NCBI GenBank assembly: GCA_965263355.1
Contig: CBDHHL010000008.1
Location: forward strand, 1-42,393
Source: Leptolyngbyaceae cyanobacterium
GTDB lineage: Bacteria > Cyanobacteriota > Cyanobacteriia > Phormidesmidales > Phormidesmidaceae
DNA: 42,393 bases
Direction: 5' to 3'
Shown here: positions 1 through 42,393 of the stretch, one piece after another
How positions within the stretch are numbered: the first letter of the stretch is position 1
How the letters are laid out: every line of letters starts with the position of its first letter
Program-made: the position numbers and the translations under genes
Notes under the pieces: model-generated
Seen by the model: the letters and a program-made list of their open reading frames with translations, nothing else
The model's database searches: none
What the model was told of the DNA's origin: nothing

Positions 1-11
1 CCCTTCAGCTC
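1..11 (+). repeat. Terminal direct repeat CCCTTCAGCTC (left copy)
   Basis: Identical to 42383-42393. Confidence 0.95.
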
Positions 12-242
12 TGGATATCTACAGACTATTGGGTGAACATGCACATCGATCCCTTTTGCTTGGTCTAGCTGTCTATCAAGCTCCTTGAAGTCCGGCGTCT
101 GACCAAATGCGCCGACATCGTCTTTGACCGTGAGTCCATAGATTTTCCTTAGGTCCGCCGCAACTATCGCCCCGACGCCGTTGTCTCGGAGTATCTGTTG
201 AGTAACCGGTTTGTCCGGCGGGAATTGTGAATGGATTCGCAT
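1..242 (-). CDS. 5' part of a ~307-aa GH10/clan GH-A-like TIM-barrel protein spanning the circular junction
   Basis: ATG at 242, open to the window edge (MRIHSQFPPDK...DVHVHPIVCRYPELK); continues in frame into 42382-41701 once the 11-bp repeat is collapsed. Confidence 0.75.
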   Translation of the reverse strand, partial: MRIHSQFPPDKPVTQQILRDNGVGAIVAADLRKIYGLTVKDDVGAFGQTPDFKELDRQLDQAKGIDVHVHPIVCRYPELK

Positions 243-246
243 TTAA

Positions 247-1245
247 TTAAGGTGGTAAAGGAGTGCAGTTGCCGCCGTCAGAACCCTCGTCGTCATCACA
301 GAATGAGTTAAAGAAGTCCTCGGCGCAACCGGGGCAGCAAGACGTTAACAACCAGTCGCTTAACTGGTCAGACCAGATGTAGTCGCATGGCGTCCTAGTG
401 TTCCCGCTAGTCTCGTAAAGAGTAACCTTATCCCCTCTAGCGAACGAGTTGGGATCAGTCGTCGGGATGCCCTGGAAAAAGTGTTTATTCCCGGCAGGCC
501 GCCAAGTAGTGTTCAATAAATCATACGTCCACAGGCGATCGACCACTGTGTCGTGATGCCCTTGTCCGTTTACCGTGCTTGCTGGTGCTGGGTTTGGCGG
601 AGGTCCAGCGACATAGTTTATGATGGCACCGCCCCCGGTCGCAGCGCTGAACTGCAACCATTCAGACGTTGACTCTCTCCAGTAGTACAGTGTGATCTCT
701 GCCCCAACCGATGGGATTTGAGCATGGATTGCTCCATTAATTCGGCCAGGGGTGACCGGTGCAGCCGTACTAGCTCGATATTGGAATATTGGTTCCCAGC
801 TTTCAGCTACGGTCGCTGTTCCCGGCTGGTTGTAGTAGATTACCCCCTCGTCTCTGGAGTAGAGTATCTGAAACGGATATTCCCTAAACGCTTGCGTTGC
901 GACTGCGTTGGGATCTCCGTTGATTACCTGAATGCCCCTTTGATTAGCTAGGGCGTTTAGGTGACCATCCAATAGCTCTGCCGTGGCTCGTAACTCTGCA
1001 GCGCTGACAGTGTCACTGCGTGATACAGCAAGGCCCTGTGATACGGCGACAATCTCTCCAATAGCAAGCCCACCAGTACTGAGCAACCCAATAGAAGGGA
1101 TACCGCTTGCAGCTCCAAGTGGCTTGTATCGCCCACCTCCGTCGTACAGACTGGATTGCTGAACAGTAGTTCTATTGTTCTCGACGCGTAGCGTTCTTCC
1201 TTGGCGTTCCTGAACAGAGAGTCTGACGCGATCAATTGCCCCCAT
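247..1245 (-). CDS. Tail tip / tail fibre protein
   Basis: Follows the hub-like gene with stop/start overlap; repeated beta-rich Y..W motifs; Cys/Asp-rich C-terminus. Confidence 0.6.
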   Translation of the reverse strand: MGAIDRVRLSVQERQGRTLRVENNRTTVQQSSLYDGGGRYKPLGAASGIPSIGLLSTGGLAIGEIVAVSQGLAVSRSDTVSAAELRATAELLDGHLNALANQRGIQVINGDPNAVATQAFREYPFQILYSRDEGVIYYNQPGTATVAESWEPIFQYRASTAAPVTPGRINGAIHAQIPSVGAEITLYYWRESTSEWLQFSAATGGGAIINYVAGPPPNPAPASTVNGQGHHDTVVDRLWTYDLLNTTWRPAGNKHFFQGIPTTDPNSFARGDKVTLYETSGNTRTPCDYIWSDQLSDWLLTSCCPGCAEDFFNSFCDDDEGSDGGNCTPLPP

Positions 1246-3077
1246 TAGGCGTATCCTCCGCTAACCCAGATTCCAGAACAAGCCATCGACTCAGTAATCC
1301 TAGGAAAACCGAAGGCTCCAGCTTCCGAAGCCCAATCGAAAGTTAGCGAGTCAGCAAGATACGTATAGACCCCGGTTAAATCAATAACCTGCACTGTCGG
1401 CAGTGGTCCTGATGTGACTAGAGCATCTGTACTAGGCAGCTCAATCAAATCGCCCAAATGCCTCCCGACTGTCAGATCTCTATAGATGGAAGCCATGATC
1501 GTCATCTGAGCATTGCTAAACCCAAACGGAACCTCATAAAGACGTTTGAGATTGCGTCCCGTAGAGCCGCCCCTTGGCGTGTATGATGCGATCGCTTCAT
1601 AATGCCTCAAGTTACTTTTTAGTCCACCATCATAGAATTCTGTCTGAGGTGGACGATTGCGATCACTAGCGGGGATGGTCTTAGTTCTGAAAGTTAGAGC
1701 CCATGGGTTAGATATGTTTTCATTAACCGTTGATTTGCTGGCGATTCGAGCAATACCAACTCGCTCTCGAATCTTATAGGCTCCCGGTGCAATAGAAATA
1801 AAGTCTGTCTGTGTTAATCGAGATTCCCTGAGCTGCCAGGGTAAAGCACTGAGCGGGTTATAGACAATCTCGGCTTCCTCGATGGACTCAGTAACTTGAG
1901 TCACAACTTCATCAGTATAGGTAAACGTGGTCGTCTTTCGGTAGATGGTTTGCATGTTTCCAAAGACCCCATCAGCAACAATTGACTTCTCTTGTTGCTG
2001 ACGGGTTTCTATCACGCTGATTAGCTTCGCTTGCCCGATAGGTTCGCTCAGTCCAGACTCATAGGTCTTAGCGATGGTTTCGTTAGTGTGTTGAACTAAC
2101 TGAGTATTGATTCCAGGATCTTGGAAGATATTAATCTCCAAGTCCTCAATCAGTGTAGTTACTGAGCTGGTAGGACTCGTGATTGGAGGTCCGACCGAAT
2201 CACCATCGCTGTTGACCGTGGTCACAGTATGCCGATAGATGACCCCAGTACCAAACGCGCTGGGGTCATAGTCATTGAAATCTCCCGTAACCTCGATCAC
2301 TTCAGGTGTCGCGTCGTTGGTATCCGTGATATCAAACCCACTAGCCGCAGCTTTGGTCTCCTCTGCCGGTTGCTCGGCAGAGGGGGACGGTTCCCAGGCT
2401 ATGTCATTAGTACCAATGGTCATGGTTGCGATCGCAGCCTGTGGAGTGAAAGTTAACTGACCATCTACGATTTGACCGTTGGAACCTTGATAAAGATATC
2501 TGGCATCATTTGACCAAGCCAGCTGGCCAGCTTGACCGGCAAAAGACTGAGTGTTTTTTCCTGACGGATAGGCGATCTGATAAGGCCATGTATTTAAACT
2601 AATATCACCAGCCGAAACCTGGGAAGCCTCTAGTAACCTAGCCGCTGGTAGGTTACACGCTTCTGACGAGCCAAACACTGTACCAGTCTGCTCACCCTCA
2701 AACTCAAATAAATCTGCCCACGCTAACTTACATCCAAGATCCAAGGTTATTTGCCGGTCCACTGGTGGATCGGGCTCTCGCTGGATAATTAACCGAGCAA
2801 AAAACGGATCTATCCAGGCGTCGTCCGCATCGTTGCGAACCTGCACATAGACCGGGTTTCCACGTCTCCAGCGCGCCGGATTGTCTCTGGAGTTTATAGA
2901 CTCCGGTACCGTATAGGTAGCGTCTAGTACAATCGTACTGCTGATAGTGACTAACGCCTCTCCGTTGTCTGGTAGCGAGTCAAACTGAGCAGAAAGCGAC
3001 CGCAGCTGATTTGACCAGTCTTGTTGGTCTGAGCCGATTAGAACCCTTAGCCGTCTTGGCGTTGCGATCGCAACCAC
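1245..3077 (-). CDS. Baseplate hub / tail tip protein (putative)
   Basis: 610 aa, second gene after the tape measure, translationally coupled; assignment by synteny. Confidence 0.6.
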   Translation of the reverse strand: MVAIATPRRLRVLIGSDQQDWSNQLRSLSAQFDSLPDNGEALVTISSTIVLDATYTVPESINSRDNPARWRRGNPVYVQVRNDADDAWIDPFFARLIIQREPDPPVDRQITLDLGCKLAWADLFEFEGEQTGTVFGSSEACNLPAARLLEASQVSAGDISLNTWPYQIAYPSGKNTQSFAGQAGQLAWSNDARYLYQGSNGQIVDGQLTFTPQAAIATMTIGTNDIAWEPSPSAEQPAEETKAAASGFDITDTNDATPEVIEVTGDFNDYDPSAFGTGVIYRHTVTTVNSDGDSVGPPITSPTSSVTTLIEDLEINIFQDPGINTQLVQHTNETIAKTYESGLSEPIGQAKLISVIETRQQQEKSIVADGVFGNMQTIYRKTTTFTYTDEVVTQVTESIEEAEIVYNPLSALPWQLRESRLTQTDFISIAPGAYKIRERVGIARIASKSTVNENISNPWALTFRTKTIPASDRNRPPQTEFYDGGLKSNLRHYEAIASYTPRGGSTGRNLKRLYEVPFGFSNAQMTIMASIYRDLTVGRHLGDLIELPSTDALVTSGPLPTVQVIDLTGVYTYLADSLTFDWASEAGAFGFPRITESMACSGIWVSGGYA

Positions 3078-3577
3078 TAACCAACCTCCAAAACCGAAAA
3101 TTGAACCAAGCTATTGATACCATCGCTTGCTACGCCATAGCGACGACGATAGTCAGACGGCAGCGTTAAGCCTACCCGGTAGCGTGGAAAGCCGTACTCA
3201 TAGCCGTAGCTGGTCGTGAGGGTTTGAATTAGCGTTATCCCGTGCCCCGTGGGCGATGGGTCGATGTATTCAAGTTCAAAATCCAGCTCTAGCGCGCCAT
3301 CACGGCCAGCGCCATATTCGGTACTTGACCACTTTGCGATCGCGCCTAGTCTAAGAGCGTCTAGCTCTGGCATTATGGCTAGGACGGTCATTGCAAACCT
3401 ATCGACCAGGCTGGAATTAATTATCGGAGTACCCACAGCGCTAAAGCCCGCAATTTCAGCTCTACCTAAGGCTGACTCCTGATAGAGACGTTCGCCAGAT
3501 GGAAAGCAGTCGATCACAACTTCAGGGACGGGAGGAGACGCCCCAGGTATCCGGATAGTGATCTGATCGTCTGCCAT
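3077..3577 (-). CDS. Distal tail protein-like (putative)
   Basis: 166 aa immediately downstream of the tape measure; synteny only. Confidence 0.55.
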   Translation of the reverse strand: MADDQITIRIPGASPPVPEVVIDCFPSGERLYQESALGRAEIAGFSAVGTPIINSSLVDRFAMTVLAIMPELDALRLGAIAKWSSTEYGAGRDGALELDFELEYIDPSPTGHGITLIQTLTTSYGYEYGFPRYRVGLTLPSDYRRRYGVASDGINSLVQFSVLEVG

Positions 3578-6500
3578 TACAAACCTAAGTCCTTAAACTG
3601 TAATCTTTGAACATTCATTGCGGCCTGCAACGCGTCAAACTCGGTTGCTTTTGCTCCTAGGTTGATGGTCTGGTTCAACCTAGGTCTAGCCCTAGCCGTT
3701 AGTGCTGTTAACACTGCGTCTAATTTTTTCTCAATCGCCTTGGTTGACGGCACTGCTGCTGCTGTAACCTGTCGACTTGATATTAGATGCTCCCGAATCA
3801 GCGCTCTTGACTGGACTTGACTGACCACCCTAGTCCCCCTAGGGGGCAAAAGGAACTCATCCTTATGGACTTGAACAACTCCCCCCGTTGCAATGCCCCC
3901 ACCTCTAAGTGACTGACCTTGTCTAGCGGACTCAATCAGCTGCTTTACCCGTTCTGCAGATTCTTCATCAAGCCTGCGCTGTTCGTCCTTAAATGCCCGC
4001 TCAATTTCTCGCTGTTCGTCCTCAAATGCTTGCTTTAGCGCTCGTTGTTCGTCCTCAAAAGCAGCTTTCAAACCCTCTTGTTCATCCTCAAATGCCCGCT
4101 CAGCTGCTCGTTGCTCATCGTCAAATACCCGCTCAGCTTCCCGTTGCTCATCGTCAAATACCCGCTCAGCTTCACGCTTTTCTTCCTCAAAAGCGAGCGC
4201 TGCAGCATCCTGCTCATCCTCAAACGCCTGCTCAGCTTCACGCTGAGAAGCTTCGAACGCTTCTTTTTCAGCCTCTTGAGCCTGCCTGAATTCATCCTCT
4301 TTGGCCTGCAACCTATTTTCTAAGTCGACCCTGGCCTGCTCTAGCGGGGTAAGTTCAAGATCTGCATCGCTAAGGACTTGATTGCGCTCTCTCAGTACAT
4401 CGGCTTCAACCTCCCTGCGTAGCTCAGCTGCCTCCTCTTCAGCCTCTAGTCGTTCCCTGATTGCTTGGCGCTCTTCCCTGGTAGATGCTTCCGCTAGAGC
4501 AATCCTGTTATTGACTTCGGTCTCCAGTGCGTCTAACTCGGCGTTCCCCTGTGATCGCTGCTGATTTAAGCTTTCTTGGAATGATCGCTCAGCTTCCCGC
4601 TGCCGGTCGTTGAATGATTCTTGGCGAGCGTTAAGGCTATCTTGAAATGCCTGCTGGTCTGACTGTTGGGAGTCCTGAAACTGACGTTCGCTAGACTGCT
4701 GGGAGTCCTGAAACTGGCGTTCGATAGACTGCTGGGAGTCCTGGAATTGGCGTTCAATGGCCCGCTGGTTTGCCTCAAAGCTTTCTCGCTGGAGCTGTTG
4801 CTGATTATCGAAGGCATTTTGAGTATCACGCGACTGAGTCTGATTAGCCTGTTGCGCCGATCTCTGTTCATCCTCAAATGCTCTAGTCGCCGCGTCAGAC
4901 TCTCTTTGTCGAGCTTCCTCGATAGCGTCTGCTCGTTCTTTGGCAAGCTCGATCGCTGCTTCCGCCGCCGCCTTTTCCCTGGCCTCAATAACCTCTTGAG
5001 TAGAGCGAGCAACCTCAGCACGCTTATTTGAAATATCTGTTTCAATTTTCAGTATCTCACTCTGTATCTGTTCAACGGCTTCAGGATCAGTAGCTTCACG
5101 CTCTAGCTCACGAAGCTCGCCAAGTTTCTCGACGCTTAGGGCGATTCGATCATTCAGGCCATTCTCTTCAATGCTCCTGAGCCTGCTCTGTCTTTCTTCT
5201 GCCGATATCTCCTGAGCTGCCGATTGCTGTTCAACTGCGGCGACCGCTGCAGCCCCGGCGTTTTCTATTTGAGCATCGCCCTGATCAATTTCGTCATTCA
5301 ATGACTTGAGCCTATTTTTCAGGTCATCTGTTGAGTCAGATAGGGCGGTCAGGCCAGCTGCTGTATCAGTAATCCGATCCCTATACTCTTGCAGCTTCTG
5401 TATTTGTAGTTCCTGCGCTGCGGTTGCTTCCTCTGTAACTGGTACTTGACGCTCTAACGCCGCAATCGACGTATCGATCGCGGCCACAGTTTGCTCAATT
5501 TCTGCAGGGGGAACCGTAATGCCATTCTCTAAAGCCTCTGCAGTTTCGTTTGCCGCAATTCGCACGCCCTGCACACTAGCCACCAGGTCAGTGAATGCAA
5601 GTTCAGCGTTTCTGGTTGCGGTTTCGGCGACTGTATCCAAGCCAAGGGCATCTCTAACCCTGTCTAAACCACGCTGCAACACATTTATCTCGTCGTTCAG
5701 AGCCTCAACATTGCCCCTGACCTGTACTTCTAAGCTGTCCCCGTTAAGGGAGTCTAGAGCATCTTGCACATCTCTGGTTGCCTGTTCTATCTCGCGGGCT
5801 TGCTCAGTTGCGCTCAGAAACGTGTCCACTACAATTGCAACGCTGGCTGCTGCACCTGCAACCGCAGCGAAAGCGACCGCTGCCGACTGAATCGCCGCAA
5901 CCTGAGCAATTTGAGCCGCCGTGGCCTGACCAGTCGCGGCAGCGTAGAGCGACTGAGCCACGGTCGCCGCTGCCACTGCAGCAGTCTCAGCGGTAGTAGC
6001 AATTGTTTTTCTGGTCGTATTGACGATGCTTACGGCTTCTTGAACAATGCGTTGGCCGTTGGCTAGGTTGTACGCGGTAACGGCTGCTACCGCAGCCGCC
6101 AGGACTCCGGTCAATGCCGTAGTTGCAATCAGTGTCCTCTGAATTGGAGTTGGCAAGGCGTTAAAGGCCCCGACTAGTTCAATGGCCGCATCAACGACGG
6201 GACGTGCCCCTAAGTTGGCAAACTCGCCAAAAGAAACACTAGCCTTAGTTGCTTCATCACTGAGATTGCTTAGTCGACCTCCCAGGGTTTCAGATTGTAC
6301 AGCCATAGCCCCAGCGATCCCCTCAAGATCGCCCAGAGCAAAAATAGCATCGGCGATCGCCTGCGGAGTTCGGGCCACTTCCTCCGTCACACCACGGAAG
6401 GAGATCGCAACCTGGTCACCCTGAGCACTGGCATTAATTCCGAATTCTTTTAGACGTTCAAACTCGCCAGTTTGAGCATCCAAAATAGCTTCCACGATTT

Positions 6501-7035
6501 GATCCAGGTCTTTGGACTGCGAGCTAGTCAGATCGCCGAGCTGTCTTAGTTGCTCATTGGTCGGTTGGATTCCTCTGTTTTGCAGCTTCAAAAAACCATC
6601 AACGACCTGGTCAAGCTCGAATGGAGTGTTGGCCGCAAAGTCTTCTACGCGAGAGAACTCTCGCTCGGCTTGGTCCCCAAATAGATTATCGAAAATGCCC
6701 TCGAAGCTTTCGAATTGCTGAAAATCCTGTAACGCCTGACTGAACAGCCCGCCGATCCCGGCAGCGACTGCAGCAGATAGAGCCGTCGTAATTCCGGTTA
6801 ACTGCTGTCTAACCTGCTCCGATTCTTCGGCAATGGCAACCAGCGCTGCCTCTACCTGTAAAGCCTCAGACGCCGTTAAGCCATAGGCATCAGCGAGAGC
6901 CCTAGCGTTTTGCTCAGTTTGAATATTGCGTTGGTCAATCTGTTCAACCGCCGCGTCAATTCTATTGATGTCACGGACAGTCCTAGCCGTGCCCGCAGCT
7001 TCGAACCTGATCGCAATATCGAGATTATCGCTCAT
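3577..7035 (-). CDS. Tail tape measure protein
   Basis: 1152 aa, Ala/Glu/Gln-rich helical protein; N-terminal AANTPFELDQVVDGFLKL tape-measure motif; hydrophobic segments; 11-aa repeats; C-terminal GGGIATGGVVQVHKDEFLLP. Confidence 0.93.
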   Translation of the reverse strand: MSDNLDIAIRFEAAGTARTVRDINRIDAAVEQIDQRNIQTEQNARALADAYGLTASEALQVEAALVAIAEESEQVRQQLTGITTALSAAVAAGIGGLFSQALQDFQQFESFEGIFDNLFGDQAEREFSRVEDFAANTPFELDQVVDGFLKLQNRGIQPTNEQLRQLGDLTSSQSKDLDQIVEAILDAQTGEFERLKEFGINASAQGDQVAISFRGVTEEVARTPQAIADAIFALGDLEGIAGAMAVQSETLGGRLSNLSDEATKASVSFGEFANLGARPVVDAAIELVGAFNALPTPIQRTLIATTALTGVLAAAVAAVTAYNLANGQRIVQEAVSIVNTTRKTIATTAETAAVAAATVAQSLYAAATGQATAAQIAQVAAIQSAAVAFAAVAGAAASVAIVVDTFLSATEQAREIEQATRDVQDALDSLNGDSLEVQVRGNVEALNDEINVLQRGLDRVRDALGLDTVAETATRNAELAFTDLVASVQGVRIAANETAEALENGITVPPAEIEQTVAAIDTSIAALERQVPVTEEATAAQELQIQKLQEYRDRITDTAAGLTALSDSTDDLKNRLKSLNDEIDQGDAQIENAGAAAVAAVEQQSAAQEISAEERQSRLRSIEENGLNDRIALSVEKLGELRELEREATDPEAVEQIQSEILKIETDISNKRAEVARSTQEVIEAREKAAAEAAIELAKERADAIEEARQRESDAATRAFEDEQRSAQQANQTQSRDTQNAFDNQQQLQRESFEANQRAIERQFQDSQQSIERQFQDSQQSSERQFQDSQQSDQQAFQDSLNARQESFNDRQREAERSFQESLNQQRSQGNAELDALETEVNNRIALAEASTREERQAIRERLEAEEEAAELRREVEADVLRERNQVLSDADLELTPLEQARVDLENRLQAKEDEFRQAQEAEKEAFEASQREAEQAFEDEQDAAALAFEEEKREAERVFDDEQREAERVFDDEQRAAERAFEDEQEGLKAAFEDEQRALKQAFEDEQREIERAFKDEQRRLDEESAERVKQLIESARQGQSLRGGGIATGGVVQVHKDEFLLPPRGTRVVSQVQSRALIREHLISSRQVTAAAVPSTKAIEKKLDAVLTALTARARPRLNQTINLGAKATEFDALQAAMNVQRLQFKDLGL
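3970..4800 (-). repeat. 33-bp (11-aa) coding repeats in the tape measure
   Basis: SQQSIERQFQD-type and EQREAERVFDD-type units with Phe every 11 residues. Confidence 0.85.
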
Positions 7036-7612
7036 TCATCCTCTCGGCTCGACGACTCTTAGCCCAGTCGTTAAATTCGACTTCGTAGTCCTCTTTGGCT
7101 CTGTCTTCTGGAGACTTTAGGTAACGTCCATAAAGCCTCAGAATCTCCCATAACTCATTGCACGGGACGATATTAGCAATCTCGTAGGCTTCGGAGATGC
7201 TGCCACAGTGCGTGGCAATCAGGGCGATCGCTGCGGCTTTTGAGTCAATCTTAATTTTGGGATCCTTAGGAGACTGATGGGATTGGGTAGGCCTGTTTAG
7301 GGTTACCAAAAAGCCCTCGACGGCTTCACCTGCTTTGTTAACACGACCAAATAGCAGCTCACAAAGCATCGTTACGGTAACCCAATCCGGATCGATGCCG
7401 TTGAGTTCAAGCATTCGATCGGCGTAATACTTGAACTCAGCGCTTGCCCGATAGAGCGAATCCACGGCGACAGATTCGGGCTGTTTTTCTAGAAATGCCC
7501 TGACTTGTTGCCGACGCTGCTCAAACTCGAAAATCCCAGCTGCAGAACAGCCAGCAATCGATCGGACAACGCCATGCCTATCAACAAACTCAATTCGGCC
7601 AAACTCAATCAT
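7025..7612 (-). CDS. Tail assembly chaperone (putative)
   Basis: Lies between the tail tube and tape measure genes. Confidence 0.65.
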   Translation of the reverse strand: MIEFGRIEFVDRHGVVRSIAGCSAAGIFEFEQRRQQVRAFLEKQPESVAVDSLYRASAEFKYYADRMLELNGIDPDWVTVTMLCELLFGRVNKAGEAVEGFLVTLNRPTQSHQSPKDPKIKIDSKAAAIALIATHCGSISEAYEIANIVPCNELWEILRLYGRYLKSPEDRAKEDYEVEFNDWAKSRRAERMNER

Positions 7613-8385
7613 TAGACAGGAAAGACCATGTTTCGTCCAATCAGATAGGGTTCATCCCAGTTGCTAAAAGACAGCATTGTATAAACCATTTCCAGCGTAA
7701 ACAGTCCCCCCTCGAAACTAATATTCGGCTGTGCGCTTAGTTCGCAGTTTGGAGCACCAAATATCCCGTTTCCTCCGCCTGCCGTTGAGTCATATATCTC
7801 GCCAGCAAAATTAAATTGCGAAATTTTATTAAGTGTTCCAGGGCCACCAACTATTTGGCCACCAGTCGGCTGCACAAACCAAGTGACAAACGCAGTATCG
7901 CCCGCTTTACTGACATCAAAAGTTAGCTGATTATCGCTCACCTGAACTTCAGTTGGCCCCGCAGGTGCTGCCGCAACATTGGTCATATCCTGGCCGCCGT
8001 CTTCTTCGATCGCGACTGCCGTTGTGGCGATATTGGCCGCGAGCAGTCCCGGCACCGGGACGGTTCCGTCAGCAGCGATCGTAAAGAACTTTGTCCTCAT
8101 GACATCTGTGTTTGCGTCAATAGCCCGTTCCTTTTGGCCGCGAGCTGCGGCTAAGGTTTGCCATGTTGGAACCTGCGTTGTCAGGGTTAGCGTATAGGTT
8201 GACCCTGTGTCAATTACTTTCTTGTCTTGTCGTCGGCCCGCCTTATAGGCCTGGGCTGTCTCTGTAGACGCTTCGATCGCTGCAACAAAACTGAACGCAG
8301 GCAGGGGAAGAGCAGATAGCACCCCATCCGCTGTGATCTGAGCCCCAAAGTCTCCCAAGCCTCTAACAATTTCAAACGTTCCCAT
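7612..8385 (-). CDS. Major tail tube protein (siphovirus type)
   Basis: 257 aa, beta-rich, between gp37-like gene and chaperone; no sheath gene seen. Confidence 0.75.
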   Translation of the reverse strand: MGTFEIVRGLGDFGAQITADGVLSALPLPAFSFVAAIEASTETAQAYKAGRRQDKKVIDTGSTYTLTLTTQVPTWQTLAAARGQKERAIDANTDVMRTKFFTIAADGTVPVPGLLAANIATTAVAIEEDGGQDMTNVAAAPAGPTEVQVSDNQLTFDVSKAGDTAFVTWFVQPTGGQIVGGPGTLNKISQFNFAGEIYDSTAGGGNGIFGAPNCELSAQPNISFEGGLFTLEMVYTMLSFSNWDEPYLIGRNMVFPV

Positions 8386-8843
8386 TAAATTTTTCTCCTA
8401 AGAAAAACGACTTTTAGTTGATACAGCTGTCCCCAATCCCAGATTGCGTTGTCATCGCGATCGATCAACTGTTCGTCAATCAATGCCAGTCCTGGCAATT
8501 GTGCAGTGTAGCAGTTCGGTAGGTCTGAGTCAGTCGGCAGCCAACCCACTAGAGCCGCCTCAGTCTCTCTAAGCAGTGAATAGGCCCCGTCATGATTGTT
8601 TAGTTTTTTCACTAAGAATCTGATCTCAATACTTAGAGTTCTGGAATTCGAGAACGGCCCTCTATTGGATGACGCAGCAGCTTGCCCCGTTTGACCCTGA
8701 TATCTGATAAGTATCGCAGCGTTGCCGACTGGATTTCCCAGGCTTGCTGGGTTATCTGGCCAGGGCGATATGCGGGCATGGTTGGCGATGCCCGCATCAC
8801 ACAAGAGCCTTGAAATTGCACCCTCTAAGGATTCCATTGGCAA
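8385..8843 (-). CDS. Mu Gp37-like tail terminator/completion protein
   Basis: WPDNP...AILIRYQG...GAYSLLRETEAALVGWLP pattern typical of the Gp37 family. Confidence 0.75.
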   Translation of the reverse strand: MPMESLEGAISRLLCDAGIANHARISPWPDNPASLGNPVGNAAILIRYQGQTGQAAASSNRGPFSNSRTLSIEIRFLVKKLNNHDGAYSLLRETEAALVGWLPTDSDLPNCYTAQLPGLALIDEQLIDRDDNAIWDWGQLYQLKVVFLRRKI

Positions 8844-8846
8844 TAG

Positions 8847-9656
8847 TTAAGGAATATCGCTACGCAGGCTCTTAGCCGCTTTTAGGTAGTGGGCCATAGC
8901 ATGATCATCAATACTGTCCGCAACAAGTCCAAGTATTTTACTAACTCTGGTCGCTGATATTGAGACCGCCCCCCAAATACTAGCGCCAGTCCCGTACAGC
9001 TCGCCTTGATCACTAAAGATCAGTGCTCCCGAACGCCCTGGTGACAGCTCAGAGTACGGATGCCATGCCCCGACCTCAGCTGGTGGCAGATTGGCGACAA
9101 CATCGCTGTCATGCACCAGCCTAAATAGACTGCGGTGTAAGGCGAGTACTTCGTAAAGTTGCGCCCCCTGCTGGTTAAAAATCCTTGGCGCGCCTGCAGT
9201 AACACAGCTAAGAATAGTCCATCCATCTAGACGCAGCAGTATTGACAGGATTTCTGCGATCGCGCCGCCCAGCGAATGCCCGCATAGGTGAATTGACTTC
9301 CTCTCGATAGCGCCCTGCATGAATAGCTCGTCTAGCTGCCCTTTAATGAAACGTGCTCCCCTCAAAAAGCCGCGATGGAAGCCCACCTTAAACCCTTGAT
9401 AATCATCGTAATCGGGTCTAAAGAGTAGGTTAAAACGTGTCCAATTTCTGGCGTTCGTACTGCCCCTAATGGCCAGGGCATGACTGCCGCCCACCGCAGT
9501 AAGGACAGCTCTTAGGGAACCAACCGGCATCTCAACAGCACCGTCAGGAAAGGCGTCCAGTCCTGGACTGTAGACTGCTGCCGCGTACTCTACGCCACGC
9601 TGAACAATCTCGATCTCAGTAGGTGTTAGATGACTCCTGTTGTTATTAAAATCCAT
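8847..9656 (-). CDS. Class 3 lipase-like alpha/beta hydrolase
   Basis: AIRGS, FHRGF, GHSLGGAIA nucleophile elbow, GAPR, DVVANLP, C-terminal DHAM; likely start ATG 9656 overlapping the endolysin end. Confidence 0.88.
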   Translation of the reverse strand: MDFNNNRSHLTPTEIEIVQRGVEYAAAVYSPGLDAFPDGAVEMPVGSLRAVLTAVGGSHALAIRGSTNARNWTRFNLLFRPDYDDYQGFKVGFHRGFLRGARFIKGQLDELFMQGAIERKSIHLCGHSLGGAIAEILSILLRLDGWTILSCVTAGAPRIFNQQGAQLYEVLALHRSLFRLVHDSDVVANLPPAEVGAWHPYSELSPGRSGALIFSDQGELYGTGASIWGAVSISATRVSKILGLVADSIDDHAMAHYLKAAKSLRSDIP

Positions 9657-10650
9657 AGTTCCAGCGTGCCCTATAGCCACGGTTATCGTAATGGGTGAAA
9701 CTTGTGGCCGATGCAATGCCGTTATCTGCCAGCACTGAATTAACTACACGATAGTTAACCGTCGCTGGGCTGTGGCCAGCGATAGTGAAATCACACGCCC
9801 GCCCCTGACAGTGTTGAGATCGACTTGCACCGCCAACGCGGCGATTAGTGACCGGATCTCGATAGCCGCTATTGATTGTCATTGCGGCGTTTCCAAATAA
9901 ATTACGGATGATTTGAAGATCCTCTGCCAGGTTAACGAGCCGGATCGTAATATCACTATTCTCAGGGCATCGAAAGCTAGATCCGTCAAAGTGCAGCAAT
10001 TCATACCAAAAGATGTTAGGAGCTTTCTCTGCATGTACCGGGTCGTACATATTCAAAGCACTGATACCAGGAACTAGTCTGGTTATCCACGACCGTTGCT
10101 CCTTACGTTGCTCCGGATTGGTCGTTGGAGTGTCAGTCGGCTTATTGTCCGGCTCGCTCCCTATGATTTCAATGTGACCATCGTCGTCATCGTCTCCGAT
10201 AAAAGCCCACCAGACGCCGCGACCGTTGATCTCATTCTTAAGAGTGACCCTTACACACTTGCCTTCACGCTCGCCGATCTCCTCAAGAATTAGACTGGAA
10301 CCCTTCTCAAGATAAAGAACCTCATCAGGAGAGTGTTCGCTCGCCTGCCTGCGTGGGTCGGTTTTGAGTGCTGTCCTATGATTGACACGAAGCAGTTGAT
10401 CGAACGGCTCAAAATCGGGAGGAAAAACATACACGTCAGCCCCAACGGTTGGGTGAGGGTGATCAAGATGGGTCAAATACTTAATTCCGTCTGGCATTTC
10501 ATAGCCAGACATGTTAAAGGGTACTTCTGCCAATACGTCAAACTTATGATCATCGGGCTGCTCACTTGCTTGCCCTGGTCCTTTTGTTGCAACTGTCCGC
10601 TTGAGAGGCATTGCGAACAGCTGTTCTTGGATGAGATTGTATGTAGTCAT
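9646..10650 (-). CDS. Endolysin with C-terminal M15A-family Zn peptidase domain
   Basis: INSGYRDPVTNRRVGGASRSQH..GRACDF...FTHYDNRG; N-terminal region likely binds cell wall. Confidence 0.88.
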   Translation of the reverse strand: MTTYNLIQEQLFAMPLKRTVATKGPGQASEQPDDHKFDVLAEVPFNMSGYEMPDGIKYLTHLDHPHPTVGADVYVFPPDFEPFDQLLRVNHRTALKTDPRRQASEHSPDEVLYLEKGSSLILEEIGEREGKCVRVTLKNEINGRGVWWAFIGDDDDDGHIEIIGSEPDNKPTDTPTTNPEQRKEQRSWITRLVPGISALNMYDPVHAEKAPNIFWYELLHFDGSSFRCPENSDITIRLVNLAEDLQIIRNLFGNAAMTINSGYRDPVTNRRVGGASRSQHCQGRACDFTIAGHSPATVNYRVVNSVLADNGIASATSFTHYDNRGYRARWNYGF

Positions 10651-10737
10651 GATTCGCTGTTATTTTGGTCATTTGCTACCGACACACCCGCTTGAACTAT
10701 AGCAGCTCGGATGATTCGGAATTTTAATCCCCGAATC

Positions 10738-10790
10738 ATTAAAAGTTTTGCAGGGTAAGCCGACGCAACCTACCCTGCAAAACTTTTAAT
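10738..10790. repeat. Dispersed palindrome copy 1 (20-bp arms, 13-bp spacer)
   Basis: ATTAAAAGTTTTGCAGGGTA-agccgacgcaacc-TACCCTGCAAAACTTTTAAT; hairpin ATGATTCGG/CCGAATCAT directly left (10711-10739). Confidence 0.95.
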
Positions 10791-10850
10791 AATGATTGCT
10801 CTAATTTTCCAATGATAAGATTGCCATGGCTGAACAATCCTGAGAACCTT

Positions 10851-10875
10851 GGCGACTTCGGTCGCCTTTTTTTTT
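10851..10875 (+). terminator. Rho-independent terminator
   Basis: GGCGAC-TTCG-GTCGCC followed by T9 on the + strand. Confidence 0.8.
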
Positions 10876-10878
10876 GCG

Positions 10879-11325
10879 TTAGCAGTAGCCGTCAATGTTG
10901 TCGGCGATTAGTTTATCCCTCTGTCCTGCTCTGCCTACACTAACGATTTCTTGCACTGGGGCGTTGCCAGCTTGGTCACAGGGGAGTGTCACAGTGCCTG
11001 CAGCCAGCATTTTCAGCCAAGACAGAGCATCCTCGTAGCGCTGCCGCACGTCTTCTCTTGGTCTCAGCATGTCAAGAAAGTAGCGGGCAATATCTGCGGC
11101 TTTAGTCTGTAAGACGACTGGTGTTGTAGTCGTGGTCAGCGTCTTTAGATAGTCGGCATATTTGGCGCTCGCGTAGGAGCTGATCAAGTCCTCTGCTTTA
11201 TTGATATTGGCTTGGATGAGCGCTTCATTTGGCTTGGTCGCCTCAGGATGATGCAGTTGTGAAAGCTGCGTCATCTCTGTTGCTCCAAATAACTCAACCA
11301 TGCCCGCTGGGTCGACGAACGGCAT
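10879..11325 (-). CDS. Mu gp36 (DUF1320) head-tail adaptor
   Basis: ELFGATEMTQLS...AEDLISSY...ADIARYFL...VRQRYEDALSWLKMLAAG. Confidence 0.9.
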   Translation of the reverse strand: MPFVDPAGMVELFGATEMTQLSQLHHPEATKPNEALIQANINKAEDLISSYASAKYADYLKTLTTTTTPVVLQTKAADIARYFLDMLRPREDVRQRYEDALSWLKMLAAGTVTLPCDQAGNAPVQEIVSVGRAGQRDKLIADNIDGYC

Positions 11326-11326
11326 C

Positions 11327-11722
11327 TTATGCCCCCCTCAAAACTTCAATTTCCACATCCTGCTTAAGCGTAACCCCATCTACCGTAATAAATAAGAATA
11401 CAGAACGCATCATGATTTCACTGAGCTTGTCGCCTGGATCTGCTAACAACTGGGCAGTATCCGCAGCTGGAATTGTCCCGGTCCACCCACCGACCTGTCC
11501 ATTGACCACTAGAGTAGGAACCCAGTTAAGCGAATATCCCCCGACACCTATAGCTCTTGTCGCCGCGTGTTCAGACGTATAGCGAGAGTCAAGAAAATTA
11601 GCTTCCACTATCGCTGTGTCCGCTGGGATTGTCCCGTCCTCAGTAATTAGCCTAATTTGCAGTGACCACGGCTCGCCCGCAATCATGCCTAGTTTCGAAT
11701 CTGTCAATGTAATGTAGGGCAC
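11327..11722 (-). CDS. Hypothetical virion-associated protein
   Basis: 131-aa ORF in the late operon, beta-rich. Confidence 0.55.
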   Translation of the reverse strand: MPYITLTDSKLGMIAGEPWSLQIRLITEDGTIPADTAIVEANFLDSRYTSEHAATRAIGVGGYSLNWVPTLVVNGQVGGWTGTIPAADTAQLLADPGDKLSEIMMRSVFLFITVDGVTLKQDVEIEVLRGA

Positions 11723-11788
11723 TAGTATTCCTCCCTGTTGCCGTCCGTAAAGTAGGCGTAAGTTTAATTCTGGTTCCGTTTACCGACG

Positions 11789-12946
11789 TTAGTGTTCTAT
11801 AAGCTCGATGTGAGTCATATGATCGGGCTGACTGTCCGCTATCGATTTCGCTTGTTGCTCAATGAAGTCAGCATCAACAAATATGGGGCACGGCGCAATC
11901 TTGACTTCAAAGTTCATCAGCGCTTCATAAACCATCGGATTTATGCCCGTCTCAGCATTAATCAGTTCATCCAGAAAAACAAAGCTATTTAGGCATTGAT
12001 TGCCTTGATAGTGACTTCCACAGTCGCCCATAATCTTCGTGTGGCGTTCCCCAGCCATTACATTACGGACTACTTGAGCGGTCGTATCTTTTTCTGTATA
12101 TTCGCCCGCGTCACAGGAGAGCGCATTGCCAGCAAGCGTGTTGTTCTTTACGGTATTAATTCGGCTTCCCCCCTTAACAGTATTCAGGCCAATTCCAGAC
12201 TTGCCATTAAACACGCTGAGATTGTCTTTAATTAGTAGATTGCCCCGGTAGATGCCCGTGTCGTTCTGAAAGTGAATGCCGTTGCCTTCATCTAAGGCCA
12301 TGGTTGCGAAGCCCTTAGAGAACACTCGTGAGATTACATTGCATTGGTTTCCAAAAACCAGATTTTCAGAGATTTCATACAACGTTTCCGGCGGTCCTTT
12401 TGGCTGACTATTGGCAATGCCATGGCTGCCGCTAATCGAATACCAGCAATTATGATAAATGGCGTTGCCTTTGATCAGATGAGAGTGCCCATCTTTGTTG
12501 GATATTCCCGCCCCTGGAAAATGATGGATTTTACATCCCTGAATTCTGATATTTGAACAATTGTTTAGTGCGATGCCCCGTCCTGTTATTTGGATCGGCG
12601 TATCCTCCCACCATAGAGATAACGCATAGTCTAGGTCTAAATCCTGGCTATGACCTGCAAACTCTATATCACTGATATAAACGTGATTGGAGTTTTTTAT
12701 CGCTAAACCATTTACGTCGGATATGACCTTCACCGGACCATCGCCAAACGGCATTATCCTAATTGGAGCTTCGGCTGTTCCTTTTAGCCAGCTGGCAAAA
12801 AATGCGCTTCTACAGGTCCGTGCTTCCCATGCAGTGCTGTATTCCTCATGTTGATAAACGCCAGACTTTAGCAGGATACGATCGCCTGCCTCAGCAACTT
12901 TGAGTGCATTTTTGAATTGATCTGATGTCTCGATAATGAATCTCAT
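11789..12946 (-). CDS. Right-handed parallel beta-helix (pectate-lyase-like) protein, possible depolymerase
   Basis: ALKVAEAGDRILLKSGVY, GTAEAPIRI, and repeated I.NN/GNGI beta-helix turns. Confidence 0.8.
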   Translation of the reverse strand: MRFIIETSDQFKNALKVAEAGDRILLKSGVYQHEEYSTAWEARTCRSAFFASWLKGTAEAPIRIMPFGDGPVKVISDVNGLAIKNSNHVYISDIEFAGHSQDLDLDYALSLWWEDTPIQITGRGIALNNCSNIRIQGCKIHHFPGAGISNKDGHSHLIKGNAIYHNCWYSISGSHGIANSQPKGPPETLYEISENLVFGNQCNVISRVFSKGFATMALDEGNGIHFQNDTGIYRGNLLIKDNLSVFNGKSGIGLNTVKGGSRINTVKNNTLAGNALSCDAGEYTEKDTTAQVVRNVMAGERHTKIMGDCGSHYQGNQCLNSFVFLDELINAETGINPMVYEALMNFEVKIAPCPIFVDADFIEQQAKSIADSQPDHMTHIELIEH

Positions 12947-12954
12947 GATGATAG

Positions 12955-13584
12955 CTAATTCCCGAAAAATCCTGCGTTACTAGCATCAAACGCAAAAATA
13001 GGACTTGCCCTGATAGACTCAGCGACAGTCTCTTTATTTCTCATGACTCTATCGAAGCCAAAGGCCACATACCCAAATATATCGCCATTCTGAGCCAATA
13101 TAGGACAGGAGATAGTTAGCTGAATATTATTAGGCTCAAGTTGCTGTCTCAATAGGCCTGCTGGGAGATCCTGAGTAGGCTTAACCCAGCACTGGCCTAA
13201 CTTATGGTAATCGAGCTGTTCCAGATAGATATCCTCTTGCTGGATATCTAACCACCCGTAGGTAGCCGATACCGGAACCCCGATCCGTGCGATCGCAAAA
13301 CTAAAGCGCCGACGTTGGTCCTCGTCATATAGGAATGACCCGACCCATTGAGCGTCCAAACGATCCCCCATAGAGGTTATTACATCCTCAATTGATTGCT
13401 GATAAATAAGCCCTCTAGCGATGCCCTGCGCTATAGAACCAGGCGTCCTGATCTGAAGACAAACATCACTAAACTGAGTGTGCAAAAACCAGAACGATAT
13501 AAGACCAAAGCTTAGCCCTAGCAGGAGGCTAAGCAGCATCCGGCCTATCGAGCTACGGAAGAACGGAAATAGAGATCTAATCAT
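12955..13584 (-). CDS. Single-TM protein with GAF-like C-terminal domain; T4 T-like holin candidate
   Basis: N-terminal TM (aa ~16-34); ISCPILAQNGDIFGYVAFGF GAF-type hairpin; 209 aa. Confidence 0.6.
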   Translation of the reverse strand: MIRSLFPFFRSSIGRMLLSLLLGLSFGLISFWFLHTQFSDVCLQIRTPGSIAQGIARGLIYQQSIEDVITSMGDRLDAQWVGSFLYDEDQRRRFSFAIARIGVPVSATYGWLDIQQEDIYLEQLDYHKLGQCWVKPTQDLPAGLLRQQLEPNNIQLTISCPILAQNGDIFGYVAFGFDRVMRNKETVAESIRASPIFAFDASNAGFFGN

Positions 13585-14350
13585 TTTTACCTCTCGGCCC
13601 GCTATTAGCCTCAGGTTCTACTCTCTTGGCTACCGTATCCTTAGCCTTCGACACAATACCCACAGCTGCGCCCGTCGCATTAACGAGCGCTCCGATCACC
13701 AGGATGGTAACGTCTCGGCCAAAGCTCATTAGCTCGGTAGGTACCCGTCTAAAGATGCTTAGTACAAAGGGAGTCAAGTAGAAAAAAAGGCCCGCATATA
13801 TCAGCCATTTAACGACAAGTTCTTGAAGCTCAGATCGCCGCAATTGAACTTGCATATCTTCATTAGCAGAATTTAGCCGTCTGTTAGCGGATATCAAGTC
13901 CTCATTAGATTGTTCAAGTCTTACAATCAGCTCTCTCTCTTGTTGTTTTTGAGCCTCTATTCTTTTTTCTTGTTCAAGATACTCGGTTCTATCCCTTACG
14001 GCTTCCCCGACATAGGTTTTGCCCTCATGGGTAACGATAAACAGTTTCAGCCATATGGGGATCTGTCGTCCCGTTTTCGTTTTCCCTAGCAACGGGGCTT
14101 CCTTGCCCATTTCACGGGTACGCCTGCCCTGAATAAAGGCATCATATAGCCGGTCATGGACGGTCTCAGGAATAAGATCCTCAGGCACCAAAGCATAGAC
14201 CGGCAGCCCAACCATAGACGCTGGACTCTCGTATTCAAACAGCCTAGCAGCTGCAGGGTTTGCAAGGACGATAGTACGATCGGAATTGCCGAAAATAATG
14301 GGGTCAGGATTATTCTCAAATCCAGCTCTTGCTAACGCTGCGTCAGGCAT
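13577..14350 (-). CDS. FixL-like PAS domain + coiled coil + two TM helices
   Basis: FENNPDPII...IVLANPAAARLFEY...VG..V..LVP...HD...REMG...GKTKTG..IPI...VRDRTE PAS/PAC signature; ATG 14350 overlaps the upstream stop. Confidence 0.88.
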   Translation of the reverse strand: MPDAALARAGFENNPDPIIFGNSDRTIVLANPAAARLFEYESPASMVGLPVYALVPEDLIPETVHDRLYDAFIQGRRTREMGKEAPLLGKTKTGRQIPIWLKLFIVTHEGKTYVGEAVRDRTEYLEQEKRIEAQKQQERELIVRLEQSNEDLISANRRLNSANEDMQVQLRRSELQELVVKWLIYAGLFFYLTPFVLSIFRRVPTELMSFGRDVTILVIGALVNATGAAVGIVSKAKDTVAKRVEPEANSGPRGKND

Positions 14351-15315
14351 CAAATTAAACCATTTTCAGTCGCCCACGGAACTAAGTCTTGATGCGTCCC
14401 TGACGTTACAGTATTAACATAACTCATCCACTGAGCCATGATTCCTAAGAATGCAGTCGTCGAGCCGCCTGGTGGTACGGCTTCTGATGGCAATGATCCG
14501 GATTCCCAAGCGACAAGGTTTGAATAGATGTTTCGGATGGATTCCGCTAATGCTTTTTGATCAGCGTTTGCAGTGGGAGATTGTGAGATCGCATCCCAAT
14601 AATTTATTTCTTCTTGGATAGGAGAAGCCCCGACATAATCGCCACTATCAATGATCGCCTGGTTAGTGACTGCTGCACTGGTTAGCTTGTAAGTGATAGC
14701 CTCTGTTGGCTCAGTCGTAGGACTGGGGATTACTACAGGTTCGGATATTGCGGCTATTTCTTCGATTTTATATTTAAAGCAGCCAGCAATCTTGAACTGC
14801 CAATCTAGCCCCGCAAACCCTTCCAGCTCAACAGTTAAGGCTGTAATGTCCTGTGTCTCGATCGGATCAAACCCTTCCCCCATAGAGATTGTATCGTCAG
14901 ACCTTAGGACGGGCACTGATGGGTTTCGATAGACGGGAGTTATTCCGATGCCAGTCGCCCAGCCTTTCAGCTCATTGTCTGCTGAGATAGTTAGTTTATA
15001 AAACTTGGCTGAGTCCCAACCTCTATGATTAAGTCTTACAGGGGTTTCACTCTCGGTGCAGATCTTAAAAAAACTGCCATCCTCTGTAACTTCAACATTA
15101 GCTGGGTGATTCGGGCTGATGGTGCCAGGTCCAAAGCCCCAGTCAAAATCCCAAAAGTCTCCAGCAATGATGTTTTGCTGCACATCCGTAGCAGACGGGT
15201 TTGAACCGCCAAACAATAATGGAGCAAAAGTTGATTCCTCAGTGGCTGTCGGCGATCCCGTATTAGGGGCCACTGAGGCTATTAGTTTCCCCAGGTAACC
15301 AGCTTTACACGCCAA
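14350..15315 (-). CDS. Hypothetical structural/fibre-associated protein
   Basis: 321-aa ORF overlapping its neighbours in the late operon. Confidence 0.55.
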   Translation of the reverse strand: MACKAGYLGKLIASVAPNTGSPTATEESTFAPLLFGGSNPSATDVQQNIIAGDFWDFDWGFGPGTISPNHPANVEVTEDGSFFKICTESETPVRLNHRGWDSAKFYKLTISADNELKGWATGIGITPVYRNPSVPVLRSDDTISMGEGFDPIETQDITALTVELEGFAGLDWQFKIAGCFKYKIEEIAAISEPVVIPSPTTEPTEAITYKLTSAAVTNQAIIDSGDYVGASPIQEEINYWDAISQSPTANADQKALAESIRNIYSNLVAWESGSLPSEAVPPGGSTTAFLGIMAQWMSYVNTVTSGTHQDLVPWATENGLI

Positions 15316-17354
15316 TCATTCCCGACCCAACCATTCCCGACTGCCATGGAGATCCATAGCTCATGGATAAGATTGATCTCCAGTCTGTCTGTGGGGTCAA
15401 ACTCATACACTTTCAGCATTGCATACTCAACGTCCCCCGCTGCAGCGCCGCCGCCTGTATTAAATTGAAAATCAATTCCGGTAATCTGTCGCGTATCTCC
15501 TGCATCATACGCTATCGTCTCCATTCCCCAGGTGCCAGTGTTAAGAGCATCGCCGCCCCCAACGCTCTCTCTTGCCACTGGCGACGTTTGAATGACTCGC
15601 TTTCGCCCGCTAACGTTGGTCATTCGTATTTGACGAATATCAGACCTAGCATTAAACTGCCAACCTGCTATATCGTCTACTGCGTCGCCGTTCGCAATGG
15701 ATGGACCAAGGACTCCATTGCCCGTTTGGAAATTGAAAACCGTAATATCTCGAATGCCAGTAATAGCGCCAAGGGTAACTGTTAGGGAGACATCAGTAGC
15801 TGGGCTAACGGGGTTCTCAGTGACAACATTAACCACTTGGTACTGATTAACAATATCAAGACCCCCCAGTGTGGCCAGATTTGCGGGCACTGTTGCAACG
15901 CTTGCTATCTTTTGACCCGCTGGAACGGCGACACGGATGCTGTTAACGACGCCGTCAAATATCGTGTTTTCTGTGTCGCTTACTCTGTCAGGACTGCTTG
16001 CATGAATTGTGGAACCGGCTAGGGTTAGTGCCCTAGGCTCTTGCAGTCGGTCAATGGCTGCAACGCTGTAGCCTTGAGACTGCTCCACATAGCCCATTAA
16101 GCCCGAACCATTGATATTCGATCTGAAGCTCCCATAGGGTGAAAAGGCAATTTTTACGATGCCATCGCTTGGGACTGTGAACTCAGGAATAACAACAGCT
16201 TGATAAGAGTGCCGAGCCCCGCTCAATACCGTAGACTTCATCCATACTGCCCATGCTTCAGTGTCGGCTAAAGTTTCTGCGGCAGCATCATCAGCCGCTA
16301 TTGTTCTGTCGCCACCGGATAACACGTTGTCAGCGCTATTTAACGCGCCAACGACATATCCCACAGGAGCACTTGAGCTGTAGCCTAATGGGTGAATCGT
16401 TATGACGACTTTTGCCCCTGGGGTTAGGTTTAATTCCTTCGTGTATGTGTTGCTAGGTGCCCACGTCGTATCGGATGGTGCCACGTCCGCAGCGCCGGGA
16501 GCCATCTTAAAGCTGCTGCGTATCAGCTGATTATCAGGAGTGATACTCGACGGCGCGACTTGACCCGCAGATTCTCTAACCCATCCCGTACCATCGTTAT
16601 AAAGATTAAGTCCCTGAGACTCAGTTAAGCTTGCGTTTGTGTAAGTCGTCCCGTCGACAGTGACGACACTGTTTGGAGGAATGATCGCGTCAACTTTTTT
16701 AGCTGTATTTATATTTGTTGTTAGCGTATAAGTCCCACCAGCTGACAGATAGCCAATGGACGCATAGCCCAGCGTTGCACCGTCCAGCTGCTGAGTGATC
16801 TCTTTTCCGTCGTCCTCGGTAACAAACGTGTCCCAATCTGCCGCCACAAAAGGCCCCGGTGGATCAAGACTCGCCTTATTTGCTGTGTAAAGCGTGCCTC
16901 CTTGAAAAACCTGAGTGCCCGCGAGATAGCCACCCACTAGCGCTGGATCATATCCGCTAGGAATCTCTGGCAAAAGCATTGCCAGTTTGTCCTCTTGGGA
17001 GTCAGGAACCTCGTTTGCAGTAAACGCGTCAGAATGCCATCTGTTATCCTCTGTACTCCAACTTGCAAATGTCCGGGCAATAACACCCTCATTATTTACA
17101 ACATAACGCCTCTGTCCGCCTGTAGTTGGGTCTGCTTCAATTGCCCAGATCGCTCCATTACTGCTGACTACATAATCTCGATCTGTTGCTGCAATTATCA
17201 GCGTATTGCCGTTATTGGCTGTCGCTGGATAGGTAGCAGATATCGCAGCGATCGCAGCAGCGCTACCCGTGGCTGTAACCACCGTGCGATCTTGTGCCGT
17301 GGCTGCGAGTGTATCCGTGGATGAGGTTGGGGTTTGTCGTCTGATAATAGGCAT
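15282..17354 (-). CDS. Fibre/appendage-like protein
   Basis: 690 aa, Thr/Ala/Gly-rich; YLAGTQVFQGGTLYTA..W resembles a CBM5/12-type module. Confidence 0.6.
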   Translation of the reverse strand: MPIIRRQTPTSSTDTLAATAQDRTVVTATGSAAAIAAISATYPATANNGNTLIIAATDRDYVVSSNGAIWAIEADPTTGGQRRYVVNNEGVIARTFASWSTEDNRWHSDAFTANEVPDSQEDKLAMLLPEIPSGYDPALVGGYLAGTQVFQGGTLYTANKASLDPPGPFVAADWDTFVTEDDGKEITQQLDGATLGYASIGYLSAGGTYTLTTNINTAKKVDAIIPPNSVVTVDGTTYTNASLTESQGLNLYNDGTGWVRESAGQVAPSSITPDNQLIRSSFKMAPGAADVAPSDTTWAPSNTYTKELNLTPGAKVVITIHPLGYSSSAPVGYVVGALNSADNVLSGGDRTIAADDAAAETLADTEAWAVWMKSTVLSGARHSYQAVVIPEFTVPSDGIVKIAFSPYGSFRSNINGSGLMGYVEQSQGYSVAAIDRLQEPRALTLAGSTIHASSPDRVSDTENTIFDGVVNSIRVAVPAGQKIASVATVPANLATLGGLDIVNQYQVVNVVTENPVSPATDVSLTVTLGAITGIRDITVFNFQTGNGVLGPSIANGDAVDDIAGWQFNARSDIRQIRMTNVSGRKRVIQTSPVARESVGGGDALNTGTWGMETIAYDAGDTRQITGIDFQFNTGGGAAAGDVEYAMLKVYEFDPTDRLEINLIHELWISMAVGNGWVGNDWRVKLVTWGN

Positions 17355-17447
17355 TGTTTTATAGATTGTAATAAGACCCCTTAGTATTCCTTCGGAAAAT
17401 GGGTCCGTGAATAGCTCCGCTATCCCTGGTCCTGATACATTTTTGCT

Positions 17448-20159
17448 TTAGATTGTAAACGCAGGTAAACTTCTAACCTGGAAATTGTCGTACCGTCCTG
17501 TTGTATTCCTTAACCATCCACCGCATGAATTACCAGAGCTTTGGCTATTAGACGTAACAAATACTTCACCTTCAAATTGCACCCTTATTTCAGAATCAGT
17601 AAATTGAATTAATAACGGGTAAGGCGTGCTGCTATTCAATGCAGCGCCACTATAGGCGTAAGTCTCTAAAACAATATTGTTGTTTTCAAATAACCTAATT
17701 GTATTCGCCTGGTTGTTTGCAATTAGAAATACACCCAGTCGATTAGCAGGCCCTGCGTATCGAAACATTAGACCTGTAACTGCTCCTGCCAGAGTAATAT
17801 TTGCTGAGACCTCAACAATTGGTCCAGCCCAATCATTCTTAGTTGTGTAAAAGAAACCGTTTGCATTTCCCACTCTAGCTGCTTGGCCAGAACTTGCCAC
17901 AACATTACCTGATGCGTCAACTGTCCACCCTTGTCCACTTGTGTCCGTATCTAAGACGTAGGCTGCATCATCTAAAGCAAGGCTGCCTGAGAAGGTATCT
18001 AAAAATTCAGTAGTTGCAACTGAAGATGACGTTGTAGCCGCTATCGCAGAGACAGATTGATTGCCTGCTTTATCTTCTATAACAGTGAACACCTCATAAT
18101 CAGTGCCACTCGTTAGCCCTGTTAAGGTGACAGCACTTGTACTACTCGTGTAACTCAATGCCACACTTGCTGAGTCAATCGCCCCAGTCCCTGCCTTGAT
18201 AGCAGCTGCCCCAGGATTAGTGGTCCCGTCTGTATATATGGATGCATAAAAAGTAGCAAACTCTGACGAACCTGCTCTTACGTCTATACTTGTTTGTTGA
18301 ATATTCTCAACTGCGGGTGACAAACTAACGTTAACCAAAGGATCACTCCAGACTCTGGCCCCCAAACTCAGGCATTCAGTGATGTAAGCATCCGCCAATT
18401 GCCTATACCCCTCATCTAGGAAATGAACCGAATCACTCGCCACTGAAAAGCTATCAGCATTGATTAATCGTACATTTGCATCGTTGTTGGCTATAGTTTG
18501 CTGAGCCGATAGTATTTGTGCTCTTGTCGTCACATTACCTAAAGTTGTGGCAGAAAGAATCTGGACTAAGACAACGGGATAATCGGCTATGCCAATGTAA
18601 CTACGCAAATTAGCAATAAAGGTTGTTAACTGAGCTTCGTAATTTGGAGCATGAGTCACATTTTGTAAATCTGCTTCATGCTGAACAAATAGTAAGGGTA
18701 GTAAATATACTGTTCTTCCTTGGTTTTGCAATTCAGCAAGGCCAGGTTTAAGGAAATGATTTTCAAGTGCATTGGCTAAACCATTACCTGGCCCCCATAG
18801 GCCAGTTCCAGAGTTAAACCCTGTACTTCCTTGCGCACACTGTATCACTCGGATATCGTTAGTTGTTTCATCCTCCAAGCGTTTGGCAACCCATATGGAC
18901 GGATCTGGAAAGGAGCTACCTTCACGATTAGTATTAACGCCTAACTCAAAGGTTTGGAATGCTGCGTCATCATTTATAGACAACTGATCAGCTTTGTAAT
19001 ACGTTTGCACTCGACTAGAAAACGTGTGTGAAAATAAGGTTGCCCCCGGTCCTCCTTGCCATCCGTTTGCATTTGACTGACCCGCATCCGAATAAACAAC
19101 CGTTGCCCCAACAGGGAATAGATCTTGTAGTGACGGAGTAGCCGACCCCGCAATAGTAGAACCCAAGACAGTTGCCGCAACCTGGTTACCCGCCGCATCC
19201 CTGAAACCATCTGTAGGAACGGATACGGTGTAGCTACCGACTACTGTTGGAGTAATGTCAAATGTGACTGTGCGAGATAACGTATCTCCTGTATTGCTAG
19301 CAATTGCAACAGTAGCGTTGTTCTGTCCATCAGTGACTGAGATTGAACTAGCCGTGATGGTGGTGAGATCTAGAGAAACAGTATCCGCAAAGACTACCAC
19401 TATTTGGAAAGTAGAACCAACAGTCGTATTTGCCGGAATCGCGCCAGATAATGTTGCGGTTGGGGCAGTGTTGTCTACTGTAGAGTTATTGATAACGCCT
19501 TGATTAGCAACAGTGCCCAAAGTCGCACCGTTTTGAGCCGTAACAGGGTTCACTCCAGGTGCGTAGGAGATTGTGATCGAGTCAGAACCTGTATAGGCAG
19601 AATCTACGGTTAGAGTAATCACTGAGCCTGCAATAGCAACATTATTTACAGTCTTTCCACCTGATACTGTGAAGTCAGTTGTTGCGGGGACACTAGCGCC
19701 ATCTAATGCGCTGCTAAACGTCAGCACAATCTGATCAGGGTTCGCGTCCTCTACACTGGCTGATGCTAGCGATAAAGTTGGCCCGCCCGTTACAGGAGAC
19801 ATATCTCTAGCGTAATATGTCACATCTACTGTAATGATTGATCCTGTCGAAGCAACTAACGATGGATTCGTTACCAACCCTGATATTAAGTCCTCTAGTG
19901 CCGTCGCATTGCCAGGGGCATATCCAAATCCGATAGAGCTGCCAAGCGGTAAGGGGGCAGAATCATTAATTGATATCGTCGCATTGCTAGGGACAGCAGA
20001 CGACACATAAAAAGTGACCCCAGTTATATCATTTGGCACATTGCCAACTGTTCTAAGAAAAACTTGCGTATCCGTAATATTTGGGATTTGCTCGGTAGCA
20101 CCTGCCTCAGGCTGAGCAGATAGTTTAAGTTGTGCAATAAAACTGTTAATTACGCTCAT
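17448..20159 (-). CDS. Multidomain surface/fibre protein: SwmB-like and Ig repeats, SGNH (SASA/DUF303-like) acetylesterase, FN3-like and lectin-like domains
   Basis: IVLTFSSALD..SVPATTDFTV repeat; AGQSNA, QGSTG, QHEAD, DSVH SGNH motifs; LTGLTSGTDYEV FN3 motif. Confidence 0.75.
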   Translation of the reverse strand: MSVINSFIAQLKLSAQPEAGATEQIPNITDTQVFLRTVGNVPNDITGVTFYVSSAVPSNATISINDSAPLPLGSSIGFGYAPGNATALEDLISGLVTNPSLVASTGSIITVDVTYYARDMSPVTGGPTLSLASASVEDANPDQIVLTFSSALDGASVPATTDFTVSGGKTVNNVAIAGSVITLTVDSAYTGSDSITISYAPGVNPVTAQNGATLGTVANQGVINNSTVDNTAPTATLSGAIPANTTVGSTFQIVVVFADTVSLDLTTITASSISVTDGQNNATVAIASNTGDTLSRTVTFDITPTVVGSYTVSVPTDGFRDAAGNQVAATVLGSTIAGSATPSLQDLFPVGATVVYSDAGQSNANGWQGGPGATLFSHTFSSRVQTYYKADQLSINDDAAFQTFELGVNTNREGSSFPDPSIWVAKRLEDETTNDIRVIQCAQGSTGFNSGTGLWGPGNGLANALENHFLKPGLAELQNQGRTVYLLPLLFVQHEADLQNVTHAPNYEAQLTTFIANLRSYIGIADYPVVLVQILSATTLGNVTTRAQILSAQQTIANNDANVRLINADSFSVASDSVHFLDEGYRQLADAYITECLSLGARVWSDPLVNVSLSPAVENIQQTSIDVRAGSSEFATFYASIYTDGTTNPGAAAIKAGTGAIDSASVALSYTSSTSAVTLTGLTSGTDYEVFTVIEDKAGNQSVSAIAATTSSSVATTEFLDTFSGSLALDDAAYVLDTDTSGQGWTVDASGNVVASSGQAARVGNANGFFYTTKNDWAGPIVEVSANITLAGAVTGLMFRYAGPANRLGVFLIANNQANTIRLFENNNIVLETYAYSGAALNSSTPYPLLIQFTDSEIRVQFEGEVFVTSNSQSSGNSCGGWLRNTTGRYDNFQVRSLPAFTI

Positions 20160-20161
20160 GA

Positions 20162-20761
20162 CTATCTCAGAGTAAGGATCAATCTACAGTCAACTGTCGC
20201 TGTTATATCTACTGTGCTATCTTCTCGACGCAACCTGACGGCATATGCGCCCTCCAAGGAACCTGAGTCTGAACCCGTATGCCCGACCGTATCTCCCTGA
20301 GTTGGAGCTGCTGAATCTGCTTCAATCAAATCAAATTCATCAGCTGCCGCCGTCTGGAAAAAAGAAATTTCTGGATAGAAAACAAGTGGTCCATTAAGGG
20401 CAGAACTATAGTTGGTAACTTTGATCGCTGCTAGAACAGAAACAAGCTTTCTACCCGTTGGAATTGCTACCGGTGTTGATACTTCATTTTGAGTGCTTAA
20501 CGTAAAGGTTGTTCTTAGCTGCTCAGTTGGACGCTCGCCTGAAAGACCCTGAATACTATTAAGAACTGCATCAGTCGCCCCCGTACCGATAGGCACTGTG
20601 ACCGTTCTATCGATGTCGGCGTATAGGACTTGATCGGTTTGATTGTACCAACCACGGTCAACAGTGCCGTCATTCAACTCGTATTGAACAGCATCGATTT
20701 CAGGGTTGTTTGCACTCCCCACTGCTGAAGTATTTGGGAGAAAAGCGCCGATAGCTGGCAT
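20162..20761 (-). CDS. Hypothetical virion protein
   Basis: 199 aa; shares TVxIGTGxTxAxL with the 519-aa protein. Confidence 0.55.
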   Translation of the reverse strand: MPAIGAFLPNTSAVGSANNPEIDAVQYELNDGTVDRGWYNQTDQVLYADIDRTVTVPIGTGATDAVLNSIQGLSGERPTEQLRTTFTLSTQNEVSTPVAIPTGRKLVSVLAAIKVTNYSSALNGPLVFYPEISFFQTAAADEFDLIEADSAAPTQGDTVGHTGSDSGSLEGAYAVRLRREDSTVDITATVDCRLILTLR

Positions 20762-20763
20762 TA

Positions 20764-20988
20764 TTAATCCTCCTCTGCTGAAACAACACGGGCTCCGGCA
20801 CAGAACAAAGTCTTATGAACCTTGTTAGAGATAATTAACTGACCATCTTTAACGGAAATAACAACTGGTTCATCGTTGCCATCACCAAAACCTAGCCAAA
20901 CTGCAAACTCATTAGACAGATCGATATAAAACGTTTCACCGTCTCTTATTCTTGCGAACGCGATCGCTTTCAAAGCCTCACCGCTCAT
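20764..20988 (-). CDS. Small hypothetical protein
   Basis: 74 aa, start overlaps the upstream stop. Confidence 0.5.
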   Translation of the reverse strand: MSGEALKAIAFARIRDGETFYIDLSNEFAVWLGFGDGNDEPVVISVKDGQLIISNKVHKTLFCAGARVVSAEED

Positions 20989-21635
20989 ACCATCACCTCA
21001 TAAATAAACAACGACATATGCCACCACGCTATACCCTTGGTGGTGTTACTGCCACCATCAGCGTTATAAGCCCCTAAACACAACTTTTTAGGGCTTGTTT
21101 CTCCTGATAGGTCCAAATAGAATTCTCCAGACAATAGGCGCAACGTGCCTGTATTGTCGTTCTCCCCAGTGCCGTCCGCTTGATAATTCAATAGGCCCGC
21201 TGCGTGCGGGCCCGGATCTGAGGCAATGACTTGAGCCTCAAATAGATCAGCGTCCATTAGCCCGATATCGATATACTCGCCATTGCTCCAATTTTGGAAG
21301 CCAAAATTGTAGTGGCCCCTATAGAAAAACCCGTTTTGAAATTCGAAGTCCTTGCCAACGGTACTAGAACCTTCAGGGATTTCAGCCCCGCTAGAGTCCA
21401 GTAGCTTAATTTTTGCTCCTTTAATCCTGGCCTGTGAAACTCTCGCGGCTCCGCCCGTGCCAAACGTGAAGGTTGTTCTAATTAGTGGGACTTTTGCGTC
21501 TTCAGGGTCGTTACTGTTTGGCCTAAACGTGATATTCGTTGGCTGAGCTGAACCTGGCGCGCCATTAGCAGGCATCGCAAACCAGGCCATGCTATCAGGG
21601 AACCTGGACGAAATGAATTTCCCAGTAGGAGCCAT
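20985..21635 (-). CDS. Hypothetical virion protein
   Basis: 216 aa, coupled to neighbours. Confidence 0.55.
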   Translation of the reverse strand: MAPTGKFISSRFPDSMAWFAMPANGAPGSAQPTNITFRPNSNDPEDAKVPLIRTTFTFGTGGAARVSQARIKGAKIKLLDSSGAEIPEGSSTVGKDFEFQNGFFYRGHYNFGFQNWSNGEYIDIGLMDADLFEAQVIASDPGPHAAGLLNYQADGTGENDNTGTLRLLSGEFYLDLSGETSPKKLCLGAYNADGGSNTTKGIAWWHMSLFIYEVMV

Positions 21636-23194
21636 TACTGCACAACCTCTCTTGCGACAATCTCACCAGTTGCCGCCGATTCTGCGATTACTCGAATCTC
21701 CCCGTTAAAATCATCCGGTTCAAATCGGCCAGCCGGAATTGTGTAAACGTAATTTCCCCCGGTCGTTTGGGCAGCAGTAGAGCCGTATTGGACGTAAACG
21801 GTTTGATTCGTGCTATTTCGAATGACCACGTTTACTCTACTTGGATTCGCGGGCACTAACTGTTGATCAACATTGAGATTGGCACTAAGTACAACCGGAA
21901 CCGATGCACTTTGTTGAACTGCCGTGTTAGCCCCCGTACCACCCGTCAAGAACCAGGATAAATCAGGCTTATTCCTAGCAATCCTAGGGCCAGGGAACGC
22001 CCCTTGATATTGACGGATCGTCATTCGCGAGCGACTAAATGCTGTAGCTGCACCCGCAATATCTTGGTTGCCAAATACTCGCAAGGCCTCCAATGCACTA
22101 CGGCTAATCGTTATCGTGGTTCCATTGCTTGCCCATTGCCCTAACTCTGATGCGATCGTGGGGTTCGGGACGGGGCCATCGGTCGTGTAAATTAACAGCC
22201 ATTCATTTTCTGTCGCGACTGCCGTCGTCTCACTCTCAGTGTTGATTTGAGCAAGCCTATCTTGAGCGATTTCAAACGTGATGGTCGCGAACGTCGTCAC
22301 AGGCGATACGGTAAACCCAGTTGCGCCCGTAATAAGCCCGCCTGCAATTGGCCTGTCCGCTGTGGCCACTGTGTCGCCTGTGACCGGGATTTCGAGAACA
22401 GATTCAGAAACTAACAGTATCGGGTCGTTAGTGCTCGAAGCTCCAACTACTGCCGTAACGATCGCGTTCCCGTTAGCGGTCCCAATCGTAATTCCGTTCT
22501 CATCGGAAAACGCGTCATTGGCCGTGGGATAAACAAGGTCATCGCGACCAATGACCGCAAAGCCACTGTTCCCCGTGCTGGTGGTACCACCGGCCCCATC
22601 ACTAATATCGTAAGTGACAGATTCAAGCGAGCCTAAACCGCCAGTGGAAGAGCTTGCTGTCAGCTGGGCTTCTGTCGGCCCAGTACCAATCGTTACAGTT
22701 GCCCCTGATGGGATATTAGCTAGGGTCGTTCCATCGGCTGATAGGATGCCGAACAGCACAGGCCCAGCCCCATTAATTTGATAAGGCGTTGCTGACGGTG
22801 ATGGGGCCAACTGGTCTATGTCATCACTCGCCAAGGTAAACCTTGGCGTGTTTGCATCGACAAGGCCAGAACTTGTGGCAACTGTTGCAGGAAAATTTGT
22901 AACCTGAGTTGCCCCAGCTATTCCACCAACCGGTTCAACGTTTGTTGGGGCAGCCGCCAAAACTGCATTAGTCGTTGTGTTAAGCCATTCTGGTGGGTCT
23001 GTTCCAATTTGCCTAAGAACCAAAACGTCGCCAGCGTTATAACCAACTCCGCCACCTGCGGCCCCCTGAACAGTGGCGTAAATATTTGTAGGTACACCAC
23101 TAGTCCCAACAACTAAAAGATTGCCGCCCGCGTCAGCAAGTAAAGGGATCGGCTCTCCGTTAGGGTCAAGCCCGTAGATCAGGCGGCTGCTCAT
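21635..23194 (-). CDS. Putative head decoration/fibre protein
   Basis: 519 aa, Gly/Thr/Ala-rich; C-terminal LVPANPSRVNVVIRNS...YVQYG beta-sandwich motif seen in phage structural proteins. Confidence 0.55.
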   Translation of the reverse strand: MSSRLIYGLDPNGEPIPLLADAGGNLLVVGTSGVPTNIYATVQGAAGGGVGYNAGDVLVLRQIGTDPPEWLNTTTNAVLAAAPTNVEPVGGIAGATQVTNFPATVATSSGLVDANTPRFTLASDDIDQLAPSPSATPYQINGAGPVLFGILSADGTTLANIPSGATVTIGTGPTEAQLTASSSTGGLGSLESVTYDISDGAGGTTSTGNSGFAVIGRDDLVYPTANDAFSDENGITIGTANGNAIVTAVVGASSTNDPILLVSESVLEIPVTGDTVATADRPIAGGLITGATGFTVSPVTTFATITFEIAQDRLAQINTESETTAVATENEWLLIYTTDGPVPNPTIASELGQWASNGTTITISRSALEALRVFGNQDIAGAATAFSRSRMTIRQYQGAFPGPRIARNKPDLSWFLTGGTGANTAVQQSASVPVVLSANLNVDQQLVPANPSRVNVVIRNSTNQTVYVQYGSTAAQTTGGNYVYTIPAGRFEPDDFNGEIRVIAESAATGEIVAREVVQ

Positions 23195-23514
23195 ACTGTA
23201 ATCCTATGAACGATCTCATTCCAAGCGGTCGTATTCATCTCTGCTATTTCTTGAGCAGACTCAACGGTTTCAATTGGCCTAGCATTAATCAGCTTTTGAG
23301 CGGTAGCAGGGCCAACCCCAGGCAGGGCGATAAGCTCTGATGCAGACGCCTGATTGAGGTTGATGACATCAGGTGCTTCAGACTCGCCAAGGATCGCGAT
23401 AGCGCTCAGCTCTAAAAGTGAACCAACCGAATCGCTAGGGATATCCAACTCAGCCCCGACAGGGTAAAGCTTCCCCTTTACTATCAGCTCAGAAAGGCAT
23501 TTAACTTTTGTCAT
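23191..23514 (-). CDS. Small protein with ComEA-like helix-hairpin-helix DNA-binding domain
   Basis: INLNQASASELIALPGVGPATAQKLINARP; directly after the capsid gene. Confidence 0.85.
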   Translation of the reverse strand: MTKVKCLSELIVKGKLYPVGAELDIPSDSVGSLLELSAIAILGESEAPDVINLNQASASELIALPGVGPATAQKLINARPIETVESAQEIAEMNTTAWNEIVHRITV

Positions 23515-24593
23515 TACAAAGACCCCCGACCTAGCTGTAAGATCCCGTCTGGCAAACTCTGATCAACCGAGTAGTCAGCCAGTGGATCAAATATATTTTG
23601 GATTAAGGCACCGCAATATTTTGTGGTGATCAGCTCGCGGCGAGTATTGGCAACACGCAGCCAACGACCGCCCCGAATACCTAGGAAAGGATCTTCGGAG
23701 ATCTCCCCCGCAATGTCTGAGCCAGAATCAGTATTTGGATAGGTTGCAGCTGCACAAAAAGTAGGCATGACCGTATTGACCAGCGAACTAGTACTTGGCT
23801 CTAGCCTGACCAGGGCAGCTGAATTCCGCCATAGTCGACGTACGCTAAAGTTTTGTGTGGCTGCCTCAGGATCGACGCGAGCCTCGAAGTTAACATCGGT
23901 TTTTGCTTTTCCGATAACAACCTCAACTTCAAGAATCTCTGATAGTTCGTCGATGGTCAGCCGTCCCGCCTGAGCTGCGTTGCTTTGGCGAGCGCCGCGA
24001 ACAGATTCAACCAGGTTTGGATGAACGCGTAATTTGTTCGCGCCATGCTGGCTGATAACCATATGAGTCGCTTCAACCAACATCTGTTCTTTGATGTCAT
24101 CAATGAGTTCTTTGGGTCTAGATGCAGGGTTATCCCATTGATCCGCTGCCGCCGCGATCGCAATCACCCGACCAAAGTTGTTAGGATCAGAATATATATC
24201 GGCGACTCGCTTCTCCTCTCGAAGCCGCATCAAGTGACCAGCACCGCGAGTTGCAGTCGATTCTAGGTTGACCACCGAGTAACCAGCACGGCGCTGTTGT
24301 GCCGCGACTTCCTCGTCGTAGTTAGCGATAGGTACATCAAAGCCATAGTCTTTGGTGAAGCTTGCCCGTTGCTCAGAGCTAAACTGCAAGGCTGGGGGCC
24401 TATCGTATGGGCCAACTTCGTTTTCCGGCGCTCGCATCAATTGAGAGGCATCGCGCCAGTCGTATCTGAAAGTCATTGCGGGAACAGTGATTTCAGGCAT
24501 GACGATCCGACTAATAAAATCGGATTCTGACTGCATATATTCCTGCAATTCGCCCGTATGAACGGGCGACACGGTGAAATTCATTTGCGGCAT
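23514..24593 (-). CDS. Major capsid protein
   Basis: 359 aa downstream of protease and cement genes; EKRVAD...QWDNPASRP...LRVHP pattern. Confidence 0.85.
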   Translation of the reverse strand: MPQMNFTVSPVHTGELQEYMQSESDFISRIVMPEITVPAMTFRYDWRDASQLMRAPENEVGPYDRPPALQFSSEQRASFTKDYGFDVPIANYDEEVAAQQRRAGYSVVNLESTATRGAGHLMRLREEKRVADIYSDPNNFGRVIAIAAAADQWDNPASRPKELIDDIKEQMLVEATHMVISQHGANKLRVHPNLVESVRGARQSNAAQAGRLTIDELSEILEVEVVIGKAKTDVNFEARVDPEAATQNFSVRRLWRNSAALVRLEPSTSSLVNTVMPTFCAAATYPNTDSGSDIAGEISEDPFLGIRGGRWLRVANTRRELITTKYCGALIQNIFDPLADYSVDQSLPDGILQLGRGSL

Positions 24594-25027
24594 TACGGCA
24601 TTACTCCAGGTTGAATTGATGCATTGAACAGGTCATCCGCAGCTGCAGCAGTACTGGTCGCTCGACCGACAACCTGTTGGCCAGAAGCCGCAGGAATGGC
24701 GCGCCCTTCAGCGTCACTAGTCAGGTAGTCCCCGACTGCGATAGCAGCTCCAGCTCGAAGCTGGAACGACGGAGACCACATAATCACAGACATGGCATCG
24801 CCGACACGGTTATATGATGCACTCCAGCCGATTACTCCAATTAAAGCCGTTCCCGTGCCAGACGCCTGGACAGCTTGAGTGTCATCAGAACCTATCGCGA
24901 TCAGGCGGCAGCGCCCAATTGCAAACCCTGTCGCGCTATCAGTGTCAACAAGCCCAGTCGTGGGCAATGCTTCGATTTTCCATGGTTCTTCGTAGCAGTA
25001 CTGAGAAATATATGGGGATCTAGCCAT
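24593..25027 (-). CDS. Capsid cement/decoration protein (DUF2190-like)
   Basis: AGAAIAVGDYLTSDAEGRAI...VVGRA...AAAAD. Confidence 0.8.
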   Translation of the reverse strand: MARSPYISQYCYEEPWKIEALPTTGLVDTDSATGFAIGRCRLIAIGSDDTQAVQASGTGTALIGVIGWSASYNRVGDAMSVIMWSPSFQLRAGAAIAVGDYLTSDAEGRAIPAASGQQVVGRATSTAAAADDLFNASIQPGVMP

Positions 25028-26097
25028 TATGCAGACCTCTCGCTAGCGACTTGACGGATAGCTTCAGAAAAAGAGATTCCCTTTTCTTTCGCACGGTTGC
25101 GGGCTTCTATGTTCAGCGCAGCTTGCGAGAACTCAGCATCACTTGGAGCAGCCGGGGCATTGTCAGGGGAAGCAAACTCAGTTCCCAGCTCGACAGTCTT
25201 AGGGAGTGAAGCGATAAACGCCTTAAAGGCTGCTTTGGTGCCGACCGTTTTCTGGTCATTTCCGTACGAAAACTGGGCTTCGTCTGTAGGGAGGTTGGCG
25301 TATACGGCACTAGCCAACTCAGAATCAAAAACTTTCCCTTGGTTCAACTGAGCCTCAGTAAATGCCGAGAATTCAGCTAAGTCAGCTGCTAACTCCCTAG
25401 CCTTGATTTCAGCTTCCTTGGCCGCGAGACTAGTTTCCCTCTCGGTCATTGCGGCTTCTTTAGCCGCAATTTCTGCTTCGTTACGTGTCATATTTTCCTC
25501 ACTACTAAATGTTGGCGTGCTTTCATCGTCAAGTATTCCAACTAAGTTGCCTAAGTCGTCAATCAGATAGTTTGGAATAGCATTGTCAACTGCCTCAGCC
25601 GTCATCAACGAGCTGGACAGCATTAGATCTCGAATCCCCCTGAGCGCCATAGAGACTTGTCTGCCTAGAAAGTAGACAGCTTCAGCCTCCCTACTGGCAC
25701 CGAAGTCCATAGAGTAAACGTGTTCGCTGTCGCTGAGTGCTGAGAACTCGGCTGGTTCTAGATCGACCGCCCCTTGTGGGACTGCGGCTAAGTGCTTGAG
25801 CATCCATCCATTAGAACCCCTGGCTAGCTTGACGCTCAATTGCCAGGGCTTTGAGCCCTGAAATCGACTAGAAAAATCAGCAGCCACGTCTTTTGGATAC
25901 GCCAGCAGCCGATCGCCGAAGCGATGGATCCTGTCGAGAACACCCTGGACAGGGCCAGACTCGTCGTGATGGACGTACAGCGGGACGTTATCAGCTCCAT
26001 TCGTAACCAGTTGGTCAAGGTCCGCTCGCGAAAACTCACGCGTTACGCCTCGACTGTCTGTCCAGGTTCCGGCTTTGAAAATTTCAATCAGCGCCAT
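25027..26097 (-). CDS. Mu gpI-like prohead protease/scaffold
   Basis: IEIFKAGTWTDSRG...FSRADLDQL...PLYVHH...LSV...LKHLAAV; C-terminal coiled-coil scaffold with repeated EF[SA]. Confidence 0.85.
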   Translation of the reverse strand: MALIEIFKAGTWTDSRGVTREFSRADLDQLVTNGADNVPLYVHHDESGPVQGVLDRIHRFGDRLLAYPKDVAADFSSRFQGSKPWQLSVKLARGSNGWMLKHLAAVPQGAVDLEPAEFSALSDSEHVYSMDFGASREAEAVYFLGRQVSMALRGIRDLMLSSSLMTAEAVDNAIPNYLIDDLGNLVGILDDESTPTFSSEENMTRNEAEIAAKEAAMTERETSLAAKEAEIKARELAADLAEFSAFTEAQLNQGKVFDSELASAVYANLPTDEAQFSYGNDQKTVGTKAAFKAFIASLPKTVELGTEFASPDNAPAAPSDAEFSQAALNIEARNRAKEKGISFSEAIRQVASERSA

Positions 26098-26214
26098 TAT
26101 GAGGGAGATCGCATCAGAGCCAGTGTAATTCCCCTAAGCCGCCGTTGCAATAACCACGGCATTGCTGTTACACTTTTGTCAACTATTCCAATCGACTATA
26201 CAAAGCACGCGAAG

Positions 26215-26238
26215 GGGCGTTCCAGCACGCCCTTTTTT
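26215..26238 (+). terminator. Terminator-like hairpin
   Basis: GGGCGT-tccagc-ACGCCC followed by T6. Confidence 0.6.
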
Positions 26239-26242
26239 ATTG

Positions 26243-26289
26243 AAAAGTTTTGCAGGGTAAATCGACGCAACCTACCCTGCAAAACTTTT
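26243..26289. repeat. Dispersed palindrome copy 2 (17-bp arms)
   Basis: AAAAGTTTTGCAGGGTA-aatcgacgcaacc-TACCCTGCAAAACTTTT. Confidence 0.95.
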
Positions 26290-26340
26290 TCAGGGGGATC
26301 GGTATACTATCGAGATAGCGAGTGTCAATCCTTTAGTGTC

Positions 26341-26898
26341 GTGTCTAGGAAAAAGAAGCCAAATTTAGCCAAAGAGGTCAGGCCGGACGGATTTGGTAAG
26401 CTGTCTGACAAACAGATACGTGCCGGTCAATTATTAAATGCCGGATTAAGCCAAGTAGCAATCGCTAAAGAAATTGACGTGTCGACAAGATCGCTCACTA
26501 GATGGCTAAATACGTCAGAACTTTTTAAGAAATATCTAGGGCATCTTAGAAAAGAACGAGCCGATCAGATTCAGCGAATTATTGAAGCCAACCGTGAGAC
26601 CATGGCTGCAAACATGCAACTTGCGATCGCAACTTGTTTTGAGATTATGGGCTCCGGTACACCCATAAAGGACGATTACCAAAATACGGTTATTGATTCT
26701 CAGACTGGGCAGCCACTAATTAGCTATCGCTACTCAACTCATGAACGGCTCAGAGCTGCGGCACTGGTCTTTAGTTCAGCAATCAAAATGTTGCCGAACA
26801 CAGAGCCCCCTGACACAATTGAAGCTGAAGTTAAGGATGCTGACTTTTCCGAAGAACGACTTAAGGAAGTGCGAGAGAATGTTTACGGGATCTATTGA
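26341..26898 (+). CDS. terS: Terminase small subunit (HTH)
   Basis: Likely GTG start at 26341; LSDKQIRAGQLLNAGLSQVAIAKEIDVSTRSLTRW HTH; ends VRENVYGIY and overlaps terL. Confidence 0.75.
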   Translation: MSRKKKPNLAKEVRPDGFGKLSDKQIRAGQLLNAGLSQVAIAKEIDVSTRSLTRWLNTSELFKKYLGHLRKERADQIQRIIEANRETMAANMQLAIATCFEIMGSGTPIKDDYQNTVIDSQTGQPLISYRYSTHERLRAAALVFSSAIKMLPNTEPPDTIEAEVKDADFSEERLKEVRENVYGIY

Positions 26899-28253
26899 TG
26901 GCTGCTGTTCAATTACTGCCGTATCAGATCGAGTCATTCAAGGATCGCTCAAGATTAAAGTTACTCATGTGGAGTCGCGGCGCTCGCAAGACTTTTACTT
27001 GCACTCTAGAGATTGTAGATAGCATCTTTTCTCAGGAGGCAGCGGGCCAGCGCGACGAATGGACAATCCTTAGCGCTGGTGACCGCCAAGCGATTGAGGC
27101 AATCCAACACGCTAAGCGTCACTGTGTTGCGTATTTGATGAATGCGGTGAACGTGATCAAAGGAGAGTTCGTTAGTGAAGACGGAAAGCGCCGCTACACA
27201 ACTCATGAGATTAGATTTCCAAAAGGCTCAGTGATTCGCTCGGTGCCTGCAAACCCAGATACTGCTCGCGGGTATACAACAAATTTTTATTTAGATGAAT
27301 TTTCAATTCATGAAAAGCCAAACGAGATCTGGCGAGCGGTCTATCCCTCGTTGAGAGGCAAAAAACGGATGATCATAAGCTCAACGCCTAAAGGTGGGCG
27401 TGCGAGTAAGTTCTATCAGATTGTCCACGATGAAACTTCGTTATGGTCAAGGCATGAGATTGATATCCACGAAGCCGTACGCCAGGGATTGCCAGTCGAT
27501 ATCGAAGAAGAAAAAGCAGCGATGGGCGATCCTGACGGCTGGGCTCAAGAATACGAACTCAAGTGGATTGATGAAGCCTCAGTCTGGCTGCCCTACGAAT
27601 TGATTCAACGCTGCGAACATGAAAACGCCGATCGCCCTGAGCTATACAGCAATGGAGCAACGTTCATCGGAAATGACATTGGGCGACGAAAAGATTTGTG
27701 GGTAGCGTGGGTGATTGAGCGAGTCGGGGACGTGCTCTGGACTCGCGAGATTAGCGTTTTGCGTGGGGCAAGCTTCCATGAACAAGATGAAGAAATGGAC
27801 CGTCTCATCCGAAGATACCACCCTAGTCGAATAGCTATGGACCAGACTGGTATCGGTGAGAAACCAGTTGAAGATATGCAGCGCCGCTACGGTGAAGCGA
27901 TGGTTGAAGGCGTCGTTTTCTCGAATAATAGTAAATACGTCTTGGCAACAACTTTGAAACAGGCGTTTGAAAATTTTAGGTGGAGAATCCCGATCAACAA
28001 GGAAGTCAGGGATGACTTACACAAGCTAAAGAGAACGACAACGCTCAGTGGCGCTCCAAAGTTTGACGCTGATGCCGACGAGCTTGGTCATGCAGATCGA
28101 GCATGGGCAGGAGCACTCGCACTTTACGCCTCAGGTATGGGGGGGAAAATCGAAGCTCGACGGCGTAATAGCTGGTCCCATACCCCAGACTACACAGTCA
28201 AACGCCCTGATCGCAGGTATGCCCGCATGGGTGGATCGCGATCTCGACCTTAG
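26895..28253 (+). CDS. terL: Terminase large subunit (Mu gp28-like)
   Basis: LLPYQ, WSRGARKT (Walker A variant), YLDEF (Walker B), SSTPKG, GNDIGRRKD, MDQTGIG, GHADRAWA. Confidence 0.95.
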   Translation: MMAAVQLLPYQIESFKDRSRLKLLMWSRGARKTFTCTLEIVDSIFSQEAAGQRDEWTILSAGDRQAIEAIQHAKRHCVAYLMNAVNVIKGEFVSEDGKRRYTTHEIRFPKGSVIRSVPANPDTARGYTTNFYLDEFSIHEKPNEIWRAVYPSLRGKKRMIISSTPKGGRASKFYQIVHDETSLWSRHEIDIHEAVRQGLPVDIEEEKAAMGDPDGWAQEYELKWIDEASVWLPYELIQRCEHENADRPELYSNGATFIGNDIGRRKDLWVAWVIERVGDVLWTREISVLRGASFHEQDEEMDRLIRRYHPSRIAMDQTGIGEKPVEDMQRRYGEAMVEGVVFSNNSKYVLATTLKQAFENFRWRIPINKEVRDDLHKLKRTTTLSGAPKFDADADELGHADRAWAGALALYASGMGGKIEARRRNSWSHTPDYTVKRPDRRYARMGGSRSRP

Positions 28254-28891
28254 AAAAGATTCAATTCAATTAATCGCTTTCCGATCCATTCAGTATAAGT
28301 AGGGGGGATAGCTTGGGTCAGCTCCCTCTGAGTCATCCACGATATGCCCATAGCCTTTCTGGCTTCATCAACTCTAAAGTTATGCCCTGCAACAGTAATA
28401 TATCCCCCCTCACCTAATCGGCTCATTCCTCGATGGCTACCTGCACTACCATCGACTGGTACGACCGGTGGACTCATCAACCAAGGATTTATTTCGAAAT
28501 AACGGTCTCGAATGACCTGCAAACCAAACATGTTGCCACGCAAAACAATGGGGTTAATTAAATCTCTTTTTGCACCTGGCACGTTTTCAATTACGTATGG
28601 TTTTCCAGTGGCTTTTATTTTGTCTCTAACAGAGCCAATAAGTCTGGGGGCAGTCGATTTACTGAGACTTTTTGTGACACTGTAGCTCTGGCATGGCGGG
28701 CTAGCGTGAATTAAATCAAACTCAGCTATATCGAGAGTTTCTAGCGCTTCAAGCCAATCCATCTGATAAAAAGTAAACGGGTAGCGTGGCTGAGGCGCAT
28801 AATCTACGCCGACAACCTCAAACCCTGCTCTGTGATAGCCCATAGCGGCCCCACCTGCACAGCAAAAAAGATCTAAAACCGTATAACTCAT
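28250..28891 (-). CDS. Short C5-cytosine DNA methyltransferase
   Basis: VLDLFCCAGG (motif I), ASPPCQ (IV), VIENV (VI), RDR (VIII), QAIPP (X). Confidence 0.9.
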   Translation of the reverse strand: MSYTVLDLFCCAGGAAMGYHRAGFEVVGVDYAPQPRYPFTFYQMDWLEALETLDIAEFDLIHASPPCQSYSVTKSLSKSTAPRLIGSVRDKIKATGKPYVIENVPGAKRDLINPIVLRGNMFGLQVIRDRYFEINPWLMSPPVVPVDGSAGSHRGMSRLGEGGYITVAGHNFRVDEARKAMGISWMTQRELTQAIPPTYTEWIGKRLIELNLF

Positions 28892-28966
28892 GACCTTGTT
28901 TTAGCGAATATTGGACCGATCTGGGCGATGTGCCAGTAACATGTGTCACTTTTCTTGGAAAATCTC

Positions 28967-28995
28967 TTGATATCCATACGCATATGTGATATCAT
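28967..28995 (+). promoter_or_regulatory. Sigma70-type promoter
   Basis: TTGATA-N17-TATCAT with extended TG. Confidence 0.55.
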
Positions 28996-29171
28996 GTAGT
29001 ATACCGCAAAGAGGGGCGGACATTGAGGCGATAAAAAGCCGATTGAACCTGCGGGCACACCGCCCCCCTGAGGCTATCGGGACGCCGAATCTGGCAGAGG
29101 TGGATAAAAACGGCCAGTCGTCAGTGCGACAACAACTGGGGTCAACAGCGTACGGCCCATACAAACCCGCT

Positions 29172-29233
29172 AGAAAACCCCGTGAGGCAGTCTGAGAGGA
29201 CAATGGCCCTCACGGGGTTTTCTTTTGCTTTTT
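29172..29233 (+). terminator. 16-bp perfect stem followed by T-rich tract
   Basis: AGAAAACCCCGTGAGG...CCTCACGGGGTTTTCT then TTTGCTTTTT. Confidence 0.7.
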
Positions 29234-29244
29234 GCAACAGTATT

Positions 29245-29283
29245 ATTTTGCAGGGCAGGTTGCGTCGATTTACCCTGCAAAAT
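29245..29283. repeat. Dispersed palindrome copy 3 (spacer inverted relative to copy 2)
   Basis: ATTTTGCAGGGCA-ggttgcgtcgatt-TACCCTGCAAAAT; spacer is the exact reverse complement of the copy 2 spacer. Confidence 0.92.
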
Positions 29284-29454
29284 CCCAATAAAAGGGCCAC
29301 TGGAGTCAGTTGGAGACTCAGCGACCCAAACAGTAAGTACTAACTCATATCATATAGCCTCTCAAGTAGCTCGCGATCTCTATCTTCTTTTTGCGATCTC
29401 AGCCGATGCTCGTAGGCAGTCAGAAACAAGCCAACAACACTGACAACAATCGCG

Positions 29455-29778
29455 TCACAAATCAAGTGTCGCCTGATTTTCAGTCCTTTGAGAAAGTCTG
29501 TTGATTTCATTTTTCAGTTTTCCAATTGGAATAGCGATGTAAATTGCGCCAGCTGAGACGTTACCGGATGCCCTCCACTGCTGCCAGTCCGTAGCAAGCC
29601 TCAGAAAAACTATAGTGCAATAGTCCTCTCCAAAATGATGGCCATCGACTACGAGCGGCAGTATGCCCCGTACTTCGTGAGCATTCTCTTTTAACCAAGC
29701 CAATGCTCTATCGACCTGGCCAGCCGTTACGGGGCATGGGGGGACTTGATACCAGGGGGAGGGAGTTAACCTAGACAT
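29455..29778 (-). CDS. Hypothetical protein
   Basis: 107 aa, coupled to the upstream ORF. Confidence 0.55.
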   Translation of the reverse strand: MSRLTPSPWYQVPPCPVTAGQVDRALAWLKENAHEVRGILPLVVDGHHFGEDYCTIVFLRLATDWQQWRASGNVSAGAIYIAIPIGKLKNEINRLSQRTENQATLDL

Positions 29779-30218
29779 CAGACGATCCCAGTAGAGTCGA
29801 GGACAGGAACATCACTTTGGACTTGCTTATCAAACAAGCCCAGCTGAGCAACCCCAGATCGCGAAGCGTCATAATCATTCCAGCAACGCTTAAGCAACTT
29901 TAGAGAGACACCCCACTCCTTGGCGATCTCTGGCATCCTCCAATAAAGCTGCGTACTGGGGGTCCCCTGAGTTACGCACACAGCCTTGGTCAGCTTGGCT
30001 ACTTTCAGATTGCTAAGCAGTGGGATGTCGTTTTTTATACAGTAGTCGTCAGCGCTAGCCCTTACTCCAAGAAACATCGCTTCGTTGATCTTGAGCGTCA
30101 GTTCTTGGCGGTTTTTCTGATAGCGAACGATTAGGGTTAGCCCCCCTTCATCCTTATTCACTTGAGAGGCTTTTCCAGGCATCTGTTTTGTCTCCTTTAT
30201 ACTTTGGTACTTGAGCAT
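29778..30218 (-). CDS. Hypothetical protein, possible C-terminal HTH
   Basis: MPEIAKEWGVSLKLLKRCW. Confidence 0.55.
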   Translation of the reverse strand: MLKYQSIKETKQMPGKASQVNKDEGGLTLIVRYQKNRQELTLKINEAMFLGVRASADDYCIKNDIPLLSNLKVAKLTKAVCVTQGTPSTQLYWRMPEIAKEWGVSLKLLKRCWNDYDASRSGVAQLGLFDKQVQSDVPVLDSTGIV

Positions 30219-30221
30219 GAG

Positions 30222-30458
30222 TTAACGCTCGCTGTGTGGTCTGCTGGGAGCAAATGCGAGCCCTTTCGTTAATATTAGCTTCCTTATTGCGATCCCAACA
30301 TCGATCACCTCTTGGTCACTCATAGACGCAATTATCAAATAGTCGGATTCGCCAAAATCCTCTCTGTCAAGCTTATTGAGTAGGCGCGATCGGAAGTCAG
30401 GAAGGACTCGCTGAGCTAGCGAGATAAGCGCCAAATACTGAGATAGGTCCTCATTCAT
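30222..30458 (-). CDS. Hypothetical protein
   Basis: Likely start ATG 30458 overlapping the rep stop (ATGA). Confidence 0.5.
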   Translation of the reverse strand: MNEDLSQYLALISLAQRVLPDFRSRLLNKLDREDFGESDYLIIASMSDQEVIDVGIAIRKLILTKGLAFAPSRPHSER

Positions 30459-31612
30459 GCTGCCACCCCTGCAATGCCCTTCAGCCAGTCGTGTAGCGAC
30501 TTCCATTCCAGATCACTAAGCTCGGCAATCGATCGTTCACCAAGACTCACCAAAGGGCAGCAATCGACCGCTGCACTCAGCCTTGCGTATCCCCTCGATC
30601 GGGACAATTCGGGGAGTGATCGCTTAACTTCTTCAATGCCTAGTACCTCCGTACTAGTCGCCGGAACACTTTCAACCATGGGCTGATTCAGGCTTTCTTG
30701 CCTGACTCGTTCGTGCTGTTCAGCCTGGATTCTTAGCTCTACAGACTTCTGCCACTCAGACTGAATCGTGTCAAATCGCAGCTCTGATTTAAATAAATCG
30801 AACTTATTCTTCATGCCTTTGACGTACTTTCCAGCGTCATGGGGAGTGATCACTTTCTGCTTGCTGTACGGTTCAACCGTTGGCAGATAGACCCTGATTA
30901 AATGCTCGATCAGCTGTGCATTTGGACGATCGACCGTTCCCCATGGAAAGGAATGCATTGTCAACGCAGTTGAGTCTAAGAACTCCCCTGTCACGAAGTG
31001 AGAAAAGCTAATCTCATTTTGAGAGTGTTCCTCTCTAATCTGAGTAATCTCTGGAGTAATCTCTGAAGTAATCTCTGTATAAGGTAGGTTAACTTCTTTA
31101 ACTTCTGTAAGTGAACTTTCTTCACTTACAGAAGTGGACTTTTTTAACTTACAGAAGTGACCTTTGTTAACCTCTGTAAGTGAACTTTCTTCACTTACAG
31201 TGAAAAGCTTGGCAGTAGCGGCTTCCAGCGTCTGATGATTCCTAAAGTAAAAGGTTTGCCCTGTCTTTTTGTTGTGGAAACTACAATAGAAAGCTTGAGA
31301 CCCATCGGCCCGCTCAAAGGACTGATCGCCAGCACGTCGGTAAGCGGTCAGTGACTTGTGAGCAATGCCGAGCTTAGAAAACGCCTTAGAAAATTCGTGC
31401 TTGCTAAACCCCAGCTCTTCAGTCCAGCTGTCACCGGGACTATAGGCTTCATGGCTGCACTTCTCGGTAAATTTGTAGAAACCGTCTGGATACTTGGCAA
31501 ACCAGTACTCTAGCTGCACTAGCAGGATCGTAGCCGTGACACTTCCGGCCAGCGGTCTGAGCTTGGAATAGTACGGAGTCGGGTTAGCAAACGCTGAGAG
31601 TAGGTTAATCAT
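30455..31612 (-). CDS. Replication initiator protein (N-terminal wHTH, lambda O-like organisation)
   Basis: LAGSVTATILLVQLEYW...FYKF...SWTEELGFS; central low-complexity linker coincides with DNA iterons; YTEITSEIT motif. Confidence 0.75.
   Translation of the reverse strand: MINLLSAFANPTPYYSKLRPLAGSVTATILLVQLEYWFAKYPDGFYKFTEKCSHEAYSPGDSWTEELGFSKHEFSKAFSKLGIAHKSLTAYRRAGDQSFERADGSQAFYCSFHNKKTGQTFYFRNHQTLEAATAKLFTVSEESSLTEVNKGHFCKLKKSTSVSEESSLTEVKEVNLPYTEITSEITPEITQIREEHSQNEISFSHFVTGEFLDSTALTMHSFPWGTVDRPNAQLIEHLIRVYLPTVEPYSKQKVITPHDAGKYVKGMKNKFDLFKSELRFDTIQSEWQKSVELRIQAEQHERVRQESLNQPMVESVPATSTEVLGIEEVKRSLPELSRSRGYARLSAAVDCCPLVSLGERSIAELSDLEWKSLHDWLKGIAGVAA
31043..31200. repeat. Putative replication origin inside rep
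   Basis: 3x AGTAATCTCTG at 12-bp period (31043-31077); two CTGTAAGTGAA-ctttc-TTCACTTACAG palindromes (31101-31135, 31174-31200) and a half-site. Confidence 0.75.
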
Positions 31613-31998
31613 GCCGACGCCCCCTGCTCTTCCTTAAGCATGGCTGAAAGCTTCGCCCGGTTACCGATATATCTGATGTATACTTTTCTCCCTTCTCGGT
31701 ATGCCCGCTCGTAATAATACGGTCCGTTGCGCCCCTTCATCTGAGATTCTATCCAGCTGCCAGAGTGACCGTTTACGTCGGGCTTCTTGACCTGGAATAG
31801 CTCAGTAGCCTTGTCGATATTCCTGAGCGCTACGATCGCTTCTAATCTCGATATCAAATGCTCAATCTGTCGATCGGAGAGATTTTTTGCAGCGCTGGAT
31901 ACAATTAAATCCGTATCTAAGTACGGCTCGGGAATGCTATTCCCTGGAATTGTTGCTAGACTGTGAGCGATATCACAGCCAGACGAATCATAAGTCAT
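31609..31998 (-). CDS. Hypothetical nucleic-acid-binding protein
   Basis: GPYYYERAYREGRKVYIRYIG motif; ATGA overlap with rep. Confidence 0.6.
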   Translation of the reverse strand: MTYDSSGCDIAHSLATIPGNSIPEPYLDTDLIVSSAAKNLSDRQIEHLISRLEAIVALRNIDKATELFQVKKPDVNGHSGSWIESQMKGRNGPYYYERAYREGRKVYIRYIGNRAKLSAMLKEEQGASA

Positions 31999-32034
31999 TG
32001 CTTTGGTGTGGTGTTACTGCTTGCGAAAAAACGG

Positions 32035-32068
32035 AAACGGCGACGGAATTGGGACTCCGTCGCCGTTT
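32035..32068. terminator. Bidirectional terminator/attenuator-like hairpin upstream of the rep operon
   Basis: AAACGGCGACGGA-N8-TCCGTCGCCGTTT with A-run left and T-run right. Confidence 0.7.
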
Positions 32069-32069
32069 T

Positions 32070-32258
32070 TTATTTGGATGCTTCCATTAACTTTGTTAAT
32101 GAGTTGGCTTTCTCTTTTGCGGCAGTCTCCCCGATCTGCGTATATAGATCGATCAGCTCCCTAACAGTCTCATGAAGTCCTACGGGAACCCTGAGAGGTT
32201 GTCTGTAAAGAGGGTTTGCCTTAATTACGTCCGTCAAATCCATTGGCTGTACTGGCAT
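32070..32258 (-). CDS. Small putative ribbon-helix-helix regulator
   Basis: Likely ATG 32258 just downstream of a promoter; RQPLRVPVGLHETVRELI. Confidence 0.5.
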   Translation of the reverse strand: MPVQPMDLTDVIKANPLYRQPLRVPVGLHETVRELIDLYTQIGETAAKEKANSLTKLMEASK

Positions 32259-32285
32259 AACTAAGTTACCTCGCTCGTTACGGAT

Positions 32286-32314
32286 ACTATAGCGGCATTC
32301 GCTGGGTGTGTCCA
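32286..32314 (-). promoter_or_regulatory. Leftward sigma70-type promoter
   Basis: TGGACA-N17-TATAGT on the minus strand. Confidence 0.6.
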
Positions 32315-32375
32315 GGGTGTTCGCGATTTTTTTTGCTTGCGGTCGCGATCTTTGCGTAAATATTGGAAAGCAACC

Positions 32376-32431
32376 TTGACGCATTGAAGAGACCGTTGCT
32401 AAGGTTAGAACGTAACTAAAAAAGTTACGTT
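32376..32431 (+). promoter_or_regulatory. Rightward promoter with downstream operator-like palindrome
   Basis: TTGACG-N18-TAAGGT, then AACGTAACT-aaaaa-AGTTACGTT (32409-32431). Confidence 0.5.
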
Positions 32432-32452
32432 GTTTTTTCTCAAGCATTAAGC

Positions 32453-32791
32453 ATGAATAGAGCAATGATGCCTGCATTACCCGATGCAGGCGGCTGGGAA
32501 TTGGTTTTTCTCAAGTCAATAGAAGCCCCTATGAAAAAGTCTGAAACGGTCTCTTGGGGTAGTGTTAGGCGTGTTGGGATGGGGATGGTTAGAAAGGCTT
32601 ACCTAGTGAGCGCTAAAGGCGATTTTGGTTGCTATGTCGAGGTAGACGCCAGGTGGAACCCTCAGCCTGGGAGATTTTATCGGCACAATTACGATCCTAT
32701 TGGTCACTCTCACTGCTTAAAAGATCCTGGGTTATTGACTAAAGCTCAGAAAGACAGCTTCTGGGCTAACGCGGGAGTTAACGCAGCATGA
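32453..32791 (+). CDS. Hypothetical protein
   Basis: First gene of the rightward operon; ATGA overlap with the next gene. Confidence 0.55.
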   Translation: MNRAMMPALPDAGGWELVFLKSIEAPMKKSETVSWGSVRRVGMGMVRKAYLVSAKGDFGCYVEVDARWNPQPGRFYRHNYDPIGHSHCLKDPGLLTKAQKDSFWANAGVNAA

Positions 32792-33258
32792 AGTTAGGAT
32801 TTGTTCAGTCGGCTGGCCCCATCTATATTTTTGCGAATCGCCCTAATCCAAACATCCTGTGGTATACGCTAGGCCGCGACGGCGACCGCGTACCGTGCCC
32901 TACTGACTGCTTCAGGGGATTTATTAAGAGCATTGGTTTTTTTGAGGTTGAACGGAGGGGAAAGGCAACATGGAAGTTGCATACACAACTTTCAGCCGAT
33001 GCGGAGTACATCATTGAGTCTGGCCATGATTCAAACTTCTCAAAAGGGTTATTGATGGCGGTCAGTTGCATTAGCCCCGACGAACTACGAAACTCGCCTC
33101 TCACTATCAGCGTTAGAGCTGGCAATGACGATAAGGTGCTTTTCTGCTCGGTGCACTTAGGTGGTCTTTGGATTAAGGCACAGTATGACTCCGAGACGGA
33201 CTGGCGAGCAATCGCGAAAACGGCAATAGATAACGTTAGAAGCGCTAATGGAGTGTAA
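32788..33258 (+). CDS. Hypothetical protein, possible ssDNA-binding fold
   Basis: 156 aa, beta-rich with aromatic residues; function guessed. Confidence 0.55.
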   Translation: MKLGFVQSAGPIYIFANRPNPNILWYTLGRDGDRVPCPTDCFRGFIKSIGFFEVERRGKATWKLHTQLSADAEYIIESGHDSNFSKGLLMAVSCISPDELRNSPLTISVRAGNDDKVLFCSVHLGGLWIKAQYDSETDWRAIAKTAIDNVRSANGV

Positions 33259-33260
33259 GT

Positions 33261-33470
33261 ATGCTTGGAATAAAAGAGATCATTGCTGAATACGACATTG
33301 AAGACGTATTAACTGCTGCGGCGACACTTATCAGAATGAACAATCCTTCGGATAGTCCATTAGATCAAGTCGCTCAAGATAGGGCTAAGAAACTCATTGA
33401 GATTGGTGAGGATCTTGGATCTATACGGGAGCTTAAGAATGGACTTAAGAGTTCAGAGTTGGTAGGCTAG
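33261..33470 (+). CDS. Hypothetical protein
   Basis: 69 aa with GGAG RBS, followed by a terminator. Confidence 0.6.
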   Translation: MLGIKEIIAEYDIEDVLTAAATLIRMNNPSDSPLDQVAQDRAKKLIEIGEDLGSIRELKNGLKSSELVG

Positions 33471-33496
33471 ACTCGCACACAGAACCTTGACCACAA

Positions 33497-33526
33497 GAAA
33501 AGCGATCGAAACCGATCGCTTTTTTT
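33497..33526 (+). terminator. Rho-independent terminator
   Basis: AAAAGCGATCG-aaac-CGATCGCTTTTTTT. Confidence 0.8.
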
Positions 33527-33530
33527 CTTG

Positions 33531-33578
33531 GAAAGTTTTGCAGGGTAATTTAATACCGCGTTACCCTGCAAAACTTTC
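33531..33578. repeat. Dispersed palindrome copy 4 (18-bp arms, divergent spacer)
   Basis: GAAAGTTTTGCAGGGTAA-tttaataccgcg-TTACCCTGCAAAACTTTC. Confidence 0.93.
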
Positions 33579-33902
33579 TCAGTCGTCTAGCGCTTGATTT
33601 ATGGCATCAATCGCGTCGGCCACTTCGTCTAGGGAGATTTCAGCGCCATTGAACCAGGCTGCAAATGTTTTGACGGCAGCCTTCATATTGCCAAGACGTA
33701 TCTCAAGTTTTTGTTTAACCAGCCTTTTATTCTCAGTAGCGAGAACTCTAGCTTCATACGCCAGTAATGCCTCACTTAATAATGGCCTTACGAACTGCGG
33801 CCACTCTATATGACCAGCTCGATCAGTAAGCTCGTCAATCTTCTTCCATTGCTCAGACGGCAGAGTTAGCCGCCTGGTTTCACTTTTACTACTACTGGTC
33901 AT
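33579..33902 (-). CDS. Ribbon-helix-helix-like DNA-binding protein with coiled coil
   Basis: TRRLTLPSEQWKKIDELTDRAG...WPQFVRPLLSEAL fits a beta-alpha-alpha RHH pattern. Confidence 0.6.
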   Translation of the reverse strand: MTSSSKSETRRLTLPSEQWKKIDELTDRAGHIEWPQFVRPLLSEALLAYEARVLATENKRLVKQKLEIRLGNMKAAVKTFAAWFNGAEISLDEVADAIDAINQALDD

Positions 33903-34029
33903 CTTGTGTCCTTAAGGCTTCACTTCAAGGCTATCAGATGCAGTGCGACGACTGCCAGCTGACATCCTAGGCGGCAGTGGGATGTCATTTGGGTGTTGCA
34001 ATGATAGAACAGATGAGTTATGGTTGGCT

Positions 34030-34120
34030 CATCGGTCACGATCGGTGACCGGGTCACCATCGGTCACGATCGGTCATCATCGGTCACGATCGGTCATCAT
34101 CGGTCATCATCGGTCATCAT
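34030..34120 (+). repeat. 10-bp tandem array (C/G)ATCGGTCA(C/T), about 9 units
   Basis: catcggtcac gatcggtgac cgggtcac catcggtcac gatcggtcat catcggtcac gatcggtcat catcggtcat catcggtcat. Confidence 0.92.
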
Positions 34121-34406
34121 GACTAAAACCACTGTTGTATATAGCCTTGAGGGGTTTAGAGACCAATTCAGGCAGCGGCTTAACGAGCGACTAGGGTCTA
34201 GTAGCCTATCTGCGAAATTTAGCGATAGTACGTTTTACCGCTGGAGAAAGGAGTTAAATATTCAGCCGCCTTATACGGCTGAAGACGGAACCCTTTTGAT
34301 CAAGTACGTCTGCCACCTAAGAGCTGGTTGTAGTTCCGCCAGGGCAAAGCAAAACGCCAAAAGTGAATTGTTCAAAATGAAAAACAGGAGAAAACCTAAT
34401 GACTGA
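34119..34406 (+). CDS. Small HTH-like protein
   Basis: Likely start ATG 34119 at the end of the array; FSDSTFYRWRKELNI. Confidence 0.6.
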   Translation: MTKTTVVYSLEGFRDQFRQRLNERLGSSSLSAKFSDSTFYRWRKELNIQPPYTAEDGTLLIKYVCHLRAGCSSARAKQNAKSELFKMKNRRKPND

Positions 34407-34707
34407 TTTCTTGAAAGCCGCACAGCAACTACAAGCCGTTGAGCGTTCTGTCACTGACGCTGAAATTGTCTTGACCGATGGGGCCACTGATCTTAAAGAC
34501 CGGATTCATGCAATTACTAGCGGTCGGTTTTTAATGGAGTTACTTTCAGACGTTATTGACGTTGAACCTAACCTTGTTAGTACTTCTTATCTAGAGGGTT
34601 CTGGCGGGCTTGCGCTGGAAGCTGGCTCTGGAGGCTTTGAGGACACTGAGTTTTTTGAAGACGATATCAGCGATTTTGATAAAACCAAGTCGTTGCAGGG
34701 AAAGTAA
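34399..34707 (+). CDS. Acidic hypothetical protein
   Basis: AGGAG RBS, overlaps the previous gene. Confidence 0.6.
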   Translation: MTDFLKAAQQLQAVERSVTDAEIVLTDGATDLKDRIHAITSGRFLMELLSDVIDVEPNLVSTSYLEGSGGLALEAGSGGFEDTEFFEDDISDFDKTKSLQGK

Positions 34708-34755
34708 TCTCTGGTCCTGTTCCGTGCGTTGTTTATGAGGCTTAACTATTGACCA

Positions 34756-35208
34756 ATGAAGCTAACTACAGCAAACATATTCACCGCTCTAGCGGGCTTG
34801 TATCTCCTTTCACTGATGGGCTTTGAATCGCCAGAAGTTACGCAGGTCAACGCTCGACGGACTGAACAAAGGGAAGCCTCTAGAGAGTCCAGGCGCAACC
34901 AGCGTCAAGCGCTGAGAGATTCGAAAATAGCCCTTGAGCGCTATCGTCGAGGTTGTCAGCCTGTAGTCGATAAAGACTCTGATTCCGAGCTATTTCACGG
35001 CCCAGAAACTGTATTTGTCGACTCAGTGTCTGGGAATCCGTTTCCTGCTGGAATTGAGATTTGCAATGGTCGCGGGTGGACTGCAATCACAAAAGCTGAC
35101 GGGACAGCTCGGAGTGTTGCGATCGCGAGTGCAGTTGATTCGAACAAAAACGAAGTTGACGATTTTTCAGAGGCAGTCGCTATTTTCAAGAGAAACCAAG
35201 ACTTATGA
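34756..35208 (+). CDS. Membrane-anchored/exported hypothetical protein
   Basis: N-terminal hydrophobic segment; Cys pair. Confidence 0.65.
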   Translation: MKLTTANIFTALAGLYLLSLMGFESPEVTQVNARRTEQREASRESRRNQRQALRDSKIALERYRRGCQPVVDKDSDSELFHGPETVFVDSVSGNPFPAGIEICNGRGWTAITKADGTARSVAIASAVDSNKNEVDDFSEAVAIFKRNQDL

Positions 35209-35816
35209 CAAGAAAACGAAATAATCGCAAAAACAAGTCAGAGAAAGAGGTTGACTCAATTGGACCAAGTAGGACGGAGATCTTTATTGTTCGCTCAGTG
35301 CTACTTGGCGGTCTAGGCCTAATAACTGTACTCAGCCTGCAGCCATGGCTTGGGATCAGCTCAGTTCTTGTTGATTCAATCACCGTCGTCCCGTTTTATG
35401 ACGTACTTACGACGATCCCCTATGTGTCAAACGTCGTTCAGTACTTGGATAACGTGGGAGATAGCCTGTTTTCGGGCATTGTCGGGATCACGATCGCGGC
35501 GACAATCAACTACTACCAGGTTCGCGGTGGACTGAGCGTAAGCCGCCGCGATTGGGTGCTAAGGACGCTTGCAGGCTGCATTGAGATAATTGTGTGTGTC
35601 CACCATCATGCTCCATACGATGGCGGTTTTGAGGCACTTGCGTTGGACTTTCCAAGGCTGGACTTTTACAGCTTTGACCTGGTCGCAACAGTTTTCACAA
35701 TTGCAAACGTCATCTTGTTTGAAGTTGTCTTTCTATGCGGGTTTGACTACGTGAACAGATTAGAGGGGGAACGACTCAATGTCAGAGATCGTGAGCACGA
35801 AGCAGCCGCAGTCTAA
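35205..35816 (+). CDS. Multi-TM membrane protein
   Basis: Basic N-terminus followed by 3-4 hydrophobic helices. Confidence 0.7.
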   Translation: MTRKRNNRKNKSEKEVDSIGPSRTEIFIVRSVLLGGLGLITVLSLQPWLGISSVLVDSITVVPFYDVLTTIPYVSNVVQYLDNVGDSLFSGIVGITIAATINYYQVRGGLSVSRRDWVLRTLAGCIEIIVCVHHHAPYDGGFEALALDFPRLDFYSFDLVATVFTIANVILFEVVFLCGFDYVNRLEGERLNVRDREHEAAAV

Positions 35817-36633
35817 TCTAGGGGAATGCCCGATGGTATTGGCTCGCGTTACTGATGACCCCATGCATATTGGTGTTGTTGGCGGCATTGGAGTTTTAAT
35901 GCTCCTGAGCCTACCTGGTTGGTCCCTGATTCCTGCTGGTTTAGCCCTTTACGCCGTCGCTAATGATGTCATTTGGGCGCTTACCGACGACACAGACAGT
36001 GACGAAAAACCTGCAATAGATACTGAGGCTACTGAGGTAAAAGACCCGATCGCAGCGCTTAAAGAACGAAGTCCGGATAATTGGGTTGACAACTCTGGTT
36101 TACCTGAAATGTGGAAGCCCAGAGTTGAACCAGTTGAACCAGTGAGCACTGGTTTTAAGCGAGCTGCTGACGTGGTCGCTGACAGCTCGCCAGCTGAGTT
36201 GTTAGCTCTCCTCGGTGAGCGTGCGCCTCAGTGGTTGCAGTCAGCAGCGATCGCTCAGGAGATCGCGGCTGCGGAACCTGCACTTGAACCGGAACCACCT
36301 GCTGTCAATACGCCTGAAATCCCTTTTGAACCAATGGTTCCAGGTGGTTCTGGTTCTGGTTCTGGTTCGGTTCATGGTTCTGGTTCTGGTTCGGTTCATG
36401 GTTCGGATGCCGTTCTAGCTGGGCTCATGCAAGCGGTAGCAGCTGGCCCGCGAGTCGTGCCGGTCATGGGTGTGAGGGGAAAAACCTACAATATTGTCAA
36501 AACAGCACTTCAGTTAGAAAAGTCTCAGACTTGGATAATTGAGAATATCTTTGGAGTCAAGAAAGGTGGCTCGACCAAGTACAAGTCATCAGTTAGCTAT
36601 ATTAGGTGGGTGAAAGAGAATGGCTTGGGTTAA
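35779..36633 (+). CDS. Membrane protein with long linker and C-terminal HTH-like motif
   Basis: Two N-terminal TMs; Pro/Glu and GS linker; SQTWIIENIFGVKKGGSTKY. Confidence 0.65.
   Translation: MSEIVSTKQPQSNLGECPMVLARVTDDPMHIGVVGGIGVLMLLSLPGWSLIPAGLALYAVANDVIWALTDDTDSDEKPAIDTEATEVKDPIAALKERSPDNWVDNSGLPEMWKPRVEPVEPVSTGFKRAADVVADSSPAELLALLGERAPQWLQSAAIAQEIAAAEPALEPEPPAVNTPEIPFEPMVPGGSGSGSGSVHGSGSGSVHGSDAVLAGLMQAVAAGPRVVPVMGVRGKTYNIVKTALQLEKSQTWIIENIFGVKKGGSTKYKSSVSYIRWVKENGLG
36127..36404. repeat. Polarised GAACC/GGTTC pentamer array
   Basis: GAACC at 36127, 36136, 36274, 36286, 36292, 36328; then 11 GGTTC copies in 36336-36404. Confidence 0.75.
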
Positions 36634-36895
36634 AGGCTCAATTACACTAGCGGCGGCACATCGCATTTTCCCTCAGTTTGACATTACACAGATAGTGATA
36701 GGCAATAAGAGCGTCTACAGGGCAAGCATTGCTAATCAGCTCGTCTTCAATGATTCCTTAACTAGTCTTTGTGAGGGACTAGAAAGAATGCTATTCCACT
36801 GCATCGATCCGGCTAAGTTTACCGAGTTTCTTGAGAGTCGCCCTAAGCCGGACACTCCAGACACGGTAATCAGTTTGTTGACCAGAGATCTCTGA
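36620..36895 (+). CDS. Hypothetical protein
   Basis: 91 aa, last gene of the rightward operon, convergent with gpG. Confidence 0.5.
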   Translation: MAWVKGSITLAAAHRIFPQFDITQIVIGNKSVYRASIANQLVFNDSLTSLCEGLERMLFHCIDPAKFTEFLESRPKPDTPDTVISLLTRDL

Positions 36896-37307
36896 TCACT
36901 GCGAGTAATTCTGCTCTATCCTGTGCAGTGATTCCCAAAAAACGCCGTGATGGTTGTCGACCGTCGCGGCTTCCCTTTTGGAATCTAGCCGCATAAGGAC
37001 GGTTAGAGCCAACCAATAAGTAAGTAGGCCTCGCCACATATGTAATGCCGTCCCGCAAGGCCAGCGTGTATTTCCCCACTCCTCGATCTCGACCTTCCGC
37101 AGCCTTGCGGCGTTTCCACGCAGCACTAATAGGAGCCCATCGCTGACCGCCCGGTGATGTTTCGGAGTCAAAATAACTGCGTGTCCGCAGTAGCATGTAT
37201 TCCCCAAAGTCCTCAAATGCTGGCCGCAGGTCCCCGATCGCCTCTGTCGTATTTCTAAGCGCTCGCTGAACGTCGGCAGTTGTTATCTGGATTTCAATGC
37301 TAGCCAC
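36870..37307 (-). CDS. Mu gpG-like virion morphogenesis protein
   Basis: DLRPAFEDFGE...FDSETSPGGQRWAP...VGSNRPYAA.FQ.G...PSRRFLGI. Confidence 0.9.
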   Translation of the reverse strand: MASIEIQITTADVQRALRNTTEAIGDLRPAFEDFGEYMLLRTRSYFDSETSPGGQRWAPISAAWKRRKAAEGRDRGVGKYTLALRDGITYVARPTYLLVGSNRPYAARFQKGSRDGRQPSRRFLGITAQDRAELLAVIRDLWSTN

Positions 37308-37369
37308 ACGTCGATAGGTTTGTTTTAGCCCATGGTATAACTTAGGGTAACTCTCCTATTTCTTTAACC

Positions 37370-37582
37370 ATGGACGAACTTCTTAACCACTTTGATCAAA
37401 TCTTTCAACTTGAACTGGTAGGCATCATCACCGCTGTGGTTGCTAACCTAATCATTTACCCGTGGTATGAATCCGCAACCGGTCAACGGATTAAAGGACT
37501 CGCTAAGGATTTGAAGGATAAGTCAGCAAGTGATGAAGCGATGATCCTAACAAACGCAATCAAAGACAGTCTCGCCAAGTAG
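37370..37582 (+). CDS. Small single-TM protein (moron-like)
   Basis: Opposite strand within the late operon; TGGTATAAC upstream; own terminator; TM LVGIITAVVANLIIYPW. Confidence 0.65.
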   Translation: MDELLNHFDQIFQLELVGIITAVVANLIIYPWYESATGQRIKGLAKDLKDKSASDEAMILTNAIKDSLAK

Positions 37583-37637
37583 CCGGAAAGCCGTCTTTAG
37601 TCCTGTAGTAATAACTAGATTTGAAAAGCTTTAAGCG

Positions 37638-37671
37638 CTCGGCGACATGTGGGAACATCGCCGAGTTTTTT
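37638..37671 (+). terminator. Rho-independent terminator
   Basis: CTCGGCGA...TCGCCGAG followed by T6. Confidence 0.75.
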
Positions 37672-37680
37672 ATTGGAAAG

Positions 37681-37717
37681 TTTTGCAGGGTAAGTTGCGT
37701 TGAATTACCCTGCAAAA
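37681..37717. repeat. Dispersed palindrome copy 5, overlapping the MuF stop codon
   Basis: TTTTGCAGGGTA-agttgcgttgaat-TACCCTGCAAAA. Confidence 0.92.
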
Positions 37718-38406
37718 TTACTCGACTCCTCTGCAACTGCGATCGCAATATCAGGCTGAAGCCTCCCTAGTAATGATGCCTGCAGGTTTGAGCGTTCGCT
37801 GTCCCCCAGGGAACCTAGCTGCTGAGTCCAGCCAGGTTCCCTGGGGACTGGCAGTGGTTCACTTAGTGTTAGCCCTAGGCGTTCCATGTCCCGTTGAGAA
37901 AGGCTGAAGTACACGCAACGGCAGCCGTACCCGTGGGGCAGCCGAGTTGGTCTCTCATCAGTTCGGTAGACCTTGCCATCGTTTGCCAAATGAGTAGGCC
38001 TAGGGTCGTCGCTGCCCCCATGTCGCCACATCACGAATGGTCGACGAGATTTTACTCGTTGGATCTGCTCCTCCCGACCATTCCCGTAAGCTGAGCGGAG
38101 ATTAGTTTCCCAGATCAAGTTTGATCGCCAGTCGCGATTACCGGTGTAGCTCCAACCACGCTTAGCAACAATCTGGTCAAAATTCGCCTGGAATTCTTTT
38201 AAAGTAATTCCCTGCTCGATCGCTGCGTCCACTTCCTTTCTAATGTCGCTCAGTAGTGCCCCCTTAGCCCCAGCGACCATAAACACGGCCAGCTGTTCAG
38301 CCCCCGTAATGTCTCGCCATGAGTCCGTATCAATGTTCAGTTTGCTTGAGAAGAATTGAATTGCTTCGGCAAAAGGGAGTTGAGACCAACGAAAAATTGT
38401 GCGCAT
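37705..38406 (-). CDS. MuF/gp30 head morphogenesis protein (short form)
   Basis: LPFAEAIQFF..K...FMVAG...WETNLRSAY..GR...PRPTH...DG...PHGYGCRC. Confidence 0.93.
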   Translation of the reverse strand: MRTIFRWSQLPFAEAIQFFSSKLNIDTDSWRDITGAEQLAVFMVAGAKGALLSDIRKEVDAAIEQGITLKEFQANFDQIVAKRGWSYTGNRDWRSNLIWETNLRSAYGNGREEQIQRVKSRRPFVMWRHGGSDDPRPTHLANDGKVYRTDERPTRLPHGYGCRCVYFSLSQRDMERLGLTLSEPLPVPREPGWTQQLGSLGDSERSNLQASLLGRLQPDIAIAVAEESSNFAG

Positions 38407-38407
38407 T

Positions 38408-38560
38408 TTAATTACCTATTTCATCAAGCGCATCTTGCACCTCTCTGGTCGCATCCCTCGTGTTACTAGCACCTCCGTCGACGCTAGTGACCGTATGGAT
38501 CGCTAGCGCAATGGCGACCGCTGCTATTCCTGCTAGGGAGACGTTAATCAGTGTTTTCAT
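38408..38560 (-). CDS. 50-aa membrane peptide homologous to a tape-measure segment (absent from the ORF track)
   Basis: MKTLINVSLAGIAAVAIALAIHTVTSVDGGASNTRDATREVQDALDEIGN; fills the gap between neighbours; GAGGA upstream. Confidence 0.75.
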   Translation of the reverse strand: MKTLINVSLAGIAAVAIALAIHTVTSVDGGASNTRDATREVQDALDEIGN

Positions 38561-39053
38561 TGGGTTCCTCTAGATCGTCAATAGTTCCGTCTTCAGATAA
38601 ATCTTCCATTGCCCCAGCAATAGACGTTGCAACGATCGCATCACTGGCCAAACGGCGTAGGCTTTCACCATCAAGATTTGGATACAGATTCAGCAGGCCT
38701 TCGGCGAATTCGGCCAAGTCACTTACCCCATCAAGGCTATCCCTGATCTGGCCAACCCATCCGTCAATCAATGTTCCGGCTTGATTGCGGAATTGTTCTG
38801 ACCAGATAGCGACGGTGTCTGCTTCGGCAAACTCTGACTCAGTGTCAACGGAGTCGGGGTTAACCAGCTTGAATGACACTTGTGAGTCTGTGTACTGAAA
38901 AGCGATTACACGGTTTTCATCGGTTGCGATCGCAACTATCGCCCCATCGTCCTCGACCCTACCAGACTGAACTGAATCGACACCGTCTGTGTAAGTTTCA
39001 TTGATAAGATCGATTAATGTTGGATATTGTTCTTTCGGGATTTCAGTAGGCAT
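38544..39053 (-). CDS. Acidic protein whose C-half resembles the C-terminus of Mu-type portals
   Basis: EFAEAD...LIDGWVGQIRDSLDGVSDLAEFAEGLLNLYPNLD...LASDAIVATSIAG. Confidence 0.65.
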   Translation of the reverse strand: MPTEIPKEQYPTLIDLINETYTDGVDSVQSGRVEDDGAIVAIATDENRVIAFQYTDSQVSFKLVNPDSVDTESEFAEADTVAIWSEQFRNQAGTLIDGWVGQIRDSLDGVSDLAEFAEGLLNLYPNLDGESLRRLASDAIVATSIAGAMEDLSEDGTIDDLEEPNENTD

Positions 39054-39079
39054 GAACTTATGGTGAGCTTGGTAATAGT

Positions 39080-39298
39080 TTACGCTTCTGAGCTTTCCTT
39101 GAGCTTGACTCCTCTTGCCCCCAGAGAAACCGCGTAGCTCTCCTCCAACGACAGCCCTCCCTCCGCCTGGACTAGGCGAAGTATCTTATCAGCTAAGTCC
39201 AGTAGGCGCGCTTTCCTGCCGTCGTCTTCTGGTAGTTTTTTAGCTGTCCCTACAATGCCATGACGCAACTGCATCCTTCTTAGATTAATCTCAGTCAT
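39080..39298 (-). CDS. Small protein coupled to the portal-kinase gene
   Basis: 72 aa, ATGA overlap with the portal stop. Confidence 0.6.
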   Translation of the reverse strand: MTEINLRRMQLRHGIVGTAKKLPEDDGRKARLLDLADKILRLVQAEGGLSLEESYAVSLGARGVKLKESSEA

Positions 39299-41673
39299 CT
39301 GTTGAACAATTCATTAAAGGGATCATCATCGTCGTCAAACAAGTCGTCGTAGTCACTTAGGTCAAGTCCGCCACTCGTCGGTATAAGACCACCTGTCGTT
39401 GTAATTGGCAGAGTACTCAATGTCGAGTTGACCTCCGTCCATAGCTGGCGTTCAGTCTCTTTGGCTTCCTCTTGCGTCATCCTTGGGATATTCATCCTGG
39501 CATATTTATTGATGACCGGGTCTAGAGCGTCTTTTTCTGGCATTCCTCGCTCAATAAACTGGCCATTGGTCAGGACTTGAATGGATTCGGTTAGCTGATT
39601 TTTTGCTGTAATCTCCCCTACCTCGGCGTAGCCATAGTCAATTATCCTGACATCTCCAGCACTATTGATCATCACGTTTCCGTTGTGCATATCGCCATGA
39701 GTAACATTGGCCTCATGCATAGCTTGAACCTGAGCGAAAGTATTCGTGATTGTCGTTCGTTGTAACTCAGGATCGATAAAGACGTTTGAGTAGTCTTCAT
39801 ATCCGTCTAGATACTCCATTGCCATCTTGTCAACGCCCCTTTCATTGGATGACGTGGCGATAATCCTTGGACCAACACCAGCGTCACTCATTAGTTGCGA
39901 TGCTGAGATCTCGGCTTCCCCCATTTCAGCCCCAGGCACCATGTATTTAATTACAGCGCCGTCGCCTAAATAGACTTTCCCTTGAGCGCCCTGTCCAATA
40001 GGTGAACCCAACTCCGTCTCATCCTTGAACTCAAAGGCATCGCTAGGCTGCCCAGTCGTGGCCTGTGCCCCTACTGCCGCCCTTAGTTCCTCTGCCCGCC
40101 TTCGCTGTGCCTCGCTGGGGGTTTTTCTGCAGATTTTTAGAGCGCTAATGCAGGTGTTGCCACAGGAAACGCCCTTGACACAATTACGCTTTTTTCCGGC
40201 GAACTCTACCTCCGAAAATAGCCCCGAAACCTCGTCTAATTCCGGCAAGCTTTCCGGCGCGATCGGCTCAGGTTCTGGCTCATCTGTAACAGTCGGCTCT
40301 TCAATCGGCTCTTCAATAAGTCGTTCGGCTTGATCCTCGCTAACAGTCGGGACAGCCAGTACGACCAACTCGCGAGCGGCTTTAGTCGAGATAATGCCCT
40401 GAGATACTTGAGTGACAATGTCGACAATTGCCTGCACTTGCGCCCCGTTTAATCCGGTGGCTTCCCCGCTTTCAGGGGGAGCAAATCCATCGCCGTAAGT
40501 TGACTCAATGTATGCCTGAGTTGGGGGATAGCCCATTTCAGTAAGTACCCTATCCCGTTCAGACGTATCTTTAAGGTTGGCTGGTGGGCTTAGATCGCGG
40601 CTTATTTTTGGATAAGCTGCCCCAGGATAGTTCCAGTCGGTCAGCCACCTTGCCGGTCCTTTATTGAATGATTCGGAGATAGCGTCAGACAATGACTGAG
40701 CGATAGCTAGCTCAACATTTTCGTGAACTTCAGCCTGGGAACGACTTGAGCCGTCGTCTGTGGTCATCGTCTGACCTAAGATAACTTTTGATATTGCAGC
40801 GTTTTTATGGTCAATGTAGCTTTCGTAGCTAGCAGCTCCACTGCCGACCGCTTGGAGGAATTCAGCAGTCATCCAATGAGGGATCGCGATCCCGTCGTAA
40901 TCGCCTAGGTCAGCTGCGATCTGTGCCGACAAGTCCCGCTGTTCTGGCGTAGCTCCTTCCGGATAGCGAGTTAAACCCGTTGGCCTACCATACTTTTCTA
41001 AATATTTTGACCAGTACTTATCAGCAGCGCGTTTGAAGAATACTAGCCAGTACAAAAGCGATGCTGTGCCCTGGCCGTATGGATTGTCGTCGTCATGGCC
41101 ACCAAGATTCAAATACCAAAACTTTCTATCAGGCAGCTTGATTCCGTTGTAAGCATTTCCCCACGTCAGCAACCTTGGCTCTAGCTGGGGAGTGAACTTG
41201 AACCGTCTTCGATTGCGAACTTTGATAATGTCAATCTCGACGCGATCGCTCTCTCCACGCTTCCACATGAATTCCGCAAAACTGAAACCAAAAAGATCGC
41301 CGTACGCCATCTTTTCCGTAACTGTTCCAAATGCGTTTTTTTCTAGCTGACTCCGCAGTGACTTAGCTGCTTTCTGGTCAATCTTCCTCTCTCCACCTGG
41401 CTGGACACTTAACGGCGCTGCAGTGATCTTGTGGATTAATTGGTTATAGCTTGCTGCAACTTGATCATCCCTAGCGATAACCTCGAAAATCCTAAGGTTT
41501 TGGTGCCCTCGGTTGAGGATCGAGTATTCCTCTGCCCGGTTGAGCACAGGATCATTGAAGGGCAGTAACCCGGTCGTTGAGATATAGCCGCGAGTAATAT
41601 CTCTCGTCCCGCCAGACGGGGCATACTCACCACGGGGAGCACCTTTTTTTTGCATTACCCTAACTTCACTCAT
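39295..41673 (-). CDS. Mu gp29/DUF935 portal protein fused to a Cys4 motif and a protein-kinase-like domain
   Basis: Portal: NPYGQG...LYWLVFFKR...YLEKYGRP...ISKVILGQTMTT..GSSRSQAEVH; kinase: IGQGAQGKVY, VIK, MEYLDG, HGDMHNGN, IIDYG. Confidence 0.92.
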   Translation of the reverse strand: MSEVRVMQKKGAPRGEYAPSGGTRDITRGYISTTGLLPFNDPVLNRAEEYSILNRGHQNLRIFEVIARDDQVAASYNQLIHKITAAPLSVQPGGERKIDQKAAKSLRSQLEKNAFGTVTEKMAYGDLFGFSFAEFMWKRGESDRVEIDIIKVRNRRRFKFTPQLEPRLLTWGNAYNGIKLPDRKFWYLNLGGHDDDNPYGQGTASLLYWLVFFKRAADKYWSKYLEKYGRPTGLTRYPEGATPEQRDLSAQIAADLGDYDGIAIPHWMTAEFLQAVGSGAASYESYIDHKNAAISKVILGQTMTTDDGSSRSQAEVHENVELAIAQSLSDAISESFNKGPARWLTDWNYPGAAYPKISRDLSPPANLKDTSERDRVLTEMGYPPTQAYIESTYGDGFAPPESGEATGLNGAQVQAIVDIVTQVSQGIISTKAARELVVLAVPTVSEDQAERLIEEPIEEPTVTDEPEPEPIAPESLPELDEVSGLFSEVEFAGKKRNCVKGVSCGNTCISALKICRKTPSEAQRRRAEELRAAVGAQATTGQPSDAFEFKDETELGSPIGQGAQGKVYLGDGAVIKYMVPGAEMGEAEISASQLMSDAGVGPRIIATSSNERGVDKMAMEYLDGYEDYSNVFIDPELQRTTITNTFAQVQAMHEANVTHGDMHNGNVMINSAGDVRIIDYGYAEVGEITAKNQLTESIQVLTNGQFIERGMPEKDALDPVINKYARMNIPRMTQEEAKETERQLWTEVNSTLSTLPITTTGGLIPTSGGLDLSDYDDLFDDDDDPFNELFNR

Positions 41674-41700
41674 TGAACCCTTGCGATTGTTTCAGACAGT

Positions 41701-42393
41701 TTAATTGATCCGATGTATCTGACTGGCTAGATCATCCAATCTCTCAGATCCATCTACTTCCCAAACTCCAGAGTAAGTATGTTGTCCCTGGTGATCTCTA
41801 CTGGACTCTTCACATAGATTCCAAAGCCATAGGTCAACCCCGTGCGATTTGCATTTTGCGATAATTTCGAGGTACATCTGGCACTGAGCCTTGCGAATAA
41901 TTGGCAGGTCAATCGCTGAAAATGCCGACGTTTCAAAGGCGTTTTTAAGCCCCATTGCCTGAACTGCTCTCCAGAACGGAGGGAGACAGTTTAGTCTCGC
42001 AAGGGAGACTAAACCTATTGCGCTAACTTTCATGCACTGGACGGCTTCTGATTCGAGAGAGACCTCGGCTCTCTCGCGATAGAGCTTGGTATAGTCGGCC
42101 CCTGAAAAGCCCGTTAGCCCGCTCAACTCTGAGAGCCTTACTAAGATGCTGTCACGGTCCATCTGTTGCCTGATCTTGTATTCAGACGCCCATAGCTCTA
42201 AGTTGGGATATTTTGACTTGATATGCCAATAAAGATCGACTATTTGTGCCCAAAGCTCCCTATCCCCGCAAAGTATCAACTCACCGACTAGCGTGATCCG
42301 ACGAACGCCCCGACCAACGCAGTGATCGACGATGGGCTTAGCTAAGTCGATTAAGCGACCTTTCAGAGCTAGCGAATCTCGCCCCTTCAGCTC
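41701..42393 (-). CDS. 3' part of the junction-spanning GH10-like protein
   Basis: Frame stays open from 42279 up to the window end; ITLVGE, LWASEY, AFE, AQCQMYLEII..C...LWLWN echo GH10 barrel motifs. Confidence 0.7.
   Translation of the reverse strand, partial: ELKGRDSLALKGRLIDLAKPIVDHCVGRGVRRITLVGELILCGDRELWAQIVDLYWHIKSKYPNLELWASEYKIRQQMDRDSILVRLSELSGLTGFSGADYTKLYRERAEVSLESEAVQCMKVSAIGLVSLARLNCLPPFWRAVQAMGLKNAFETSAFSAIDLPIIRKAQCQMYLEIIAKCKSHGVDLWLWNLCEESSRDHQGQHTYSGVWEVDGSERLDDLASQIHRIN
42383..42393 (+). repeat. Terminal direct repeat (right copy)
   Basis: Identical to 1-11. Confidence 0.95.

Follow-up and report, generated by a model that had tools for sequence, protein, structure and literature searches.

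Two overlapping genes in the window (the whole stretch of 42,393 nucleotides that was analysed) encode a protein with a PAS domain, a long helix and two hydrophobic segments (gene 1), and a protein with remote homology to the phage T4 holin T (gene 2). The PAS domain of gene 1 has its closest affinities with heme-PAS domains and carries a conserved histidine at the position of their proximal heme ligand, and homologues of the two genes occur together. Judging from these sequence relationships, gene 2 most likely encodes a class III holin, which the gene 1 protein would regulate in response to a signal. A more specific reading, to which we give a probability of roughly 40%, is that gene 2 is a phage holin and gene 1 its membrane-tethered heme-PAS regulator, with lysis timed by oxygen or redox state.

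The gene pair and its surroundings

Both ORFs are real and lie on the minus strand exactly where the original prediction had placed them, and every motif quoted there (TVHDRLY, REMG, LEQSNEDL..ANRRLNSANED, AQWVGSFLY, YHKLGQCW and ISCPILAQNGDIFGYVAFGF) is present in the translations (Table 1). The pair is set within a tightly packed late structural operon: the ATG of gene 1 overlaps the stop codon of a 321-aa gene upstream, and only 8 nt separate the stop codon of gene 2 from the start of the next gene. The overlap between gene 1 and gene 2 suggests that they may be translationally coupled, and a Shine-Dalgarno-like GAGAGG stands just before the ATG of gene 2. A promoter and terminator scan of positions 9000-21500 gave no signal setting the pair apart from the operon.

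Table 1. Positions of the gene pair, its predicted domains and the candidate endolysin gene in the window.
Feature	Position	Strand	Size or basis
Gene 1	13577-14350	-	257 aa from ATG, start as in database copy
Gene 1, alternative start	13577-14353	-	TTG one codon upstream, 258-aa ORF
Gene 1 PAS domain	13982-14308	-	Residues 16-124 of 258-aa ORF (Pfam)
Gene 1 His65 codon, candidate proximal heme ligand	14156-14158	-	Alignment to heme-PAS proteins
Gene 1 predicted signalling helix/coiled coil, from PAS to membrane	13817-13987	-	AlphaFold2 model, alignment
Gene 1 predicted two-helix membrane hairpin	13655-13819	-	Hydropathy scan; followed by charged C-terminal tail
Hairpin TM1	13763-13819	-	Hydropathy, residues 179-197 of 258-aa ORF
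Hairpin TM2	13655-13711	-	Hydropathy, residues 215-233 of 258-aa ORF; small-residue G/A spacing
Overlap of gene 1 end and gene 2 start	13577-13584	-	8 nt
Gene 2	12955-13584	-	209-aa ORF
Gene 2 predicted TM helix	13492-13548	-	Hydropathy, residues 13-31; model helix 12-40
Gene 2 predicted outer (periplasmic) domain	12958-13452	-	About 165 residues, non-hydrophobic, 3 conserved Cys
Gene 2 S159-C160-P161 codons	13102-13110	-	Family alignment
M15 endolysin candidate	9646-10650	-	334 aa, C-terminal M15 peptidase domain, no TM segment (hydropathy)

The product of the M15 gene matched Peptidase_M15_3 (E 2.7e-19) and the endolysin family phrog_894 (E 3.1e-20), resembles MepK-like L,D-endopeptidases, and by these similarities is probably the endolysin. 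Its gene lies 2.3 kb downstream of the pair and is not adjacent to it, in agreement with the earlier description of two overlapping late genes about 2 kb upstream of an endolysin. The phage has a Mu-like head and a size of about 42 kb, and is neither T4-like nor T5-like. Among the window ORFs scanned against PHROGs no other holin-family match was found; together with the lack of a transmembrane segment in the endolysin candidate, this was counted in favor of gene 2 as the holin.

The genes around the pair encode a 903-aa SASA esterase, a 690-aa and a 321-aa protein of unknown type and a 385-aa beta-helix protein, and may serve in host recognition or as depolymerases. It is unlikely, in our estimate, that the pair serves something other than lysis, as a membrane module for superinfection exclusion, for remodelling of the host envelope or for sensing linked to virion or tail-fibre assembly. 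Such a role would fit the position of the pair among these putative host-recognition or depolymerase genes and its distance from the M15 peptidase gene, and the lysis role of the gene 2 family itself is drawn from remote homology to T. However, genes for T-type holins are often neighbours of tail-fibre genes and lie apart from the endolysin gene, t being directly downstream of a tail-fibre gene in five of the seven T4-like loci examined, and gene 2 resembles t in being a late gene beside tail-fibre-type genes. Neither protein matched a PADLOC defence model, and the window held no alternative holin that could be recognised, both of which speak against a function outside lysis.

Relationship of gene 2 to the T-type holins

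T4 holin T (gene t, class III, PF11031; PDB 6PSK, 6PX4 and 6PXE) has 218 aa compared with 209 aa for gene 2, and both proteins have one N-proximal transmembrane segment and a large, Cys-containing C-terminal outer domain. Classes II and III are used here as defined in the accessible text of PMC9636201. The short N-terminus of gene 2 has three Arg ahead of the transmembrane helix, and the charge distribution suggests an N-in, C-out orientation.

The homology was assessed with a gene 2 family of 13 representative clusters, and 16 sequences entered the profile; two weak matches of 398 aa and 842 aa, the latter repetitive, were left out of the alignment. Aligned by hhalign with 10 T-type holins, the family gave a probability of 93.2% and an E value of 3e-7 over 157 columns, near full length, and the outer domains alone gave a probability of 90.5% (E 1.4e-6, score 44.1). 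None of the 22 controls (two reversed and 20 column-shuffled) came near, their top score being 18.6. Against subsets of the holins the family reached E 1.5e-4 (T4-like) and E 8e-6 (T5-like). When the four close gene 2 homologues alone were compared with holin T, the E value was only 0.018, and the link is therefore transitive, running via more distant family members.

Residues invariant in the gene 2 family are Q123, H127, C132, S159-C160-P161 and G171. H127, S159-C160-P161 and G171 are aligned with H145, S174-C175-P176 and G186 of T4 T, and in the holin T alignment H145, C175, P176 and G186 are invariant while position 174 is Ser or Thr. We take the disulfide of T4 T to be formed between C175 and C207. 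Gene 2, unlike T4 T, has no aligned counterpart of C207, a region that falls outside the alignment, and has instead its own invariant C132, which from the family alignment could be the disulfide partner of the C175 equivalent. The periplasmic disulfide is described as playing a key role in T4 T, and the cytoplasmic N-terminal region as essential, in the accessible text of one study (PMC12162936); this N-terminus has approximately 34 aa in T4 T but only approximately 14 aa in gene 2.

Additionally, the top ESM Atlas match of gene 2 was a viral "holin" cluster (0.95, with 194 of 256 features shared), 45% of whose members have PF11031 (Phage_holin_T), and the PHROG "holin" family phrog_860 weakly matched three of the 16 gene 2 family members. 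Gene 2 lies below every Pfam and PHROG holin threshold. PF11031 itself (gathering score 22.2 bits) matched 0 of 16 family members at E ≤ 5, the same model scoring 394.7 bits on T4 T; the gene 2 protein of the window matched no Pfam family at E ≤ 1 or E ≤ 5, and PDB sequence searches with gene 2 profiles returned only chance-level rows. The AlphaFold2 model of gene 2, built from four sequences, was unusable (pLDDT 36.5, with only helix 12-40 above 70), and no Foldseek match to this low-confidence model reached E ≤ 0.001; a GAF chain and T4 T were seen only among the insignificant rows, which do not count as evidence.

The original prediction had described gene 2 as one N-terminal transmembrane segment followed by a GAF-like domain, and as sharing its size and a single-TM plus GAF architecture with T4 T. 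The single transmembrane segment, the size, the topology and the relationship to T4 T itself, for which a profile comparison had been proposed, stand. The GAF label is not established for either protein, although gene 2 may still have a GAF-like fold: Pfam GAF matched one of the 16 family members below threshold (residues 59-178 against model positions 6-119 of 133; 20.9 bits, cut-off 22.4), GAF_2 matched another single member at E 0.18, and the term GAF is absent from the accessible text of three papers on T4 holins (PMC12162936, PMC11413866, PMC9636201). Overall, the profile alignments support a remote homology of gene 2 to holin T, whose size and topology it shares.

Sensor domain, helix and membrane hairpin of gene 1

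The N-terminal part of gene 1 is a PAS domain, matched over residues 16-124 by PAS_9 (E 6.1e-9; 36.5 bits, cut-off 27) and likewise by Pfam PAS, PAS_8 and PAS_4 above their own cut-offs; a Pfam scan at E ≤ 1 gave, besides PAS families, a single weak and unrelated match. Gene 1 has no N-terminal hydrophobic segment, and its PAS domain would therefore be cytoplasmic. The AlphaFold2 model has a mean pLDDT of 72.1, with values of 79-92 across most of the PAS domain.

FixL is a rhizobial O2-sensing kinase, and DosP (EcDOS) is an O2-sensing c-di-GMP phosphodiesterase of E. coli. A third heme-PAS relative of gene 1, FG214 (PDB 10jx), is a redox-switched one-component regulator. Heme-PAS proteins made up 14 of the 16 matches at E ≤ 0.01 in a PDB profile search with gene 1, and 10 of the 12 matches when the PAS domain alone was searched as a single sequence. 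By fold, the best Foldseek match was the heme domain of BjFixL, 1drm (E 1.3e-9, TM 0.85, 27% identity), and among the rows listed ranks 1-33 all belonged to FixL, FG214 or EcDOS/DosP, LOV domains coming lower down. NCBIfam placed the generic sensory_box model first, followed by DosP and FixL. His65 is invariant in all four gene 1 homologues and is aligned with DosP His77 (chain numbering checked against R97A entries) and, in a second, independent alignment, with FG214 His156, which is reported to be a heme ligand (bioRxiv 10.64898/2026.03.15.711900). The sequence and model comparisons thus support, as had been proposed, a heme-PAS domain of the FixL/DosP type in which the proximal His is conserved, and the domain may bind heme.

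The distal side of the putative heme pocket is different. The position of the O2-binding Arg97 of DosP is an invariant Ala in the gene 1 family (Ala85), that of DosP Met95 is Lys, Ser or Arg in the gene 1 homologues, and that of the distal His175 of FG214 is Glu84. Met81 of gene 1 is aligned with FG214 Met172 and is replaced by Ile in two of the four homologues, so that the FG-loop Met is found in just two of them. Because the DosP distal residues Met95 and Arg97 are lost, O2 sensing in the manner of FixL or DosP is doubtful, and the invariant Ala weakens the earlier claim that O2 is the signal. It is quite possible, at somewhat less than even odds, that the PAS domain works without heme, with another ligand or none, and serves chiefly for dimerisation or protein interaction; any regulation would then be unrelated to O2 or redox. 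The low identity to heme-PAS domains (25-28%), the loss of the distal ligands of both DosP and FG214 and the patchy FG-loop Met all fit this possibility. Conversely, heme-PAS proteins outrank LOV and the remaining PAS classes in the sequence, profile and fold comparisons, the proximal His is retained in 4/4 homologues and recovered in both alignments, and FixL is itself described in the accessible part of a preprint as having a single proximal His and no protein distal ligand (bioRxiv 10.64898/2026.03.15.711900).

As in FixL, DosP and FG214, the PAS core of gene 1 ends in an Arg-Asp-x-Thr-Glu type sequence, and a long coiled-coil helix follows immediately. In the model this helix is unbroken from residue 122 to 202, with pLDDT 73-92 up to residue 190, and is followed by a second helix at residues 205-242. 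These helices and two hydropathy segments bear out the earlier description of a coiled coil followed by two transmembrane helices. The linker of the window gene 1 differs in length from that of its three homologues by 7 residues, or one heptad, so that the helical register is kept, as expected for a signalling coiled coil. Unlike FixL, DosP and FG214, gene 1 lacks a kinase, phosphodiesterase or DNA-binding output, and its helix runs into a membrane hairpin.

The hairpin, with a 13-residue loop between TM1 and TM2, is nearly invariant across the four homologues, more so than any other part of gene 1. With their Lys-rich tail, the last 90 residues of the protein resemble class II holins and pinholins such as S21-68 of phage 21, which have two transmembrane segments in an N-in/C-in topology, and share with them the small-residue spacing of TM2 and the charged tail. 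Gene 1 differs from any described class II holin in that its hairpin stands behind 175 residues of sensor and helix, in a protein of 257 aa overall. The class II topology of the hairpin had not been considered in the original prediction.

The likeness to class II holins raises an alternative in which the roles are exchanged, the gene 1 hairpin being a class II-type hole-former controlled in cis by its PAS domain and gene 2 a regulator or antiholin. We regard this as improbable. Two transmembrane segments joined by a short loop, the G/A spacing of TM2, the Lys-rich tail and the high conservation of the hairpin are what such a hole-former might be expected to have. T4 T, moreover, is reported to be under the control of one periplasmic and one cytoplasmic antiholin and to have a regulatory globular domain (PMC12162936, PMC11413866), regulatory only according to the accessible text of the former. 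However, the hairpin has no holin or other family match in Pfam, PHROGs or the ESM Atlas, no shorter, stand-alone homologue of the gene 1 C-terminus was found, and in gene 2 the T architecture is complete, with the membrane helix retained. The gene 2 family also reaches well beyond the clade partnered by gene 1, so that gene 2 looks like the core component and gene 1 like an add-on.

Proposed coupling and distribution of the pair

With gene 2 as the holin and gene 1 as its regulator, gene 2 would represent a remote lineage of class III T-type holins that had not been recognised before, and gene 1, probably carried on the same message and coupled to it in translation, would act as an antiholin or as a trigger. 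A cytoplasmic dimer of the heme-type PAS domain would sense a diatomic gas or a redox signal, which would run along the coiled-coil helix in the fashion of FixL and, instead of switching a kinase, would alter the packing of the two-helix membrane hairpin. The hairpin could then hold or free the membrane helix and short cytoplasmic N-terminus of the holin, so that the time of lysis would be set by the oxygen or redox state of the host. The scheme would predict that the PAS domain binds heme and reads a gas or redox signal, that the two proteins touch, that holes form and that lysis time is affected; a complex prediction that combined residues 120-257 of gene 1 and residues 1-80 of gene 2 gave a score of 0.00 and no verdict either way.

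The best-understood signal-dependent control of lysis among studied phages is lysis inhibition of the T4 type, exerted via antiholins. Like T4 T, gene 2 has a separate protein encoded nearby, gene 1, that could impose signal-dependent control, and the T4 antiholins RI and RIII, through which superinfection acts on holin T, would be its analogues; the likeness of these antiholins to gene 1 is claimed at the functional level only. Literature searches, judged on titles and abstract openings, found no published PAS-holin or sensor-holin pair. That gene 1 is a sensor-antiholin of a new class, a heme-based gas or redox sensor with a membrane hairpin as its sole output that gates a T-type holin, is a more demanding proposition, and one we consider rather doubtful.

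The fitness of a phage depends strongly on when it lyses its host. If the proposed coupling is correct, phages would read the metabolic state of the host (oxygen, redox, gases) to choose the time of burst, and apart from superinfection and membrane energisation no earlier physiological input of this kind would precede it. If, in addition, the host is a cyanobacterium, bursting would be tied to photosynthetic activity. Overall, the original prediction is supported in part; its day/night link gained no support from the analysis. Sensing of the host state would bear on how phage-driven mortality is modelled where habitats are illuminated or vary in oxygen. Class III (T-type) holins would extend past T4- and T5-like phages, and a compact sensor-to-membrane switch could serve in controllable lysis systems.

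Full-length homologues were found in three other 90%-identity clusters for gene 1 (87, 57 and 55% identity) and in three other clusters, likewise at 90% identity, for gene 2 (76, 65 and 63%). Both proteins being conserved over their full lengths, they are therefore products of real genes and not of chance ORFs. The co-occurrence of homologues, proposed earlier as a check, was borne out: all 10 gene 1 homologue entries had a matching gene 2 homologue entry, judged from the equal size of the longest carrier contig, and one contig with both entries spans only 8,353 bp. A gene 1-like partner was found solely in the closest gene 2 clade (three clusters), and none was detectable for the more distant gene 2 relatives. 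No fused PAS and T-like protein was among the 15 matches of a representative search covering all lengths.

Searches for related phages were made at several levels. The family proteins P0001, P0005, P0032 and P0036 gave no tblastn match in 50,697 phage records, nor did P0001 in 72,556 plasmids; searching the same phage records by megablast with 7 kb of the window found nothing, and no viral contigs syntenic via a gp36-like adaptor were found. The scans of viral, metagenome and genome contigs for gene 1 or gene 2 relatives gave nothing usable, and the two loci returned were dropped as spurious, one being a 13-residue match and the other an unrelated 640-aa protein. Among the sequencing runs listed as containing this DNA, three were DNA runs from a single study and none was an RNA run.

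Position and conservation of the gene pair

With its 42,393 bp, the window is the complete record of a tailed phage whose head genes are of the Mu type. The identified genes encode a Mu-type portal, Mu F, a virion morphogenesis protein, a head protease, a scaffold, the major head protein, a Mu gp36-like adaptor, Gp37, a tape measure and a large terminase, with nearly all structural genes on the minus strand. Relatives of the major head protein, present in 41 isolated Proteobacteria phages, are all distant (<30% identity), and a tRNA gene search of the window found none. The original prediction placed a PAS-sensor membrane protein (gene 1) next to a GAF-type holin candidate (gene 2), and two minus-strand ORFs match its positions exactly. 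Both are genuine genes. Full-length homologues occur in three other 90%-identity clusters each, at 87, 57, and 55% identity for gene 2 and 76, 65, and 63% for gene 1. Moreover, all ten gene-1 homologue entries agree with a gene-2 homologue entry in the size of the longest contig (165173 bp, twice, 96382, 102076, 102311, 91294, 129265, 97585, 31832, and 8353 bp), so both genes are probably on the same contigs, one pair within 8.4 kb. Among 16 gene-2 entries, six lack a size match, which may reflect the reporting of each entry's longest contig only.

Gene 1 begins within the end of the preceding 321-aa gene, whose stop its ATG overlaps; the last 8 nt of gene 1 are shared with the start of gene 2, which has a GAGAGG stretch ahead of it, and the gene for a 385-aa beta-helix protein begins 8 nt past the gene 2 stop. 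Since GC and GC3 are also similar to those of neighbouring genes, the pair looks like an integral part of one late-gene operon, and we infer late expression. It is placed between putative host-recognition genes and the head-tail adaptor, 2.3 kb upstream of an M15 peptidase gene whose product is without any membrane segment. This setting is not a compact lysis cassette, and the same holds for T4-like phages: in five of the seven T4-like loci examined, the gene immediately ahead of the holin gene t encodes a tail fibre. In all three T5-like or Vibrio loci t precedes an endolysin gene, one of these endolysins being an M15 peptidase. The T4-like arrangement speaks against the alternative that the pair has a membrane function other than lysis, as does the finding that none of the other window ORFs scanned matched a holin family; we consider that alternative unlikely.

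Features of the window
Feature	Positions	Strand	Length	Content
Gene 1	13577-14350	-	257 aa, counted from ATG	PAS domain, membrane hairpin
Gene 2	12955-13584	-	209 aa	candidate T-type holin
Neighbours, one side of the pair			903, 690, 321 aa	SASA esterase + SWM repeats (903 aa); unknowns
Neighbour, other side of the pair			385 aa	beta-helix protein
Block including the pair	11789-23194	-	~11 kb	ORFs of 519, 216, 199, 903 (SASA acetylesterase + SWM repeat), 690, and 321 aa, the pair, 385-aa beta-helix
M15 peptidase gene	9646-10650	-
Lipase/esterase gene	8847-9716	-		class-3
Hairpin	10851-10875	+		GC-rich, then nine T
Helix-hairpin-helix (HhH) gene	23191-23514	-	107 aa
Methylase-like ORF	28250-28891	-	213 aa	C-5 cytosine DNA methylase-like
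Portal gene	39295-41673	-	792 aa	Portal_Mu + kinase-like domain
Three successive ORFs	35205-36895	+	203, 284, 91 aa
Unexplained membrane ORFs	35205-35816; 35779-36633; small 29340-29510, 37370-37582, 38408-38560
Terminal repeat	1-11; 42383-42393		11 bases	direct

Probable relation of gene 2 to holin T

No Pfam family was found for gene 2; among PHROGs it matched just one unannotated entry, and weakly. When 1.84 billion representatives were searched in full by HMMER with a four-sequence profile (E <= 0.001), 15 proteins were recovered, 13 of which (window protein included) are 139-233 aa long with a common layout; a 398-aa protein (E 3.7e-4) and a repetitive 842-aa protein were excluded from the family. 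Q123, H127, C132, S159-C160-P161, and G171 are invariant in an alignment of 16 family sequences. The ESM Atlas lead for gene 2 was to T4-type holins (T4 lysis-timing protein T; class III holin, Pfam PF11031). The gene 2 family was therefore compared by hhalign with an alignment of ten annotated T-type holins, from T4, six further T4-like phages, and three T5-like/Vibrio phages. The match (probability 93.2%, E 3e-7) covers 157 columns, beginning at the membrane helix and reaching almost to the C-terminus, and with both membrane helices removed it stands at 90.5% (E 1.4e-6) with a score of 44.1, compared with 8.7-18.6 for two reversed and twenty column-shuffled controls. Restricting the T holins to the T4-like ones (E 1.5e-4) or to the T5-like ones (E 8e-6) preserved the match, and the 12 distant family members alone also matched the T holins (E 6e-7). 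The four close homologues alone did not uphold the match (E 0.018), so the step from the window's gene 2 to T is transitive. In the alignment, H127 pairs with T4 H145, S159-C160-P161 with S174-C175-P176, and G171 with G186, and H145, C175, P176, and G186 are invariant among the T holins too. The C207 region of T4 T lies outside the alignment, the N-terminal cytoplasmic part of gene 2 differs from that of T in comprising ~14 residues, and no family member reached a PF11031 match.

We regard homology to T as highly probable, and gene 2 is best placed in the class III holin T superfamily, as a new and remote branch. Of the proposed GAF-type holin, the holin part thus stands as remote homology, and the GAF label was not confirmed: one family member has a near full-length, sub-threshold GAF match, and the consulted portions of three T-holin papers (PMC11413866, PMC12162936, PMC9636201) do not use the word. 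The structure model of gene 2 was of too low quality for fold comparison.

The PAS domain and membrane hairpin of gene 1

Residues 16-124 of gene 1 form a complete PAS domain (Pfam PAS_9, 36.5 bits; cut-off 27). It had been predicted to be of the FixL kind, and its closest matches by both sequence and fold are indeed heme-PAS proteins. Against all PDB sequences a four-homologue profile gave 16 matches at E <= 0.01, 14 of them heme-PAS (four DosP constructs, two EcDOS heme domains, seven FixL sequences, and FG214), with DosP best at 2.3e-8; the PAS domain alone gave 12, including ten heme-PAS, with FG214 first. The AlphaFold2 model (mean pLDDT 72; 79-92 across most of the PAS domain) has the BjFixL heme domain 1drm as its top structural match (E 1.3e-9, TM 0.85, 27% identity), and among the matches listed, ranks 1-33 are all FixL, FG214, or EcDOS/DosP, with LOV domains next. 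In NCBIfam, generic sensory_box came first, then DosP and FixL.

The His of TVHDRLY, the proposed proximal ligand, is an invariant His65 aligned with DosP His77 and FG214 His156; DosP numbering was verified by a count along the alignment from its first residue and by the Ala at position 97 in R97A entries. The REMG motif was likewise found in the FG-loop region, where its Met81, replaced by Ile in two of four homologues, pairs with FG214 Met172, an alternative distal participant. The available part of the FG214 preprint assigns His156 as proximal heme ligand (bioRxiv 10.64898/2026.03.15.711900). For DosP, the portion consulted of another paper identifies the axial ligand as Met95 and cites His77/Met95 mutant work (PMC4263535). 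In gene 1 homologues the Met95 position is Lys, Ser, or Arg and the Arg97 position an invariant Ala. An aligned proximal His with unlike distal residues gives the domain a heme-PAS look, the distal side being either open as in FixL or different. Judged from alignment and fold, heme binding is slightly favoured. A non-heme PAS, which would cut across the other readings and would suit the unlike distal residues, is a serious though somewhat less probable alternative. O2 is just one of the possible ligands and seems unlikely as the signal; the photosynthesis and day/night component of the original prediction found no support in the analysis.

The model continues from the PAS core into one helix at 122-202 and then another at 205-242. 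The first helix is exactly seven residues longer in the window protein than in its three homologues; this difference preserves the heptad register, as a signalling coiled coil would be expected to do. By hydropathy, two segments (179-197 and 215-233) are predicted to span the membrane; the loop between them has 13 residues, a Lys-rich tail comes after the second, and the N-terminus has no hydrophobic segment, so the PAS domain and tail should be cytoplasmic. The hairpin is nearly invariant across homologues; searches found no family match and no stand-alone short relative. Its predicted N-in/C-in topology is that of class II holins, as defined in the consulted portion of PMC9636201. A reversal of roles, with gene 1 as holin and gene 2 as regulator, would suit this topology; the resemblance to T lies with gene 2, and we consider such a reversal very unlikely.

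Proposed roles and further genome features

Our preferred reading, with a probability of roughly 0.4, is that gene 2 is the holin and gene 1 a signal-responsive accessory regulator. Gene 2 is taken as the holin from homology and topology, and gene 1 as the regulator because it was found only with the closest gene-2 clade, is coupled to gene 2, and is assigned to the same membrane. A heme-PAS dimer of gene 1 would sense a gas or redox change, its coiled coil would pass the signal on, as in FixL, and its hairpin would bind or free the holin's membrane helix or short cytoplasmic N-terminus; all of this past architecture and homology is our inference. Precedents are given in the consulted portions of two papers, in which the T4 antiholins RI and RIII inhibit T via its periplasmic and cytoplasmic parts and the T cytoplasmic helix is required for the switch to pore opening (PMC11413866, PMC12162936). 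The pair would fall within known holin and antiholin control as a variant of it. No description of a PAS-sensor/holin pair was found in the literature at the level of titles and abstract openings.

Most genes of the ~11-kb block that includes the pair are unannotated. The block separates the major head protein module from the head-tail adaptor, where such a stretch is unusual for a Mu-like head/tail operon. Directly after the major head protein gene, the HhH protein has a weak, sub-threshold similarity to photosystem II PsbU (E 4.4e-4, 20.7 bits; cut-off 24.5) that probably reflects the common HhH motif alone. The lipase gene (Lipase_3, E 1.3e-18) directly follows the M15 peptidase gene, overlapping it by 71 nt by coordinates, and the two are flanked by the Mu gp36-like adaptor and the Gp37 homologue. 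LysB esterases of mycobacteriophages act on the outer membrane, and by analogy a lipase adjoining the endolysin could do so. The 230-bp gap between adaptor and M15 peptidase genes holds a strong hairpin on the strand opposite to the neighbouring genes. Elsewhere, unexplained membrane ORFs include the first two of three successive ORFs, with two TM and an N-terminal TM, respectively; none of the three has a family match, and the cluster could be lysis- or exclusion-related.

The portal protein is an unusual fusion: Portal_Mu occupies residues 61-394 (E 5.4e-85), and a protein-kinase-like domain (Pkinase, residues 557-687, E 6.6e-9; also ABC1 and PHROG serine-threonine kinase) lies C-terminal to it. 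The methylase-like ORF covers just the start of the Pfam profile, ~113 of its 324 positions, and is possibly truncated or split. Finally, the record begins and ends with an exact direct repeat, which could be a remnant of circular assembly or a short attachment/duplication core.

Follow-up and report, generated by a model that had tools for sequence, protein, structure and literature searches.

The sections of the published reports drawn on here describe several small proteins that stop phages at the envelope and converge on the tape measure protein (TMP). HK97 gp15 is a moron product that blocks entry at the inner membrane in a manner dependent on the tail region (PMC3594210). T4 Imm, a small inner-membrane protein, binds the TMP and displaces a TMP membrane helix from a helical bundle, the TMP membrane helices being the ones that build the entry conduit (10.64898/2026.03.06.709160). 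Mycobacteriophage NBJ gp45 and the lactococcal and streptococcal Ltp lipoproteins are prophage-encoded, exported and linked to the TMP in their exclusion; escape from gp45 maps to the TMP (10.64898/2025.12.12.693979). Tab is also directed at the TMP but blocks tail assembly rather than entry (PMC10884400), and prophage FimU mimics defend by resembling a part of the envelope, in that case a host pilus protein (PMC12952977). As far as checked, gp15, Imm, Ltp and gp45 are unrelated in sequence to their target: the consulted part of the Imm report mentions no homology to the TMP (10.64898/2026.03.06.709160), and a paralogy between gp15 and its own TMP is not supported (score 35, with 200 of 1000 shuffles as good). 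What, then, of a small membrane protein that is itself a piece of a TMP? In the full-text literature searched, mostly outside subscription journals, no paper describes an exclusion protein, or a decoy, that arose from part of a TMP. The locus presented here encodes a candidate.

The peptide gene and its parent segment

The window (the whole stretch of DNA analysed, a contig of 42,393 bases) carries Mu-type portal, gpF, gpG, gp36, gp37, protease, capsid and terminase genes and encodes a 1152-aa TMP. The octamer GCGATCGC, presumably the cyanobacterial HIP1 site, occurs in 17 copies against 0.6 expected, and those TMP relatives that have named records come from cyanobacterial MAGs; the phage host is therefore most likely a cyanobacterium. 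The features that matter for the argument are:

38408..38560, minus strand: 50-aa peptide gene, stand-alone paralogue of TMP residues ~391-430 (sequence, alignment, profile)
38423..38452, minus strand: 10-codon motif ATREVQDALD, peptide residues 37-46 (alignment to TMP)
38565..38570, minus strand: Shine-Dalgarno-like GAGGAA, ending 4 nt before the ATG (read directly from the sequence)
37705..38406, minus strand: Mu gpF-like head morphogenesis gene, directly 3' of the peptide gene (PF04233, phrog_220)
38544..39053, minus strand: 169-aa ORF upstream of the peptide gene, a detached portal C-terminal domain (phrog_113, E 2e-4; fused to the portal in relatives)
39295..41673, minus strand: Mu-type portal with a kinase-like C-terminal extension, at the head of the gene block that contains the peptide gene (PF06074, E 5e-85; Pkinase, E 7e-9)
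3577..7035, minus strand: TMP, 1152 aa, hydrophobic helices at ~301-320 and ~385-403 (phrog_5062, E 1.3e-34; hydropathy)
5746..5865, minus strand: TMP residues 391-430, the second hydrophobic helix and the following amphipathic helix, source segment of the peptide (alignment, profile)

The peptide has a Lys-bearing N-terminus, a hydrophobic helix (residues ~3-21) and an acidic amphipathic helix (residues 22-48). An A-x-A site at residues 18-20 (A18-L19-A20) makes it possible that the window peptide is cleaved there and acts as a free periplasmic helix. Its gene overlaps the upstream 169-aa ORF by 17 nt, with GAGGAA lying inside the 3' end of that ORF, and stops 1 nt before the gpF ATG; judged by this layout, the window copy is translationally coupled inside the head gene block. 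Its GC content (0.50) is similar to that of the neighbouring genes, and a weak scan of its strand found no sigma-70-type promoter between 37300 and 39500. The peptide sequence recurs without variants in contigs from three sequencing runs, which represent at most two samples of one study and possibly the source itself. The initial annotation called the peptide hidden; its gene had in fact already been called in the NCBI/ENA protein collection, where it forms a cluster by itself. The peptide falls under no family of Pfam, PHROGs, NCBIfam or PADLOC, and single-sequence searches of viral contigs, a 5.8-billion set, 1.84-billion representatives, phage GenBank and the ESM Atlas returned no homologue; two repeat-rich proteins from the 1.84-billion representatives were rejected. 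An Rz-like i-spanin identity was likewise rejected for this peptide: the endolysin gene (9646-10650) is 28 kb away and the peptide has no PHROG match.

The resemblance to the TMP was first seen as a motif, ATREVQDALD against ATRDVQDALD at TMP residues 419-428 (nt 5752-5781), and as an alignment without gaps. Both are borne out, with the ORF, its strand and the codons as quoted: peptide residue i corresponds to TMP residue i+382 (TMP 383-432), 15 of the 50 residues are identical, nine of them within the motif, and the hydrophobic helices are in register (KD19 2.27 and 2.37). The best ungapped segment scores 71 against a shuffled mean of 33-35, a level reached in 0 of 3000 shuffles in each of three schemes; pairwise BLASTP, taken alone, is weak (E 0.002). 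The motif by itself is a modest clue. A 9/10 match to a shuffled TMP arose in 1, 1 and 0 cases per 3000, and any such match between two of the 53 ORFs in 4/400 and 3/400 shuffled proteomes (~0.01), a rate at which, with no other evidence, such matches would turn up often if many stretches of DNA were scanned. The further claim that differences at third codon positions imply selection on the protein is circular, the stretch having been picked for its amino-acid identity: five of the ten motif codons are identical, and outside the motif 43 of 120 bases agree.

The decisive test of homology is a profile that leaves out the window's own TMP. Ten TMP relatives were found through region 280-520 and then aligned; among 1218 six-frame segments, the profile of these foreign TMPs scores the peptide at 36 bits (E 2.9e-10), with the next best segment at 7 bits. 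The peptide is its only other strong match, and 0 of 5000 shuffles did as well in each of three schemes. A full-length TMP profile puts the peptide at the same place (E 1.9e-7). Conversely, when the profile is built from three peptides and no TMP, it picks out this TMP segment in G105 (E 6.7e-6), G003, G006:C4 and G170. Over 40 residues, the peptide shares 11-19 identities with nine of the foreign TMPs, 6 with the most distant and 15 with its own, and it matches TMP-family residues at places where its own TMP has drifted; with foreign TMPs (up to 19/40) resembling it as much as its own does, it is not a fresh duplication. Taken together, the sequence comparisons show that the peptide gene arose from a TMP gene in this group and is old enough to have lost its likeness at the DNA level. 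The part that was copied includes the most changeable stretch of the TMP: within 281-560, no 20-mer is less conserved than residues 421-440 (0.25). A predicted model of TMP 270-600 (pLDDT 58, membrane part <50) places a more confident three-helix part, ~470-600, behind the low-confidence membrane part, a layout loosely like that of the T4 Imm target; a fold search with this model found no match.

Relatives in other cyanobacterial prophages

The initial annotation proposed looking in relatives for co-variation between peptide and TMP, and a small family did emerge. Four more stand-alone TMP-segment genes are present in related cyanobacterial prophages, two clear (one of them frameshifted) and two weaker:

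G006:C4, 55 aa: on the minus strand, with 33 kb between it and its TMP; the first gene within a putative Mu-type left end
L061: between a chaperone-like gene and the TMP gene, co-oriented with the latter; frameshifted in a T run on a low-coverage contig
G006:C9, 58 aa: antisense, 2 kb before its TMP, in the tail region
G105:C1, 59 aa: also antisense and likewise in the tail region; the three-peptide profile gives it E 2.5e-12

Each member thus sits at a different site, that of the window in the head block, and some are antisense; the antisense copies need a promoter of their own, and a weak scan upstream of the other four members found none. The putative Mu end next to the G006:C4 member consists of a repeat word at 11.84 and 11.91 kb with an inverted near-copy at 54.6 kb (weak E). 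The L061 chaperone-like gene owes its label to position and is homologous to window 7025-7612; an inverted repeat at L061:7081-7115, between it and the peptide gene, is a possible operator or terminator. The three intact members outside the window are annotated as hypothetical proteins. All the intact members have a common start, carry a Lys ahead of the helix and end once the acidic helix is complete, yet their sequences agree at just 7-20 of 48 positions (15-42%), a combination that fits retention as genes. Hydropathy alone gives each of the four intact members one N-terminal membrane helix (KD19 maxima 1.8-2.4).

How firmly do the individual members belong? On a profile made from TMPs only, the window peptide scores 39 bits, L061 24-26, C4 21-24, and C9 and G105 8-14; over 15,837 frames the corresponding E values are 5e-10, 2e-5, 2.5e-4, 0.06 and 1.6. 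The match between peptide and TMP is significant in both directions and in register, clearly for the window, C4 and L061, marginally for C9 and G105. Because unrelated host membrane proteins reach 11-16 bits on the same profile at genome scale, membership of C9 and G105 rests on their mutual likeness (20 of 48 positions), their place and the three-peptide profile. Could some of these be generic small membrane proteins, an Rz- or FtsL-like anchor followed by a coiled coil, that came to resemble a TMP by convergence? Weak Rz-like (E 0.02-0.2) and FtsL (E 0.03) matches of C4, C9 and G105 point that way, as do the low TMP-profile scores of the last two, and the idea is plausible for the C9/G105 pair only; the scores of the window, L061 and C4 members speak against it, and among 84 short membrane ORFs of the examined loci the top three on the TMP-only profile are family members, with the next at 4.6. 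Convergence is highly improbable overall, and for the window gene its TMP-profile score and lack of any Rz match rule it out.

Members were found in 5 of the 13 contigs that carry this TMP segment and in 4 of the 9 such contigs with at least 26 kb of sequence; for G001, G002, G003:C42, G170:C158 and G678:C7, where none was seen, the sequences are incomplete. No clear member appeared outside TMP-bearing contigs in 1316 genome-searches, a figure that includes overlaps and two 401-genome samples in which at most 16 candidates were scored in many genomes. Weak matches rejected as members comprise 124-aa ribosomal-protein-like frames, efflux-pump-like frames in G328, G232 and G652, and host membrane proteins (L093, L098 and others). 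Pattern scans with the peptide alignments gave nothing or false positives (L084, L085). A 62-aa membrane ORF at L066:1465-1653 (G109:C795; E 0.004) lies beside phage-like genes and is like the G105 peptide (14 of 48 positions); being doubtful, it was left out of the family count, and no TMP of this type was found in that genome.

Are these genes at all? They might be recombination relics, TMP gene fragments dropped at different places and devoid of function. Every family sequence is a cluster of one; a profile search of 27-97-aa proteins recovered the query alone among 4334 candidates, a search that was insensitive here, since the C4, C9 and G105 proteins are in that collection and were missed; one copy is frameshifted; and in a tree the peptides scatter beside their own TMP lineages. 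Chance debris would nevertheless have to yield the same ~40-residue piece every time, each with a new start, a charged N-terminus and a stop, and in frames that stay open at ~30-45% protein identity to the nearest TMP with little DNA likeness; C9 and G105, moreover, retain their 20 shared positions and an anchor more hydrophobic than that of the TMP. We regard the relic explanation as doubtful, and the TMP mini-paralogues as a real, apparently undescribed family.

What the peptide may do

The peptide was proposed to mimic the TMP membrane segment. That reading fits, because the homology holds by profile in both directions and a small family tends to follow its own TMPs; the part that fails is any special closeness, the window peptide being no nearer its own TMP over the whole length than several foreign TMPs. 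The leading reading, which we judge about as probable as not on sequence evidence, is that the peptide is a superinfection-exclusion protein, a TMP self-mimic at the inner membrane. A piece of the tape measure gene would have been domesticated, and its small product, lodged in the inner membrane, would keep related phages from injecting their DNA. By the positive-inside rule, the peptide would insert N-in/C-out and expose its acidic helix to the periplasm. The TMP's second membrane helix, as the second member of a two-helix hairpin, would be oriented likewise during ejection. The peptide could then substitute for that helix while the TMP conduit assembles, so that injection stalls; alternatively, it could occupy the host partner that this TMP helix binds, with the same outcome. 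The variable helix after the membrane anchor would determine which TMPs are blocked. If so, the peptide would act like gp15 and Imm, by analogy. HK97 gp15 (62 aa) has the same build, an N-terminal hydrophobic helix followed by a soluble helix, and the L061 copy occupies the position of HK97 gene 15, between the tail chaperone and TMP genes (PMC3594210). The family is nonetheless no branch of gp15 (at most 3.1 bits on three profiles), and gp15 exclusion is demonstrated, whereas that of the peptides is proposed. As described in the consulted sections, T4 Imm is a four-helix, 83-aa protein of a lytic myovirus, unlike the one-helix peptide (10.64898/2026.03.06.709160); gp45 and Ltp are a secreted beta-barrel-like domain or a lipoprotein, whereas the peptide is a TMP fragment (10.64898/2025.12.12.693979); and the FimU mimics copy a host protein, whereas the peptide copies the phage's own TMP (PMC12952977).

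Exclusion is favoured by the homology to TMP ~391-430, by the confinement of a small family to prophages with this TMP type, by its variable, moron-like positions and by the Imm precedent for the TMP as a target. As for moron traits, the family is patchy and mobile and showed no promoter in the weak scan, and the window copy has a GC content like that of its neighbours. With the window copy coupled in a late head block and no sigma-70-type promoter found, expression in the lysogen is not evident. Exclusion is weakened further by the 8 of 13 TMP-bearing contigs (5 of the 9 long ones) that have no member, by the frameshift in one of five copies, by profile scores of C9 and G105 at the level of host proteins, and by the prospect that a dominant-negative copy, if produced late, might interfere with tail assembly in the very phage that encodes it.

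Would such a protein follow its own TMP? In the exclusion reading it should, since the variable helix sets which TMPs are blocked. The post-membrane helix of each peptide was scored against 17 TMP segments. Among the five peptide-TMP pairs, the own TMP ranks 4 for the window, 3 for C4, 14 for C9, 1 for G105 and 2 for L061. Compared with random pairing this gives p 0.014, or 0.018 when the window pair is left out, and permutations did as well in 3/120 cases within the five pairs and 2/24 within the four non-window pairs. The three subsections of the segment that were tried give p 0.012-0.014 (0.018-0.045 without the window pair), and both the handful of pairs and the choice among three subsections weaken the exclusion reading. 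The signal can be seen in single residues: C4 and its TMP have a proline in common, and the L061 pair has ADELR. Against whole own TMPs, none of 600 shuffles was as good for the window, C4 and L061, 16 were for G105 and 546 for C9; the C9 mismatch also counts against exclusion. The proposed co-variation is thus present as a modest tendency of the post-membrane helix to track its own TMP, with C9 as the exception. In a tree of 35 columns and 22 rows, C4, L061 and the C9/G105 pair lie beside the C4, L061-group and G105 TMPs (bootstrap 72-75) and the window peptide does not lie beside its own; an AU test (0.25) does not reject a single origin. These data suit co-evolution, gene conversion and repeated birth alike, and repeated origin from the own TMP would give the same signal without any function. 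Tentatively, and with less confidence than in exclusion itself, one may suppose that Mu-like cyanobacterial prophages have repeatedly cut the second membrane helix from their own TMP, yielding a self-mimic by which kin phages have their entry channel poisoned; its specificity would come from the short variable helix, which tracks their own TMP. The fusion-inhibitor peptides of enveloped viruses offer an analogy for exclusion by viral self-mimicry.

Two other functions deserve attention. As a decoy, the peptide would titrate whatever host membrane sensor or defence protein detects the TMP segment, at entry or during late expression, and so shield the phage. The TMP is a known target of host and prophage defences, as in the consulted accounts of SNIPE (PMC13190303) and Tab (PMC10884400), the copied helix varies more than any other part of this TMP region, and in the window transcription together with late genes would suit protection while tails are being made. 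A decoy cannot, however, be made before the first entry; antisense and end-of-prophage positions better fit expression in the lysogen, and this analysis identified no sensor of the TMP segment, so this use is unlikely. As an accessory factor, the peptide would be a minor ejection protein or a membrane tether that aids its own TMP conduit or tail assembly. The window gene is coupled to gpF, whose phrog_220 match is labelled 'minor head protein and DNA pilot', the L061 copy adjoins the TMP gene in the same orientation, and tracking of the own TMP would be expected. Structural genes are not typically missing, broken or antisense, whereas here 5 of the 9 long relatives have no member, one copy is broken, two run antisense and one lies outside the late operon; an accessory role is therefore quite improbable.

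Should the peptide be an exclusion protein, it would naturally mark which TMP segment forms the conduit through the inner membrane. For the question of how siphophage TMPs pass that membrane, the relevant segment is indicated by a 50-aa natural copy of a single TMP helix pair; the peptide is also a minimal, cheap reagent for testing TMP oligomerisation in the membrane. Exclusion would further reveal a simple route from phage structural genes to new defence genes, and short TMP paralogues of other phage groups may sit in annotation as hypothetical proteins.

Other features of the window

The head genes of the window are split (25027-37307): portal, gpF and gpG lie on the minus strand, ~10 kb of early-type genes and both terminase genes on the plus strand, and protease and capsid on the minus strand, whereas terminase, portal, gpF and gpG are contiguous in relatives. 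A ~45-nt palindrome with conserved arms and a variable loop occurs in five intergenic copies (10741-10787, 26243-26289, 29246-29283, 33531-33577 and 37676-37722), the last four at or near the seams of the split blocks; similar copies are found on other contigs from the same sequencing runs, and the element is a candidate REP-like element or two-way terminator.

The portal C-terminus carries a Cys-rich motif and a kinase-like domain (residues 557-687), with a kinase homologue at L033:7877-8266. The usual C-terminal helical domain of the portal, fused to it in L001, L002, G006:C4 and G170, is here the separate 169-aa ORF (38544-39053), behind a 72-aa ORF (39080-39298); it looks like a cassette of cargo and small partner was inserted into the portal gene.

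Among the structural genes there are also genes for a PAS-domain protein (13577-14353) and for a 903-aa protein with an acetylesterase domain (17448-20159). A class 3 lipase gene (8847-9716) lies between the endolysin and gp37-like tail genes, and a helix-hairpin-helix protein gene (23191-23514) directly follows the capsid gene, as it does in relatives. A 128-aa ORF begins with tandem 10-nt repeats (34029-34121), and a replication-initiator-like gene contains 23-nt iteron-like repeats (31088-31200).

Follow-up and report, generated by a model that had tools for sequence, protein, structure and literature searches.

One reverse-strand gene in the window (the whole stretch of DNA analysed, 42,393 nucleotides) encodes a Mu-type phage portal protein that continues in the same frame into a protein kinase-like domain (Table 1). 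Portal_Mu covers 334 of its 336 profile positions (2-335) with 286 bits against a cut-off of 23.9, and the window portal matches PDB 9khx, of the Mu portal family, with E 2e-15. Pkinase is recognised by Pfam at residues 557-687 (E 6.6e-9, 36 bits against a cut-off of 31.7). The original prediction had described portal and kinase as one frame, as is borne out by the single open reading frame (ORF), and all the kinase and Cys4 motifs that it quoted are present at the coordinates it gave. No stop codon or frameshift separates portal and kinase in the contigs of three sequencing runs from two samples, these being assembled contigs rather than raw reads. The contigs of runs X1 and X2, which represent one sample and possibly the source of the window, span positions 36500-42393 in one piece without any difference, and a contig of run X3, from a second sample of the same study, covers positions 38899-42393 with two substitutions, both outside the fusion gene (Logan). 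The portal-kinase fusion is not an assembly slip.

Table 1. Features of the portal-kinase locus and of the head genes in the window
Feature	Position	Strand	Basis or remark
Portal-kinase fusion gene, 792 aa	39295..41673	-	ORF, Pfam, run contigs
Mu-type portal core (PF06074), aa 61-394	40492..41493	-	Pfam E 5e-85; PHROG phrog_113
Helical linker module, about aa 404-460	40294..40464	-	Also behind many unrelated portals
FSE (aa 486-488)/EFAG motif, predicted head-protease site	40195..40221	-	Position of F[AS][ED] ahead of the tail domain in ordinary portals
Cys4 module within a basic stretch	40129..40182	-	First, constant part of the cassette
EFK between Cys4 module and kinase	40024..40032	-	Weak candidate for a second cut site
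Kinase domain, non-RD, short helical C-lobe	39394..40005	-	Pfam, motif and homologue comparison
Kinase motifs	Gly loop 39979-39996; Lys (VIK) 39946-39954; HGDMHNGN 39676-39699; DYG 39631-39639	-	
72-aa ORF overlapping the kinase stop (ATGA)	39080..39298	-	Candidate immunity or partner protein by position only
Leader, N-terminal domain (about 70 aa) of 169-aa ORF	38844..39053	-	Recurrent downstream cassette border; 57% to L112, 43% to L042
EFAE motif between leader and tail domain	38823..38834	-	
Split-off C-terminal helical domain of Mu-type portal	38589..38807	-	phrog_113 positions 455-519, E 2e-4; 48% to L042
Short MuF, 233 aa, no cargo	37705..38406	-	Pfam, PHROG; 59% to L042
Head maturation protease/scaffold, 356 aa	25027..26097	-	phrog_976, E 4e-30; 5 of the window's 17 EF[ASK] motifs
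Major capsid protein	23514..24593	-	phrog_1005
Terminase large subunit, away from the portal, opposite strand	26895..28253	+	PHROG

In ordinary relatives, a helical tail domain closes a portal ORF of about 500 residues, and xF[AS][ED] stands directly ahead of this domain in 41 of 59 distinct portals. The typical Mu-type (PF06074) arrangement, in which one ORF runs through F[AS][ED] into the tail domain, is absent from the window; the domain is found in a separate 169-residue ORF (38544-39053, reverse strand) with a match to the last part of the PHROG portal profile. The order in the window is FSE/EFAG, Cys4 module, kinase, 72-residue ORF, leader, EFAE and tail domain. Neither the split-off tail domain nor the small ORF over the kinase stop was part of the original prediction. 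Four other loci (L021, L026, L042 and L110) have the same gene layout but different cargo. A cargo-bearing portal is also present at locus L032, in the cultured strain Petrachloros mirabilis ULC683. Among the best 80 of 226 related GTDB loci, eight are from Cyanobacteriota: five have a cargo extension, two are ordinary and one is ended by a contig edge. The Cys4 pattern is present in two of the five cargo-bearing cyanobacterial loci, as a variant in one, broken in one and missing in one, and was found in none of the portals of the remaining 72 loci among these best 80 of 226.

The neighbouring genes belong to a Mu-type head. Homologues of Mu gp36 and gp37 are also encoded in the window (Pfam/PHROG), and MuF is short, as had been claimed, without any extension. 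The best matches of both the window MuF and the portal tail domain are in the cyanobacterial metagenome-assembled genome (MAG) locus L042. In addition, GCGATCGC, the cyanobacterial HIP1 motif, occurs 17 times in the window against 0.77 expected. These observations point to a cyanobacterial host, and the window is best explained as a phage of cyanobacteria with a head of the Mu type and, in its portal gene, a slot for exchangeable cargo. The head-gene order in the window is scrambled.

The glycine loop, the lysine, the alphaC glutamate (residue 588, also kept in the nearest homologue), HxDxxxxN and DxG are all present and place the cargo in the protein kinase-like superfamily. A finer assignment by profiles, as the original prediction had suggested, is achieved only in part. 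The Pfam Pkinase, ABC1 and WaaY profiles are cleared narrowly, but the whole-protein cut-offs for Bud32, RIO and Kdo are not reached. All 19 NCBIfam matches, to the named families Bud32, RIO, ABC1/UbiB, Kdo, PknB, Stk2 and PD-T4-6, are far under cut-off, and PADLOC matches reach the catalytic stretch only (best 35 bits). Membership of the polyvalent-protein kinase clade was also considered and rejected. According to the accessible text of PMC5512222, that clade has an insert between the catalytic histidine and aspartate and has lost the entire C-terminal subdomain, whereas the window kinase has H-G-D without an insert and a helical C-terminal part. Predicted structures are of low confidence (pLDDT 42.6 and 44.9), and a Foldseek search with the pLDDT 44.9 model matched Src-family kinases (E 2e-5, TM about 0.3), a match that may be read as a kinase fold only. 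A protein is a more likely substrate than a small molecule.

Most searches gave no close relative of this kinase. A protein homology search returned the kinase itself only among 5498 candidates and no close relative among 145; a homology search restricted to 1421-4055 aa, which says little, gave no kinase relative, and pattern scans of viral and metagenome contigs gave no close one. No close kinase was found in 401 sampled cyanobacterial genomes, which contain three weak matches (best 4e-7), and the linker plus Cys4 profile matched one of these 401 genomes, the centre genome itself. In the ESM Atlas, the cargo matches viral kinase clusters at 0.94-0.96.

We then asked what occupies the same place in other portals. 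A profile built from two sequences of the linker and Cys4 module gave 274 matches (E up to 1e-3) in 1.84 billion proteins, of which 150 were listed. Among these 150, 26 have a Mu-type core and Cys4, six have the core without the pattern (including one variant, counted later), 25 have Cys4 without a Mu-type core, and 93 have neither, being mostly matches to the helical linker. Five of the 25 listed matches without a Mu-type core are Phage_portal_3 (DUF1073) portals with Cys4 cargo, and Cys4 cargo was also found behind lambda-family portals (PF05136) at five loci. The original prediction had proposed a survey of related portals for other C-terminal domains, and such domains do occur. The 42 portal-Cys4 proteins from the matches listed and loci kept belong to three unrelated portal families (32 Mu-type, five DUF1073 and five lambda-family) and form 15 cargo clusters by single linkage, in a set that includes some fragments and near duplicates and with one cluster chained through a multidomain protein. 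Six of the 15 clusters span two portal families, with identity up to 58%. An ADP-ribosyltransferase (ART) occupies the same slot in P0002 (E 7e-12) and L131 (E 5e-13), and other Pfam-named cargos include DUF3626 and ParB_N. DnaJ, InPase and LPD1 domains are also found as cargo, and the labels zincin, GNAT-like and JAB-like are our reading of motifs and not Pfam names.

Among the matches listed, the window kinase clusters only with P0089, in which a DUF1073 portal is followed by Cys4 and Pkinase. The two kinases share 37% identity over 326 columns (E 8e-55), and P0089 is the sole close kinase relative found. The EFK between Cys4 module and kinase is not kept in P0089. The window leader domain is also closest to a DUF1073 phage locus, L112 (DNA identity 67% over 156 nt). 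Since the leader is nearest to a DUF1073 locus and the tail domain and MuF are nearest to the Mu-type L042, the block from Cys4 to leader looks to have been exchanged as a unit. In a quick tree of portal cores, which contained partial sequences, near-identical sisters carry different cargo (P0037/L136 and P0012/P0023), and the cargo-free portal L005 is placed among cargo-bearing sisters. A constant carrier with exchangeable C-terminal enzymes, as in polymorphic toxin systems, is seen in these 15 clusters from 42 proteins, and the window kinase is, judged from such sequence comparisons, one allele of a variable slot.

These comparisons bear on two alternative explanations. The fusion could be functionless, having arisen by misassembly or by accidental insertion into a prophage in decay, as might fit the long branch of the window portal core in the quick tree (1.61), the shuffled head genes and the broken Cys4 junction in the MAG locus L034. 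However, the gene is unbroken in the contigs of all three runs and its catalytic residues are retained, a Cys4-kinase is also fused to the unrelated portal of P0089, and the layout recurs in L021, L026, L042 and L110. This explanation is largely refuted, and we give it almost no weight. The kinase could instead stay in the head as a structural component and phosphorylate phage proteins, helping the head to assemble or the DNA to be packaged. Its fusion partner is a structural protein, and such roles are known for the virion kinases of animal viruses (PMC10665884, accessible text), but the slot of close relatives holds no kinase or holds unrelated enzymes, which makes a role in assembly very improbable.

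The motif F[AS][ED] provides a clue as to how the cargo might be released. In 46 protease/scaffold ORFs it occurs 171 times, against 23.3 in shuffled sequences (maximum 36), and in 59 portal linkers 45 times, against 3.6 expected; in the 59 portal cores, it is depleted, with one occurrence against 16.5 expected, all these counts coming from related and non-independent loci. F[AS][ED] is likely the cut site of the head protease, since it is enriched in the parts that would be removed and avoided in the part that would be retained, as expected of a maturation-protease site. In the window, five of the 17 EF[ASK] motifs in 13,358 residues fall in the protease ORF; this protease has only one F[AS][ED] but six [ED]F[AS]. 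The window portal core holds one F[AS][ED], at residue 132. The motif before Cys4 tracks head type: within 22 residues ahead of Cys4, F[ASGKR] is present in 26 of 27 Mu-type portals and in none of five DUF1073 portals, and RxD in one of 27 and five of five, respectively, a pattern that was picked after inspection of the data and in related sequences. In phage Mu itself, the portal gp29 forms a 12-mer, and the virion structure lacks its final 124 residues, a loss ascribed to protease I (PMC11915804). The accessible text of that paper gives no cut site.

The window kinase is also related to kinases of cyanophage virions. The cargo was matched in 21 of 50,697 phage records, the best being Synechococcus phage S-CBWM1, where the match includes the Cys4 module. 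Four ORFs of S-CBWM1 have Cys4, namely gp106 and the RIO-, ChoK- and APH-like kinases, and all three kinases begin with the module as the window kinase does. Cyanophage virion kinases share 25-33% identity with the window kinase (E 5e-16 to 4e-9), and the S-CREM2 kinase ORF14 matches with E 4e-10. In the accessible text of PMC10665884, 21 virion peptides are reported for ORF14, the three S-CBWM1 kinases are cited second-hand as detected in virions, and kinases in S-CRM01 and S-TIM5 virions are likewise cited; the same paper raises the caveat of co-purification. No Cys4 match was found in S-CREM2 or S-TIM5, and the module is also present in signal-peptide-like proteins outside head modules (L022-L025, P0043 and P0110). 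Thus, Cys4 is neither specific to packaging nor needed for it.

Portal C-termini point to the head interior. We consider it reasonably probable that the cargo is loaded through the portal, released by the protease, held on DNA by Cys4, injected, and active on host targets early in infection. The portal ring would bring Cys4-kinase units, at most 12 of them, into the prohead, and the phage protease would cut at F[AS][ED]/EF[AS], a motif that it would use on its own scaffold too, freeing a fragment of about 33 kDa. The basic Cys4 module might keep the freed fragment on the packaged DNA, so that it would enter the next cell alongside the genome. There, the putative kinase would phosphorylate host targets early, for takeover or against defence, and it may be toxic to cells without the 72-residue protein. 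The original prediction had already proposed that portal cargo is loaded, clipped and injected as a takeover, anti-defence or toxin effector. Comparative support for loading and clipping is now added by the motif that behaves like a protease site, the polymorphic slot, the Mu gp29 C-terminus missing from virions and the related kinases reported in cyanophage virions, and packaging and cleavage of the cargo are well supported as predictions from sequence.

Alternatively, the cargo could act late, in the producer cell, if the portal triggers host sensors and the fused kinase disarms them in equal amounts, with cleavage merely clearing the maturing head. Avs and SpbK are known to sense portals (PMC13728456, accessible text), a similar alternative was raised for head-linked ARTs in the part of PMC9503650 available, and polymorphism and cleavage would fit equally. 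On the other hand, related stand-alone kinases, three of them with Cys4, are reported in purified virions, and a cut by the head protease would leave the freed fragment inside the head. We therefore regard late action as rather unlikely.

The small ORF behind the kinase raises a further alternative, a MuF-like toxin-immunity pair shifted onto the portal, in which the kinase poisons non-immune recipients and the 72-residue protein shields lysogens. In the window, as in most of the relatives inspected, the stop of the cargo has a small ORF coupled to it, ART is a known toxin class, and the layout is as in MuF toxins (PMC5576092, accessible text). Fourteen small ORFs behind cargo were compared, and two homologous pairs were found, each after the same cargo type (L042/L034, E 9e-11; L026/L005, E 6e-10). 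However, matching pairs are limited to these two among the 14, and the 72-residue ORF has no homologue in Pfam, PHROG, NCBIfam, PADLOC or the relatives' loci and no usable match in the ESM Atlas. Membership in a small-ORF family behind cyanophage kinases was rejected for it (-0.4 bits, with 1198 of 2000 shuffles scoring as high). The ParB_N, DnaJ, InPase and LPD1 cargos are polyvalent-protein domains and not toxins, and the subset of window ORFs scanned gave no recognisable integrase or transposase. The 72-residue ORF is thus a candidate immunity gene by position only, and a toxin-immunity pair seems to us an improbable reading of the locus.

The preferred reading, delivery of a portal-borne enzyme into the host, has several known counterparts. 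Polymorphic toxins carried by MuF (PMC5576092 and PMC3482391, accessible text) likewise combine a constant head-protein part, a variable C-terminal enzyme and a small downstream ORF in a phage head module. In those systems the toxin is on the MuF domain, whereas in the window MuF is short and the carrier is the portal, of which Mu has 12 copies, compared with 1-2 of MuF in SPP1. The word kinase has no occurrence in the accessible text of PMC5576092. Fusions of PBECR, 2H, Nudix and ART domains to portal or MuF are described in the available parts of PMC5512222 and PMC9503650; as in the window, an enzyme sits on a head protein and is proposed to be packaged and injected, and ART is shared with the present slot. 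These texts, as far as accessible, describe no portal kinase, Cys4 module, protease motif or split tail domain. The virion kinases of S-CBWM1, S-CREM2, S-TIM5 and S-CRM01 are of the same type as that in the window but are stand-alone genes in large myoviruses, whereas the window kinase is a portal fusion in a swappable slot. No description of a portal-borne kinase, a Cys4/leader cassette or an F[AS][ED] site was found in the literature covered (including the accessible text of PMC2628397, PMC13728456 and PMC7824862), which takes in few subscription journals and PMC5512222 without its supplementary architecture files. Portal-fused effectors are therefore already published, and the cassette system described here is apparently new, as it was not found in print.

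A wider interpretation, which is arguable and which we put forward tentatively, is that the Cys4-to-leader cassette is a plug-in delivery standard of cyanobacterial phages. It would move among Mu-type, DUF1073 and lambda-type heads and join any portal, always behind the protease site particular to that head (F[AS][ED] or EF[AK]; RxD; and a third in lambda-type heads). The portal would serve as a 12-copy loader, Cys4 as the tag of injected effectors, and F[AS][ED] would be the so far unreported site at which the Mu-type protease I of this group cuts. Such a standard would offer a possible route for the unexplained kinases of cyanophage virion proteomes, and Cys4 could be used as a sequence tag in mining for further effectors.

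For early-infection enzymes, the analysis proposes a carrier, a module at the cassette border and a predicted cut site, in a host group that has been called poor in such proteins: polyvalent proteins are scarce in cyanobacteria according to the accessible text of PMC5512222, whereas cargo was found here in five of the eight cyanobacterial loci among the best 80 of 226. The Mu portal gp29 (gpH) and the window portal belong to the same family, and the part of the Mu portal reported as lost in mature virions is a tail of about 124 residues, in whose place the window has about 300 residues of cargo. A portal that tolerates about 300-600 residues of foreign cargo would also suggest itself as a means of loading phage heads with proteins.

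The Cys4 module, the four-cysteine stretch that heads exchangeable cargo on portals, is also found in proteins with signal-peptide-like starts encoded outside head modules (L022-L025, P0043 and P0110), and some of these proteins carry it in repeated form. In cyanophage S-CBWM1, about 20 N-terminal codons containing the module are missing from the annotated starts of gp113 and gp161 (L155:11995-12921 and L167:2325-3203). Among the Cys4 ORFs of loci with lambda-type portals (L113, L115, L118, L127 and L133), R-A-K/R mostly precedes the module, and this sequence pattern raises the possibility of a third head-specific cut motif. The helical linker module that follows the portal core (window 40294-40464) is covered by no Pfam family. 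It matches numerous proteins other than Mu-type portals, some of which contain several copies, and accounts for most of the 93 proteins, among the 150 matches listed, that have neither a Mu-type core nor the Cys4 pattern.

A conserved helical ORF of 64-78 aa lies after the kinase gene in S-CBWM1, S-CREM2, S-N03 and S-B68 (L155, L160, L168 and L169), and the S-CREM2 copy is represented by one virion peptide (PMC10665884). This small protein is a candidate partner or inhibitor of the kinase. Several non-structural S-CREM2 virion proteins share an N-terminal motif that may resemble the T4 capsid-targeting sequence.

Relatives such as locus L021 have the order terL-portal-MuF-protease, whereas the terminase genes of the window (25924-28253, +) are located 11 kb away from the portal gene (39295-41673, -) on the opposite strand. 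In L078:5953-8166 and L107:2988-5354, a single ORF holds the portal, the tail domain and MuF, hinting that the portal tail domain, which is split off in the window, might act together with MuF. The 50-aa ORF between the 169-aa tail-domain ORF and MuF has a hydrophobic N-terminal helix and matched no family in Pfam and PHROG profile searches.

The window also contains palindromic elements of about 52 nt, built of 13-nt arms with an 11-12-nt spacer between them, and similar copies occur on other contigs from the same sequencing runs. These palindromes could serve in recombination or as operators, and a link with the scrambled gene order of the window is possible. Further repeats and genes are listed below.

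Coordinates of small ORFs, virion proteins, repeats and other genes
Feature	Sequence	Positions	Strand
Helical ORF, 64-78 aa	L155	12918-13112	
	L160	10095-10331	
	L168	4547-4774	
	L169	4475-4699	
S-CREM2 virion proteins with putative T4-like N-terminal motif	L160	7795-10062, 10095-10331, 15560-16804	
Palindromic element, four copies	window	26233-26284, 29231-29282, 33521-33572, 37666-37717	
Four iteron-like repeats at 23-nt spacing, within replication initiator gene	window	31088-31200	
10-nt tandem array	window	34052-34121	
Lipase_3 gene adjoining M15 peptidase	window	8847-9716	
PAS-domain protein	window	13577-14353	
SASA esterase on 903-aa protein	window	17448-20159	
Helix-hairpin-helix protein, behind capsid gene	window	23191-23514	
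50-aa ORF	window	38408-38560	-
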